From Podarcis pityusensis (lineage: Eukaryota), in NCBI GenBank assembly GCA_964106645.2, contig OZ067038.1: a stretch of 64,000 nucleotides of DNA. One strand, given 5' to 3'. A program made the position numbers and the translations under genes. The notes under the pieces were generated by a model. It was not told where the DNA came from. It ran no database searches and saw only the letters and a list, made by a program, of their open reading frames with translations. Position 1 is the first letter of the stretch. Every line of letters begins with the position of its first letter. Of this stretch, positions 1-64,000 are shown one piece after another.

Positions 1-289
1 AGACCAGAATGGGTGGTACCCACAACATTTGCTCAACAACCTGAATGTGCCTATGGGCCTAAAAAGAGTTATGCAACCCTTGCTAGATTAAAGTCTTAGA
101 ATAAGGTCTAACCTATTAAAATAAAGGGGTCCCTTAAAATAAGGGGCACCTGTGAGATTTCTGCCATCCGGTCCCAGCAGGAGTTTGTCCTGCAGCCCAA
201 TCTTTTCCACCCCCAATTCAGAAAATGTGCTCCATCCTCTGAATATTTTCCACCTTTTCTGCCATTATAGTAACTCTTTGCTGTTGCAG

Positions 290-562
290 AACCTCCTGTG
301 AGGGTTGTTCACTCCAATGCTGAGGAGGCCCATACCTACCAGGTCACAGAGCGTGTGGTGCTAACCTGTGAGCTGTCCCACCCCAATGCTCCCGTGCGCT
401 GGTACAAGGATGGGGAGGCAGTGAATGAAAGCGACAGCTTCTTACTGGAGAGTGAGGGCCCACACCACCACCTGGTCATTCCTGCAGCACAGGTGAAGGA
501 TGCAGGGGAATTTGTGTGTGACATAGGTGGAGATTCTGTGCTCTTCAACGTCACTGTTACAG
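290..562 (+). CDS. OBSL1: OBSL1 Ig exon, duplicated type, copy 1 (EPPVRVVHSNAEEAHTY...FNVTVT)
   Basis: ttgcag| acceptor, |gtcagt donor, 273 nt, phase 1-1. Confidence 0.92.
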
Positions 563-2539
563 GTCAGTAATTTCCCCCAAATGAAGGGCCACCACAATCC
601 GAACATGCCCTCCCTGCTCAGTCCTTGATAGCTTGGTACAAAGAATCAGATAGATAACAACCTTTTTTTCTGGCTCAGATAAGGGGACAAATGACAAGTA
701 GACTTGTGGCACTTAAAAACAATACAGGAATATATATCTGCATTCATAGGGAAAGGCCTGCTTCATCCAATGCATGGACAATGAAGATGGTGGATATCCA
801 TTTTTAATTCTGATTTTGATGAAATAGGCTCTTGTCTATCAAATCTCATGACAAAATTAAGTAGCTTGTCTTTAAGGTGCCACATGTTTCAGTTTGGGGT
901 AGGGTTTTAATCTTTTTTCTACAGCAGACTACATAGCTCCTTTTTCTGAGGAGTAGGAACATTCTTCTCAGCCATCTGGACTCTGGCACCTAAGTTGCAG
1001 AAGATTTTACAACAGTGATGTAGCAGACCAGGAACAATAGCGCACAGAGGTGTGTCTGGCACTTTCATTATGTAGTTTTCATTGTATGCTGAAGATGCAC
1101 CTCTTTGTCCTGGCCTGAGAGAGAGATATTTTCAGGAGACACACCCTATTATTGTGACTGTTGTTTTTATAAAGCCATTTTTAATACTGTGTTTTAAAAT
1201 AGCTTTCTAATTCACCCTACAACTTTAAATGAAAGGAGGGTAAGAAATATTAATATTAATAATAATGTGATCTCTTGGGGCACTATTTGTCAGTCCTTCT
1301 CATGTCAAATAAATGAGGCCTCTCACCAAGAGAAACTCACTAAATAAGTTAAGCCAAGGAAGATGTAGGCTACATTAGTGTGCATGACTAAGGCTGAAAG
1401 TGGATCTTTTATTTTGAAAAAAACCTTGAAGTTCCTTTAACCAAAATGTTACAAAATAGTGAGCAAGCTTTTGAGTCCACAAGAAGTCTTAATCAGGCTG
1501 AATGTTAAGCGAAGCAGATGGTGTGTGTTATATGAGGGGGAAAATACATTTTTAAAATGTATAGTCTGAGAAGGGGCATAGCTGTGGGGTTATCGTGAAG
1601 AGCACTCACACTCTTGAATTAACCACTCCATCACTGTTTTATAAACTTGAAACGCTGAGCTTTTCTGAAATTGTCTACTGGTGCTTCATTGTTCCAAACA
1701 CACAATTAGATTTTCAAAGGTTATTTCAAACACACCTCTCCCCTTTCGTTGTTTCTCAGCTAAGTTGCTGGTGTCACCATTCCAGAAAAAGAAAAGAAAC
1801 CTGTTCAACAGCATTGTTGGCCCAAAAGCTTAGGAATGAAGCTTGAGTGAAGTACCGGTAGCTGCTGTGAATGACCTAAAGCACAGGATTTCAACCTTTT
1901 TGAGTCCATGACTCCCTTTACCAACTACATTCTTTCTGCGGCACCCCTGTGGGACTCAGGAGCCCAGTTATGTCACCCTGTTTGCCTGCAGAGCTGGCAG
2001 CTTCTCATACTTTTCAAACACCCTCCCTCGTTGAGAGAGGGAGACTTGCCCAGTGGCTTGGCAGTTTGAGTTTCATGGCAAAGTCAGAATCTGTATGTGG
2101 GCCATTCTGTGTCCAAGCCCTACATGTTAATGGCATTTATAATTTCTAAATTACTTTAACTGTTAGCTAAGTGAGCAAATTCCCATTCCATAACAACCCT
2201 GCAAGATTGGTCACTGTTATCTCTGTTGTGTGTAGATGGGAGAGCTGAAGTTGACAAACAGTGGCTTGCTCAAGGCCAAACAAAGAGTCTGTGGCAAAGG
2301 TGACATTTGAAATCCAAGTCTTCCAAATACAAATTCATCTTTCTTTCTTCTAAACCAGCTGACCTCTTAGTAATGGGAGATATGATGGCACAAGGTTCTG
2401 TCACTGAAAGCAGGCCTCCTTGTGCACCCTTCCTTTCCTCCAAGGTGATATGCATAGTTCTCCCCACTTTATCCTCGCAGCAACCTTGCGAGGCAGGTGA
2501 GACGGAGAGGCAGTGATGGCTCTCCCACGTCCCAGTGTA

Positions 2540-2847
2540 ACACCCATCGTTCTGCCCGGACGCTGAGATCCAGCGCCGAGGGCCTTCTGGCGGTTCCCTC
2601 ATTGCGAGAAGCAAAGCTACAGGGAACCAGGCAGAGGGCCTTCTCGGTAGTGGCGCCCGCTCTGTGGAATGCCCTCCCATCGGATGTCAAAGCGATAAAC
2701 AACTACCTGACATTCAGAAGACATCTTAAGGCAGCCCTATTCAGGGAAGTTTTTAATGTGTGATATTTTAGTGTATTTTTGGTTTCTATGTAAGCCGCCC
2801 AGATTGGCTGGGGAAACCCAGCCAGATGGGCGGGGTACAAATAATAA

Positions 2848-2880
<33 letters not shown>
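2540..2880 (+). mobile_element. L2-clade LINE 3' end, young, (ATT)n tail; inserted into a MIR-like SINE remnant (about 2430-2538)
   Basis: RAFSVVAPALWNALP...FRRHLKAALF ORF2 C-terminus; near-identical to the copy at 54339. Confidence 0.85.
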
Positions 2881-2882
<2 letters not shown>

Positions 2883-2985
2883 GCTCACAGTTTTTTGAGT
2901 TCGTTTCCAATTCTAGAGTGGGGATGCAACAGGCTCTGGGGTAGTAATAGGCTTTTCATGGTGCAGTTCTCCCTCCCCTTCCCAG

Positions 2986-3258
2986 ACCCTCCTGTAAGGA
3001 TCCTGCACTCCAACGCTGAAGAGACCCATGCCTACCGAAACTCTGAACGTGTGGTGCTGGCCTGCCAGCTGTCCCGCCCTGATGCTCCCGTGCGCTGGTA
3101 CAAGGATGGGGAAGAGGTGGAAGAAAGTGAGCGCCTCCTGCTGGAGAGTGAGGGCTCACACTGCCGCCTTGTCATTGCCTCTGCACAAATCCATGATACA
3201 GGGGAGTTTGTATGTGATGCAGGCGGTGACTCTGCCTTCTTCAACATCACCATCACAG
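2986..3258 (+). CDS. OBSL1: OBSL1 Ig exon, duplicated type, copy 2 (DPPVRILHSNAEETHAY...)
   Basis: cccag| and |gtgaga, 273 nt, phase 1-1. Confidence 0.92.
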
Positions 3259-3660
3259 GTGAGAGCTGTCCCCTGTCCTTCCCCACTTTTTATATATACA
3301 TTACTTTTTATATATACATTTTATATATACATTACATAAATATACATTATTTATATCTTGCCTTCTTGACAGCCAAGGGGTGCTCAGGGAGGGAGAAGTG
3401 GTTGCTCAGGGAGGAAGAAGTGGTTACCATTTGAGGGAGAACTTGTCTCCCCCAGCACTGCTCCTTAAAGGTGCCCTGTGCAGCTCCTTTCCACCTCTGA
3501 CATAGGAGGGCAAAGGGAGCCCCTCAGAAAGACTTGCAACATCCTGTGCAATCCTCCCCATGCTTTGCACCTCTGACATTGTGGGTGGAAAGGAGGGTTG
3601 CAGGAGGATTGCAGAGGGCTTTGCAAGCCTCCCCATGCTTCCCCTTTGCACCTCTGACAT

Positions 3661-3895
3661 CAGTATACCTGAAGGAGCGTCTCCACCCCCATCGTTCAGT
3701 CCGGACACTGAGGTTCATCTCTGAAGATCTGGCAGTTCCCTCACTGCCAGAAGTGAGGTTACAGGGAACCAGGCAGAGGGCCTTCTCGGTAGTGGCACCC
3801 GCCCTGTGGAACGCCCTCCCATCATATGTCAAGGAAATAAAAAATTATCTGACTTTTAGAAGACATCTGAAGAAAACCCTGTATTGGGAAGTTTT
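3661..3895 (+). mobile_element. L2 LINE fragment (ORF2 C-terminus, no tail)
   Basis: YLKERLHPHRS..RAFSVVAPALWNALP. Confidence 0.8.
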
Positions 3896-3988
3896 ATTCC
3901 ATCCCCCAGCAATGCTGGAATCTCAACTAAAGCATCCAGCCACTGCATATAAACCTCCAAGGAAGGTGACACTTCTTTTTTGTCACAG

Positions 3989-4261
3989 AGCCACCTGTGC
4001 ACGTTGTGTGCTCCAACGCGGAAGAAGATCATACCTATCAGATCTTGGAATGTGTGACATTGTCCTGTGAGTTGTCCCGTCCTGATGCCCCTGTGCTCTG
4101 GTACAAAGATGGGGAAGAGGTGGAAGAGAGTGAGGGACTTCGGCTAGAGAGTGAAGGATCCCATCACCGGCTGGTCATTGCCTCAGCTTGCGTACAGGAC
4201 ACAGGAGAGTTTGTGTGTGATGCAGGTGGCGACTCTGTTTTCTTCAGTATTACTGTTACAG
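3989..4261 (+). CDS. OBSL1: OBSL1 Ig exon, duplicated type, copy 3 (EPPVHVVCSNAEEDHTY...)
   Basis: cacag| and |gtcagt, 273 nt. Confidence 0.92.
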
Positions 4262-5101
4262 GTCAGTGTGAGATTTGTTGTTTTTCCCCAGACATGCATT
4301 TTAAGGCCAATAATGGTCCTCAATCTTAAGGCTAGGGAGCCTTTCACTTCTAAAACTCAAGACAATGCAGTCTTTTTGTAACTTTTCATAGCCATGTTTG
4401 AGTTAAATGATACCAAAAGAGGATTCAGTCTGCCCCCTTTGTCATTAGCGATTGTTTCTGAGCATGTAGTTGAGAACTTCTTATTTATCTCTCTCCTTTG
4501 TAAGCATTCGTTATTTCTTCTGAACCTCTCTTCTCTGTGGCTGTTCCATGACACTTTCCTGCCCTGTACTGAATTTTTTTGAAGGTCTTTGCTGAATAGC
4601 TTTAATGCACGGAATTCAGCCACTTCAGATTCAGAACTCTTGAGTGAATATATCTTGTCATCTAGGGAGACTTCGCTTTGTTAATTATCAGTTCTCTTCA
4701 GTGCCCAAAAACTTGGTGGCTTTTGATACAGCAGACAAACATAGCTTCTCCTCCAAAACACTTTGTTGACAATTTCTCAGTTTTAAAGGCAATCTAGATT
4801 ATATGTCCAGTATAGATTACAGAGTTGGCAAAGGGTTTGATGAGAACACGAGTTCTCCCAAAGAATCCTGGGAACTGTAGCTCTGAGAGGTAAACTACAG
4901 TTTACCTTCTTTTGAGGAAGCCGTGTGTGTTAAGTGTATGTACACAGCCTTGGTGTCCAACAATATCTGAAGGGCCCAGAGTCCCCCAGCCCTATTTTAT
5001 ATGGTTCTATTCTACTTCCCAAGATTTTGGTGTGGTGTTGGTGGAGAGGGCATGTTTCTTTCTACTGATCCCCATCTATAGAATGTCTCTTCTTGCCACA
5101 G

Positions 5102-5374
5102 AACCTCCTGTGAGGGTTCTTCGCTCCAATGCTGAGGAGGCCCATACCTACAAGGTTGCAGAGCAGGTGGTGCTGGCCTGTGAGCTGTCCCGCCCTGATG
5201 CTCCCGTGTGCTGGTACAAGGATGGGGAAGAGGTGGAAGAAAGTGATTGCCTCCTGCTGGAGAGTGATGGACCCCACCGACGGCTGATCATTCCTTCAGT
5301 GCAGATGAAGGACGCAGGGGAGTTTGTGTGCGATGCAGACAGTGATTCTGTTTTCTTCAACATCACGGTTACTG
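5102..5374 (+). CDS. OBSL1: OBSL1 Ig exon, duplicated type, copy 4 (EPPVRVLRSNAEEAHTY...)
   Basis: cacag| and |gtaaga, 273 nt. Confidence 0.92.
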
Positions 5375-6071
5375 GTAAGAGAACTAATCAATTTATCTTC
5401 GTAGAGAGACGTCCCCTCCCAAACCCATGCCCTTTGCTCTTTTCTGTGCTGCAGTCCATGGTGCTTCAAAGGCCTCATTGGTGTACTTTGGTCAGAACCA
5501 ACAGGGAGAGGAGCGTAACTGCCATGCTGCATAATTTGTACTTGGCCCATCTTGTTTTGTGCTGTGTTTATGAACAGTCATCAGACAGATGCCTGAAGGA
5601 AGTTCATGTTCACTGTTGATAGTATCTGGTGGTTAGAGGTCTACTGACTCCGAATAAACACAGGAGTTGCACTTTGGGCTGTTCTGAGTAGTAAGCCACT
5701 CTATCCTCATTTATTATCTAATCCTTTGACAAAACTTTATGTTGGTTGTCATCACAACATCCTGTGTCAGTCAGTATCATAAGCTGATTATACCTTGTGC
5801 AAAGAGGTTCTTTCCTTTGTTTGTCTGAAACCTCCCACTTCTTATCCATTTCAGTGGATTAGTTTACAGTATACATCTTGAGTGGGAGTGAATAATATTT
5901 TCCTATTCACTCTTTTTCATGCCGTTAGTGAATTCTGTTCAGAAGACATTGGTCTTTCTTCTTTTTAAGCTAAAAAAATAAATAAAATCAAACTACTTCA
6001 TTTACAAGAAAGATACTTGATCTCCTGAATTCTTTTAGTTGCCTTTTTCTGCCATCATTTGCTCTGCTACT

Positions 6072-6560
6072 TCCAGAGGAGTAGCTGTGTTAGTCTGTTG
6101 CAGAAAAAACAACAAAGAATCTTGTGACACCTTAAAAACCAAAAAGTTATGGCACAAGTGTTTGTGAGCTACAGTCCGCTTCATCAGATTCATGAAGTGT
6201 AATCCTCAGGTGCAGATGTATGTATGTAGATACGTAGAGACGCACACACAGAGATTGTAAGAGGGGGATTTATAAGCAGTGAGGTCAGAGACAGATGAAA
6301 TGCAAAAAGTACAGATAATGACAATTAGAGCTGAAATATATGCAAAATAAGCACAGTGACCCTTTACAAAGCAGTGATAGGTGATAATCAGGTTGACAGT
6401 GCTGAGTTAATTAACATCTGAAGTGGGAAGGGAAACAATTGAATAGAATTGATGGCCTTGATGAATTGTAATTCAGCAGTTTCAGGCTGGAGCCTCTCTT
6501 TGTAATTCATTCCTTCAAGTATGGCAATATTAAGATCAGTGCCAAATGTCAAGGGCAAAT
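6072..6560 (-). mobile_element. Penelope-like element 3' fragment; related remnants at about 700-940, 1440-1860 and 4400-4750
   Basis: Minus-strand translation DLNIAILEGMNYKERLQPETAELQFIK resembles a GIY-YIG C-terminus; typical gtgagctacagtccgcttcatcaga terminus. Confidence 0.6.
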
Positions 6561-7399
6561 GGAGCTAAGCTTGGAGCTTTGAATTCAGACTGAGTCAATT
6601 TGAGAAAAAGGTCAGACCTATAGGCTTTATGGGGGCTCTGAAGATCCTAGGAGCTGCCTTCCAATAACCTAAGTGAGGAGCAGTGTCTGTTGTGAATTTC
6701 CACTTATGTTCAACCTTTAAATTTGCAAATATTTATAAATTCCAGTAAGCTTCCAGTGACCTCCTTAGAAAGGAAACAGAGCTTCAGCCAGTCCTCATTC
6801 ACTGCACCCCTGAACCCTCTCAATCCAGGCATGCATAACTGTTATTATAAATGTGGGTTCATCACAGGTTTATATAAGGAAGTTGTGTTATTTGCTACTT
6901 TATTTTCAGGCACTTTCTCAAAAATTCCTAGCACGGCATTTGCCTTCCAAAAAACAAAAATATGGCAGCACGCTGAGATGACATTTTCAATAAGCTTTCC
7001 CTCTCTCTTTCGCATGCACTCTGCCCCCACACTTATGCTTCCCATGACACATTGGTTTCTCCTGCCCCCTTCACTTTGCTATCTGGTTCCTGATCCACTG
7101 CTTTTCACTTTGGTTAGAAAAAAAGACAACCTACCAAGCATCCTCCCCCAACCAGTGGTGTAGTGGTCTAAGGTCGGGCGGGGGGGGGGGCGGAGTGCTG
7201 GTGGTGGATGGATTTGAAGAAGTTCACTCTGCTTGTCATGTGATACTTTGAGTTCCAAGCACCCACTGAAGCAGGCAGACGGTCACAGGTCAGCACTTTA
7301 CTGTTCAGTGGCTATCCAGCTATGAAGCAGGCAGTAGCTGACCAGTGAGACACAATGATTTCTCCCATTGGTGAAGACAACCCATAGTGTTTATACCTA

Positions 7400-7856
7400 A
7401 TGCCAATCAGGTTGAGCTTATAACTTGTAATTGCTGCCTCCCATGTTGTTTTTGCTGCGTTTGCAGCACCAAAGTGACCTCCTCAGGGCGCAAGCCTGCG
7501 CAGTCTGTATGGAGGTCCTGGGCTGCCCAGATGACAAGACCACCACTCTCAGACTCACTGGTGTGATCCAAAGAAAAGCAATACATTTGGCACCAGCTTG
7601 GCTGCAGGAGTTGCCGGAAGGAGGCATACAAGACGCCATCCAACCACCTTAGGGACTCCTGTCCGGATTTGTATAGGGTTTACTCCTTAGCCTTTTCTTC
7701 TCCCAAAGATGTCCTGCAAGGCAGCAGGTACAGATTCTCCCTCAGGATTTACTCTGAAACCTTTCTGAATGAGTATAGCAGTGAGGCAGTGGAGGTTTAG
7801 GATCAGAGTTTTCCTTCTCCCAGATGGGCTACCTTCCCAGGTTGTTAACCCCACTA
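7400..7856. mobile_element. Old RTE-like LINE remnant next to a Sauria SINE insertion
   Basis: ttttccttctcccagatgggctaccttcccaggtt motif, recalled from RTE-clade elements; weak support. Confidence 0.35.
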
Positions 7857-7867
7857 TATTTCTGCAA

Positions 7868-8226
7868 GGGACGTGTGTGTTGCTGTGGTCTAAACCACAG
7901 AGCCTAGGGCTTGCTGATCGGAAGGTCGGCGGTTCAAATCCTCGTGACAGGGTGAGCTCCCATTGCTTGGTCCCTGTTCCTGCCAACCTAGCAGTTTGAA
8001 AGCATGTCAAAGTGCAAGTAGATAAATAGGTACCGCTCCGGCGGGAAGGTAAAAGGCGATTCCATGCGCTGCTCTGGTTCGCCAGAAGCGGCTTAGTCAT
8101 GCTGGCCACATGACTCAGAAGCTGTATGCTGGCTCCCTCGGCCAATAAAGCGAGATGAGTGTCGCAACCCCAGAGTTGGTCACGACTGGACCTAATGGTC
8201 AGGGGTCTCTTTACCTTTGCCTTTAC
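7868..8226 (+). mobile_element. Sauria SINE, full length, 10-bp TSD TATTTCTGCA (7857-7866 and 8227-8236)
   Basis: tRNA-like A/B boxes, conserved body, ACCTTT-type tail, TSD. Confidence 0.92.
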
Positions 8227-8734
8227 TATTTCTGCAGCAGGGTTCCTGCAGGGTCTCCAGTCTCCTAGAGCCACCCAATCAGCATGAAGGGACGGGGGGG
8301 GGGGCTTTTTAGCCACTTTGTGATCCAACATGAAACATTTAGGAACACTAAAAACACAAGGTGCTTCAGTTTCAGGAGAATGGTGTGCTGAAAGAAGATA
8401 CTGAAGCACTCCAAATCATTTTCCATGTATGTATGCAGAAAATAGTAAATCTAACTAAAATGAAGACCTGCATTGATCATTGCAATGTATCTTTAATTAT
8501 TATTATTGTATAATTATAAGATTATTGCCTAGTCTTAGAAAGTTGCATACCCTTAGCAGGGGCATAGCAGTGAGGGTATGTGGCTGTGACACATACCGTA
8601 ACTGTGAAGGGACCTTGCACTTCTGATTTTGCTACTACACTACTGCCCCCAGCAGTCTCCAAATCTGCTTCTAATTCCTGAAACTTCTTTCTCTCTCTCT
8701 CTCTCTCACACTCACACACACACGCACCCTGTAG

Positions 8735-9007
8735 AGCCACCTGTGCAGATTCTGCACTCCAACGCAGATGCGTCCCATTCTTACCAGGCCTCCGAACGTG
8801 TGGTGCTGTCCTGTGTGCTGTCCTGCTCCAGTGCCCCTGTCCGCTGGTACAAGGATGGGGAGGAAGTGGAAGAGGGAGAGCGCTTGCTGCTGGAGAACGA
8901 AGGGCCCCTCCGACGACTTGTCCTTGCCTCAGCCCAGGTGCAAGATTCAGGCGAGTTTGTGTGCGACACTGGGACTGATTCTGCCTTCTTTGTGGTTACA
9001 GTTGCAG
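8735..9007 (+). CDS. OBSL1: OBSL1 Ig exon, duplicated type, copy 5 (EPPVQILHSNADASHSY...)
   Basis: ctgtag| after a (CT)n(CA)n tract, |gttagt donor, 273 nt. Confidence 0.9.
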
Positions 9008-9142
9008 GTTAGTAAATGTACAGTGGCGCCTTCCTTGGGACTCTTCCCCTGACCACTCTAATACATGGCATATATGTCCTCAGAGTCCCACTTTGAAGCC
9101 CATTCCTAAGCTTCTGTCAGAGTAGACAATACTGAGCTGGAT

Positions 9143-9598
9143 TAGGGGTGGGAAACTGGATTTAGACAACAGGCCAGATTCTGATGTCCCCACACTCTCC
9201 ATGGGCCACTTTGGCAGGTGGTCAGCCCCACCCGCCTGCCAATCACCTGATGTCAGCATGCCATCAGGTGAAATATTTCACTTTGCACACCAGCTTAAAT
9301 TCACTGTTGGAGCTAATCCCTGCAGGCTGGCATTTGGCACTGAATTTAAATTCATCACCAGTAAATGTAAGCTCCAGTTGCAGCAGGGACTGACTCTGCT
9401 TGAGAATTTAGAAGGCACTGAAGGGAAGCCCCACTTGCAGTGGAACAACTGGGAGCTGGCTTTAAGGCTCCCAATTGTTCCTTAGTAGCCTCAGTTTTAC
9501 CCGCGGATGTCACCTGTGGGAGGGAGGGTGTGGCTGGGGGAAAATAAGGACTCCTGCCAGGCCTACTTTGGCTGGCAGGCTGAAGGTTCCCCAAGCTG
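9143..9598. mobile_element. hAT-type non-autonomous element; related fragment in opposite orientation at about 36930-37130
   Basis: TAGGGGTGGGAAAC...GGTTCCCCAAGCTG termini; degenerate 8-bp TSD AGCTGGAT/AGCTAGAC. Confidence 0.55.
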
Positions 9599-12500
9599 AG
9601 CTAGACCTACAAGTTGCGTGACCTGGTATAAGATAGCATCCTATGTTCCAAGGGCATGGGCACCTGAGCTCAAATTCCAGGGATCACTTTTGCATTTAGC
9701 TTCTATAATCTGTATTGCACTTCACTGTGGAGCCATATGGCAGAGATAATGCCAGTTTGAGCTTTTCCTGTGCTACGTCCTGAAAAAAACTCTAAGAAAG
9801 TTGCCTTATATTGAGCAAGACAACCTGTCCATCTAGCTCAGTGTTGCCTACACTGATTGGCAGCAGCTGTCCAGGGTTTGACACGTTTTTTTCTCAAGCC
9901 CTACCTGGACACACTGGCGATTGAACCTAGGATGTGAAACGTATGCTCCACAACAGAGCTATATGGGTTCAGTGGTTAGAGCAGAAGCTGGTGAATGAAG
10001 CCAGCTAGAGCTGCACCCAGCGGGTGCTTTCGAAAGTGGAAGTTGACAGGCCTGGATTCAGATTTCTGTTAATTGATTTATGTATTGGAAAGGGTGGGGA
10101 GGAGACAGAAGTCAACTCTTGTTCCCCCATGGGCCACCCCTGAGCCTTAGAGGCAAGCAGAGATATTTAAATGATATTTACTAAGAAGTTTAAATGAAAG
10201 TACAATATGTAATTGAATATATATTGAAAGAGGAATAGATGTTCATGAGAAAATGAAATTAAGAAATGCTGAAAATAACAAAAAGCAATACAGTTTGTAT
10301 ATATTGTCTTTCCTACCATATCTGAGTGGGCTCAGAGAGGGTTACAAGATACCCAGAGAAATGAACAGAAATGTCTCTCCTAGATTCCAATCCAACACTT
10401 GGTTTTGCTACACAACACGGATCCTGTGCCATGCTGCACATTTGCATCATATGGGAGTGTCTGGCTTTAGTTAGGAGGGGCTGTGCCAGCCCTTGCTTTT
10501 CCCAAAGCCAAACCATGGTGCTGAGCCCTATGAGCCCTACTGCAGCTTCTGTGCTCAGGCTAAGCCCTTCCCAGCTCTAGAGCCAGGGGCTGCAGTAGCT
10601 GTGGAGATCCTGTCATGACTTTGTGGGCCAAAGGTATGTGTCTGTGGGCTTGCTTCTCATGCTTAAGCCCCTGATCTTTGTGGAGGTGTGTCTTGGCCAT
10701 AGGGAAGGGAAGGGCAAGCTTTTTCCAGCCTAAGGGCCACACTCCTTTCTAAGTAACATACAGGGGGCCACATGCCAGTGGTGTACAGAAGGAAAAGTGG
10801 GCAGAACAGCGAATACAAAATTCACCTTTGTTCAGTAAGCTGGTTTCTGCACACATTCACAGGACTCTCTTTGTCCTCCATCCAGAGAAGCAAGAGGCAT
10901 TATCCGAATTCTCAAGGTTGCAGTCCCAGCCAGGCAAAAACATTTGAGAAGGATGCAGAGCAGCACCAGTGAAGGGTGTGGTAGCCTGGGAAGAGGCTGT
11001 GTAGCTGGGGAGAACCCTGAGAGGCAGGTGGAGAGACCAGAGAGCAACATTTGGCTCTTGGGCTTGAGGTGGGGAACCTCACCCCTGGCTTAGAGGATGG
11101 CCGCAGCAAGCCAGTCTCCAGCTTTGACTGCATCATGACCCAATGGGTGGAGTACTCATTGCAGCTTTGGGGATCCAGTGGAGATCCATGCAACTAAAAG
11201 TGCTGTTGTCTGGCACAATGTGGGAGGTGAGGTGGGAAGGGAGCATATGGCAGGCCAGCCTTTATCTTCCATTTTCACCCTAAATCCTGGCTCCAGAGGC
11301 TGAGGGCTTATAGCTCTACACTTCTCTCCCTTATCAGCATTTGCTGGCATCATGAAAGCAACATGGCCTTCACCCCCTTGTGATTTCTGCAGGTTTGGGT
11401 AGAGGCAGGGTTTCCCCCCATCCCCACCCAACAAACCAAGATTTTGCTCCATCCCTCCTGACTCATCACAGACCCTCACACTCCTATCCTCTTCCTCTGC
11501 TGTTTTGCTGCCCAGCAAACCTGCCCACTAGCTGCCTACTAGAGCAGTGGTTTTCACACTTGAAAATTTTGCCCGTCTGTATTTATTCAAGATACTAGTC
11601 CAGATTCAACTAAATTGTTATGTTAGCAGAAGCCAATGGAAGGCTCCTATTAGTGCAATAGGATCTTCCTCCATCAACGCGCCCCCCCCCCCGTGCTCCC
11701 CCACTCCTTCCTCATGTGTTCCCTCCCTCCCCACATCCACTCAGCAGGGTCAGGAGATCCCCTAGAACAGCATGAGAGGGGAAGAGATGGGAGATAGTTC
11801 TGCCCGGCAGGCGGAAATGCTTCCACTGACAGTAGTGTTTACCCAGCAACTTTATGGACCCCTGTGGGAATCCATCCTCCTCCAAATCTGTTGGATGAGG
11901 CTAGCCATGCACTGGAAACATTAACAGGGCTACAGTGGCCCACTGATTGATGATGTCCTTCTCTCTCCCGCCCACCTAATGCTCTCTGCAATTTTTCACA
12001 GTTTCCAGCATTATTATATACGCACTTTCACCCACATATATTTTATATAATGAATATATGCAGTAAACAACCAATAGCTATAATAAACAATAAAAGCAAA
12101 ATCTAAAATAATGATCAAAGCAAATTCTTTCCCAATGGGCGATCAAGTCAGAGAAGAGAATTACGGCTCACCTAAAAGTTACTATCGCTGGTTGTAAATT
12201 GAATTACCTTCTGCATACCCCTCTGAATATCAATTCTTCATTCAATACCGATTCAATTACATATTGTGCTTTCATTTTAACTTCTCAGTAAAGTTAATTT
12301 AAACTTCTTTGGTTGTCTGTCAGATTCACAGGCACTCCAATAAGCTCCTCATCAGGGAACTGGAGTTCAGCTCTGGATCTTTTCCAAGGCACAATTCAGA
12401 GAAAAGTCTTGGTTCAACATTACAAATTGCTGTAACTTGAGACACATCCCACTCAACTGCACCTCTGGTATAAGTTGAGCCTGTTGAAACAGGGGAAGAG

Positions 12501-13067
12501 AAAAAGACAAGAGTAACATACAGAGTTCACTTCCTGCTCCCTGTTTGAAAGCCACTATTTGAGAAGCAGAACTATGATGGAGGAAGTTGCTTGCCCACAC
12601 ATGAGTCCAGAGTAATATCTTGTTTGTCTGCCATTGGTTGCCATACAAATGGTTACACTCAGTTGAAAATGGGAAGTGCCAATTAAAGTGCCAGGGGGCT
12701 GGGACCCCTTGGAAAGCTTTCTGTTTCACCTGTGCTCATAACCAGGGCTCTGTTTTGAACTCTAGGAAGCAGGAAAACAATGTGCCTCTGAGCATGTGCA
12801 AAGTGTCTCCCTGCACCCACATCTCTGAGCAATTACCAGGCCCTTTCATTTGGCATTGCAGGTCAGAGGATATGACATTTAGTTATTCTTGAGCCCACCT
12901 CTCCTTTCAGAAACTGAGCCCTTTCTATAAATTAAAGGGGCAACTGAGATAGGATATTTTGTTCCATAGCACAGATTCCCTGTAGGTCAATTTGAGATCA
13001 TGTGTCCTCCTTCCTGTGGCCACAGGAGCACAAAGGTGCTCCACCCATTCACAATGTCTCTCTTCAG

Positions 13068-13340
13068 CTCCCAAGGTGCACATCGCTCCAGTGTCAGAGG
13101 CCCAGTGTCTCCAGACAATCCTGACTGGGATGCCTCTCCTCCTGGAGTGTGAAGTCTCTGCCTCTGATGCTACTGTCCAGTGGTTCAAGGATGGAAATCC
13201 TGTGGACCATGACATCTTCACGTTGCAATCAGAGGGCTGCATTCGGAGGCTGTTGGTTCATTCAGCCTGCCCCCTGGATTCTGGGACGTATACATGTGAC
13301 ACAGCTGATGACACTGTGGACTTCACTGTGATGGTGGATG
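13068..13340 (+). CDS. OBSL1: OBSL1 divergent Ig exon (APKVHIAPVSEAQ...CEVS..VQWFKDG..DSGTYTC)
   Basis: ttcag| and |gtgagt, 273 nt, intact Ig motifs. Confidence 0.88.
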
Positions 13341-14011
13341 GTGAGTTGAGTCAAAGAAATGTCAAAGGAGTGCATGAGGCAAGCCCTAAACCAGTAGTCT
13401 TCAGCTTTCCCAAACCTGAGATGCATTTTTAACTCATATGGACCCATTTATCCATCCCCCCCCCCCTTTTTAACATCTAGTTGTATGGTGGTGCAACATA
13501 CCTTATGTTAGCTCATGACCTCTTTTAGGGTCGCAACCCACCAGTTGGAGATCAAAAATGCTATTAGACCTAAAGTGCTGTTCCTGGCTGAAAAAACTCA
13601 GGAGCTGGTGACAACTTCTCAGAACAGCTGCCCAGTCGCTCCCTTCATTGCCCTTTTAGGACCTGAACCAAGTTTATCTACTTGAGGCCACCCATATCTC
13701 TGCCTTTCTTCATGCTCTCGTTATTTCATTGTCGTTTTTGTGTAATTTATAGGTGCCATACCTAACTGATTGTTAATAACCTCAGTAGCACCAGTCTCCT
13801 CTAAAACGGCAGGCATGCTGCAAGCACCAGGATCCCTGCTTCCCACCTGTACCTCATCCAAGAGGTCCCTTTCACTATCTTCTGCTCCACTGAAATGCAC
13901 AGCACTGAGCCTCCTGTTCCATTGCTCCCCCAACAACTCACATAAGAAATGATGCCCTCACTCTCTATTCCATGCTTTTATGACATTTCTATGCTATGGT
14001 GGTATTTTGAT

Positions 14012-14214
14012 GGAGATCCAGTGTGGTGTAGTGGCTAAGACCTGGTACAACAAGGTTCAAATTTCCAATCAACCATGTTTCTCCCTGGGTGATCTTGGGC
14101 CAATCACCGTCTCTCAGCCTAACCAACCTCACAAGGTTGATATGAGGATAGGATGGAGGGGAGGGACCACCTTGGAGAAAAGATGGGATATGAATGCAAT
14201 AATAAATAAATAAA
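14012..14214 (+). mobile_element. MIR/Ther1-like (CORE) SINE ending just upstream of an OBSL1 acceptor
   Basis: tggtgtagtgg A box; ctgggtgatcttgggc and cctcacaaggttg core; (AAAT)n tail. Confidence 0.65.
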
Positions 14215-14228
14215 TTTCTCCCCTGCAG

Positions 14229-14501
14229 AGCTACCTGTCCGAGTTCTGCACTCCAATGCAGATGCAGCCCATGCCTATCGGGTCTCAGAGCGTGTAGTGC
14301 TGGATTGTGAGTTGTCCTGCTCTGATGCTATTGTATGCTGGTACAAGGATGGAGAGGAGGTGGAGGAAAAGGATGGCCTCCTGTTGGAGAGCGAAGGGCC
14401 TCATCGCCGTCTGGTTATTATTGCGGCCCAGGTTCAGGACACAGGGGAGTTTGCATGTGGCACTGGGGGCGACACTGTCTTCTTCAATGTCAGTGTCACA
14501 G
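14229..14501 (+). CDS. OBSL1: OBSL1 Ig exon, duplicated type, copy 6 (ELPVRVLHSNADAAHAY...)
   Basis: ctgcag| and |gtaagt, 273 nt. Confidence 0.9.
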
Positions 14502-14752
14502 GTAAGTAAGTCTCCAGGGTTCAGTCCCAGTGATCTTGTGCCCAAATTCACCCTTCCTTTTTGACTTGGGTATGGATTTCTGTCTCTTGCTACTAACCAT
14601 GATGTTCGTTCTTCGCTAATTAGAGGAAGCCATATTTGAGATTTCTGGTTCCTATCCTTTCTGTTCTGTCTCAGAGCTTCCTAGAATTAAGTGGCTCTAA
14701 GTCATCTCACACAGGGGATGAAGCCTCATATATTCCTACATTTGTCTTGTAG

Positions 14753-15028
14753 AGCCACCCGTGCAGATTTTGCACCCAGTGGAGCGTTCACTAGAGAAGC
14801 ATATACAGGCATTTGAGTGCTTGGAGCTGAGCTGCGAGGTGTCCATTCCCAATGCCCCTGTGCGCTGGTTCAAGGACGGCCTGGAAGTGGATGAGACAAA
14901 CAACTTGTTGCTTCAAATGGAAGGTGCTGAGCGTCGCCTAGTTGTCCTGCAGGCGAGTGCTGAAGATGCTGGTGAATACATCTGCGAGACCAAGGATGAG
15001 TCTGTTTCCTTTGATGTTAGAGTTTCAG
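14753..15028 (+). CDS. OBSL1: OBSL1 Ig exon (EPPVQILHPVERSLE...)
   Basis: tgtag| and |gtgagc, 276 nt. Confidence 0.93.
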
Positions 15029-15647
15029 GTGAGCACTCTGATCTTGAACCTGCAGTTCTGAGAAGAAGTAGGAGAAAAAGCATCCAAAGCCCTAACCCAG
15101 TTCCAACTTTAAACCAGCGCAGAAACTTAAATTCTAAGCACCCCATTCCCAACACAGCCCAGACTGAGTTCCAACAGGCTAATCTGTAAATGAAGCCTTT
15201 CCTGTTCTAGTCCAGGGATGGGGAACCTGTGGCCTCTGACATTAGCCATGCTAGTGGATTCCCAACAGCAGGTGAAGGGTCACTTGTTATTCGCCCTGGT
15301 CTAGTCCCAGCCATAAATCTGGGTTTATATATTAGTGTATAGATTTGGGCACAGAATTATTATTAAAGCACTCACAATGTATATTATACCCATAAAATCT
15401 CTGGAAACGGAATTAATGCCAGGGACAAATGGAATAGTACAAGAGACACAGAGGTGCCATTACGCTGTGTCTCTTTATACCCTTTCTTATAAGGTGATCC
15501 AAAGAAAGTTTCATTGTGCTGTGGGTCTTCCATCCCCATCAGACAATGTCTGGCCTTCACAAACATATATGCCCTTTTATATTTTAGCAGGGGCTCATCC
15601 CTCTTCAGTACAGTGCAATTGGAACTTATTATTGGAAGTACCTACAC

Positions 15648-16005
15648 TGATGCAGGTGGCGCTGTGGGTTAAACCACAGAGCCTAGGGCTTGCCGATTGG
15701 AAGGTCGGCCGTTCGAATCCCTGCGACAGGGTGAGCTCCCGTTGCTTGGTCCCTGCTCCTGCCAACCTAGCAGTTTGAAAGCACATCAAAGTACAAGAAG
15801 ATAAATAGGTACCGCTCTGGCGGGAAGGTAAACAGCGTTTCCGTGCGCTGCTCTGGTTCGCCAGAAGTGGCTTAGTCATGCTGGCCACATGACCCGGAAG
15901 CTGTACGCCGGCTCCCTCAGCCAATAAAGCGAGATGAGCGCCGCAACCCCAGAGTCGGCCATGACTGGACCTAATGGTCAGGGGTCCCTTTACCTTTGCC
16001 TTTAC
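15648..16005 (+). mobile_element. Sauria SINE
   Basis: Highly similar to the copy at 7868-8226, with the same tail. Confidence 0.92.
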
Positions 16006-16082
16006 ATTGACGCCCAGAAATGTTCAGCAAGCATGATGCCAACTTAATCTACACCAGCAGATTATTAAAGTATTCTCTAATG

Positions 16083-16570
16083 AGAACATAAGAGGCCTGC
16101 TGGATCAGACCAAAGGCCCTTTTAGTCTGGCATCCTGTCCTCGCAGTGGCCAACCAGATGCCTGTGGGGAGCCCCACAAATCAGGCATGTGTGCAACAGG
16201 ACTCTCCCTGCTTGGGATTCCCAGAGACTGGGATTCAGAGACATCCTGTCTCTGGCACTGGAGGTAGTACACAGCCATCGTGACAAATAGCCTTATCCTA
16301 AACACTTCTTAAAGCTGCCCAAGTTGGTGGCCATTACAGTACTACATTTTCTGGTAGCGAATTGCATAGTTTAATTACATGAAGAAGTATTTAGTTTTGA
16401 CTGTCCTCCTGAATCTTCCAATGATCAGCTTCCCTGGATCACCCTAGGTTCTAGTCTGAGAAGGAGAAAAACTTCTCTGTCCGCTTTTTCCACACCATGC
16501 ATAATTGTATGTACTTCTGTCATGTCCCCCTTTCTCACCTTTTTTCCGAACTACAAAGCCCTAGACACTG
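16083..16570 (-). mobile_element. CR1 LINE 3' remnant; others at about 5630-6060, 24500-24680, 29680-29890, 34720-34990, 58560-58822 and 59515-59890
   Basis: aacataagaggcctgctggatcagacc CR1-type 3' end recurring across the window. Confidence 0.7.
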
Positions 16571-17451
16571 TACCTTTTACTTTATAGATAAATTTATTGT
16601 GCTCTTGCAGGCAAACCCTGAGAGAGCTCAAATAATCAATACAAAGGAGGGATTGTCATTCCGTGCATGCATGTTATGTGTTCGCCATAAGATCCCATCT
16701 CTTAGGGATTGGACTCCATAGTGCTAGTGGTGGTTTGGGAATCCCCACTGGCCAAAATTCACAGGGTCAATAAAATAATAACTCTTATTTAGACCAACAT
16801 TTGTTTACAATGCATTGTATGAGCTTTTGCTGGCCAAAGCTTAGGCTTTGCATACTGTGGAAATGCCAGAGCTTTGCTAAATGTGTTTCTAAGGAAGCAA
16901 TAAATAAATAGGCCATCTACCTAAATAGGGAATCTCCCTTGTCGTTTGGGGATCCAACAATGCTATTTGCATGAGTGCATCCTTCTATGGCTGCACTTCA
17001 AACAGCTCTCAAACATTTATTCTGACCAGTATATAAATTTGGCAAAACCTGTAGAAGGAGTTGAATGCTGCACAGAGGACTCCAGCTACAAATGTTTGGG
17101 CGTAAGCTGCTAGCATAGTGCTGCAGCAAAAAGGCCTGATACCACCCCCAGGTGTATTTGTGGGAACCTCTCTTAACCGTACAGACACCCTCCAGCATTG
17201 CTTTGAGTTCTAGCAGCCCTTTTAAAAGTATGGCTTTAAAATAATTCCTGGAGAGGGAAGTTGGAGAACTGTTGGAATGACCTATGTTTGGGGAAGTCAG
17301 GCCAAACTCTATGTGATACTCAGTTACACGTAGGGTTTCCTCAGTGTTTCTCCCACATGCCCCTCCAGTGAAAAATTTGTGGGTGTGGCCCAGCAACAGC
17401 AGTGTTGCCTGTGGCCGCTTCATATCTGGGCTGCCTGCCCTCTCCTTCCAG

Positions 17452-17727
17452 AGCCCCCTGTGAAGATCGTGCAGCCCCGCAGGACTCCCTCTGTCCTGAA
17501 GGCCTCAACGGGGGAGACAGTGACCCTGACCTGTGTGCTCTCTCATGGGAATGCGCCAGTCCGCTGGGTTAAGGACGGTGTCACGCTTGAGGCTAACAGC
17601 GGCCTCATCCTGGAGGAAGAGGGTGCCCGGCGGTGTCTGGTCATCCCTGCAGCTGGCCCAGAGCATTCTGGGAAGTACACCTGCAACGCTGTTGATGATA
17701 CCATGGCCTTCGCCGTCCAGGTGTCTG
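17452..17727 (+). CDS. OBSL1: OBSL1 Ig exon (EPPVKIVQPRRTPSVL...)
   Basis: ttccag| and |gtgagt, 276 nt. Confidence 0.93.
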
Positions 17728-20454
17728 GTGAGTGCAGTGCTCAGGGACCCTGGTAGCACCAGGGAAGGGAGCTGAGATAAGAGTGTGGGTGGGTGGTAGT
17801 TTGGGCAAGGGGGTGTTGGAATTCCAAGCCAATGTTGCTGGGATGGATTTCATGTACTGATCCATTCCAGACCCCAGACACTCTCATTGTGGGCCACGTT
17901 CCTTGCACTGCCTTCTGTACAGAGCAAAGTTGTCCTGGAGCTTATTAATGAGGACTGGCTGTACATTCCCCAGAGCCGGTGCTCTGGGCATCAGCATGAC
18001 TTTATCTCCTAAATCCAGACAGGTTCTAATTTGGTAATGAAAGCAGAGGCATAACAGTATTATTTCCTAAAGAACTGAGCCTGCAATCTCGTCTTGTATG
18101 ACTTTGGTAGCATTCTTTGCCAGTAGACTCATAACAAACACCCCTGACCATTAAAGTCTACGGGAAGTGTTTGCTCTAAACATTGGCTTTTTGTGATCTT
18201 CTGCCCTGGATTTCTGGTTCCTTGGCTTGCGTAGAAGTGTGCACTGGCTTTTCTTTGTGTTTTCTGCATTCTTGTACCGCTTGATGCCTTTGTTCCCTCT
18301 ACTATGTTTGCACATCATTCATTGTCCAGAGAGAGCTTGTGCATGTTGTTCTGAGCATGAGTTCGTAAGCACTCCACGTACTACAAATGCAACCCTATCA
18401 TTAGTGGCAGATTTTGGGTTATTGCTAATCACAAGTTATTTGTTACATGCAAGATCAAAACGAACAAACCAAAACCCATGCAGCCAGCTATACAGTAAAT
18501 AATAATACGGTACATTTAAAAAGCCAGGGCAAATAAGAAGAACATGTTAACCTGGAGCCAAAATATAAAATACAATGTAGGAGTTTCAAAGCTGGAGCAC
18601 CACCAGCAAAAAGGCTCCTCTTCTTCAGGGATATGGGTCCCCCCCTTCTGTTACTATGGGGAGCACCATTTGCATTTCCTACACCTGGCACAAAAGTGAC
18701 TTGTGCTGCCCTTTTCTTTCTCTGAGGCTCCAGAGATGGCCACAACCGGAGACATGCATGTTGTGTGTGGTGAGGTGAGGATTTAGGCTTTGGAGACTTG
18801 GGGTTTGAAGTTGGCTTCACACTCAAGGCTAGAGACCCAAAACCACAAATGTCAGGTTCATGGAGTTCTGTGTACAGAAACAATGTGTTCCATCTCATAC
18901 ATATTGATTTGAAAATATTCTTCCTCATGCACACAAGATCCCCTCTTGCTCCATCATCACCATCAGCTTATTTAAAGCATGTGCAGAGCAGTGGTGAGAT
19001 CACTTTGATGAATGGAAGAAACTTATTTTTCCTTGATATGCTCGCTTGCCAAAATAAATGCCCTAGAACTCAATTTTTTAAATGGACAACCCACAAAAAT
19101 GTAGCTGAACTGAATAAAAATGCTCTCTGGTTCCCTGGAACATTGTAGATAGGAGGGTTTTAATATGGCCCACATACCAAGGTTTCTCCTACCCAGTCCA
19201 AAGAACTGCTGTGTTGGGTTGGGAGGGGATTTGAAACCCTGCTTCTTCCTGATACCAGTTCAGATCTATTGCAGTTCCTGAGTGGACCATTTCTTTTGCT
19301 TTAACTGTCTGGTTTTAAGGATTGCCACAGTATTTTACCAACAGAGGTTGTATGCCTATAGCAGTGGAATGGCAGGCTGAAACCAACAGGTGAAGTTTTT
19401 CTTGTTATGTAGCTGCAGTGATAAGAAATGCTGTGGCCGTTGAAGGCCATTGCAAAAGTAGCAATCCTGTCTAGGTTGCTTTATTGAGCTACTCTTTACA
19501 TGCAGTTATCTTTTGGTGTGAGACATGTTCTCTGATTGTGATGCACTCTCTTAGTCTTAGTTATGTAAAAGGTTAAAACTGCAGGGGAAGATGTTGCTAT
19601 GTGCTGTAGATTCATTTCAGCCACAGAGGAGAAGCTGAAGAAGACTTTTGGTCTTGTCCAACCCCTAAGACTCAATTACTCTGAAATTTTATTAGATAGG
19701 TAGCAGCTGCTTAGTAGGAGTGGGGGGGTGGGGGGTGTCTTTATGATTTACCAGTGAAGTAGAGGTTCAGAATGTGAAGGAGATGAACAGTATTCATTCT
19801 GCACTTCCTTGAAAACTGGATCCCATCCCCTTGCTGCTTTGCTTAGAGAAGGGTATTCTTAATAGGACTGTTGCCAGCTTTGTAAAATGAAAACTTTTTA
19901 TGAGTGCATCTGGCACGATTAAGATGGGTTAATGCAAGACAATAATGAATAGCATGGATTCAGGGGTCATTTTCTCCTCAGATAGAGCCCCCTAGCTTCT
20001 TGGTGCCAAAAATGTTTTCCACCCCACATCACACCAATAAGCAACGGTAGCTTGCAAACAGGAAGCTCAACAGGAAGTACCTAATTAAATGGTACTTCTG
20101 GTCACAGGAGTATAGAGGGACAGTTGTCATTTTTGGCACAAGGGTTTCTCTGTTCTCTCCTGCCAATCATAAAAAAAGTGCCTTTCCCTTATTATTGGTT
20201 TGTCACAGCCAGTTCTCCAAGCTGGGCTTTATAGTTACAGTATTGGGGATGGCAGGGGAATGCAAATTCCACATAGGAAAATGAAGAATTGAGGATAGCT
20301 GCAACACATTTTTTTGACATCCTGTATGTTTTGAGCAGAAACCCAGGGAAATGCTTAGCCACAGGAATGCTATCAGCCTCCATAGAGGCTGGAGTAGTTA
20401 ACAGCGGTGTTAGCAGAGGGTCCCCCTAAAAGAGGGCACAGATTTGCATGTCAT

Positions 20455-20665
20455 GATGATGATGATGATAATTTTATTATTTGTATCCTGCCCACCTGAC
20501 TGAGTTGCCCCAGCCACTCTAGGCAGCTTCCAAGAAATAAAAGCATAATAAAACACCAAACATAAAAAACCCCCTTCCCTATACAGGGCTGCCTTCAGAT
20601 GTCTTTTAAAAGTTGTATAGTTATTTATCTCCTTGACATCTGATGGGAGGGCGTTCCGCAGGGTG
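20455..20665 (-). mobile_element. L2 LINE 3' end
   Basis: NALPSDVKEINNY..FKRHLKAALY plus 3'UTR hairpin and tail. Confidence 0.8.
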
Positions 20666-20883
20666 ACTATGAGCCTGCTCAGTCTGTTGTTCAGGTGTTC
20701 ACGGTTGATGAGCAACGTCAAGACCCCCGCCCGACCCTCCCGCTGCTTTCCCTTCTCAGGGTTCGGTTTTTTTAAAACGTTACTTGGATTGGACCACCCT
20801 TCAGACAAAGAACTCCTTCAAAAAGAGGAATGCTGTCTGCAAAGCAAGACACATGGCCATTCCATAAAGTATGCATTGGCACC

Positions 20884-21221
20884 TGAAATATACTCAGAGT
20901 CGAAAGTGGATTTCATGCTCTTTATTCAGCTCATAGTGGTGAGGAGGAATGAAAGTCCCCTCAAAGTATCTGCTTTATATACATTATTTACACAATGGGC
21001 TGCAAGTGATTGGCTAATTCCGGAATTCTCCTGTAGGCCAATCAGGTTGTGGATTCACTTCCATCTACAGCCGGATTGGGTGGCTCCTGCAGACCAATCA
21101 GACTGCTGCATTCTGAATCCTATTGTTCTAGGACCAATCAGACTGCTGTATTTTGGATCCTTTTGTTCTAGGACCAATCAGACTGCTGCATTTTGGATCC
21201 TATTCAACTCAGTACATAACA
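20884..21221 (-). mobile_element. Solo LTR (338 bp), TG...CA ends, 5-bp TSD GCACC
   Basis: TSD at 20879-20883 and 21222-21226; TATA-like and AATAAA on the - strand; three 40-bp CCAAT-containing tandem repeats. Confidence 0.85.
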
Positions 21222-22934
21222 GCACCCCTAACACTTTGATGAGAACTGATTAAAAATGAGCTGGGCTTTGTACACATTACTGGTTAAAATGCAGCAAGGT
21301 CTCCGCCCTGCTGCATTTCAAATCATAGTTGCATGCTGTCATACACATCATTACAGCTGGATGTGTTTCCAGGTTGCCTGCTGTCTGTCCATGCCAGTGG
21401 GCAGAGAGGGGGCGCGGAAGTCTTAATATGACTTATGTTTTCAAATTGTATTGAAGCTCATTTGGGGTAAAACACATCAAAACTCAGTATTTCTCAAGAC
21501 ACTGCAGGATAGATGTGGATTGTGGCTAATGTCATGTGTACACAGCTTCCCAAACCAGTGGTGAGTGTGCCCTGGATGCAGAGTCAATGGGAGTGTGTAC
21601 ACAACCCAGTGTGCTGATGAGAACAAAAGGAGTCTTGAGTGGGGGGAAATGTCTGCTGTGCTTTTTGTTTTGGCCTCTAGGTGGCACTGCATTTGTGGCA
21701 GTGGCGTGTAGTCTTGGCAGTGGATTTGTTTTCAGTAGAATCAGCACGTAAGTGATTATCAGACAATTTCTCAGAACTCATATCCAAATGACGGGACGGA
21801 GGCCAGGAAACAGGATGTTCTTCGACTTTTTTTGGTGGGGGGAGAGAGTAAGTAAAGAAGCAAGCAAGCAGCCCCAAAGGAGAACTCCGTCAATTAATAA
21901 ACTTGAGATGGAGAAAGATTGCATGGCCCACGAGAAGCGTGCTGGTTACACACAGCTAAGGAAAACTTATGCCCTGATGCACATTTGATATGGGAATTTT
22001 TCTCACAAGCCAAAAAGAATTTGTTATGAAGGCAAGGAAACAAAAGGAGCAAAATTCCAAGGCAATTGGGCATCTTAAGGGCCCCCCAAAACACACACAC
22101 GCACATGTACGTGATGCTGCTGAAGGTGTATGTGTAGACATGGTCAGCCTCTTGGATGAGAGACCCCTGGGAGGCTTCTGTAGGAGGAGGATAAGATATA
22201 TTTTCACGTATTGCTTCAGTTAGGCATATAAAGCCTACAGTGTCCCGGATGCTCACGTCATTTGCATTGACCAGTGCCTCTCCGCCACTTTTCTTCTGCA
22301 GGAGCAGTGATTGGATATAGCATAGCTAGTTTGAGACAGGCGGCTCAAAGTCAATTTAAACTTGACATGTGAAAATGGCAGCGCCCTCTATATCACTTGC
22401 ACTTTAACTCCTATGCCCTGTTTATTTCAATTGATCTTAATCTCCTTTAACATTGTAAACCTGCCCATTGGCTCAAAATGCCCAAAACAGTATACTGACA
22501 CATTTTTTGTATAGAAAATGGAAGTAATCGTTGTTATATTCTTTGCTGTGCCCAGGACTCTTTGCTCCCTGACACTGTTGTGAGCAAGCCTTCTTGGTGC
22601 TTAACTGAAGTCACTGGGACTGACCCTAAGCAGCAAGTCATCCCCAAGTCAAATGGACCCATAGCCTCAGAATGTTATTACATTGGTTAACCCCATGGAA
22701 GTTAGGTGCCCCAAGTGATATACTTCATTTCATTCCAGTTCTCTTAAACGACACAGTGCTTAGGACGCATTTTATGTACAACCAGGAAAAAAATAGTCTC
22801 TTGGGTAGGGAGGCTGTTGTTAGGATGAACACAATATGAATTGCAGAATGCTTTGCACAGTAAGAGCGCTATGAAAATGTTTACTAGATTGAGAAGCAGT
22901 GGAAAGTTAACAGAACTTTTGTTTATGCTGGCAG

Positions 22935-23210
22935 ACCCCCCAGTGCGGATTGTGGGGCGTGATGAACTGCAGACTCAGCACCGCTGCCTGACCTCGGAGG
23001 ACCTGACCCTGTCTGTGACGCTGTCTTGCCCTAAAGGAGAGGTGAAGTGGTACAAGGATGGAGAGAAGCTGCAGGACACAGACCGTGTGCGTCTGGAGCA
23101 GGATGGCGCGTGCCATTCGCTGGTGATTCTGGGAGCCGAGCGCTGTGATGCAGGAGAATATCTGTGTGATAGTGGTGATGACAGCATCATCTTCTACGTC
23201 ACGGTAGAGG
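22935..23210 (+). CDS. OBSL1: OBSL1 Ig exon (DPPVRIVGRDELQT...IFYVTVE)
   Basis: gcag| and |gtaagg, 276 nt. Confidence 0.93.
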
Positions 23211-25262
23211 GTAAGGTCTGGGCCTGGAAGGAGAGGGGCCGCTTTTGAGAACCTTAAAAAAAAAATCATTTTTTTCAAGGCAAGAATGCAGTCTCACAGC
23301 AGAAAGAGCATCATGTTCCAGTGTACAGATTGCTTCAATATTATTTCAGTAATCTAAATTCAGTAAGGGAGAAAAAGGTTTCGATGGGAATTTGTCCTCC
23401 CACGTACATTTGCAAAAGGTCAACTTATTCACAGTCATTACCTTTTGTTTCGTGTTTCCATCAACTACAGTTCTGGCTGCTATTGTAATGTTGCCCACAA
23501 ATTCTCAGTGTCTCTTGAATAGAATCTCGGAGGGATCCTCATAATGTTAGGAAAAGAAAGAGTGGGAAATTCATATCCTGTAATTTATTGCCTTGGCTTC
23601 TTTATGCCAATAGCATTCAGTTTCTTCTCCTTGACACCAACATGCATGTAATTAGCTTGCCTTCATAGTTGCATCTCCAGCTTCTATATGAAATGCCACT
23701 GATATAACATCTTGTAACATTTATCATTCAAAGCACCTGTTAAGTGGGATCTCTGCAACAAATAATCTCCCATCATCCATGGTGATTTTATGAGTTAAAA
23801 CTTGTTCTTATTGATGTTTGCAGTAATAATGAGAGTTGTGGATACTTGGTGCTTTAAAAAAAAACAGCATTCTAACAACAATCAACATTCAGTACCAAAA
23901 AAGCTGTATTCTACATGAATTACTTATGAAAACCAAGCAAATGCATATCTACTTGCTTATTTTCAAGAATGTTGGTGGTTTTGGAGAATACTAGCACCTC
24001 ATCTCCAACTGCTGTTGAGAACATATTTATATATTTTTATATATAAAAATATTTAGATACCGCTGTATCATAGAAATAGATCACAGAGTTTTACAATATA
24101 AAACCATAAAATCATATAGTAAAATCATTTTTTAAAAGAGATGGGTTTTAACCACTTAATGTGGAAACTCAGAAGGTGCCTGTGAACAGATAGTAGCTGT
24201 TGCAGAAAAGTACAAAGGACAAGTCCCTGGCAGATTGAGTTCTGTTCTGGGGTCAGGGGGCACTTCCAAACTCTCAGTTTTTTTACGCAATCAAGTTGAT
24301 TTGGTGCTGTCCTGCAACAAACCCACTTTCCCCCAAAACTGGACCTTTTGTGATAAGGAAAGTGATGGGAAAATTCACTGGAAAAGGTCAGATAACAACT
24401 GCTTGATGCAGAATTGTATAATCTCCCCAGGAATTAGAATGAATACTTAATAAACAACCTCCCTGCAGACTTGGTGCAAACATTCTCTATAAGCAGGTTA
24501 TCTGAAAGTGACCTGGATCAGGTCATAAAGCTACTGGTTGCTGCTAGTCCTGATCCAGTATATTTCATACAGTCTGCTTTTGAATGCCAGTTTCTGGGGT
24601 CACAAGTGGGAAGAGGGTGATTACACCCGTGTTTTGCTTGGGCATCTGGCTGTCCATTGTGAGAGCAGAATGCTGCACTAGAGAAGTCTTTGGTGTAACC
24701 CAGCAGGACTCCTCTGGTGTTGTTACAGCTGCCCACCCAGGAAAGAGACCCAAGGAAATCACTCCATCTGTGGGCAGCATGACAGGCCTCACTGGGCACT
24801 GAGAGGGCTGCAAGTGGTGGGCAGTGAGAACACCACAGTGTATGAGCTCTAATGCGCTGGTGTTTGATGTTTCATAGCAAACTGCCTATCAGTCCTTCAT
24901 GTGTCCTCTGAAATCAGTCTCATGTGAATACACTGAGCTTTTAAGGGTCTGCCCATTTAAAGGAATCTCTAGTTTTCCCCTCCCCCAAACCTGGGCCTGC
25001 TTCATGGTGGAAAGGAAGTGAGATAGGGTTGAAATTTGCTGCCTCATCCTTTGTTGGGTCAGAAAAGCACAATGTTCCCCACCTTTTTGTGTGGTATTCC
25101 TTTGTGCCCCCTCTGCTCCATCTTATCTGTGTTCGTGCTTGTGTTCACCCTCTTTATGACTACCGGATGGCAGATGGTTGTGTGTGCCTTTCTTCCTCTA
25201 GACCTGCAGACCCTGTCTGTGCCCTGCACTGTGACACCTTGTCTCTTTCTCTGTTTCCTAAG

Positions 25263-25538
25263 AACCTCCCATTTCCATTGTGGGAAACACAGGGGTTCCA
25301 GAGCACCACTCGCTGGTGTCCGGAGAGGCTCTGGTATTGGCTTGCAAGGTGTCTTCGCCTAGTGCTGCTGTGTGCTGGCTGCGGAATGGGGAGGAGCTGG
25401 TACCCAGCAAGCGGGTGCGCATTGAAGCCCATGGGAGACAACGCCAACTCACCATCCTTGGAGCCAAGCCGGGAGACTCAGGCTCCTATGTGTGCGATGC
25501 AGGGACTGACCGAATGGAGTCCACAGTTAAAGTGGCAG
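25263..25538 (+). CDS. OBSL1: OBSL1 Ig exon (EPPISIVGNTG...)
   Basis: ctaag| and |gtgagg, 276 nt. Confidence 0.88.
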
Positions 25539-25818
25539 GTGAGGCCTCGTCAGAAAAGCGAGAAAACTGGCAAGCCATGACTGGGGTTGAAAGTCGGGGG
25601 TACAGAGAGGTGGGCAGCTCAGAAATGGTGCTTATCCCATTCCTTCTTCACTGGATGGAGAACTCAGGAGCTGGTGTTGTGCAATTGCTTGGACCAGAGG
25701 TAGTCAAAAAGCAAGCTAACAAATTGCTGCCCTTTCATGACACCCAAAATCTGCTGCCTCAGCTGCCTCACTCTGCCTAGTGGTTGGGCCAGCCTTGGCT
25801 GGTTTCATTGCTTTGTGG

Positions 25819-26025
25819 CAGGGGTTGCCAACCTTTTTGGATCCATGGGCATGTTGTAGGCACCATACACACCCACCCACAGCCAAGCACACACCATAAC
25901 CTATTCTACTAGCTACAAAGAATGCTTCTTTCAAGCCTAAATTCAACAGGAGGGGACCCTGTGAGTACCAGGGAAGGCCTCTGGGGGTGCATGCATGCCC
26001 TTGGGTGCCACAATGGTGACCCCTG
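25819..26025. mobile_element. hAT MITE
   Basis: CAGGGGTTGCCA...TGGTGACCCCTG TIRs; TSD CTTTGTGG/CTTCATGG. Confidence 0.65.
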
Positions 26026-26814
26026 CTTCATGGATAGCATTTGGGGGGTTAGTACAGAGAGCCGGAGTTGTGCTCCCACCTTCAGGCTCAGAGGAACTTA
26101 GTAATGGAACGCGGCAGGTGACAAGTGAAGGGTTCAGACTGCTTCTCTATCTGCACTCTGCCAGTGAGGGGGTTAAATTTAACTTCGGCCGATTCTCAGG
26201 CGCCGCTACTTCTGCACCTTCTGCCAACAAATGCTGCCCTCCTTGAAAGCAAGGGAGGCCTTATTGACTGGAGGTTGTTTTTCTTTTCTTAAGTGTGAGG
26301 GGGAGGGAGTTGGCAAGGGCTGCCCCTACTAGGACAGGTGCTTTGAGGAGAGGCAGGGAAGTAATCCCAGTGGCCTCTGCCAAGAAGGTAGGGTGCCAGC
26401 AGGCAGGAGCAGTGGCCTTTCCAGCATCTGGGACTGGGCACTGTGCCTTTTTGGGAGAAGAGGAAGCCAAAGAGCAAAAACAAGTGCTGGGGGCAGCAGG
26501 ACACATTTCTAGAGTGGCTGTGGATTTTGTCTTGAGGCAAACGCTCAGCTCCATTCATTGTGGCACCCACTGCCAGGGCAGTTCAGGACTTTGAACATAC
26601 AAATGCTCACCAAAAGCAGTGAAATTTTGCTACCACATATAAACGAAGCAAGTTTGCTGACATGCACTTGCCCTACATGATTTATTTTATTTCCTGAAAT
26701 GGGTATGAGTAAGAAGGAGTGGGAGCAACAAGAGCAACCATGGAGTCTTGCTACTGACTATTGAGTCCTACTTAGTTTCCCTCTGGATTAAGTGTTCCCT
26801 GACATTGCCTATGG

Positions 26815-27110
26815 TAGGGTTGCCATATTTCAAAAAGCAAAATTCCTGACACCCACAAAGTTGTTGAGACCTCAAAAATGTTGAGCTTTTTTGGGGAACA
26901 AACCCAAATTATTGAGCTTTTGGGGGAAAACCTACCCCCCAAATAGTGATCTTAAGCTTTTGGAGCTGTTTCCACTGCTTTTTCCATCACATTGTCATAC
27001 ATCCGGGTTTTCCCTTACATTTTGCCACTTTGGCAAAATTCCCCCCGATGCCATTTTTACACCCGAAAACCAGGACATATCAGGAATTTTCCTGACATAT
27101 GGCAAGCCTA
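26815..27110. mobile_element. hAT MITE
   Basis: TIRs TAGGGTTGCCATAT/ATATGGCAAGCCTA; 8-bp TSD GCCTATGG/GCCTATGT. Confidence 0.85.
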
Positions 27111-27716
27111 GCCTATGTACTCATAAGTCTGTTTTTGCTGTCACAAAAAGAATGAAGTAGAAACTTGGTTTATTACGAATATTTATAAAATGAAAGCTGG
27201 TGATATTCTGTTTTTCACCAAACAGAAAATTATACACAGTGGATGTCAAGAATTTTGACTCCTGGGGCAGAAAATCCAAATGGCACTTCCCAGCGATGCT
27301 GTTGTATTTGATTATTATAATTTGAGAGGCTGGACCTCTTTTGTCTAGGATCTTTTCTGCAAACAAAATGTTAATACTTAATAGAAGGAAGCCACATATG
27401 TTGTTGTCTAGAAATGCTGAATTTGTGCCAGGCAATCTTAATTATGTACTAAAGTGCTATCACAAAATAAATGATCCATGAGAAAATATGTTAGTTGGGG
27501 TTTATGTAAAATACAATCCCTGTAGCTGTAGAGCTACAGCTTAAAAAAAGAAAAACAGCCACCCTTGACAATTTCTTGCCCTTTATTGGCACAAGTCCAA
27601 GACCACCTCCTTTCACCAGCCTGCCTACTTTGCAGTGGGGTTGGCTGTGTTTTCACAGGACAGCAAAATGTCCCCTGCCTTGCTTAAGAGGGAGGTCTTA
27701 TATCTCTTGTTACCAG

Positions 27717-27992
27717 CACCCCCTGTGCACATTGTGAACAAGAACGATGCCCATGTGCCTTTGGAAGTCCAGGAAGGAGAGAACATGACCCTGGTTGCCC
27801 GTCTCTCCCAAGAGAAAGCTTCTGTCCGGTGGCTGAAAAACATGCGTCCCCTTTATCCTGGGCCACGCCTGGTGGTGAGCAGCGAGGGGGCAGTGCGCAG
27901 CCTCACCATCAGGCAAGCTGAGCCAGGTGACAGTGGCACCTATACCTGTGACACTGGGGACGATGAAGTGCATTTCACAACGTATGTGCAAG
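27717..27992 (+). CDS. OBSL1: OBSL1 Ig exon (APPVHIVNKNDAH...)
   Basis: accag| and |gtaaga, 276 nt. Confidence 0.9.
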
Positions 27993-28557
27993 GTAAGATG
28001 GGCCCACCAGTTCCTTTTCCAGGCCTGATGGGGCAACAGTAGCAAGGAGAAGCTTCCAGAACCAAGTCCCCCCAACTCCTCCATCTTCCTTATGTTTCTG
28101 GAAGCCTGTGGCAGCCATTGTGGCAGTTCCATTCTGTGACATTGGCAGTGGGAGGAGGATTGGAAAAGTGTGTGGTATCACAAGGTGCTGTGACAGGAGG
28201 AGCATGTGTTTGGTGCTAGGAGCTGTAGGGTGGTCCCACGTGCAGCCTGTGAACTATCAACCTGCAATATCCTCCTTGCAAAGGTATTTCCTCCCTGGTG
28301 GTGGTGTGGGGCAAGGGGGAAACTCATGGACCAAACATCAGGGTCTGATGGAAGTCTCCTGTGTTCCCTAGTAACAAGGGAGAGTTGGAGTGACACACAT
28401 AGAACAACTAAAGAGAAAAGCCAGAAGTGGAGTTAGCTGCACCAATTGACAAGGTGTAGGGTGGGGATTTGAAGGAACCACTTGGCTCAGCTGGGCAGAT
28501 GTTGGAGACCATTCTGACCACCTTCTACCCTCTCTAATCCTCTTCTTCTTCCGCCAG

Positions 28558-28833
28558 AGGCCCCCGTGCTGTTTGTTCCCAAGCCAGAGCATCCAGAGAA
28601 GGTGCTGGTGCTGGAGGGTGGCAGTGCAGTGCTCTCTGCCATCGTCTCCAAGGAGCCAGCTATGGTGAGGTGGGAAGGACCTCGAGGGGCCTTGGTGGCG
28701 GGCGACCAGTGCCAGCTGCGCAGAGAGGGCCGGGTCCACAGCCTTCTGCTGAGCAACGTGGGCAAAGCAGATGCTGGAGAGTACATATGCCACTCCCATC
28801 ATGACCAGCTGCGCTTTGAGCTGAGTGTCAAAG
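28558..28833 (+). CDS. OBSL1: OBSL1 Ig exon (EAPVLFVPKPEH...)
   Basis: gccag| and |gtgaga, 276 nt. Confidence 0.9.
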
Positions 28834-29260
28834 GTGAGAGGTCTGTGTTGGGGAACACAGGAGGCAATCCCATATGAGACTGACAGCACTTCGGGGCTCT
28901 GTGGAATGGGCTGAACAAAAAGGAAGCAAGTCCCTTTAGGATGGCTTGTGAGACTCAAAATGGAGTGAGGATGTTTTGTTAATTTAATGCTTCTCCCACA
29001 TAGTGGCCTCCAGATGCTTTGGACTACAACTCCCATCAGCCTCAGCTGGACGCCACTACACAGGGAAGCCTGCATCAAATGATTTTGTTAAAGGCAGAAT
29101 TATGGCAGGTGTGCCAGCTTCTACCATACTGGGATAAGCCACATGGGTTGAAATTCTCCCTTTTACACAATGGTCAAAGGAGCCTGCTTCACCAAAGTCT
29201 CTGTATTTCCCAGTGAACCTGTATCTATTCCCAGTGAGCCTTGCACCTTTACTGGCTAGT

Positions 29261-29378
29261 CCAGCCTTCAGCAGCCTGATGTTCTCCAGATGTTTTGGAC
29301 TACAATTCCCATGCTGTCCGGGGTTGATGGGAAATGTAGTCTGAAACATCTGGATGATATCAAGTTGGAGAAGGCTGG
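29261..29378. mobile_element. Short hairpin MITE of the ccagatgttttggactacaa family; partial copies near 29005, 42530 and 48935
   Basis: Imperfect inverted repeat ccagatgttttggactacaattcccat / atgggaaatgtagtctgaaacatctgg. Confidence 0.65.
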
Positions 29379-30879
29379 CCTGGAGCAATTGCTAATTTAG
29401 TCTTATTCCAAACCTGACGGCTTTCTTTACAAGGGGATGTGGCAAGCACAAAACCGTGAGCCTCTCCCTGCCACATGATAGCCTAAAAGCTCACTTTTAT
29501 ATAGCTATGCTGTGTTGTTCAGGTAGTGAAGGACAGGGGCAGTCAGCAGGAGAGAACTGCAGGTGGAGTTGAAGCTTTGCTTGGTGTTATCTGTTTGGTT
29601 GCTCTTGATCTAGAAGAGACAGACCTCCGGCCAGTTTCAGAAATAGCCTGTATTTTTTCCTCCACACAGAGAACAATCAGTGGCTATTAGAAGTGTTAGT
29701 TAAATAGATTGTCTCTATTCATAGAGGCAATATTGACCTAATTTCCAGGTGCTTGGGGCAAACAGTGAGATGATCCCCATTGCGATGCTCTTGTATAATT
29801 CCAGAGGCATCTGCCTGGCCGCTGTAGAAAACATAATATGGGGTGAGAAGGGCTCTGCTCTGATCCAACAAGGCAGTTCATGGTTTATGACAATAAGTAG
29901 CAACCAAAGCTCTAGCACACAGGCCTCTTCTGCATGCTTATGTCTCTTATTTGGATCCCCACTTTGATCCCCCTAATCTGGGTTTGCACTTTAGCGATTG
30001 TGGAGTTGACTTTGCTTTGAAGGGGCCCGAGCCCAGTGGTGGAGCGTGGGATTTGCATGTCCAGCATTCTTCGACTCAGTCCTTGGCATCTCCAGTTAAA
30101 GGGATTCTAGGGTGGAGGGCCAGGAAACAACGCTGGCCTGACTCAGTACTGTAAGCCCACAACTTATACAGGGGTTACTTTCTGGAGATGGCGCTTAAAG
30201 CTAAAATCGTGTGTAGTTAAAACACTTTGGGTTCAATGGCGGGTGGGTACTGTATACTATAAGGCAACTTCATATACACAGGATTTTTATTTTTTCTCCA
30301 ACCCCTGCCACCACTTTTATGAAAGCAGCTTGTACTTTCTACATAAAAAACTAAAATCACTTATCTGCCATATTATATTTACACAAGATTTTCTGTTCCT
30401 TGGTTCAGCAACTGGCATTTTTGGCTTGGTGTAGAGCTTGGAACAGTCCAGCCCTTTTGTAGCCAAGATTGGAAAGCAGGGAGTCCAGTTCCCTGTGCTC
30501 AAATTCTGTGACTGGCATAAATAATGCATGTTTGCATGTGTTCACACAAGTTCCTTATTTATTCAGCAATTTGGAAGAGTTAAGAGTGAGTGAAGAGTGC
30601 TACTTCAGAAGCCTTTCCTTCTGAACTTAGTGAAAACCGTTCCTCAATCTTTTGGGTTTCTTCAGAAAATTATGTCCTCAAATATTTATTTGTTTTCATG
30701 AAGGTTGGAAATTTAGAAAGAATTGTGGGTCTTGGGCTTCTGCAAAAGATCTGAGTTGCTGTATGATCAGGATTTTCTGCAGGTTTCCAGACAACCACCA
30801 CTACTCACAGTATGTAAGACAGCAAGTGTTCTGCCTTTTGCCTTCTCACCTCAGTGGTACTATTCCTTGCCCTCCTCAG

Positions 30880-31146
30880 AGCTGCCAGTGAAGTTTGTTC
30901 GGGGTCTCTCAGATGTGCTGGCGCTGCAGGGGGAGACGGTGTTGTTCTGGTGTGAGCTGTGCAAAACCAAAGGCGATGTCCTCTGGCTGAAAGATGGGCA
31001 GGAGCTGGAAGCCAACGAACACCAGGAGATCCGAGCAGAGGGACGGGAACGTTCCTTGACCCTGAGACACGTAGGGCCTGAGGATGCTGGTGAATACTCG
31101 TGTGAAAGCAAGGATGACCGCACCCTCGCCATCCTCACAGTGCAGA
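30880..31146 (+). CDS. OBSL1: OBSL1 Ig exon (ELPVKFVRGLSDV...)
   Basis: ctcag| and |gtgagt, 267 nt. Confidence 0.92.
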
Positions 31147-31164
31147 GTGAGTCCTTTGGGGAAA

Positions 31165-31366
31165 GGGCCTGAGCTCAGTGGTTTTGCATTCAATGTTTTG
31201 CATGCCAAATGTCCCACATTCCATCCCCAGCACCTCCAGATAGGACTGCGATGGGGAAAGACGCCTTTCAGATTTCTGGAGAGCTGCTGCCAGTGGGTGT
31301 AGACAGTTCTGAATGGGATGTACCAATGGTCTGACTCAGTATAAGGCAGCTACCTATATTATTTCC
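31165..31366 (+). mobile_element. tRNA-derived SINE with CR1-like tail; other copies at about 9812-9967 (-), 38738-38880 and 49005-49175
   Basis: agctcagtgg..tgcatgc head; shared body ggagagctgctgccagt..gtagaca..ctga. Confidence 0.65.
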
Positions 31367-31574
31367 CATGGAACAACTTGCTCTGGTTCCAATAACCTGT
31401 GTCCATAATCCTACATACATTTTTATTGTGGGCCACTGAGATGCTATGAGGGCTGGGTGCTGGGATACCCCCACTGGACTGACAAGATACTGTGTATCAA
31501 TAGGCTTCTGGGATAGCCAGGGCCCCCCCAGCACAGGCCTAGCCATCCCTGACTCTAAGCACTTTCTTCCCCAG

Positions 31575-31844
31575 TCCCTAGATCAGTGGAAATCATTTCC
31601 GAGCTCCACAACTTAACTGTGCTGGAGGGGGATGATGCCACCTTCAAGGCTGTGGTGTCTCCAGATGACGTGGCTCTCAAGTGGCAGCACCATGGCCAAG
31701 ATATAGTGCCCAGTGAGCGGTTCGCCACCACCAGGGTTGGGCTGTGCCACACCCTCACCATACAGCAGTGCCGGCTGAGTGACACTGGCATAGTCACTGT
31801 CCACGCAGAAGGTCTGGTGAGTTCAGCCAGGCTCAGTGTGCAAG
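31575..31844 (+). CDS. OBSL1: OBSL1 Ig exon (IPRSVEIISELHNLTVLEGDDATF...)
   Basis: cccag| and |gtaaga, 270 nt; joins the previous exon in frame as A|TC. Confidence 0.93.
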
Positions 31845-32459
31845 GTAAGAAGAAAGGCGATGCTAGCATGTGGTTTTGGGATGGATCAAAGGAGCATCTA
31901 AGTAGCCGGGAGGTGGCACGTATTGGTAGTAAGCAGGAGTAGGGACACCTGTATTTACCCTATCTACCATGTGCCCCACCCTGCTTCTGAACTGTGCATT
32001 AAGGAAATGCAAATTCTGCTATCTGAATAAAGTAAACAAATTAAGAACGATTGCCCGTCTTTGCTTATTTGGCATGATATAGTTTGCTTCTTTAGCCCTG
32101 CAGGGCTCGCAATAGAAGCTTTGTTGGAAGTTCTGCTAAACCTCACCCTCACCCCTTGTCTTATGAGATTTTGCCTGCTGCTGCACAATTGATTTTTTAT
32201 TTTTTTTAATCCCCTGTAGCTCTACAGGTCCTTGCACTTTCAAGCAGCGAAAGCTGAGCTTCTCAGGGTGCTGGATTCTGTAGCCAGTACCAAATTCTGT
32301 TCCAACCAGCATGCCAAACGCACCTGGACCTTGATGGTTATAATTTGGCGCTTACAGATTCATGGTTCTCCCTGATAGAGAGGCAGGGGGCATGGCCTGG
32401 TAACATGCCAGGATAGGATATGAAACTGTAGTTGACAAATCTTTGACTTCTTCCTGCAG

Positions 32460-32726
32460 AGGCTCAGGTGATATTTGTGCAGACACTGCGTGACTTGATG
32501 GCTGAGGAAGGGCAAGACGTCTGCTTGGAAGTGGAGCTGAGCTTGGAGAGCGCAGAAGTGCAATGGATGAAGCAAGGCATCCTTCTGCAGCAGAACACCA
32601 AATACTCCATGGAGGCATGTGGGTCTCAGCGGACCCTTACCATCCACAACATTGAGCTTGCAGATCGGGGCACCTACCGCTGTGAGAGCCTGCATGACCG
32701 CACCCAAGCCAGGCTGAGTGTAGAAC
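32460..32726 (+). CDS. OBSL1: OBSL1 Ig exon (EAQVIFVQTLRDLMAEEGQDVCLEVE...)
   Basis: tgcag| and |gtaggt, 267 nt. Confidence 0.93.
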
Positions 32727-33488
32727 GTAGGTGCCAACCTCTGACTTCTTCCCCATCCTTTTTTGTCTCTCTGATCTTGGCTGTAGATTATCTGTGGCTG
32801 CCACAATTTTAACTGGTGTAGCCAGATAGAATCATAATTCACTGCTGCTGAAGGAGTTACATTGGTTGCCTATTCGTTTCTGAGCCCAATAAAAGGAGCT
32901 TACCTTTATGTCCTAAACGGCTTTGGACCCAAATATCTGAAGAAGCATCCCTCCCCCTACCAACCTGCCACACCTTAAGATCTTCAGAGGAGGCTCCTCT
33001 GCATGTACCTCTGTTGGAGGAGGTTTGTTTTGTGTCACAAACACAAAACTCTACATACCTGAAAACAGGCATTTTCAGCTCTTGCCCCTGTTCTGTGAAA
33101 TGTCCTTACCTTTGCCAAATGTGAAGCAGCAACCATCAGTTGCTTAGGATGACTTGTAAGGACTTACCTTTTGGCCCAGGCAAACTCATAAGATTGGAAC
33201 CCACCTTATGTATGAATCCCCTGAATCTGTTTTATATGTTTTTTAATAAAATACCATTTTGTTGATTTTAGGCTGTAGTTTTGTTTTAATGGATTTTTTT
33301 TTATATTGTATGTGGTGTGCGCCATTTTTTTTTTTAATTAAGCAGTTTAGAAATGCATTTGAATTAATGGAATACATCAATAACATTCCTAGCCAGCTGC
33401 CATTATTCTTGGGGAGCAGGCTGCTTTCTTGACAGAACCAAAATGGAACTTGCACTAATCTCTTAACCTTCTTTCCCCACTAATTCAG

Positions 33489-33755
33489 CCCGAAGGGTGA
33501 CGGTGAGGAAGCCTCTGTTGGATGTGGAGACTTTTGAAAAGGAGACCGTGACGTTTGAGCTGGAGCTGTCCCATGCCAACGTGGCCGGGGTCTGGACACA
33601 CGATGGCATCCGTGTGAAGCCAAGCTCCACCTGCCGAGTGAGCGCCACGGGCTTTGTGCACAGCCTGACACTGCTGGGGCTCACGCTGGACGACTCAGGG
33701 ACCGTGGCCTTCACTGCTGACACTGTGCGAAGTAGTGCCCGCCTTACTGTCCAAG
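33489..33755 (+). CDS. OBSL1: OBSL1 Ig exon (PRRVTVRKPLLDVE...)
   Basis: ttcag| and |gtactg, 267 nt. Confidence 0.92.
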
Positions 33756-35251
33756 GTACTGGGGCAAGGCAGTCCATGTGCAAAGGGCAGAATTGTCTTG
33801 TGCTAGATGAGCCCCACCTAATACATTCAGCAGGGATGGGCAGTCAAGGGGAAGCAATGGGAAGGAGATGCAAATGGGGATAGTGCCTGGAATGGCCCTG
33901 AGGTGAGGAAAGTCCTGTACATGCCCCTTCCTTCCTTCCTTCCCATGTGCAGTTGTCTGGGGTTGGAACCGCAGTAATGATACTTCCTGCTGCCCAGTTG
34001 GACCCTTGGGTCTGGGCTCTTCAGTAGCTGAACAAAGCAAAAACAAAACGCATCCAATGCCACTATCCTCAGCACCAACACAGAAGTGCCAGCTCACATA
34101 GAATGCTGTATTTAATACTTTCTTCTGCAAGCAGCAAATGCATTCTTTGGGCTGCAGCTCCCCCTGCTCCCGGGGCATGTCCACTGTGTTTTAGGAGATG
34201 CGCATCTCTCCCCTTCACATGCATTGACCACAACAAGCACTAGTTCAGGGATGGGGCATCATTTCCATTCAGCCATGCGCATTCTGTGCTGGGTAGCCTT
34301 CTTGGGGTGGTGGTCACATGCCAGTGGTGGGTGGAGCCAGGGAAAAAGATGGGCAGAGCAGTTAATGTTAATTGTGCCTCTGCATAATGGGCCAGTTTCT
34401 GTACATACTCACGCACCCCTTTCTATCCTCCATCCAGGCAAACAAAAGGTATTATCAGAGTTCTCAAGGGCACATTCCAGCCAAGCAAGAACATTCAAGG
34501 AAGGTGCCAAGCAGGGCCTGTGAGAGATGTGGCAGGGGTGGGTGGGTGGCCTGAAGAGAGCCTCAAGGGCCTGAGATTTCCCATCCCTTCACTAGTCCTA
34601 CAAGACACTCAGCCCGACACTGCTTTGAGCTGCTTTACACTCAATACAGCACTTGCAGTTACACTAAACTTCTCAGTTGATACTTACAGAATTTGCTGGC
34701 ACAATATGTGGTGATCACTACTAGCTTAGATAGCATTAAAATGGCAAGCTCACCTGGGGTGAGGCTATCAGTGGCTTCTGGTCATGAAGGCTGTGTACTG
34801 CCTCCAGTATCGGAGGCACCTTGCCTCTGAATATCAGTTGCTGGGAATGGCAGCAGGAGAGGATGGTTGCCCTCATGTCCTGCTTCTGGGCTTCCCAGAG
34901 GCATCTGGTTGGTCACTGTGGGAGGTGGGGTGCTGACAAGATAAGCCTTTGCCATCTGATCCAGCAGGTCTCTTCTTACACGTTTCTATGGAGCAATGTC
35001 CAAAGCTCCTTATTTCTGCAGGGCTGTGTCAAGTGCGAAGCACCTAACCGTGGGGTCAGGTTGGGAGTGGTGAAGGCAAGAGGTAAGGAAGCTGGGCGAG
35101 TGTGTGCCTTCCACGCTGAACTTGGGTAAGGGCTGCAGGGAGTGCCCTGCCTTGACTAAGCAGAGCGTTATGCTGTCTCATTGATCTTTTCCGTCTCCAA
35201 GTCGATGCATCTTTGTGCCACCTGCACCCGCCTTTGTCTCTGTCCCTGCAG

Positions 35252-35364
35252 AGCCACCAGTTACTATGCTGCGCTTTCCCCAGGATATGGGCATCCCTGA
35301 GACAGGCTCAGCCACCTTTGAGTGTGAGCTGTCCCGGCCCCTGGCTGAGGTGAAATGGTACAAG
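35252..35364 (+). CDS. OBSL1: OBSL1 half-Ig exon (EPPVTMLRFP...VKWYK)
   Basis: tgcag| and |gtgagg, 113 nt, phase 1-0. Confidence 0.92.
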
Positions 35365-35630
35365 GTGAGGGTGCTATCTCTAGCATTGCCCCCTCCTTTA
35401 ACTCTCCTGGATCTCCCCGGAGCTCCCAAGAGCAGTGGTTTTCCTTCCAAAGAGCGTGGCTTGTGGCAGGGTGAGCCAGTGCTTCTGCGATGCCCGCTTC
35501 CACATCTCCCCACTGTGCCCTTAGTGAACCCGAGAGCAGCACCCAATCCCCTGCTCTCTGGCATTCTCCTTCTCGCTGCCTTGCTCAGCCCTTAACCAGC
35601 CTCTCTTTTCTGTGTCCCCGGCTGCCCTAG

Positions 35631-35784
35631 GATGGGGAAGAGATCCAGACCGGGCAAAACTGCCGCATGTATTCAGTGGGACGCCGGCGCCTCCTACAGC
35701 TCAGCCACTGTGGCCTTGAAGACGCGGGCGAGTACACATGCGATGCTGGTGACTGCCGTGCCTCTGCCAAACTGAGGGTCTTTG
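35631..35784 (+). CDS. OBSL1: OBSL1 half-Ig exon (DGEEIQTG...DAGEYTCDAG)
   Basis: cctag| and |gtatga, 154 nt, phase 0-1. Confidence 0.92.
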
Positions 35785-37706
35785 GTATGAATGGCCTGGG
35801 CTGCATATGGGATCAGAGGTCGAGGAAGAGGGTTGGGCTATACAAAGCGCCCACATTCTCTGGGTGGGGGGTTGTCTGCTGTTCCCTTTTGCCATATGCT
35901 GTCGACTCACCCCCCTGCAGCATCTTCCTGGCACTGCCTCTCTTGTGCCTTGGAGGTAGACTTGGGATCGGCTACACCGTGGTGACTCAGAGTCTTGTTC
36001 CTGAAGCTTGTACAGCTTGTACAGGAAGCCGTGCTTAAGGATAAACATTCAGTGCTGGGTTTGAAAGGATATCTTTCTAACTTATAATAGCATTTCAGCA
36101 ATGGAAGAGCATGCCCAGGAGAGGAATCGTACTTCCTTAAAAGCCTTCAAGAAAACATTTGACAGCCTCATGTCAAGGTTGCTTTAAAAGCATAGATATC
36201 CCTTTTTAGGACTAGGAACTGGGCTGGAAGTGGATTGACTCGTTGGGTGATGATGTCTCCCAGCTCTGCGGTAGAAAGCAAGCTGTGCAGGAAAGTCTGG
36301 AGGGGATTAGTGGGGAGGATGGGACTCTAGCTTCTCAAGTTTTAATCTGAGCAGGGCTCAGCTTTGAAAGCTGATTTAATGCCAGGATATCTCTTGACAT
36401 TCAAGACGCCATAATAATGATAGAGATGTTTCTGGGCAAGCACAGAGTGCTGTCCTTCGTCCCTAAGAAAGGACAGCCAGCTTTCTCATGCACAACTGGA
36501 ATGAGGAAGTCAGACACCCCCCCCCCCCAATTCAGACAGTATAATTTCGAGGCATACCTGACCCTTGACTGACCAGTTAAGTACTGCTGCTCCTGTCAGA
36601 AAAAGTAACGACTTGGGTTACATAGACTTAAATTGATTTTAAAAAACCATTTTCTCAAAGAACCCCAGGTACTGTAGTTCTATGATGGGAAAGGTGAATT
36701 TCAATCCACCTCACAAAACTTCAGTTCCCAGGATTTTTTGGAGGAAATAATGAACATTATGAACATTAAACTGATGTAAAACCAGTTTGTCTGGAGTGTA
36801 AATATCCCTTAGGAGACTAGGAAACCCTAGTAGTATCTTAAGCTCCTTAGGCACTTGTAAGCTCTTTGATCCAAGTAGAGGAAGACAGAGGAAGTGAATA
36901 CTAATGGTGAATTCTTTAAGTCAGAACATGAGGCCTGTCGGGGTCCTAATTGGGCTTGTGAGGCTGTTTTCCCCCAGCCATGGCTAGCTGCCCCATACTA
37001 TATATTAGGTGACGGCAGGTAAAGATGCAGCTGCAAAAGAACAACTGGGAGCCTTAAAGCACATTTCTAATTGTTCCTCTACAAGTGGGGCTTGCATATG
37101 GAACTTTTTAAAATTTGGTCCCACATGCAAGCCCTTATGGGATTTGTGCCACTTGGGAGTTTCCAAATCGGATTGGCTCAGTTGTTGCCAGGCAGGTCTC
37201 CCTGGGGAGTGCATGCCATAGTCAGGGAGCCACCACTGAAAAGACCCTTTCTCCTGCAGCCTTTCTCTGTGCTTTGACTGGAGCGGGCACTAAGAGGAGG
37301 GCCTCCAATGATGACCTAAGGGTCCGGCAGGTATATCCAAGGGGAGATGTTCAGGAGGGCAGCACTAAATGGAAAATCCCTGATCAGAGGCTGCTGTTGA
37401 AGGCATTTGACCGGCCATTGTGGGAAGCAAGATGCTGGACTAGGGAGACACTTTGTCTAATCCAGCTCTTTTCTATAGTCTGAGAGAATGTATTTACTGA
37501 TTCTCATCAAATCATCCAATTCATGGAAAAGGAAGTTTGCTTGGATGAGATCAGTCTTTCTGGGCCAGTAATAACCAGAAGGAGTCCCACGGTCAGGGGT
37601 GGAAACAGGTCAGAGGCAGTGTTCTCTGTGGACCCCGTAAGCCCATATGACACCCAGTAGGAGGTGCTCCTCAGCCCCAACTTCATGGCTTTCTCCCCCT
37701 CTGTAG

Positions 37707-37868
37707 AACGCCAGGTTCAGATTGTGCGGGAGCTGGAGGATGTGCGTGTGCGAGAGAACGAGAATGCTGTCTTCATGTGTGAGGTGTCACTCGAGGAGGT
37801 GAAAGGCGAATGGTTCCGGGATGGGGAGAGAATCAAAGTCAGCAGCATTGTGAAAATACGGCAGGAAG
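37707..37868 (+). CDS. OBSL1: OBSL1 half-Ig exon (ERQVQIVRELEDV...KIRQE)
   Basis: tgtag| and |gtaagt, 162 nt. Confidence 0.93.
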
Positions 37869-38004
37869 GTAAGTGAACCCCTTCTGTCTTGTGGTGGTGC
37901 TGAGATGTGATCCCCTCTAACTTTGGGTCGAGGCAAGCAAGAATTGCAGCTACTCAGGGACAACTGATGACAAGTCAAATTGTGAGACAATGGCTGCATT
38001 CGGA

Positions 38005-38325
38005 CTTCATGATAAACCATAGTTTATTGTGATGGGGACAAGCCACTCTCTCCATTCCCTCCTGCTCAAGCGCAGCCTCAAGGAAGAGATTGAAAGTTTT
38101 TCCTTCCCGTTTCAATTAACTAGTTTAGCATTGCATCCCAACCCTAAACTGGCTAATTTTAACTATGGTTTGCTTGAAACAGACTAGCTTCAGAACCCAT
38201 AGTTTGAAATGGGCTTGTTTCAAAAACAAACCATAGTTAAAATTAATCATAATTTGTCACACTGGAGGAGGAGAGCTGTGGAGTGGGTTCATTCCCATCA
38301 CAATATACCTGTGGTTTATTATGGC
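38005..38325. repeat. Long nested imperfect palindrome, MITE-like
   Basis: Outer arms at about 38008-38048 and 38281-38324; inner arms at about 38157-38185 and 38211-38242. Confidence 0.7.
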
Positions 38326-41104
38326 ACCTGAGTCTCCCTGGAAGGTGAGGATAGAAGCAAGCCTGATGGCTGATCCCATGTTCAGCTTTCTAGGAGAAGT
38401 ACAGCTGCAATGCAAGTTGCAAAGGTAGATTCACACCATGGTTAAAGCACTCATGGTTGCTGCTGTGAAGAGTGACATCTGTATTCATCCTAAGTATAGG
38501 CCTCTCCTGCAGTGCCTGTCCAGAACACCGAAATGTGGTCCTTGGTCTTTGTGTGGAAGTCATGCTAGCCCAAATCCAGCACCAGGGACATAGTATCCCA
38601 TCCTATTGTAATGCCTGAAGATGTGGCAGCCTTGCTAATAATAAAATAGCTTTGCTACAGAAGAATATCCTCTTCAGAAGAGAGGTGTGCTCCAGCACAG
38701 GAGAAAGGAGATGTGAGAGGAATCTGTGGAAAAGCTGCAGCTCTGTGGCAGAACAGACAGTTTGCATGCAAAAAGTCTCAGGTTCAATTTCAGGTACCTC
38801 CAGGTGGGGCCAGGAGAGAACCCTGCCTGAAGCCTTGGAGAGCTGCTGCCAGTCAATGTAGCAACACTGAACCAGATGCAGCAATAATGCAACTTTCTGT
38901 GTTCCTTCTGATAAATTTGTAGATGTGCATTTGCCACTAATGCAAAGTGCATTTCTGTTCCATTGATTTTAATGGCAGATTTAAGCACATGGATAACTCT
39001 GTCTTTGGAATAAATGGGGCATGTAGCTGGATTTGCACTGTTTGTACAGAAAGGCTGTTGGAGCAATTGGTGCCCTGCTTTCAAAAGAATGCAGGATGCC
39101 TGGGGTGGGGGAGCCCGAGTCACTGGTCGTGGGCATTATCCAATCACCTGTGCAGCTGTACTCCACAAAGTATTTGTCATTGCAACAGATCACTGGTGAG
39201 GAACCTCTAGCCCATGGGCCTAATTATGCCTACCATGTTTAGAGGTTGGCCTACAAGGCCATTTTGGGAAACCACACCTACCTTTCCCTGACCTGATGTC
39301 ATGAAGACAGGAGTGGGAAACTTCAAGCTGTGGCTAAAAGGAAGAACTGGGAGAGCACTCAAAGCACGTTCTTCATTTGTCCTTTGGAGCCAAAAGTCAG
39401 CACTTTTCGAATTTGGTGCCTTTTTCTCTGTTACCCTGAACATTCTTCCTTTGCACCCACAGCCAGATTTCAAAAATCTTCCTTTGAATGTGTGGCTTGA
39501 AATCAAACCACATCAACAAAGGAGGAGAGGAAGAACCAGGAATACTCCCACTTATTTCATTTGAAGCTTTATCACCCAGTGTAGTGATTGATTGATTGAT
39601 TGATAGGTCCCCACCGTCACAGTGGCCCATGGTGGGTGGGGGAGTTCAGGATCTGGCCCATTGGGCAGATCCAGTTCTGTACCCCTGCAACAGATGGGGA
39701 TGGGGAAAAGAATTTCTCCTGCAGCTTCTGAATCTTGTGGTTTAACAATTGGGAAATTGAAACAGACACTCCGCTTCCCAAAAGATGTTCAGCTCCCAGG
39801 CAACAGCCGTTTTTTTCTTATGCAAACAGACACACAAATGTCGAAAGGCCTGGGCTAAACAATCCTGTACTGTCCTAGGCACCCCTAGCAAAGGAAGGCA
39901 CATGCACTTACAGCAACTCCCACTGTGCCCTGGATGCACATGCACACATGCTTCTCGCCTCTAGGCATCTGTCCCTAGGTCTGTGCCCTGTGGAGCAGTT
40001 ACAGCAACAGTGGGACACCCCCCCAGCCCAGCTTATGTACCCTCATCTGATGGCGTTTGTGAGAGCAGCCTGAGGCTTCTCCTACACAGAAGCTGCCACT
40101 GCTGTTCCCTCTTCAAGCCTCTCCTGGTTCTAGGAGGCAGCAGAGCAGGGGATAGTGGGGATTCAGCTGGCCCCTACCTTGCTTGAACAGACTCTTCCTC
40201 CAACATGTCCTGCGTGCCCATCTCTATTCCTCTTCTCCCCCGTCCTGGGTCCTGCCTCGTGGCCAGCCCAAACCTCATAAATCTCTGGTCTCCTCTCCTG
40301 GGTTAATCCCTGGGCCTCCTGCCTCCACCGCACACTCACCAGAGCCCTGCCAGTCCCTGACATAAACTTACCTCATGCCGAGCCTCTTGCTGTGCTGTTG
40401 GACCAGTCACTGAATCCTACATGCACTCTGCCTGAGAAGTGTAGGGGGAAATACTAAAAAAGGAAATAGAAACCAGTGGGAGAACAACAGGCATGTCGCC
40501 AGCATTGCTGGAAACACTAGCACAATATACCAGTCAGGGACTGTGCCAGCAATGACATCCACTGTTCATCTGGACACAAGGGAGCCAAAGGACTCATGGT
40601 GATCCAGGCATACCCCAGGGCATCCTTCAGCGGGCTCACGCTAAAGGGCAAAAGTTTGGGAACCAGAAGGGATTTTGAGCCCCAGCAAGGGGAAGGGAGC
40701 AACATATCCCCACTCAGTTTTAGCATGCCTTGTTTTAAAAGCAAATCTACTGTATATAACAACCAAGTAGTATATCCAGATTGCACCTGTATTTTACCTA
40801 ATGCAGGCATATGACCACGTAAAAGAGTCTAACTAAATTAATACTATGACTCCTCACTACTGAACATGGCTAAAAAGTCTGTTTCAATTACACCCCTGTG
40901 AATAATTGACAGCTTCTAATTCCTTGGCAGAAAGTTCTTTGTCAAATTCCAGCTTGAATTGCTACTAATCACTAGTTTTGCAAGAAAGTTATATCAGGTG
41001 CACTTCTTCAAGCTCACTGTGTCATCTTGTCACCAACTCTGTTTCTATAAGACATATGAGCTATCAGTATTCACTCCACAAGTACATATGGATGTATATT
41101 TGTA

Positions 41105-41457
41105 CAGTTGTACCTCGCAAGACGAAATTAATCCATTCCGCGAGTCTCTTCGTCTAGCGGTTTTTTCGTCTTGCGAAGCAACCCTATTAGCGGCTTAGCG
41201 GATTAGCGCTATTAGCGGTTTAGCGGCTATTAAAGGCTTAGCGGCTTAGCGGCTTAGGGGCTAAAAGGCTATTAGCGGCTTAGCGGCTTAGAAAAAGGGG
41301 GGGAAGCGAAAAAAATCTCAAGACTCGCAAGACATTTTCGTCTTGCGAAGCAAGCCCATAGGGAAATTCGTCCTGCGAAGCGCATCGAAAAACGGAAAAC
41401 CCTTTCGTCTAGCGGGTTTTTCGTCTTGCGAGGCATTCGTCTTGCGGGGCACCACTG
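41105..41457. mobile_element. Tc1/mariner (Tigger-like) MITE with internal TTAGCGGC tandem repeats
   Basis: TA TSD; TIRs CAGTTGTACCTCGCAAGACGAA / TTCGTCTTGCGGGGCACCACTG. Confidence 0.9.
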
Positions 41458-43721
41458 TATTAGGAAATATACTGATACCATTTGGATTACACTACTTGGG
41501 TCTCTTGTTTGTTGCATAGATTATTCCTGGGAGACACTTATGGCCAGATTCAACTAAACAGCTGTGCCAGCAGGAGCCAAGCCAATGAGTCCCACTAGTG
41601 CCATGAGGTTTCTTCTCCACCCCCTGCTGACCCCCAGCCCAAATTGGCAGAGCAGGAGGCGGGGAGGGAAGCTTATTCTGTCTGGCAAGCAGCAATGCTT
41701 GCACTGATGGAACAATTGTATTAGCGCAACATTGAGTTCCACCCATAGAATGTATATTTTTATCAATTTAAAACAAAATATATCAGAGAGGGAGTTCCTG
41801 GTGCTCAAACCCAGACATCAAAGAACAGCTTCCTAACCATGATGCAGCACTTGCATTCCCCCAGACCTCACACCCATTCCTAGGTACCATGAGTGCAAGA
41901 GCTGCAGAAGGAGCCCTAGCTAGGTGGAACAGCTCATGTTTAACAGGTTGGAGGTTCCTGGTTCAAATTCAGGGGGTGACCCCCAAAACTAAACAGGAGC
42001 AGGGAGGACACTCCCACATGCAGACATATCTGGGCCCAATCAACAGGTGTATGGCATTGGCAAATAGAATGGCTCCTGCAAAGGACAACCAGCCATTTTG
42101 GTCCATCTCTGTTGGCATCCCACATGACCATTTGTCCCCTGTGTTGCCTGATAGGCCAGCCTTGCCTGGTAGCACCCCAACAGGACTTGTAGCCCCACTC
42201 CATTTCCTCCTCATCCTTACTTCTCCTCATCAATCCCCCCTCCTCCCTTCCTCCGACTGGCTGCCTCACACATCCTGGCAGCAACACCCACCCCACCTGT
42301 GCACCCAAAGGCATCTGCTGCCTCAGTCAAGGGCATGTGAGTGAGCCCCTCTGCTTTAGATGCCCATTCTGAGACCAGCCTCAGCCAGAGCAAATGAGGG
42401 CATGGGAAAAGCATCTCAACTCACCACACCCTAGCAACAAAGACACAATTCATGTGGCAAAGGCAAAGCATGTATTGCCCAGCATGCAGGATGTAGTGGA
42501 TCCTGAAAGGCATGGAAAGGGAACTTTTGGCTCTCCACATGTCCTTGGACTACAATTCCCACCATCCCTGACCACTGGCTTTGAGGTCTGGGGCTAAAAG
42601 GGAATTAAGAATCCAACAGTGTCTAGAAGGCCACAGAGTCTCTGGCCTAACTGAGTGGGATTGTCACCCCAGCAGGGCACATTGGGTGCAGTATCCTTAT
42701 GGCTTTAGCTTCACCCCAGAAACTCCTTCACCTGCTGCCTGTTTGTCGTAGAACATGCAAGGTTAGAGGAAACTCTTGGAAAAAGTAGGATTTCAACCCC
42801 ACAGAGGAAACGTCAGGCACATCCATCCTGGTCCTTTTGCTGCTCCCCTTCAGAGGCAGATGTAGGGGAGTGCAACTGGTTTTCCCACACTGGGTGCTGA
42901 GCCGAGAGGGCACTACAGGGGGCGCAGCAACAATGACAAACAATGGAAAGTGAGATGTGGAGGGGTGCTGAATGTTGGGGTCACACAGGGCGCTGCTGAA
43001 ATTAAAAGCCCAAAGCCACTGTTCTCCTTCTAGGCTGCATAGAATGGGGTGTGGGAAAGATCCTTTAGCAATAGGAAAACAGCCCGCCGAGAGTAAAGGG
43101 TGGCCCAAGAAGACAGCAATGACTGGAGGACATCGTCTCAGGGTCTCCATGTGTTTGCTTGTGAGGAGTTAAGAGAGTGGTGCCACTTGAGTGCCCAGGC
43201 AGTGATCATGCCTCAGCCTCCCCATCACTGGAGGAGAGAAAGAGAGCATCCTGACTATAAGCAGACTCACTCCCTTCCCCTTTGGGGGTAACAGTGGAAC
43301 TCAGTGTACAGTGACAGCTTGTTCCGCTTCATGCATCTGTGCTGCTTTCTGAAAGCAGAGTCCTTAATTTGCCCCAGTTGGCAAGAAGGTTGTGGCCAGA
43401 GACCAGAGCCTGAAATGAGTCCAGGAAATGTATTTGAAGTGCATCAGTAGAATGCGTTTCAGTTTATAAAAGATGTAAGCATAAGGAATATTAAAGAGAA
43501 ATTAAAAGCACATAATATATTAATGAACCTTGAGAAGGAAAGGATAATATAAAGAACAGTGTATATAATACAATAAAATACAATGATTACATGAAAAAAA
43601 ACAAAATAGAATATGAATATGCAATCTGAAGCCCCAAAGTGAAATAACTGTTCTATGTTGTGTTGGGATTAATAAAAAGTTTACCTTTTAAATTTAGCTC
43701 TACTTAGACAGAAGAAAAATA

Positions 43722-43907
43722 CAGTGGCACCTGAAATAGTGCTTCAGGTTAAGAACTTTGCTTCAGGATAAGAACAGAAATTGTGCTCTAGCAGCGCGGC
43801 GGCAGCAGGAGGCCCCATTAGCTAAAGTGGTGCTTCAGGTTAAGAACAGTTTCAGGTTAAGAACGGACCTCCAGAACGAATTAAGTACTTAACCCGAGAT
43901 ACCACTG
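43722..43907. mobile_element. Tigger-like MITE, internally deleted
   Basis: TA|CAGTGGCACC...GATACCACTG|TA; repeated ttcaggttaagaac. Confidence 0.8.
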
Positions 43908-45602
43908 TATCAAAAAAATCTTATGGAACAACTATGGCAAACAAAAATTGTGGGATGTAAAACTTAAACCAACTCTACTTTGATTTTTCACCTAACACTC
44001 CCACCAGACCAGTTCAAGCTAATGCTATGTTACCTAGTACTTACGGTCTAAATATTAAGAAAAGAGAAATGAAAGTATATCCACCTATCCAAGCAGTGCC
44101 ACAAAGGAACAAGTTAGTGTGGGCTTAGGGGAGATTTGGAAGATGGATCCAATGGGTAGGATTCAGAAGAATCCAAGTGGAGGGGAAAGACTGAGAAACA
44201 AAATTGTGACATTTAACCCTCACCAGGAAAAAAGCAAAAATTAAATAAGAAAACTGTATATATAAAAACTGCTAAAATTTAAATCTGCTCAAGATTGCTT
44301 GTGAGTCAGAGATCCAGACCCAAAGGGCTAGTTTAGGGGAATATTATTATAATATTTCTTCAAAACCAAAGAAGGGGCAGTTTCAAAGTAAGAAATCCTT
44401 TCTTCTCTCAAAGAGAAGGCGAAAAGGTAAACTGGGTTCCCAAGGCCCCAGAATAAGCAAAGGCATATTAGCAAACTGGTGCTAAGCTAAACATAAATTG
44501 AAATGAAATGAAGTATAACAAAATAAAATAAAGCAAAGAAGTGAGCTGTAGCACTAAGCACAATCTCTTTTTGATCCACCATTGACACCCCAAGTGTTCT
44601 GCCTTTTGATTTATTGTTTGTTGTCACCTCACTTTTTCCTCACAAAAAAAAAATCTCTTCTGTATTCCTAACTGGCAAGTCATGGGGCAGACATCTGCAG
44701 AAACAGTTTACCATTGTTTTATGGGACTGATGTATTCTCAAGCCTTATCGAGGTGCAGGGAGAATCATGAAGGTCGTCTAGTGCTGCTAGCCAAATGGAG
44801 TAACAAATCTTCGTATCTTCTCTGTACTGGCGTACTGTCTTAGCTTGACTAAGGCCTTGTCAGCATTTTTGCTCCCCACATTGCGGAGTCCAGACAGCGA
44901 GAGGCATTTTTGCCATCGGTACAGACTTTCCTGTCTGCTTAATACCATGAGCCAGTTTCTGGACTGAAGTTTGCTTCCATTCCACTCCATAGCTCTCTGC
45001 GGGCAATCACCTTCCCCATGCATGCAGATTCCCTTCCGAACGAGCTACATAACATGATCCACCAAGGAGAAAGTGCTCAGGAGTGTTTGATCAGTGTTTG
45101 CAATGGTTAGAGTGGATTGCCTGGCCTTTGCCAACAGAATGCTTACCTAAATGTGGGAGTGAGTGCCTCCACCTGTGTGGAAGACACCGCTCCCTCCTTT
45201 TGGAAGAGAAGGGTGTCAGAACTTGACAGTTCAGACATGAGATGTGACAAAGGACATGGGTGGGGCAGAATTGAAGACCCTGTCAGAGTGTTTCCTATCC
45301 CCAGAGTTCCTTCTTGGAAGCTCTAATCGTGCATGACATGAGGCTAGAAAAAGACAGACCTAGGCTATATATCCTATCATTTGAGCTGTTGTCTACCTGC
45401 ATGAAATTTATATTACCGGTGGTGGTGGGACAGGCTGCAGGCTTATGTTGTATCCTATGTACTGCTACACCAACATGGGTGGGGCAAGAGGTGTGTGGGG
45501 CTGGGCAGCTATTCCCCTCCCTTGTCACACTGAAGTCCATGGAAAGTGGGACTAACGTGAAGTTGTGCAGCCAAGAGTGGTGGTCTGGCTGTGGTAGTAG
45601 TA

Positions 45603-45843
45603 CAGTGGAACGTCGGTTTTCAAACATAATCTGTTCCGGAAGTCCATTCAACTCCAAAACGTTCAAAAACCAAGGATCAAAGGGCTGTCAGCAAGTTCAG
45701 TGGGGAAAATTGAGAAATGCACCTTGGAAGCCATTTGACTTCCGAGGCGTGTTCAAAAACGGAAGCATTCACTTTTGGGTTTTCAGCGTTCAGCTTCCAA
45801 AACATTCAGCAGCCGAGATGTTCAAAAACCAAAGGTTTGACTG
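45603..45843. mobile_element. Tigger-like MITE
   Basis: TA|CAGTGGAACG...GGTTTGACTG|TA; repeated gttcaaaaac. Confidence 0.75.
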
Positions 45844-46157
45844 TATAGGATTTGACGCAAGTGTGCTCCTCTCAGCCCTTGCCTCCATCAGCATATGGGA
45901 GGAAGAGTTTTGCCAGAATATGTGTCATGCCAATGTGTCATGCCAATGGGCTTCCACCACTTTCTAAAGCCCATCAGCCAGCAGATCTGGAGTATAGGAT
46001 CACGCACATAGTTAACTCAATAAGCAGCACAGCTGATACGTGCAGCATCTGTAGTTCCAGTTACAACCATTGCAACACACACCTGTCCTCCCTGGGGCTG
46101 GCAGCAGAAACCCTCCTGCCCCCTTAAGAATGATGGCATTCCTCATGTCTTTGACAG

Positions 46158-46262
46158 GAACCCGGCACTTTCTGCTCCTGTGCTGTGTCCGTCCTGAGGA
46201 TTCGGGCCAGGTCCGCTTTGTGGCAAAGGCAGCTGCTTCTGAAGCCCGCCTGGAAGTGGAGG
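46158..46262 (+). CDS. OBSL1: OBSL1 half-Ig exon (GTRHFLLL...EDSGQVRF...LEVE)
   Basis: gacag| and |gtaagg, 105 nt; completes the Ig domain begun at 37707. Confidence 0.92.
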
Positions 46263-46929
46263 GTAAGGGAGCTGCTTCACCATTGGCCCTCAGCTATCAT
46301 GTGAGAATGGATTGCAATGATAGGCAAACATGAATTGATGTGATTGACCATTGCAGGAGAAGTGTGATGCCACCCAATGTATGTTATGGATTCACAGTGT
46401 TTTGATAAATGGAGGTCTCTGTTACTCTGGGTCACTGGCTGTACTATTATATAGAGAGATTTCCATTACACGAGGTTATGAGCATAATCTCAACCTGACC
46501 AACCATAAGATACTTTCTGCCACATCTTCTACATTTTTCAGCCTATATACTCTGCAACATAAATGGAATAAAGAACTCTAAATATAGGCAGGTGGGAAGA
46601 ATGGGCTGGGATTAGCAGGTGTGGTAGGAAAGTGTGTGTGTGATGTGGGGAGTCTGGGCAAGCAGGCCTGTATCTGGGAAGATCTCTGAATGGATGCATG
46701 TATGAGTTGGTATCAACTTAAGGGAACACACAACTTGTGTTGATGAACGGTAGGATTGCATGTTAGGCAGGTTGCTGGGCATGTATCGTATCTAGCAAAG
46801 GACAAAGGTTGGTGCCTGTGTGGGGTTTGAGGCTCCATCCCTAGCCAGCTTGAGCCTCTTTGGAGGTTGCTTTGATCCAACCATCTCTGGAGGGACTGGA
46901 ACTTGTGCATGTGTCTTCTGCTTCCATAG

Positions 46930-47196
46930 CACTGCCCATCCGCATCGTGAAGCCGCTGAGGGACAAGACTGTGCTCGCACGGCACAAAGCCACGCTGGAA
47001 TGCACAGTGTCTCAGTCTCGTGGCCGAGTGCGTTGGTTCCGTGGGGACACAGAGATCTTTGCTGGCAACAAGTACGAAATCTGCAACTTGGACTGCTACC
47101 GAACCCTCGTTATCCACAGCGTTGAGCCTGCAGATGAGGGCCTGTATACATGTGATGCACTGGACGACCGCTCCACAGCCCGTCTGCTGGTGGAAG
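46930..47196 (+). CDS. OBSL1: OBSL1 Ig exon (ALPIRIVKPLRDKTVL...RLLVE)
   Basis: catag| and |gttagg, 267 nt; read-through of the donor gives G-stop. Confidence 0.93.
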
Positions 47197-47411
47197 GTTA
47201 GGGGGAACATGCAAGTACCATGAAGAACTACAGAGGGGTGGAGATGGGTGAGCCCAGAGGGGAGTTGGCAACCAATGCTGTGAATTTGGTATGAAGTTGT
47301 CTGCCAGCCAGGGTAGAGGGGATAATGATGAAAAGCAGGCAGTGCCACTGTAGGGGGACAGGCAGGCTGCTGTGTCACATGGGAAACTGGTGCTGTTCTC
47401 TGCCCCTGCAG

Positions 47412-47681
47412 CTGAAGGGATCCAGGTGGTGCGAGCATTGCGGAACGTAGATGTGGTGGCTCCTGCAGAGGCTCGGTTTGAGTGTGAAATCTCTGCTCCC
47501 CCGGCATGCAGCCCGCAGTGGAGTCTCAATGGAGAAGACTTGCAGCCCGGCTCACAAGTGCACATGGAGAGCATGGGGCATATCCACAGGCTGAGGCTCT
47601 GCCAGACAACCCCTGGCATGAGTGGGATGGTGAAAGTTACTATTGGCAATGCCCGTTCTAAAGCCCACCTCACAGTCCGAG
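47412..47681 (+). CDS. OBSL1: OBSL1 last Ig exon (AEGIQVVRALRNVDV...HLTVR)
   Basis: tgcag| and |gtacgt, 270 nt, FECE and W motifs intact. Confidence 0.85.
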
Positions 47682-48192
47682 GTACGTGTGCCTGGCAGCA
47701 GAGTGGGTTGGTAGCAGGGAAGAAATTGAAGAGGGTATGTGTGTTTGTGTGTTCCAGGACATAAAAATGCAAGCTGTTTTTTATCCTAAAATGGCGGAAT
47801 GGTGAACCCTTGTCCTGTAGAAAGAACCATGGGAGAAAAAGACCAGTCCTTCTGCATGGTCTTGGGCGCTGCTGTAGACTTAGCTGGGTCACAACAAGAC
47901 AGTGAGATGACACATTGGTGCTGGGTGACAAAATGCAGAAGGGAAAGCTGGGCTGTGTGCTTGGGTTCAACAAGAGACTGTGTATGCCATGGGTAGCCAG
48001 TGTGATGCCCCACAGTTGCTGTTGGGTCTCCCATCAGCCCTCATCACTGGCCCCGTTGGCTGGGACTGAGCACCTGGAGGGCCACAGGTCCCCTATCCCT
48101 GGTCTAAGCAGTATCACTGAGGGAAGAAGAGGTGGTTGAACGGTGCCTCTGCCTTGAGAGCATTTCTCTCTAATGCCTTATTCTCTCCACAG

Positions 48193-48200
48193 AGCGCTAG
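48193..48200 (+). CDS. OBSL1: OBSL1 terminal coding exon (E-R-stop), followed by a short 3'UTR
   Basis: ctaat branch point, pyrimidine tract and ccacag|AG CGC TAG; phase 1 compatible; ATTAAA about 200 nt downstream. Confidence 0.75.
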
Positions 48201-48389
48201 CATCAGGGAGACCCTGTGAGCAAAAGAGCCATGTGTGAGCATGGAAAGCCCTGGGGCTACCAGGGGAAGGTGGAGACAGCATGTTTGACACTTGCATGGA
48301 CAGCCTGAAGAATGGACACACACACACAAAGAGAGAGAATTCCTCTTCCTATCTCCCTCTTCTGCATGACAAGGGAAGCAAGATCTGCT

Positions 48390-48424
48390 TTTATTAAATG
48401 CTCATGATTCCTGGTTTGTTTATT
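48390..48424. terminator. Overlapping poly(A) signals: ATTAAA (+, 48393-48398, OBSL1) and AATAAA (-, 48390-48395 and 48419-48424, TMEM198)
   Basis: ttttattaaa and gtttatt seen directly; a GU-rich tract follows on the + strand. Confidence 0.6.
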
Positions 48425-50932
48425 ATTGTTGTTATGCTGGTGCTCTTTGGTAGGTGAGATGGCTCTTCTGGGCGGGATGTCTCATCAGTCGCCTAGACAA
48501 GCAGAAGGATGGTGAGGCGCTGGAGCTGTGCCACCTGTGCCTCAGCACACCCTTCAGCACGCTCCAGTGTAAGGCTTTTTAAACTGCAGGGACAGCAGTT
48601 TCCTACAGGCGAGTAGGTGGGTGTGTTGCTGTGACAGGTGACTGCTGTTTCCTCCTTCTCTCAATGCCCCATTGCAGAAAAGAGGCTGAGGCAACACCCG
48701 GCTTCGCGAAAGAGGTGGGAAGAGCCCCATGCTAGGGTGCATACACTGGGCAGCATAGATAGGTGTGTGCATATGTATTTCTAAGCCCCACCCCTCTGGG
48801 AAAACCTGAAGTCCGGGAAGAGGAAGGAAGGGCCATGGGCTGTGAAGAGAGCCCACAGATGGGGGTGGATAGAAGGGATTGTCTGGGGTGTAACTAAAAC
48901 TATGGTTTAACGTTTGCCTCCCTGCTCTGGAGCAACCTTCCCCAATAGAATGCGGTCCATGTTTTGGATGACAACTCTCATCAGTCCCAGCCAGCGCAGC
49001 ACAGGGAAAGGGCCTAGGGTCTATGTGCAGATGGGCTCAGGTTCAAGCTTTAGCATCCACAAGTAGGATTGGGAGAACTTCCTGCCTGAAACTCTGGAGA
49101 GCTGCTGCTAATTGGTGCAGACAGTACTGAGCTAGATGGACCAATTTTCTGCAAGTGGGATCTTTATGTTCCTCTGGTCTCTTTCCTCCAAACAAGGTTC
49201 TGCTCATGCCCCCCGACCACCACCATGTGCACAGACCCATTGTTTGCCATTCTACTGCCATGCAGAAAGAAGTGGTGGCTCAGGATCTCTTCTGGTTAAA
49301 GGTCTGCTGCACATGCTGCCTCAAGTTGTGGACCCCATTCCTCACCCTCATTCTCCTTCTGTGCCCAGTCCAGGCTTGCCTCATGCCCATGTCCAAGATC
49401 CAAGCTCATGCATGTGTGGTAGTGTTTGTGCCGCAGTCCAACACTTGTGGCCCATTTCATTCATGGAGAGGCTCCTCTGAAAGGCTTTTTTTTTTTACTT
49501 GCGCAGCCGCAGCCCGGCAGCGTTTGGCACATATACAAAGAGAAAGAGAGGACAAAACAAAGAAAAACGAGAGTGCAAGGTTTCTGTGGTGACAACAGTG
49601 GCGATTGGTGACAGAAACATGCAGTTTCTCCATGAAGGAGAGGCTTTTCTGAGCTGTGCTGGACCCTCCCTTGCCCCCATCCTGAAACAGATGGTGAATC
49701 TTCCCTGCTCCTGTCCCCTTAAAGATGGAGACACTGACTCACAGCCCCACCTCCCACACGATAGATAACAAGGAGACAAGCTCCAAATGTGGGGGCCACC
49801 ACACTTTGACAGGGTCCTGTGCAGGGGGACACTCCCACCCCAGCTCTTTGAGGCTAGGTAGGGTAGAAAAGGGTGACACCCATCCCCAGGCATGGGCCTG
49901 AAGGGAAAGATACGAAGACTGCAGGACCCTCTCCCCCCAACCCTGGGTCCAGCAGAGCTCTTCAGGCCCAACTCTTTGTCAATAATAAATTAATACAAAT
50001 AACTGCAACAAGAATATGTACATGGATGTTCCCCCCAGTCCCAGTCCCCTGACTACCCTGACCCTCACTCCAAAATGAGGAACAGGGGGAAGGGGAAGTA
50101 GGAGGGGGGTATCGAAAAGGCTCATTGCCTGGATACCAGCCGAATGCCCCATACTTGCTCCAGCTCCACCTCACACACGCTCACACACTCACACTTGCAC
50201 ACTTCAACAGTTAGACAGCCCAGCCCAGGTGGCCCAGATGCCCACCCCTCCCTCCTCCCTTCCCTCCTTGAGTTGCCCATTCAAACAGTATGCCAGGCAC
50301 TGGTATGGGCAAGGGGCCCGGGGCCCAGAGGACCCCATTTCCCTGAGCTGGCTGCCCCAGCCAGACTAGAGTGAACTGAGTCAAATCCTACCACTTGTGC
50401 CCTGAAATAGTCCTTGCGGGGGTCAGTTCAGGCAAAGACAAAGCTCCAGGACAAGGAGTGGGTCCATCGTGTGGCAAGACAACAGCACAGGAACACCCCG
50501 TTGGCCACTCCATCTATGAGTCACTCCAACAGTGGTGGGTGGGGAATGTTGACAGTTCCTTGTCATTTTCATGCAGGCGATTGGCTCTTTCCTTTTCACC
50601 CTTCACTGCACCCCGCAGTCCTGGCTCGGGTGGGTTAGCAACCAGGTCTCTCTTCAGCCCTTTGCCCCAAGCACCTGCTCATGTACGCTTTCCTTGCCCC
50701 TTGTTGCAGGGCAGCTTAGCTGGAGCCAGAGTTGCACTGGGGAGAATTCCGCATATCCTTGCAGTGTGAGAGAAACTGGGCTACAACTGCATGTCCAGGC
50801 CAGGTCTACGAATGCCAGCAAAGAGTATCTGCAAGTCCTCACGGAAACACAGGCGCTAGGCTAAGCCCACACGGCCTGACCTGCGTGACCGTGCGAGGGC
50901 AGCGTCCTTGTGACCTGGCGGGAGGTGCTGCA

Positions 50933-51079
50933 CTATACCCGCATTGCAGGGCCAGAGCCCGTTGTCAGGGGCACGGTGGAGCCACAGTCATAGTCAATGT
51001 CAATGGCGGCATGAGCGTTGGCCAGGAGGCTGTTGAGAGAGGATCCCGTCTGCCGCTCCCGGAAGCTCTGTATGTAGCT
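50933..51079 (-). CDS. TMEM198: TMEM198 last coding exon ([15 protein letters not shown]...GPAMRV*); total CDS 1077 nt, 358 aa
   Basis: ttgtag|AGC TAC ATA CAG; TAG ends at 50933; not in the ORF track because it has no start codon. Confidence 0.95.
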
Positions 51080-52545
51080 CTACAAGGAGGAGGAAAGCAG
51101 AAGATGAGGGTGCTGCCTCCATCCCCCATCTGTGATTGAAACTTCCCTGTGTGGAAGGACTTGCCTGTGACTTGCTCCTGAGTGCTTTGGGCAGGTCCAG
51201 CCTCTTCCCACCTCAATTCCTGGGACAAGGCCCTTCCTAATGGCTGCCAAATCACCCTCTCCTTGCAAGTAACCAAGAACCAGCTGTTCTTCCACACAAT
51301 GCCTTGAGATGTAATAGGATTTATTTTCTCCCACATCTACTGGAAAGGGCTCATAGTGCTTCCTGGGGTAGGGGTAGTGAGGAGCTTCTGGTCCTGCTGG
51401 AAATGACTGCTAGGGAGGCTGAGGTTTGCCTCTCTGTGCTGTGATCAGGAAAACTAAGGGCTGCAGTGAGGTGTGAACAGTAAAAGTGTGAACAGCAAAT
51501 GTGCATTATTAGACAGATAATCTGCATATGTCCAGAAGCCACAGACAGCCATTCAATATTCTATGGTGCCTGTCCATAAAAGTTTAAGAATGTGTGTCTG
51601 CCATTCACTCGTTCCATATTGGCCATACTGGGGCACTGTCAGAGCCCTGTTGCCTTGCAATTTTGAACAGATCACAATACCTTAGTTTTCTACAAAGCTC
51701 AACACCCTAGTACAGGGAGGGTGCCACAACAGAGCACAGCTTGTCCCAGGCTATTTGTACTTGGGAAGACTTTGGGAATGAATTGATGAGAGACTTACTG
51801 GATGTATGCATTGGCTGGCATAGTTAAGCATGTTCACTTTCATTTAAAGATCACCCTGTTCTTCTACTATGTCATGAGAAAGTCACTGCCTTTCCCCCGC
51901 ATCAATTAGCAAAGCTCCCCAAGGACCACCTGACAACACTATTTGTACTAGGCAGAGAATCCTCCATGGGTTGAGGAGAACTTCCAGAGACACACAAATA
52001 AAAGGTTAAGAGACACAGAGCTCTGCTTTTGGATCCCAACTGAAACTGCCAAATGTAGAGCAAAAAGCAGAACTTGGACAAAGTTTCTCTACCCATCTTC
52101 CCTCCATATATGTTATGCCATGGTGTTCTTGTCTCGCACTGGGCTTCCTGCATATAGAGGCATCAATGGGGGTGGGAGTGGCCAACAGTGCTGGGAGTCC
52201 CACTGAACTGTTTCCCTGCTCCTCTCTCTATGGGAATTCCATACAGATAGTCCGTATGAATGGAGTGTGAGAAGCAAAGGGTGCAGAAGCCAGAGACACT
52301 TCTGTCCTATACAGATGGGTTTCTGAATGTGGGAAGCATGACTGACAGGGCTGGCTCTTAAGGCGGAAGTGTGTCACTGATGATCCAAAAGCAAAGGAAA
52401 CAAAGCAGGAAAGCCTGGAGGAACAGAACTGGGAGCAAGTTGACTCCCATCAGTCTTTACCCCTAGGGAGCTGGATTCTTTGCAGTGTAATACATACAAT
52501 CCCACCACCCTAGCCCTGTGCAGGAGGGCACTGGCATTGACTCAC

Positions 52546-52736
52546 TGGGGAGAGCACATCCCCATCAAATCGGCGCACAGGATTAGGCTTGCGACGGTAG
52601 GCAGGCTCCGGTGGGTGGGCCTTGTGTTGCACGTGGGGATGGGGGTGTGGCCGCCTCTTCTTCTTCTTCTCCTTGCGCTCTTCTCGTTGCTTGATCCGCA
52701 TCAGCTGAACACGGCGCTGCTGCCGACTAATAATCA
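52546..52736 (-). CDS. TMEM198: TMEM198 coding exon 3 ([17 protein letters not shown]...RFDGDVLSP)
   Basis: cccag| and |gtgagt, 191 nt, phase 1-0. Confidence 0.96.
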
Positions 52737-53555
52737 CTGGGGGGGGGAGGGAGGGAGGGAGGGGCAGGAGAGAGAAGAGAAGGGGTTGTGGTCAGAAGGG
52801 GTGGCCCAAGGTACCAAGCAGATGCCACTACTGGAATGCTTTGCTGTGGGATGAAGTGAAAGCCAAAAGCCGAGTTGGGATACCACCTCCCATAACCAGG
52901 TAAATTCATAATTGGCAGAGCCAACATGAAGTATTAGGTGTGGTGACTGGGGAATGCACCTGTAGCCTCAAGGTGCAAAGTTCCAAACCATTTTTATTCC
53001 AGGAAGCTGCCACTGAGATAAATGAGGTGCCAGCACATATAGCAGCATTTGCTACCTAAGGGAACTAGCCTCCTTTCACTACAGCAGAAATCTCAAGGTG
53101 GCTGAGCATGATTCATGCTTTTCATACAAGGCATCACCTGCTAACAGGTTTGTTGCAACTACTGTATATCTGTTTGGATGCAATATGTAGTTTAGCCCTC
53201 AGAGAAAAGAGGTACCCTCTGTATGTACCCTCTGTAACTCGGAATAAGGGTTCAAAGCATTAATTGGTTAATTTCTGCTAAATTCTTAAAAACAGATAAA
53301 AAATAATCCTCAATTGAATTGTTAGGGGGCAGACTTGTGTGTCTTCTCCCCTCTCCCTCAGCCAAATTTGTGGAAAAGGGAACTTCAAGATGGCTCCCAG
53401 TTTATAACCATAGCTGGGACACAGCCTGTCTTCCTGGCTGAAATCACTAAGGTTTTCCTTCTGGCAATAAGAACCACAGGCAAGTGAAGATGACAGTTCA
53501 AATTTTACACCAATGTCCACCCCCCTTCCTACCCACCCTGCTGCACCACACTCAC

Positions 53556-54131
53556 CTTCTGTGTGGGAATATCCCTCTGCCGTGACTTTCCACTGCACCA
53601 GGACGCCCAACAATGCTAGGACTGGCCAAGTGCCCAAGATGACCCAGCTGTACCAGCAGATGGGCCGGGCAGGAGCTACCTTGACGCGCTCGTAAACGTA
53701 CTGCAGCAGCAGGAAGAGCTCAACAAAGTAGTCGGCGGTGGCGGTCATGACGGCACTGCCGAAGACAGCGGTGGAGAGCGTGGTGAAGAGGCGCTGCCAC
53801 TGCAAGGTGAGCACTGCACACAGCATGCCCACGCCGAGCAGCAGACCGATGGGGATCCAGACGGTAGGCGGGTGGTAGAACTGCTCCATCACCACCAGCG
53901 CAGCCACCGCCAGCAGCAGCCCCAGCAGCAGCCCGACCATGAAGAGCCCAACGCTGCGCACAAGCATGGTCACCAGCCCACAAAGCACCCCGATGCCCAG
54001 CCCGATGCCCACGGAGGCCTCAACGCTCAGCTGGGTGTCCAGCACCCGCTCTTTGTAGCACAGCATGAAGATGATCACGGAGCCAAACATCAGTCCGGTC
54101 AGGAACATCACCGCCTTGAAGCATCGGTACC
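53556..54131 (-). CDS. TMEM198: TMEM198 coding exon 2, multi-pass TM region ([13 protein letters not shown]...[13 protein letters not shown])
   Basis: ctcag| and |gtgagt, 576 nt, phase 1-1. Confidence 0.97.
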
Positions 54132-54337
54132 CTGAGGAAAGGAAGAAATGGATGCTAGCGGCTGTTGCTGCAGTCAGGAGCACGGGACGGGTTGCCCATC
54201 TGTTTGGTTGAGCAGGACAGGCTATCCACATTCATTTGAGCTACCTGCACTGAAAGTCCTGGCCTCTGACTTAGGAGGCTCACGCAGAATACCTACACAA
54301 TGTCCTACACTTACACACAGAGAAAGATACTCTGTGC

Positions 54338-54338
<1 letters not shown>

Positions 54339-54374
<36 letters not shown>

Positions 54375-55092
54375 TTATTATTTGTACCCCGCCCATCTGG
54401 CTGGGTTTCCCCAGCCACTCTGGGTGGCTTACATAGAAACCAAAAATACAGTAAAATATCACAGATTAAAAACTTCCCTGAACAGGGCTGCCTTAAGATG
54501 TCTTCTAAATGTCAGGTAGTTATTTATCGCTTTGACATCTGATGGGAGGGTGTTCCACAGGGCGGGCGCCACTACCAAGAAGGCCCTCTGCCTGGTTCCC
54601 TGTAGCTTTGCTTCTCGCAATGAGGGAACTGCCAGAAGGCCCTCGGCGCTGGACCTCAGCGTCCGGGCAGAACGATGGGGGTGGAGACGCTCCTTCAGGT
54701 ATACTGGGCCGAGGCCGTTTAGGGCTTTAAAGGTCAACACCAGCACTTTGAATTGTGCTCGGAAACGTACTGGGAGCCAATGTAGGTCTTTCAAGACCGG
54801 TGTTATGTGGTCTCGGCGGCCGCCCCCAGTCACCAGTCTAGCTGCCGCATTCTGGATTAGTTGTAGTTTCCGAGTCACCTTCAAAGGTAGCCCCACATAG
54901 AGCGCATTGCAGTAGTCCAAGTGGGAGATAACTAGAGCATGCACCACTCTGGCGAGACAGTCCGTGGGCAGGTAGGGTCTCAGCCTGCGTACCAGGTGGA
55001 GTTGGTAGACAGCTGCCCTGGATACAGAATTGACCTGCACCTCCATGGACAGCTGTGAGTCCAAAATGACTCCCAGGCTGCGCACCTGGTCC
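54339..55092 (-). mobile_element. 5'-truncated young L2 LINE in TMEM198 intron; uninterrupted 208-aa ORF2 C-terminus
   Basis: LGVILDSQLS..LVHALVISHLDYCNALY..LQLIQNAAARLV..HITPVLKDLHWLPV; (ATT)n tail. Confidence 0.92.
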
Positions 55093-55849
55093 TTATATCA
55101 CAAAGGCTGGGGAGTCCTAATATCCAGGGCTTCAAAGAGCATGCTGCCTTACATGAGCATTCACCACACTCCCAACTGATCTGTGTAATGCATAAGTGAA
55201 TGCACAGCAGTGTCTCAGGGAAAACAGTGCTAGCTTTTTCTCCTGGGACGCTGATGCGGTTAGCAAAGGAGCCCCGTTATGCAGTCTGGAAAACCAATAC
55301 TAGTTACTGTAAGTCACATGGACTGGCAAGGACCCATACAGGCTAAAGCACCCACTTGGGTGTATTCTGTAGAATCAAAAGCATTAACACAGCTCTCTGC
55401 TGTTGGAACAGCTTGGAATTACATTAGGTTTATTTATTTTTTTCCATATCAAACTGTTAGCATATTGCATATCAAAATTATAATGATTAAAATACAAATC
55501 AACCCCCTCCCTTGTTTAGTGCATTAGGTGTTGAACAGGGAGGGCTAATAGAGCAAGCTAGCAGTAAGCTACAAAAAGTGGGAACCTGCCTTTTCCATCT
55601 CCCAATAGCCTCATCCTAAACATGCATATTCAAAAATGCCCCCATATTTTTGAGTGCAAGCTCAAGCGTGAGTCCCACTTCATGCCTGTTGTAGACATAC
55701 TGTGACACAGGGTTGGCTTTGAGTGGAATGGGCTCCCTGGGCCTCATAAGGGCACTCAGTTCATTGATCTCCTTTGCCCCCATGCCTCAGCTCAAACTGT
55801 CCTCCGGGCACCTAGGACAGCACACAGACCCACCCAAACCCTTTCTCAC

Positions 55850-56012
55850 CAAAGAAGCAGTAGATGATCCCAAAGAGGCAGCACATGGCGCAGACCACCG
55901 AGGGTACCACTTGGTAGCGCCGCTCAATCTCCTCCTCACAGCTGTATGTCCAGTCTTGGTTTGGCACGTGCGGCAGCAGCGGGAAACGCAGGGTCTGTAC
56001 TGTTGACGTCAT
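55850..56012 (-). CDS. TMEM198: TMEM198 first coding exon (MTSTVQTLRFPLLP...CCLFGIIYCFF)
   Basis: Matches the recalled TMEM198 N-terminus; donor G|gtgaga; likely acceptor at 56101 after (CT)n. Confidence 0.95.
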
Positions 56013-57261
56013 GGCTCTTCAGGGTCTCCTGGGGCAATGTCAGGCTCCCCACTCCCTCCCCGTCACCTGCGGGGGATGCTGTCTCATGGCATTGCTTCCA
56101 TCTGTGGAGAGAGAGAGAGAGAGATTGAGGGCGGATGGGACAAAAAAGGTGAGACCTGAAGGCATAACGTATTCCGCACTTTGCAGGGCTGTTCCACTCA
56201 TTAAGAAACAACTCCCACTTTTCTGGAGGCTGCAATGAGGGTTTTAAAAAAAGTGACGAGATTAGAGATGGGAACACCCACTAACTCCCTGGGCCCCAAG
56301 CCAAGTCCAACTAGTCATTCCTGGCAGGCAAAAAGATGGTTTGAGTGTTGGCAATATATTATGCAAGGGGCAGAGCAGGCCAAGCATCCTAGCTGGGCCT
56401 CTAGGATTCCCGTTGATCTTTCTCCACCTCTGTCCCAGGAGTACCAATCTCACTGAGTCACCCCAGCCTCAGCCTGCCAGGGAGCTTAGCAGCATATTCC
56501 ATGTCGGAATGGAATCAGAGCAATGCTGGGAGGAAGAGGAGGGCGCTGAGCAAGGGATGGGACAACAACAACTTTCCAAAATGGAAAAGTGGGGTGGCGG
56601 GGGGGGGGAGAAATGTGGCTATAAAGAGAATCGCCACCGTATGGTCTCCACGGCAACCGAGCAAAGAACAGATGATACTTTTAGCAACGCACATGCTCCC
56701 CCACTTCCAACACTCACCCCCACCCCACCTTCTTCCTCAAAGAACCTGTGGGGTAGGAGAATGAGTCACCAAAGAGGGAGATGTAGCAGTTCGGGAAAGC
56801 ATCTGCCAGAGATTTGAGTTTCATTAACCCTGTGTGCAGGATGGCTGGCTGGCTGGCTGAGAGCAGCTCTGAAGACAAAGGAGGACTGGTTAGTCGGCTG
56901 AAGCATCTTCCTTCTTCTTTACCTCTGATGTTCAGCCTTGGAAAGCAGCTGCAAGTGCGGATTAGAGAGTCCCTGAGTGCTGTTGTAGGCTACAGCACTG
57001 TCCGCACCCCAACCCCTCCCCATTTCCTCATTTCTGGTGGATTGCAGGCTGGAAGGCACAACAGAGAAAAGCCTTTTGTGTTAGTTCTCCATTGCTCACA
57101 CATGCTCAGATCCGTCCAGCACGAACCAAGCCCTCCCCACTCCAGCAGCCCCCAAGTAAGAAAGGACAGGACACTCTAATGATGCAACTGGGGTTGGGGG
57201 TGGGGTGTTTCTGAACCCACTTCCAGACAGGTGAGGTTTTTGGAAATATTGTAGCTAATGT

Positions 57262-57365
57262 TTAGGGAAGTTTTTAATATTTAATGCTGTATTGTTTTTA
57301 ACACTCGATTGGGAGCCGCCCAGAGTGGCTGGGGAAACTCAGCCAGATGGGTGGGGTATAAATAA

Positions 57366-57403
<38 letters not shown>

Positions 57404-57417
57404 TACTACTACTACTA
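57262..57417 (+). mobile_element. L2 LINE 3'UTR with (ATT)n(ACT)n tail
   Basis: Same 3'UTR and hairpin as the copies at 2760 and 54370. Confidence 0.8.
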
Positions 57418-57559
57418 ATGTCCCCTCTCACACCCTAGCACAGAAGAGCTGTGTTTGCAGGGTAGGGGCTCAGTGGCATGGGGATGGGTGAGGAGACTTT
57501 AAGAAAGCGTGGCTGGAGACTTGTAGCCCACAAGCAGGTCTGGAGCCTGGGAAATCTCA

Positions 57560-57840
57560 TCCCAACGTGCGCGCGTCCCCCTCCCCGCCGCCTCTGTCTG
57601 TCTGCATGTCTGTCTGTCTGCCATTCCCCCCTCCCCGCTGACGCCAGCACCAATGGCCGCTAGTACTGAAAGCATGCTGCCTACGGATTGGTGCACTCTC
57701 TGTTGCTAAGGAAAACAAGTCATTTTCCCATTGGATGCTGAGAAATTACCAAACGCCGGCCTTCTCCTCGGCTATATCTTTTTCGCTTTGTTTCAGCAAC
57801 TCGGCTTTTTCCTCACGAAGCCCCGCCCGCTCTTGGAATG
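57560..57840. promoter_or_regulatory. Candidate alternative promoter in TMEM198 intron 1
   Basis: Local CpG enrichment; TGACG at 57639; CCAAT boxes at 57650, 57687 and 57730; RFX-like GTTGCTAAGG at 57702; GC box near 57822. Confidence 0.45.
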
Positions 57841-60800
57841 TTGCTTTACTTCTCTCTCACGGCCCCCCCCCCCTTGATTCGCTTCAGTTTTTATCCCACC
57901 TGCAACCTCCTCCCCCCCCCAAAAAAATTTGCAGTGTGCCAATGGCCCTTATTCCAAATATGTGTCCTCCCTGCTGGCCCCTCAGACCCTTGATAGCCCT
58001 CAAACATCCCCTGAAATCCCCACATTACAAATGGCAGAGATAAAAAGGGGCTATCACGCACACACTATTAGTGCAACCACAGACACAACTTGTGTCACAG
58101 AAGGACAGAACAGCTCATCCTGGTGCCACTTGCTTCCCACTCCCAAGTGGCTCCTGGCTTGGCAGGAACCAGTGACCCTTGTGACATGGAAAGGCCTGCC
58201 ATCAAGTTTGGGAGCTACAGATCCAGAAAAAGGCACTGCCTGAGAAGGACTGTGCTAACCCAGTTCTTATTCTTAGAAGGATCTAAGGTTTACTTTCATT
58301 CAAACAACAACAACAACATATAGAATATTTGATGTCAGCAAGTAAATCTTCTAGGTAGTGGGTTACACTGAGAATGGCTGACACTAAGAACTTTGGACTT
58401 TCCCCCTCCACAGCTCAACACACAGAGACAAAGCAACTTCAATTTCTGTTGTCACCTCAAGTCAAAGCTGCCCACTGTATGGAGAACGTACTCAGTCACT
58501 TGCCAATGGAAGCTTCACTGTGGTAGGCATGTAACCATTTGACAAGCTGGTCATCCATAACGTCATGCCATAGGCTTTAAAAGTTTATTAGACAGATCCA
58601 TGGAGGATATCAGTGGCTTCTGGCTTCATGTTGTGTCTCCAGTGTCGGAGACAATATGCCTTTGAATCCCAGTCACTGGGAATCGCAAGTGGGAAAGGTA
58701 CTATTGCACCCAGCTCCTGTTTGTGGACTTTCCATGGGCATCTGATCAGCCACTGTGAGAACAGGATGCTAGACCAGATGGGCCATTGACCTGATCCAGC
58801 AGGACTCTTCTTATGTTCTTATGCTATCAATGAAGACAATTCCCCCCACAGCCATTCCCTGTCAGAAATCTAGGGAAGCAATGGGAATAATGGACCCTCC
58901 TCACCACCTGGTAGAAGATCACAGATAACTGGCAAGGTTAATTGTTACATGGCCATCTGTATTCCCTCTGTATCATCACTATCTGGTTGATCATCGCCTC
59001 ATGATCTGCACATCAGTGAGTCATGTCACACAGTATTCAGACAAGCTGGATCAAGAGATGCAAAGTACTGTATACCAGTCACAGGAAAGTGATAATCAAA
59101 ACTAACAGAAAGTTGCTTTCCCACTTGTCTCTGCAGAAAACAGAGGGCTGCCTGACAGCAGTAAAATGGGCAAAATTAAGGCAGGCTCTTAACAAATGCA
59201 GAGTTAATAGCCACCCATTGGGATTTAAATTAGAGGTGTGCTGGGCTCATTCCCAACATCTACAGAATACCAGGTGCCATGTAGGATTTTCCATCAAGTA
59301 ACATCAGTGGGAAACTGACTGATCTGGAGGGAGGTTGATATACACCCACCTGCCATACAATCAGGAATGGTCTATGATAAATATTGTAACTGAGCCAGGT
59401 AATCCAGGCATCCTGGGTGGAGTAATACCCACAACTGTGGCCAATGTAGTTCCTCCTACAAACTTCTGTAGTCTATGTCATTAAAAACAGCTTCTAAATA
59501 TAACTGAAAATGTAAGAACATAAGACATATGGCAGATTAAACCAAAGCTCCATCTACAGTATCCCAGCATCCTGTGGCCAGCCAATGCCTCTTAGAAGCC
59601 CCAAAGCAGAACTGGAGGGCAACAGCCCTTTCCTGTTGTTTATTCCTAGCATTTAAGAATGTAAGAGCGGTCCTGCTGGATCAGACCTTAGGCCCATCAA
59701 GTCCAGCATCCAGATGCCCCAGGTAAGCCTGCAAGCAGTACCTGAGTACAACAGTGCCCTCTCTATTTGTGCTCCCTGGTGACATATTCAGAGGCATACT
59801 GCCTCCAACAGGGGAGGAAGAACATAGCCATCATGGCTATAACCCACTGATAGCATTATCCTCCATGAATTTGTCTAATCTTTTAAAGTGTGTTCTGAGG
59901 TATGCTGCCACTGAACATGTAAGCTGGTTTGGGGAAAGTGGAAGCAAAATGCTTGGTCCGTGTATGGAGTTTATGCCAGGATATCTTGTTGAACACTTTG
60001 CTCCTGGATTGGAATTCTGGTCCACTCTAATGAGTGTTTACTTAGAAATCCCATTTAATTCAAGTAAGTGCACATGGGATGGCAACTTTAAAATCAATAA
60101 AGCATTGCCACCATGTGGGTCTCAGAGCAAAAAATTGCTACTAAATGCAAAGTAGAATCATAGAACTGTAGAGCTAGAAAGGGATTCCTGAGAATCATCT
60201 AGTCCAATTCTAACCAACTTTTTGTTGGTATAGCAATATGCAAGATGTTGAACTAGTCATATCTGTATAACATGTAAGCTTGCATAGTTGAAGCTTGGTG
60301 AACACCTCAAAAGCCTCCACATTTCTACCATAACAAGATTCAATCAAAAGAAATCACTCACCTAGTTTATATCTCCGAAAATCACACAGATCCATGGAGC
60401 TGACACAAACAAACTGTCAGGCTCTTGTTCCCAAACAGCAACATTTGGCATCATGCCAGCAACTATCTGCCAAAATCATTCCAAACCTAAGTGTGGAAAA
60501 TCCAGCCCTTAACAGTTTATCTCTAGACAAGCTCCAATTTGTTTTTCTCTGTGGCACAGTCTTTCCAGCTCTCTCCCCCCCACTCCGCACCAAATCCCTG
60601 CCAGTTATTCTAATCTCCCTCTTTCCACGTGGTCCTGTTGCCTAGGGAGGAAGAAAGGCCAATGCAGTTCACAGCTAGCTAATGCCTGCTATGGGCCCAG
60701 AAGTAGCTCTGATACAGACACAGATACCTGTCCTGTAAGGAGGGACTCTCGATCTGTAAACCATGTTAAGAAGTGTGTATCTGAACAAACAAGGTTCTGC

Positions 60801-61708
60801 CCAGGCTGGCACCAGGTACCACAGCCTGTGACCTCTCCTCTCCTCTGTGGGAGCAGGGAAACTCAAACCTAGATACTTTTTAGTGTTTAATATATTTGAG
60901 TGTTGCTCCCCACCCCCAAGGCAGCTAGAGGAGAATCATGACCCTGCTGTGGGTTCCAGGCCAACTGGCTTAACTGCAGTCCAGGAATTGGATGAATTCC
61001 ATAGCGATTGAGGACAAGAGTGCCCACTTTCCCACAGGCTCTCTTCACGTGTGCCTATGCAACCCTTTTGCCCTCAACTAGAGCAAGGAGACTGACCTTT
61101 TCCTACAAATGTAATCTTGATTATTTCATAGGGAAGAGGAATAGGGAGGCAGAGGAACTTTCTTTATACCACTCCCTGGAAACCTGATTGGAGTATGTCT
61201 GGGATTGTCCTGGAAACCAGGCCACTCCACAAAGGAGCTGTGCCCAATACTGAAATCCTAGGTTCTCTCAGCAAGGGAAGTGATAAGAAAAGGTTGTGAC
61301 AATGTAGATTCTGCATGTGAAGTTTTAGGGAAAAAAGACAGAAGACACTATGAGGAGGATATGACAGCATGTTGTGGATTCTTACTTAGTAGGAGTGGGG
61401 TAAGGATAGTTGTGAAAGGACTAGGAAGACACTGCCTCACCTTTTGCTGCAGGATGCAGAAACATGAATAACCAAGCTGTTCCTATTTTAGGGGAAAGTG
61501 CCAGGGCACAATGTTATGCCAGGAACTTTTCTTCTGTGCTAGGGTTAGGCACACCTACTCTGATAGGATCTGTGTGCAATATGGAAGGGAATCCTTGGCG
61601 CCTTATCCTCTTCCTGCCACTGGGATTACTGTGACAGCTTGCTGAAAAGCTCCTAATGAGAGAATCCTATTAACCTGGGAGTAACCCAGGGGAGTGGTAG
61701 TACTTTGA

Positions 61709-61748
61709 GGAGTATCTGCAGGACAGGGCCCTGTCCTGCAGGTACTCC
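61709..61748. repeat. 40-bp loopless palindrome (19 of 20 pairs)
   Basis: GGAGTATCTGCAGGACAGGG|CCCTGTCCTGCAGGTACTCC. Confidence 0.9.
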
Positions 61749-63149
61749 TAGTTGCACTAGCTGCACTATAAGGAAACACTGTACAGAGTTTTCACAGAGG
61801 TGGCAATAAGGTATTTATATTATGTTCTAGGAAGGATTTTTTAAAAACGATTTTGTAACACTTGTATTGGAAGCACCCAAATCAACCACACTTGGTACAA
61901 AAGTCAGCTGCAAGCATTACACACACTACCCAGAGCCTGTGACCTGCACCTAAGAATTTTTTACTCCAGACCAGAGAAGGACTAGCTCAGGATCTTCCTG
62001 TCTATGCTCCTCTCAGTGGCCGACTGGAGGGCCCTAATATAGGATAGCTGTTTTGTGCCTGTAGCTAGTGTGTCTGAAGAATATAAAGCATGGGGCAGGT
62101 TCAAAGGAGAAATGCACTTTACTGGGGCATAGCCAGGTTGCAAGAACCTGATGCTTTCCTGTTCCATGCAAATCTCACATGACCATACCATAGCCTCTCT
62201 TCACATTGCCTGGCTCCATGCAGTGCCAGCCCTCTACTGCAATCTGGTTGACAGACTCTATGCCATTCCATAGCAAGACATGCTGACCTTTTCTATTCTC
62301 AAGCACAAAGCTTGCCCATCCAACCTTGGACTTGCAGGTGTTTCTGGAAAGGGTTCCTTATTTTGTTTTGCAAGTATTGAGTATGATGAAAACACCCAAT
62401 CCCTATGTTGACCGCTATCAATTCAAATGGAAAGCAGGACTGGAAAATGTGATGCTGCGGTGATAGCTCTAAATTAGCCACACTCATACCCCTCTCTAGG
62501 AAGCACAACTTTTCTGAAGTAGTTCCTGTGTTGGCATTATGGTGGCTGGTGTAGATTAGCTCCACCAGCCTGCATTCCATCTCTCCCCTCTGCCTGCCTG
62601 ACATATACCGGTACTGGCTTTGTTCATCCATTTACACCTCAGCCTGCTCCATCTACTTATCAGCTTGTTCCTGCCACTAGTACAAGCTGGACCAGGTTTC
62701 ATTCTTGTTTGGGACTGGCAGATCCCATAAGGGAAGTTGCAGAGTTGCTAGGATACAGAGCTGCAAAGACTTCTGGGGAGCCCGCCAGACTCCCTTTGTT
62801 TGGAAAGACGGGGTCCCCAGGGGATCCTGGGCTGGTGGACCCAAAGATGCCTACAGATAGCTATCTTGACTTAGGATGCAATGGTTCTCTTTTTGAAGCG
62901 GGAGACATTGTTTCCATCCAGCCAATAGAGGATTTTGCTTTTGTTTCTTTTAAACTCTGCCTTTGTTGACATAAGTTTATGCTAATTAATAACTAGAAAT
63001 AGAAGGCTGGGCTTTTATTGTTCTCCCTGCGGGGAATCACATCCAAGCAACACAAGCCAGAAGAAGCAGGGGCTTCAGGCAGACACACTTTTTGGAACTA
63101 CCCTTCCAGCGGGGTGAGGGAAGGCTGATAATCCCTGAGCCTGGCAAAG

Positions 63150-64000
63150 TGTGATGTGTGGCTCACCGCAGCCCTGGACGAGCGAAGCCTGTTGGGTATG
63201 TGTGGGGGACAGTCTGGAATAGCACCCGTCCACTACCCGCTTCATGCGCATCTCTCCCCTCGCTCGGCGGCCTTCAGGGCTGCTTTAGCATGGCTGCGCG
63301 GGTGACGGGCGTCCACGTGAACTCAACCCCGCTGCCTCTCCAACTTCTTCCCACTGCCTGCTGCCCCCGGGCAGGAGAGACAGCGAGGCACGGCCATCCA
63401 TGGCTTTCCTCTCGCTGGCATTTACCCAGCGCTGCCGAGGCGCCCAGCTCGCTCTTTGTGCGCTTCCCAGCCATTCAGCGCCGCCTTTTTTTCTTTCCTT
63501 CTCCAACAATCCCGTTCATTTAATGCTCCGCGATCGAACCCTCCTTCCCATTTCCCAGCCCAGCGGCGGTGGCGGCACCCGTCTCTCCCTCTTTCCTTCC
63601 GTCTCCCTTCCTCCTCCGGCAAGGGGCGCTGCAAGGAGCAGCAGACCCAGCCAGCAAGCCTCTCCCTCTCCTCTTCCCCGCGGCGGTTCCCCCCTACCTG
63701 CTCGGTCCGGCCTCGAACCCGGCCCGCCAGAGCCCGCCCGGCTCGGCCCGGTGCTGAGGGACAGCTCCGCGTGACGTCAGCGCCCAGGTCCTCTCCCTCG
63801 GCCGCCCCCCCTCCCTCCTCCGCCGCTCCTCGCGCGCGCGGCGGCCGAGAAAGGCTGCCTGGAGCGGATGCAGCCAGGCGCGCGCCAGGGACACAACAAA
63901 TAGGCTGCTGCTGCCGCCGCCGCTGCTTCTTCCTTCCGTTCCCCTTCCAGCTCCTCCCTTGCCGTCCGCCCCCAACCCTCCTCATCCCCCGCGCCGCTTA
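63150..64000. promoter_or_regulatory. CpG island and TMEM198 promoter, probably shared head-to-head with CHPF; perfect CRE TGACGTCA at 63772-63779; candidate non-coding exon 1 donor CAG|gtaggg at 63698 (-)
   Basis: Dense CpG and GC boxes seen directly. The CHPF link comes from known human synteny only. Confidence 0.75.

Follow-up and report, generated by a model that had tools for sequence, protein, structure and literature searches.

An immunoglobulin exon array in squamate OBSL1 and its probably homogenised or frozen counterparts in other amniotes

OBSL1 has been studied almost exclusively in mammals, in connection with 3M growth syndrome and as an M-band scaffold. Related systems are described in other muscle proteins. 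As set out in the passages cited, human obscurin contains two runs of closely related tandem immunoglobulin (Ig) domains, Ob9-18 and Ob36-42, that are ascribed to exon duplication (Young 2001, PMC2196875; Ivanov and Pervouchine 2022, PMC9013439), and the scaffold titin/connectin has middle-Ig super-repeats whose number of tandem Ig units depends on lineage (Hanashima 2025, PMC12241362). Human OBSL1 is itself described, in the part cited, as 20 Ig domains plus one FnIII domain (PMC12812942). Here we compare these systems with a run of related Ig exons in 64,000 nucleotides of lizard DNA (Podarcis pityusensis; hereafter the window).

The array in the lizard gene

The host gene of the six related exons is the OBSL1 of a lacertid lizard, as the preliminary description had proposed: best matches are named OBSL1 proteins, and the 28 Ig domains mapped across the window and 40 kb upstream are collinear with them, in the order typical of OBSL1 orthologues (Ig1–5, Fn3, Ig6, then tandem Ig, with no kinase or RhoGEF part). 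A TMEM198-type exon lies downstream on the minus strand. Podarcis muralis OBSL1 isoform X1 (RefSeq XP_028596729.1, 2742 aa) matches the window at 94–100% per domain, and this model already contains all eight array domains. In the PDB, the top single-domain hits are to human OBSL1 (2LVC and 2E6P), and these solved homologues settle the fold of the array domains.

The array is laid out as A-B5-A-B, eight Ig domains in all (A1, B1–B5, A2 and B6; Table 1). Exons B1–B6 are, as first described, intact, identical in length and alike in signature: each is 273 nt, has AG/GT flanks, is open in the phase 1-1 frame and carries the N-terminal motif. Their pairwise identity is 70–81% in DNA and 59–74% in protein, and a profile built from the six returns E values of ~1e-51 to 1e-54 for them versus no better than 1e-25 for any other Ig exon in the window, a likeness far beyond chance. 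Equal length and phase and mutual closeness identify a tandem exon duplication array, in keeping with the proposed origin by internal duplication, although the six are not an unbroken tandem, A2 being a different Ig exon between the fifth and sixth.

Table 1. Array exons and 3′ border exon in the window
Exon	Positions	Strand	Description	Evidence
B1	290..562	+	OBSL1 Ig exon, 273 nt, phase 1-1	Pfam I-set above cut-off; contigs join upstream A1 to B1
B2	2986..3258	+	OBSL1 Ig exon	GT-AG joint to B3 in 4/4 runs
B3	3989..4261	+	OBSL1 Ig exon	Positional clade over 8 squamates (87/89); contig joints
B4	5102..5374	+	OBSL1 Ig exon	Intermixed with B1 and B2 in tree; contig joints
B5	8735..9007	+	OBSL1 Ig exon	Positional clade (99/97); contig joints
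A2	13068..13340	+	OBSL1 Ig exon, 273 nt, A1 paralogue	Joints B5-A2 and A2-B6; missed in the preliminary description
B6	14229..14501	+	OBSL1 Ig exon	Positional clade (100/97); contig joints
C	14753..15028	+	OBSL1 Ig exon, single copy, 3′ border of array	Contig joints

Two analyses suggested at the outset, of dN/dS and of gene conversion, were run on the six exons. With dS of 0.47–2.05, dN/dS is 0.10–0.33, which shows purifying selection on the B exons; a Sawyer-type run test found no significant conversion tract among them (best p 0.05 uncorrected, 15 pairs). Their introns do look unrelated: self-blastn gave no alignment between flanking introns, its matches being exons and dispersed repeats out of register with them, and a recent segmental duplication that included introns is rejected on this ground. 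Local alignment of flanks reached a z of at least 3.0 in 5 of 56 pairs, all short and without blastn support.

The suggestion that the array continues upstream is refuted. The next exon, 415–693 nt upstream of the window, is A1, whose identity is 61% with A2 and 29–38% with the B copies. Neither the 40 kb upstream nor the 49 genome-wide matches held an additional B-type exon. Human OBSL1, correctly expected to have fewer such domains, has four at the array place; these are 43–63% identical to the lizard B copies, and only the fourth is close. The lizard surplus (28 Ig domains versus 20) consists of four domains in the array and four others, F–I, none of which is labelled in any of 102 mammal proteins.

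Splicing of the array

Transcript contigs from four runs in two studies contain consecutive GT-AG joins through the array. These contigs are presumed RNA (not recorded as such) from a close relative and drop rare forms; contig depth was therefore not used to rank exons. Every one of the four runs contains the B2-B3 and B3-B4 joints, one contig has B4-B5, and a single 1504-nt contig spans B4-B5-A2-B6-C. Among 15 joints listed of 150 there is no exon skip; the B1-B2 join is absent from those 15. Because adjacent copies are joined in one transcript, the B exons are not a Dscam-type mutually exclusive cluster. Full-length models hold all copies, and the six exons are likely spliced in together.

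The preliminary description saw a lizard-lineage expansion whose exons, skipped in frame under regulation, would give a scaffold of tunable length. All exons are indeed symmetric, the squamate copies form one clade (below), and a B exon is missing from 4 of the 56 annotated isoforms: B1 in Podarcis muralis X2, B2 in Python X3 and in Liasis T4, and the block B5-A2-B6 in Lacerta agilis X7. Symmetry, however, is gene-wide, with phase 1-1 in all 21 single-exon Ig domains examined, and given this common phase, the consecutive joins and the scarcity of isoforms without a B exon, tunable splicing has weak support. The exon usually absent is D, outside the array (14 of 44 isoforms, after setting aside 12 models from two species in which D never appears), and the array is not specific to this lizard or its family. 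We consider this combined account highly unlikely.

Layout and copy relationships across vertebrates

Over several comparisons, 21 squamate species share the A-B5-A-B layout, including geckos, skinks, snakes, iguanians, a monitor and an amphisbaenian; one domain comparison recovered ABBBBBAB in each of the 12 squamates it covered. Fewer domains are present in the long models of five squamate species (Elgaria, Heteronotia, Eublepharis and two Anolis lacking A2), which may reflect skipping, annotation or loss. Among outgroups, compared at the protein level from annotated models, Crocodylus has the squamate layout, turtles have ABBBAB, and birds have ABBAB in 14 of 27 models, a count from longer models (short ones had given BBAB) that can differ within a species (Dromaius BBAB versus ABBB; Eudromia BBAB versus ABBAB). 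Mammals have four domains at the array place and frogs 9–10 B copies; elsewhere 2, 3 or 5 B domains lie between the A domains, by lineage. No tuatara or monotreme appears among the 120 listed of 1171 matches to a single-copy Fn3 query. It is mammals that have a short form, rather than lizards an odd long one.

In a tree of 90 columns and 80 rows (25 of 77 forks open), the 48 B rows from squamates fall into a single clade (94/90), with positional clades for B3, B5 and B6. The hypothesis that the six exons of the window are a clade fails an AU test (p 2.9e-10); with the dS range and the unrelated introns, this speaks against an expansion at species or family level. A1 and A2 each match their own position best in all 110 squamate pair comparisons, but B1, B2 and B4 do so in 37, 40 and 61 of the 110, so positional orthology in squamates is incomplete; B2 and B4 are 96% identical in Paroedura and 93% in Tiliqua. 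Compared with 10 other squamates, the array domains are 72–77% identical, versus 73–95% for the other 20 Ig domains (at least 83% in 16 of the 20). Since the layout is common across squamates, several positions are orthologous and the crocodile has the same count, the claimed lineage specificity survives at best for squamates as a whole. One-to-one orthology of all six exons across amniotes is likewise not found, because the copies of crocodile, turtle and bird group by lineage, and those of squamates partly by position.

Within species, copies are 81–97% alike in turtles, crocodilians and birds, 62–72% in squamates and 52–54% in placentals. Could the high values be artefacts of assembly or annotation, the squamate copies alone being correct? 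Tandem exons that are almost identical pose problems for assembly, and models conflict within Dromaius and Eudromia. Yet high within-species values are seen repeatedly, in 9 turtle, 4 crocodilian and 26 bird models drawn from many assemblies, and most of the copies are not identical; we give this possibility almost no credence.

Copies form within-lineage clades in Crocodylus (100/99), Caloenas (100/99), Chrysemys (92/83) and Casuarius (94/83), and a single clade of the last B of all sauropsids is rejected (p 3.7e-55), although its place is conserved. Chrysemys and Emydura copies are 94/94% alike within species and, between species, 89% alike at the same position and 89% at different positions (flanking single-copy domains, 86%); for ostrich and eagle the values are 95/89% within and 79% for the best match between. 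The A domains likewise group by lineage, and the likeness of A1 to A2 is 98% in two galliform birds versus 62–71% in other birds of equal layout, which reads as re-homogenisation. Within-species closeness with a kept layout, the mark of concerted evolution, is thus seen in turtles and birds, and by lineage in crocodilians. It is not seen in present-day squamates (67% within, 71–81% by position outside lacertids) or placentals (52–54% within, 87–92% by position). The pattern is likely one of concerted evolution that froze in some lineages.

An alternative is birth-and-death, in which squamates, turtles, crocodilians, birds and frogs each expanded B and duplicated A-B independently from a short ancestor, turtle and bird copies being alike through youth rather than conversion. 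The single squamate B clade, the grouping of A domains by lineage and the lineage-dependent copy number all suit this account. It requires, however, four separate origins of one A-B(n)-A-B layout and a copy number that stays fixed in turtles or birds although their copies cluster by species, and the galliform A1/A2 likeness at unchanged layout also counts against it; we judge it unlikely.

We regard as probable that the A-B5-A-B stretch is a squamate-wide, mostly constitutive spacer, built by unequal crossing-over before the squamate radiation and homogenised by exon-to-exon recombination until about that time. The A-B(n)-A-B layout would be ancestral to sauropsids. Copies would have continued to be overwritten in turtles, crocodilians and birds, whereas in the squamate stem overwriting would largely have stopped, freezing B3, B5, B6, A1 and A2, with B1, B2 and B4 still converted now and then; it would largely have stopped in placental mammals too. 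The putative role is to set length between the titin/myomesin-binding N terminus and the C-terminal region; the particular sequence would matter little.

We also lean, with somewhat less assurance, towards a broader view in which everything from Ig6 to C is a vertebrate-wide recombining exon array whose concerted evolution stops lineage by lineage. Array length would then be 4 in mammals, 5, 6 or 8 in birds, turtles, crocodilians and squamates, and 10–17 in frogs, sharks and fishes. Homogenisation would continue today in turtles, crocodilians, birds and some frogs; it would have frozen separately in squamates and in placentals, and have restarted locally in gecko and skink B2/B4 and galliform A1/A2.

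Significance and comparison with known systems

As a lizard feature the array is ordinary, already annotated and common to snakes and geckos. Squamate OBSL1 is nonetheless eight Ig domains longer than the human protein, so its middle part tolerates large changes in length and is likely a spacer. One short array that occurs in both homogenised and frozen states across amniotes offers a tractable case of duplicated exons ceasing conversion; exon-level orthology and isoform models are unreliable here in birds, turtles and crocodilians. Were the vertebrate-wide view correct, the array would be a compact natural experiment on how intragenic repeats escape homogenisation, and the human 3M-syndrome protein would be a shortened form.

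We found no report of concerted evolution in the OBSL1 array; the kind is known from obscurin and titin. Obscurin, like lizard OBSL1, has one Ig domain per exon, tandem relatives and splice variants in the tandem region, but it is a paralogous gene, and its clusters are 72–90% identical versus 59–74% for the lizard B copies; the cited passages on these clusters hold no cross-vertebrate comparison, and OBSL1 is not named in PMC9013439 (PMC2196875, PMC9013439). Titin, as described in the sections cited, shares a number of tandem Ig units that varies by lineage, but its units comprise 6 or 10 Ig domains with a spring role, whereas OBSL1 has single exons plus an A-B pair and a putative spacer role (PMC12241362). 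The array also resembles published high-purity repeats of changing number and patchy distribution across family lineages; that paper, whose main text does not name OBSL1, obscurin or titin, ties its cases to host–parasite conflict, for which the OBSL1 array gives no evidence. Dscam Ig exon clusters are tandemly duplicated Ig exons as in OBSL1, but they are mutually exclusive, whereas OBSL1 neighbours are spliced in series.

Architecture and identity of the array

The six Ig exons of the preliminary description (B1–B6) are all present, each 273 nt long, preceded by AG, followed by GT and open in a phase 1-1 frame. Profile searching of the window places a further Ig exon, A2, between B5 and B6; Ig exons of lower similarity follow in a long series as far as ~47.7 kb. 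The suggested upstream continuation of the B series was not found by searching the lizard's own genome and 40 kb upstream: the next exon is A1, a paralogue of A2 (61% identity), itself preceded by Ig1–5, a Fn3-like exon and Ig6, in that order. With A1 and then Ig6 upstream, and A2 between B5 and B6, the array is therefore A1-B1-B2-B3-B4-B5-A2-B6, complete, and bounded by Ig6 and the single-copy Ig exon C. The exon symmetry first remarked on holds for the B exons and is not peculiar to them; of the single-exon Ig domains checked, Ig6 through the final one, 21/21 fit phase 1-1, and A2 shares the 273-nt length, which makes symmetry gene-wide. Domains M and N are each spread over two exons (with an intron of ~8 kb in N), unlike the one-domain-one-exon pattern elsewhere in the gene.

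Coordinates of features in and around the window (window positions unless a contig or locus is named)
Feature	Position	Strand
B1	290–562	
B2	2986–3258	
B3	3989–4261	
B4	5102–5374	
B5	8735–9007	
A2	13068–13340	
B6	14229–14501	
Exon C	14753–15028	
Exon D	17452–17727	+
Exons F, G, H, I	25263–31146	+
Domains M, N	35254–35783 and 37709–46261	+
High-copy dispersed repeats, array introns	2540–2753 and 3685–3895; 7700–8400; 15655–16000	
TM7S3/TMEM198-type coding exon	53281–54231	-
Connexin reading frame	L004:9105–10000	+
Distant Ig exon run	G000:C12:6646758–6736653	

B1 and A2 pass the Pfam I-set cut-off, and human OBSL1 domains are the top single-domain PDB matches. All 23 domains printed match annotated Podarcis muralis OBSL1, which already contains all eight array domains, at 94–100% identity each, placing the window in a lacertid lizard. 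An intronless connexin frame (386 aa between stop codons; Pfam Connexin, E 5e-99) lies upstream of OBSL1, ~31 kb upstream of the window, and a TM7S3/TMEM198-type exon lies downstream on the opposite strand. Another contig carries an extended series of less closely related Ig exons (27–38% to B1, spacing ~1–2 kb in part), probably another giant muscle protein gene.

As DNA, the B exons are 70–81% identical, with dS of 0.47–2.05 and dN/dS of 0.10–0.33 for the 15 pairs; the flanking introns fail to align with one another, and a conversion tract test in the window's own DNA returned nothing significant. The array is among the fastest-changing parts of squamate OBSL1 (72–77% identity versus mostly 83–95% elsewhere; Ig6 at 73, F at 78 and G at 80 are similarly fast outside it), still under purifying selection. 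The array introns hold dispersed repeats, including an 80% pair (introns B1–B2 and B2–B3) out of register with the exons, and these show no sign of having driven the exon duplications.

Age and layout across vertebrates

OBSL1 proteins were taken from three protein searches, each contributing its best 120 rows, and from a single cluster look-up, and were divided into domains. Among the matches listed, 21 squamate species have the full A-B5-A-B model, including geckos, skinks, a cordylid, an amphisbaenian, iguanians, a monitor and snakes, and long models of five species have fewer domains: two Anolis are without A2 and keep six B, Elgaria has one B fewer, Heteronotia two fewer and Eublepharis three domains fewer (Phrynosoma, Thamnophis, Pseudonaja and Gekko kuhli were left out as fragmentary). 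A maximum-likelihood tree of 80 B-type domains (16 species, one model per species, A-type domains left out, 90 columns) gives squamate positional clades for B3 (support 87/89), B5 (99/97) and B6 (100/97), with B1, B2 and B4 partly mixed, and rejects the window's six B exons as one clade (p 2.9e-10). The shared layout, the positional clades and this rejection together make the set older than the squamate radiation (~190–200 million years), so that the lineage-specific expansion originally proposed is not confined to this lizard. One-to-one orthology across all amniotes was likewise not found; the last B always sits between the second A and C, and its single sauropsid clade is rejected (p 3.7e-55).

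Crocodylus has ABBBBBAB and five turtles ABBBAB; ABBAB occurs in 14 of 27 bird models, none exceeding five domains, and 99/102 mammal proteins have four array domains. The salamander has six, frogs 10–11 (7 in a partial model), the shark 15 and ray-finned fishes 10–17. Bowfin, gar, pipefish and bamboo shark proteins (P0156, P0150, P0157, P0121) show an A-like domain expanded at the array's place in ray-finned fishes (13 copies in Amia, mean 85%, up to 100% alike), and 14 B-like plus about five E-like domains in bamboo shark. The four Ig domains of exons F–I are labelled in 0/102 mammal proteins and occur in squamates, turtles, crocodilians, long bird models, the salamander and gars; the frogs seen retain F alone. 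Mammalian OBSL1 looks like a shortened form.

Probable homogenisation of the copies

Within-species mean B identity is 62–72% in 12 squamates, 52–54% in four placentals, 62–68% in three marsupials, 86–91% in crocodilians (four models), 89–97% in turtles (nine) and 81–96% in birds (26). In turtles and birds, the copies of one species resemble each other more than they resemble their positional counterparts in a second species, as in Chrysemys–Emydura (94/94 within, 89 positional, 89 non-positional, 86 for single-copy flanks) and ostrich–eagle (95/89 within versus 79 best between); the gap is small or absent in close pairs (Gopherus–Dermochelys 91/89 versus 88; Podargus–Scopus 87/91 versus 91), and placentals are reversed (54/52 within, 92 positional). 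Identity between A1 and A2 is 92–98% in turtles and, in two galliforms, 98%, versus 62–71% in other birds and 57–64% in squamates.

Concerted evolution, as defined in PMC5100051, is usually recognised by a layout that stays conserved together with sequences that group by lineage; the main rival is that the array expanded repeatedly and independently in different lineages. Under concerted evolution, homogenisation of the B copies would have run until the squamate stem and then largely stopped, which would account for the single clade (94/90) formed by all 48 squamate B rows, with probable local relapses at B2/B4 of Paroedura (96%) and Tiliqua (93%). With the tree at 90 columns and the outgroups compared as annotation-derived proteins, such on/off concerted evolution across vertebrates would be a modest new instance of a process already known.

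Splicing, proposed function and known systems

In contigs from four public runs (two studies, a close relative, presumed RNA), joins B2–B3, B3–B4, B5–A2, A2–B6 and B6–C fall at predicted GT-AG exon edges in 4/4 runs (one other letter at A2–B6 in one run), and one 1504-nt contig spans B4-B5-A2-B6-C. A 'backward' joint linking 13159 to 289 most likely represents A1–B1, because A1 equals A2 at 33/35 letters exactly there. No exon skip appears in the 15 of 150 joints shown, which do not include B1–B2 and come from contigs that drop rare forms. Among 56 annotated squamate isoform models, from clusters listed in part, four miss a B exon (one lacks B1, two lack B2 and one lacks B5-A2-B6), six exon E and 26 exon D, 12 of the latter from two species without D in any model. 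Exon D is the exon most often missing from these isoforms: it is absent from every Sceloporus (7) and Pogona (5) model, as well as from both Anolis models, and may have been lost in iguanians. The consecutive joins and isoform counts thus show that array copies are included in series rather than mutually exclusively; occasional skipping, not concentrated in the array, is possible. A lizard-specific tunable scaffold, as first suggested, is weakly supported, by the four models missing a B exon and against the consecutive joins and a pattern of skipping not focused on the array.

OBSL1 Ig1 and Ig3 bind titin M10 and myomesin (PMC12812942 and PMC6509138), and OBSL1 also binds cullin-7 (PMC6509138). 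The array lies well downstream of Ig1 and Ig3, varies ~fourfold in length among vertebrates and, judged from sequence, may be a folded spacer that unequal crossing-over between look-alike symmetric exons would lengthen or shorten; any effect of array length on sarcomere geometry would be putative.

The array is real, old and annotated before in the nearest reference. Openly available literature on OBSL1 (exon duplication, lizards, evolution and architecture) and on concerted evolution of such exons yielded no account of it. PMC2196875 and PMC9013439 report tandem Ig exon duplication for human obscurin, as in the lizard OBSL1 array, and PMC12241362 describes lineage-dependent Ig repeats in titin, to which the array is comparable.
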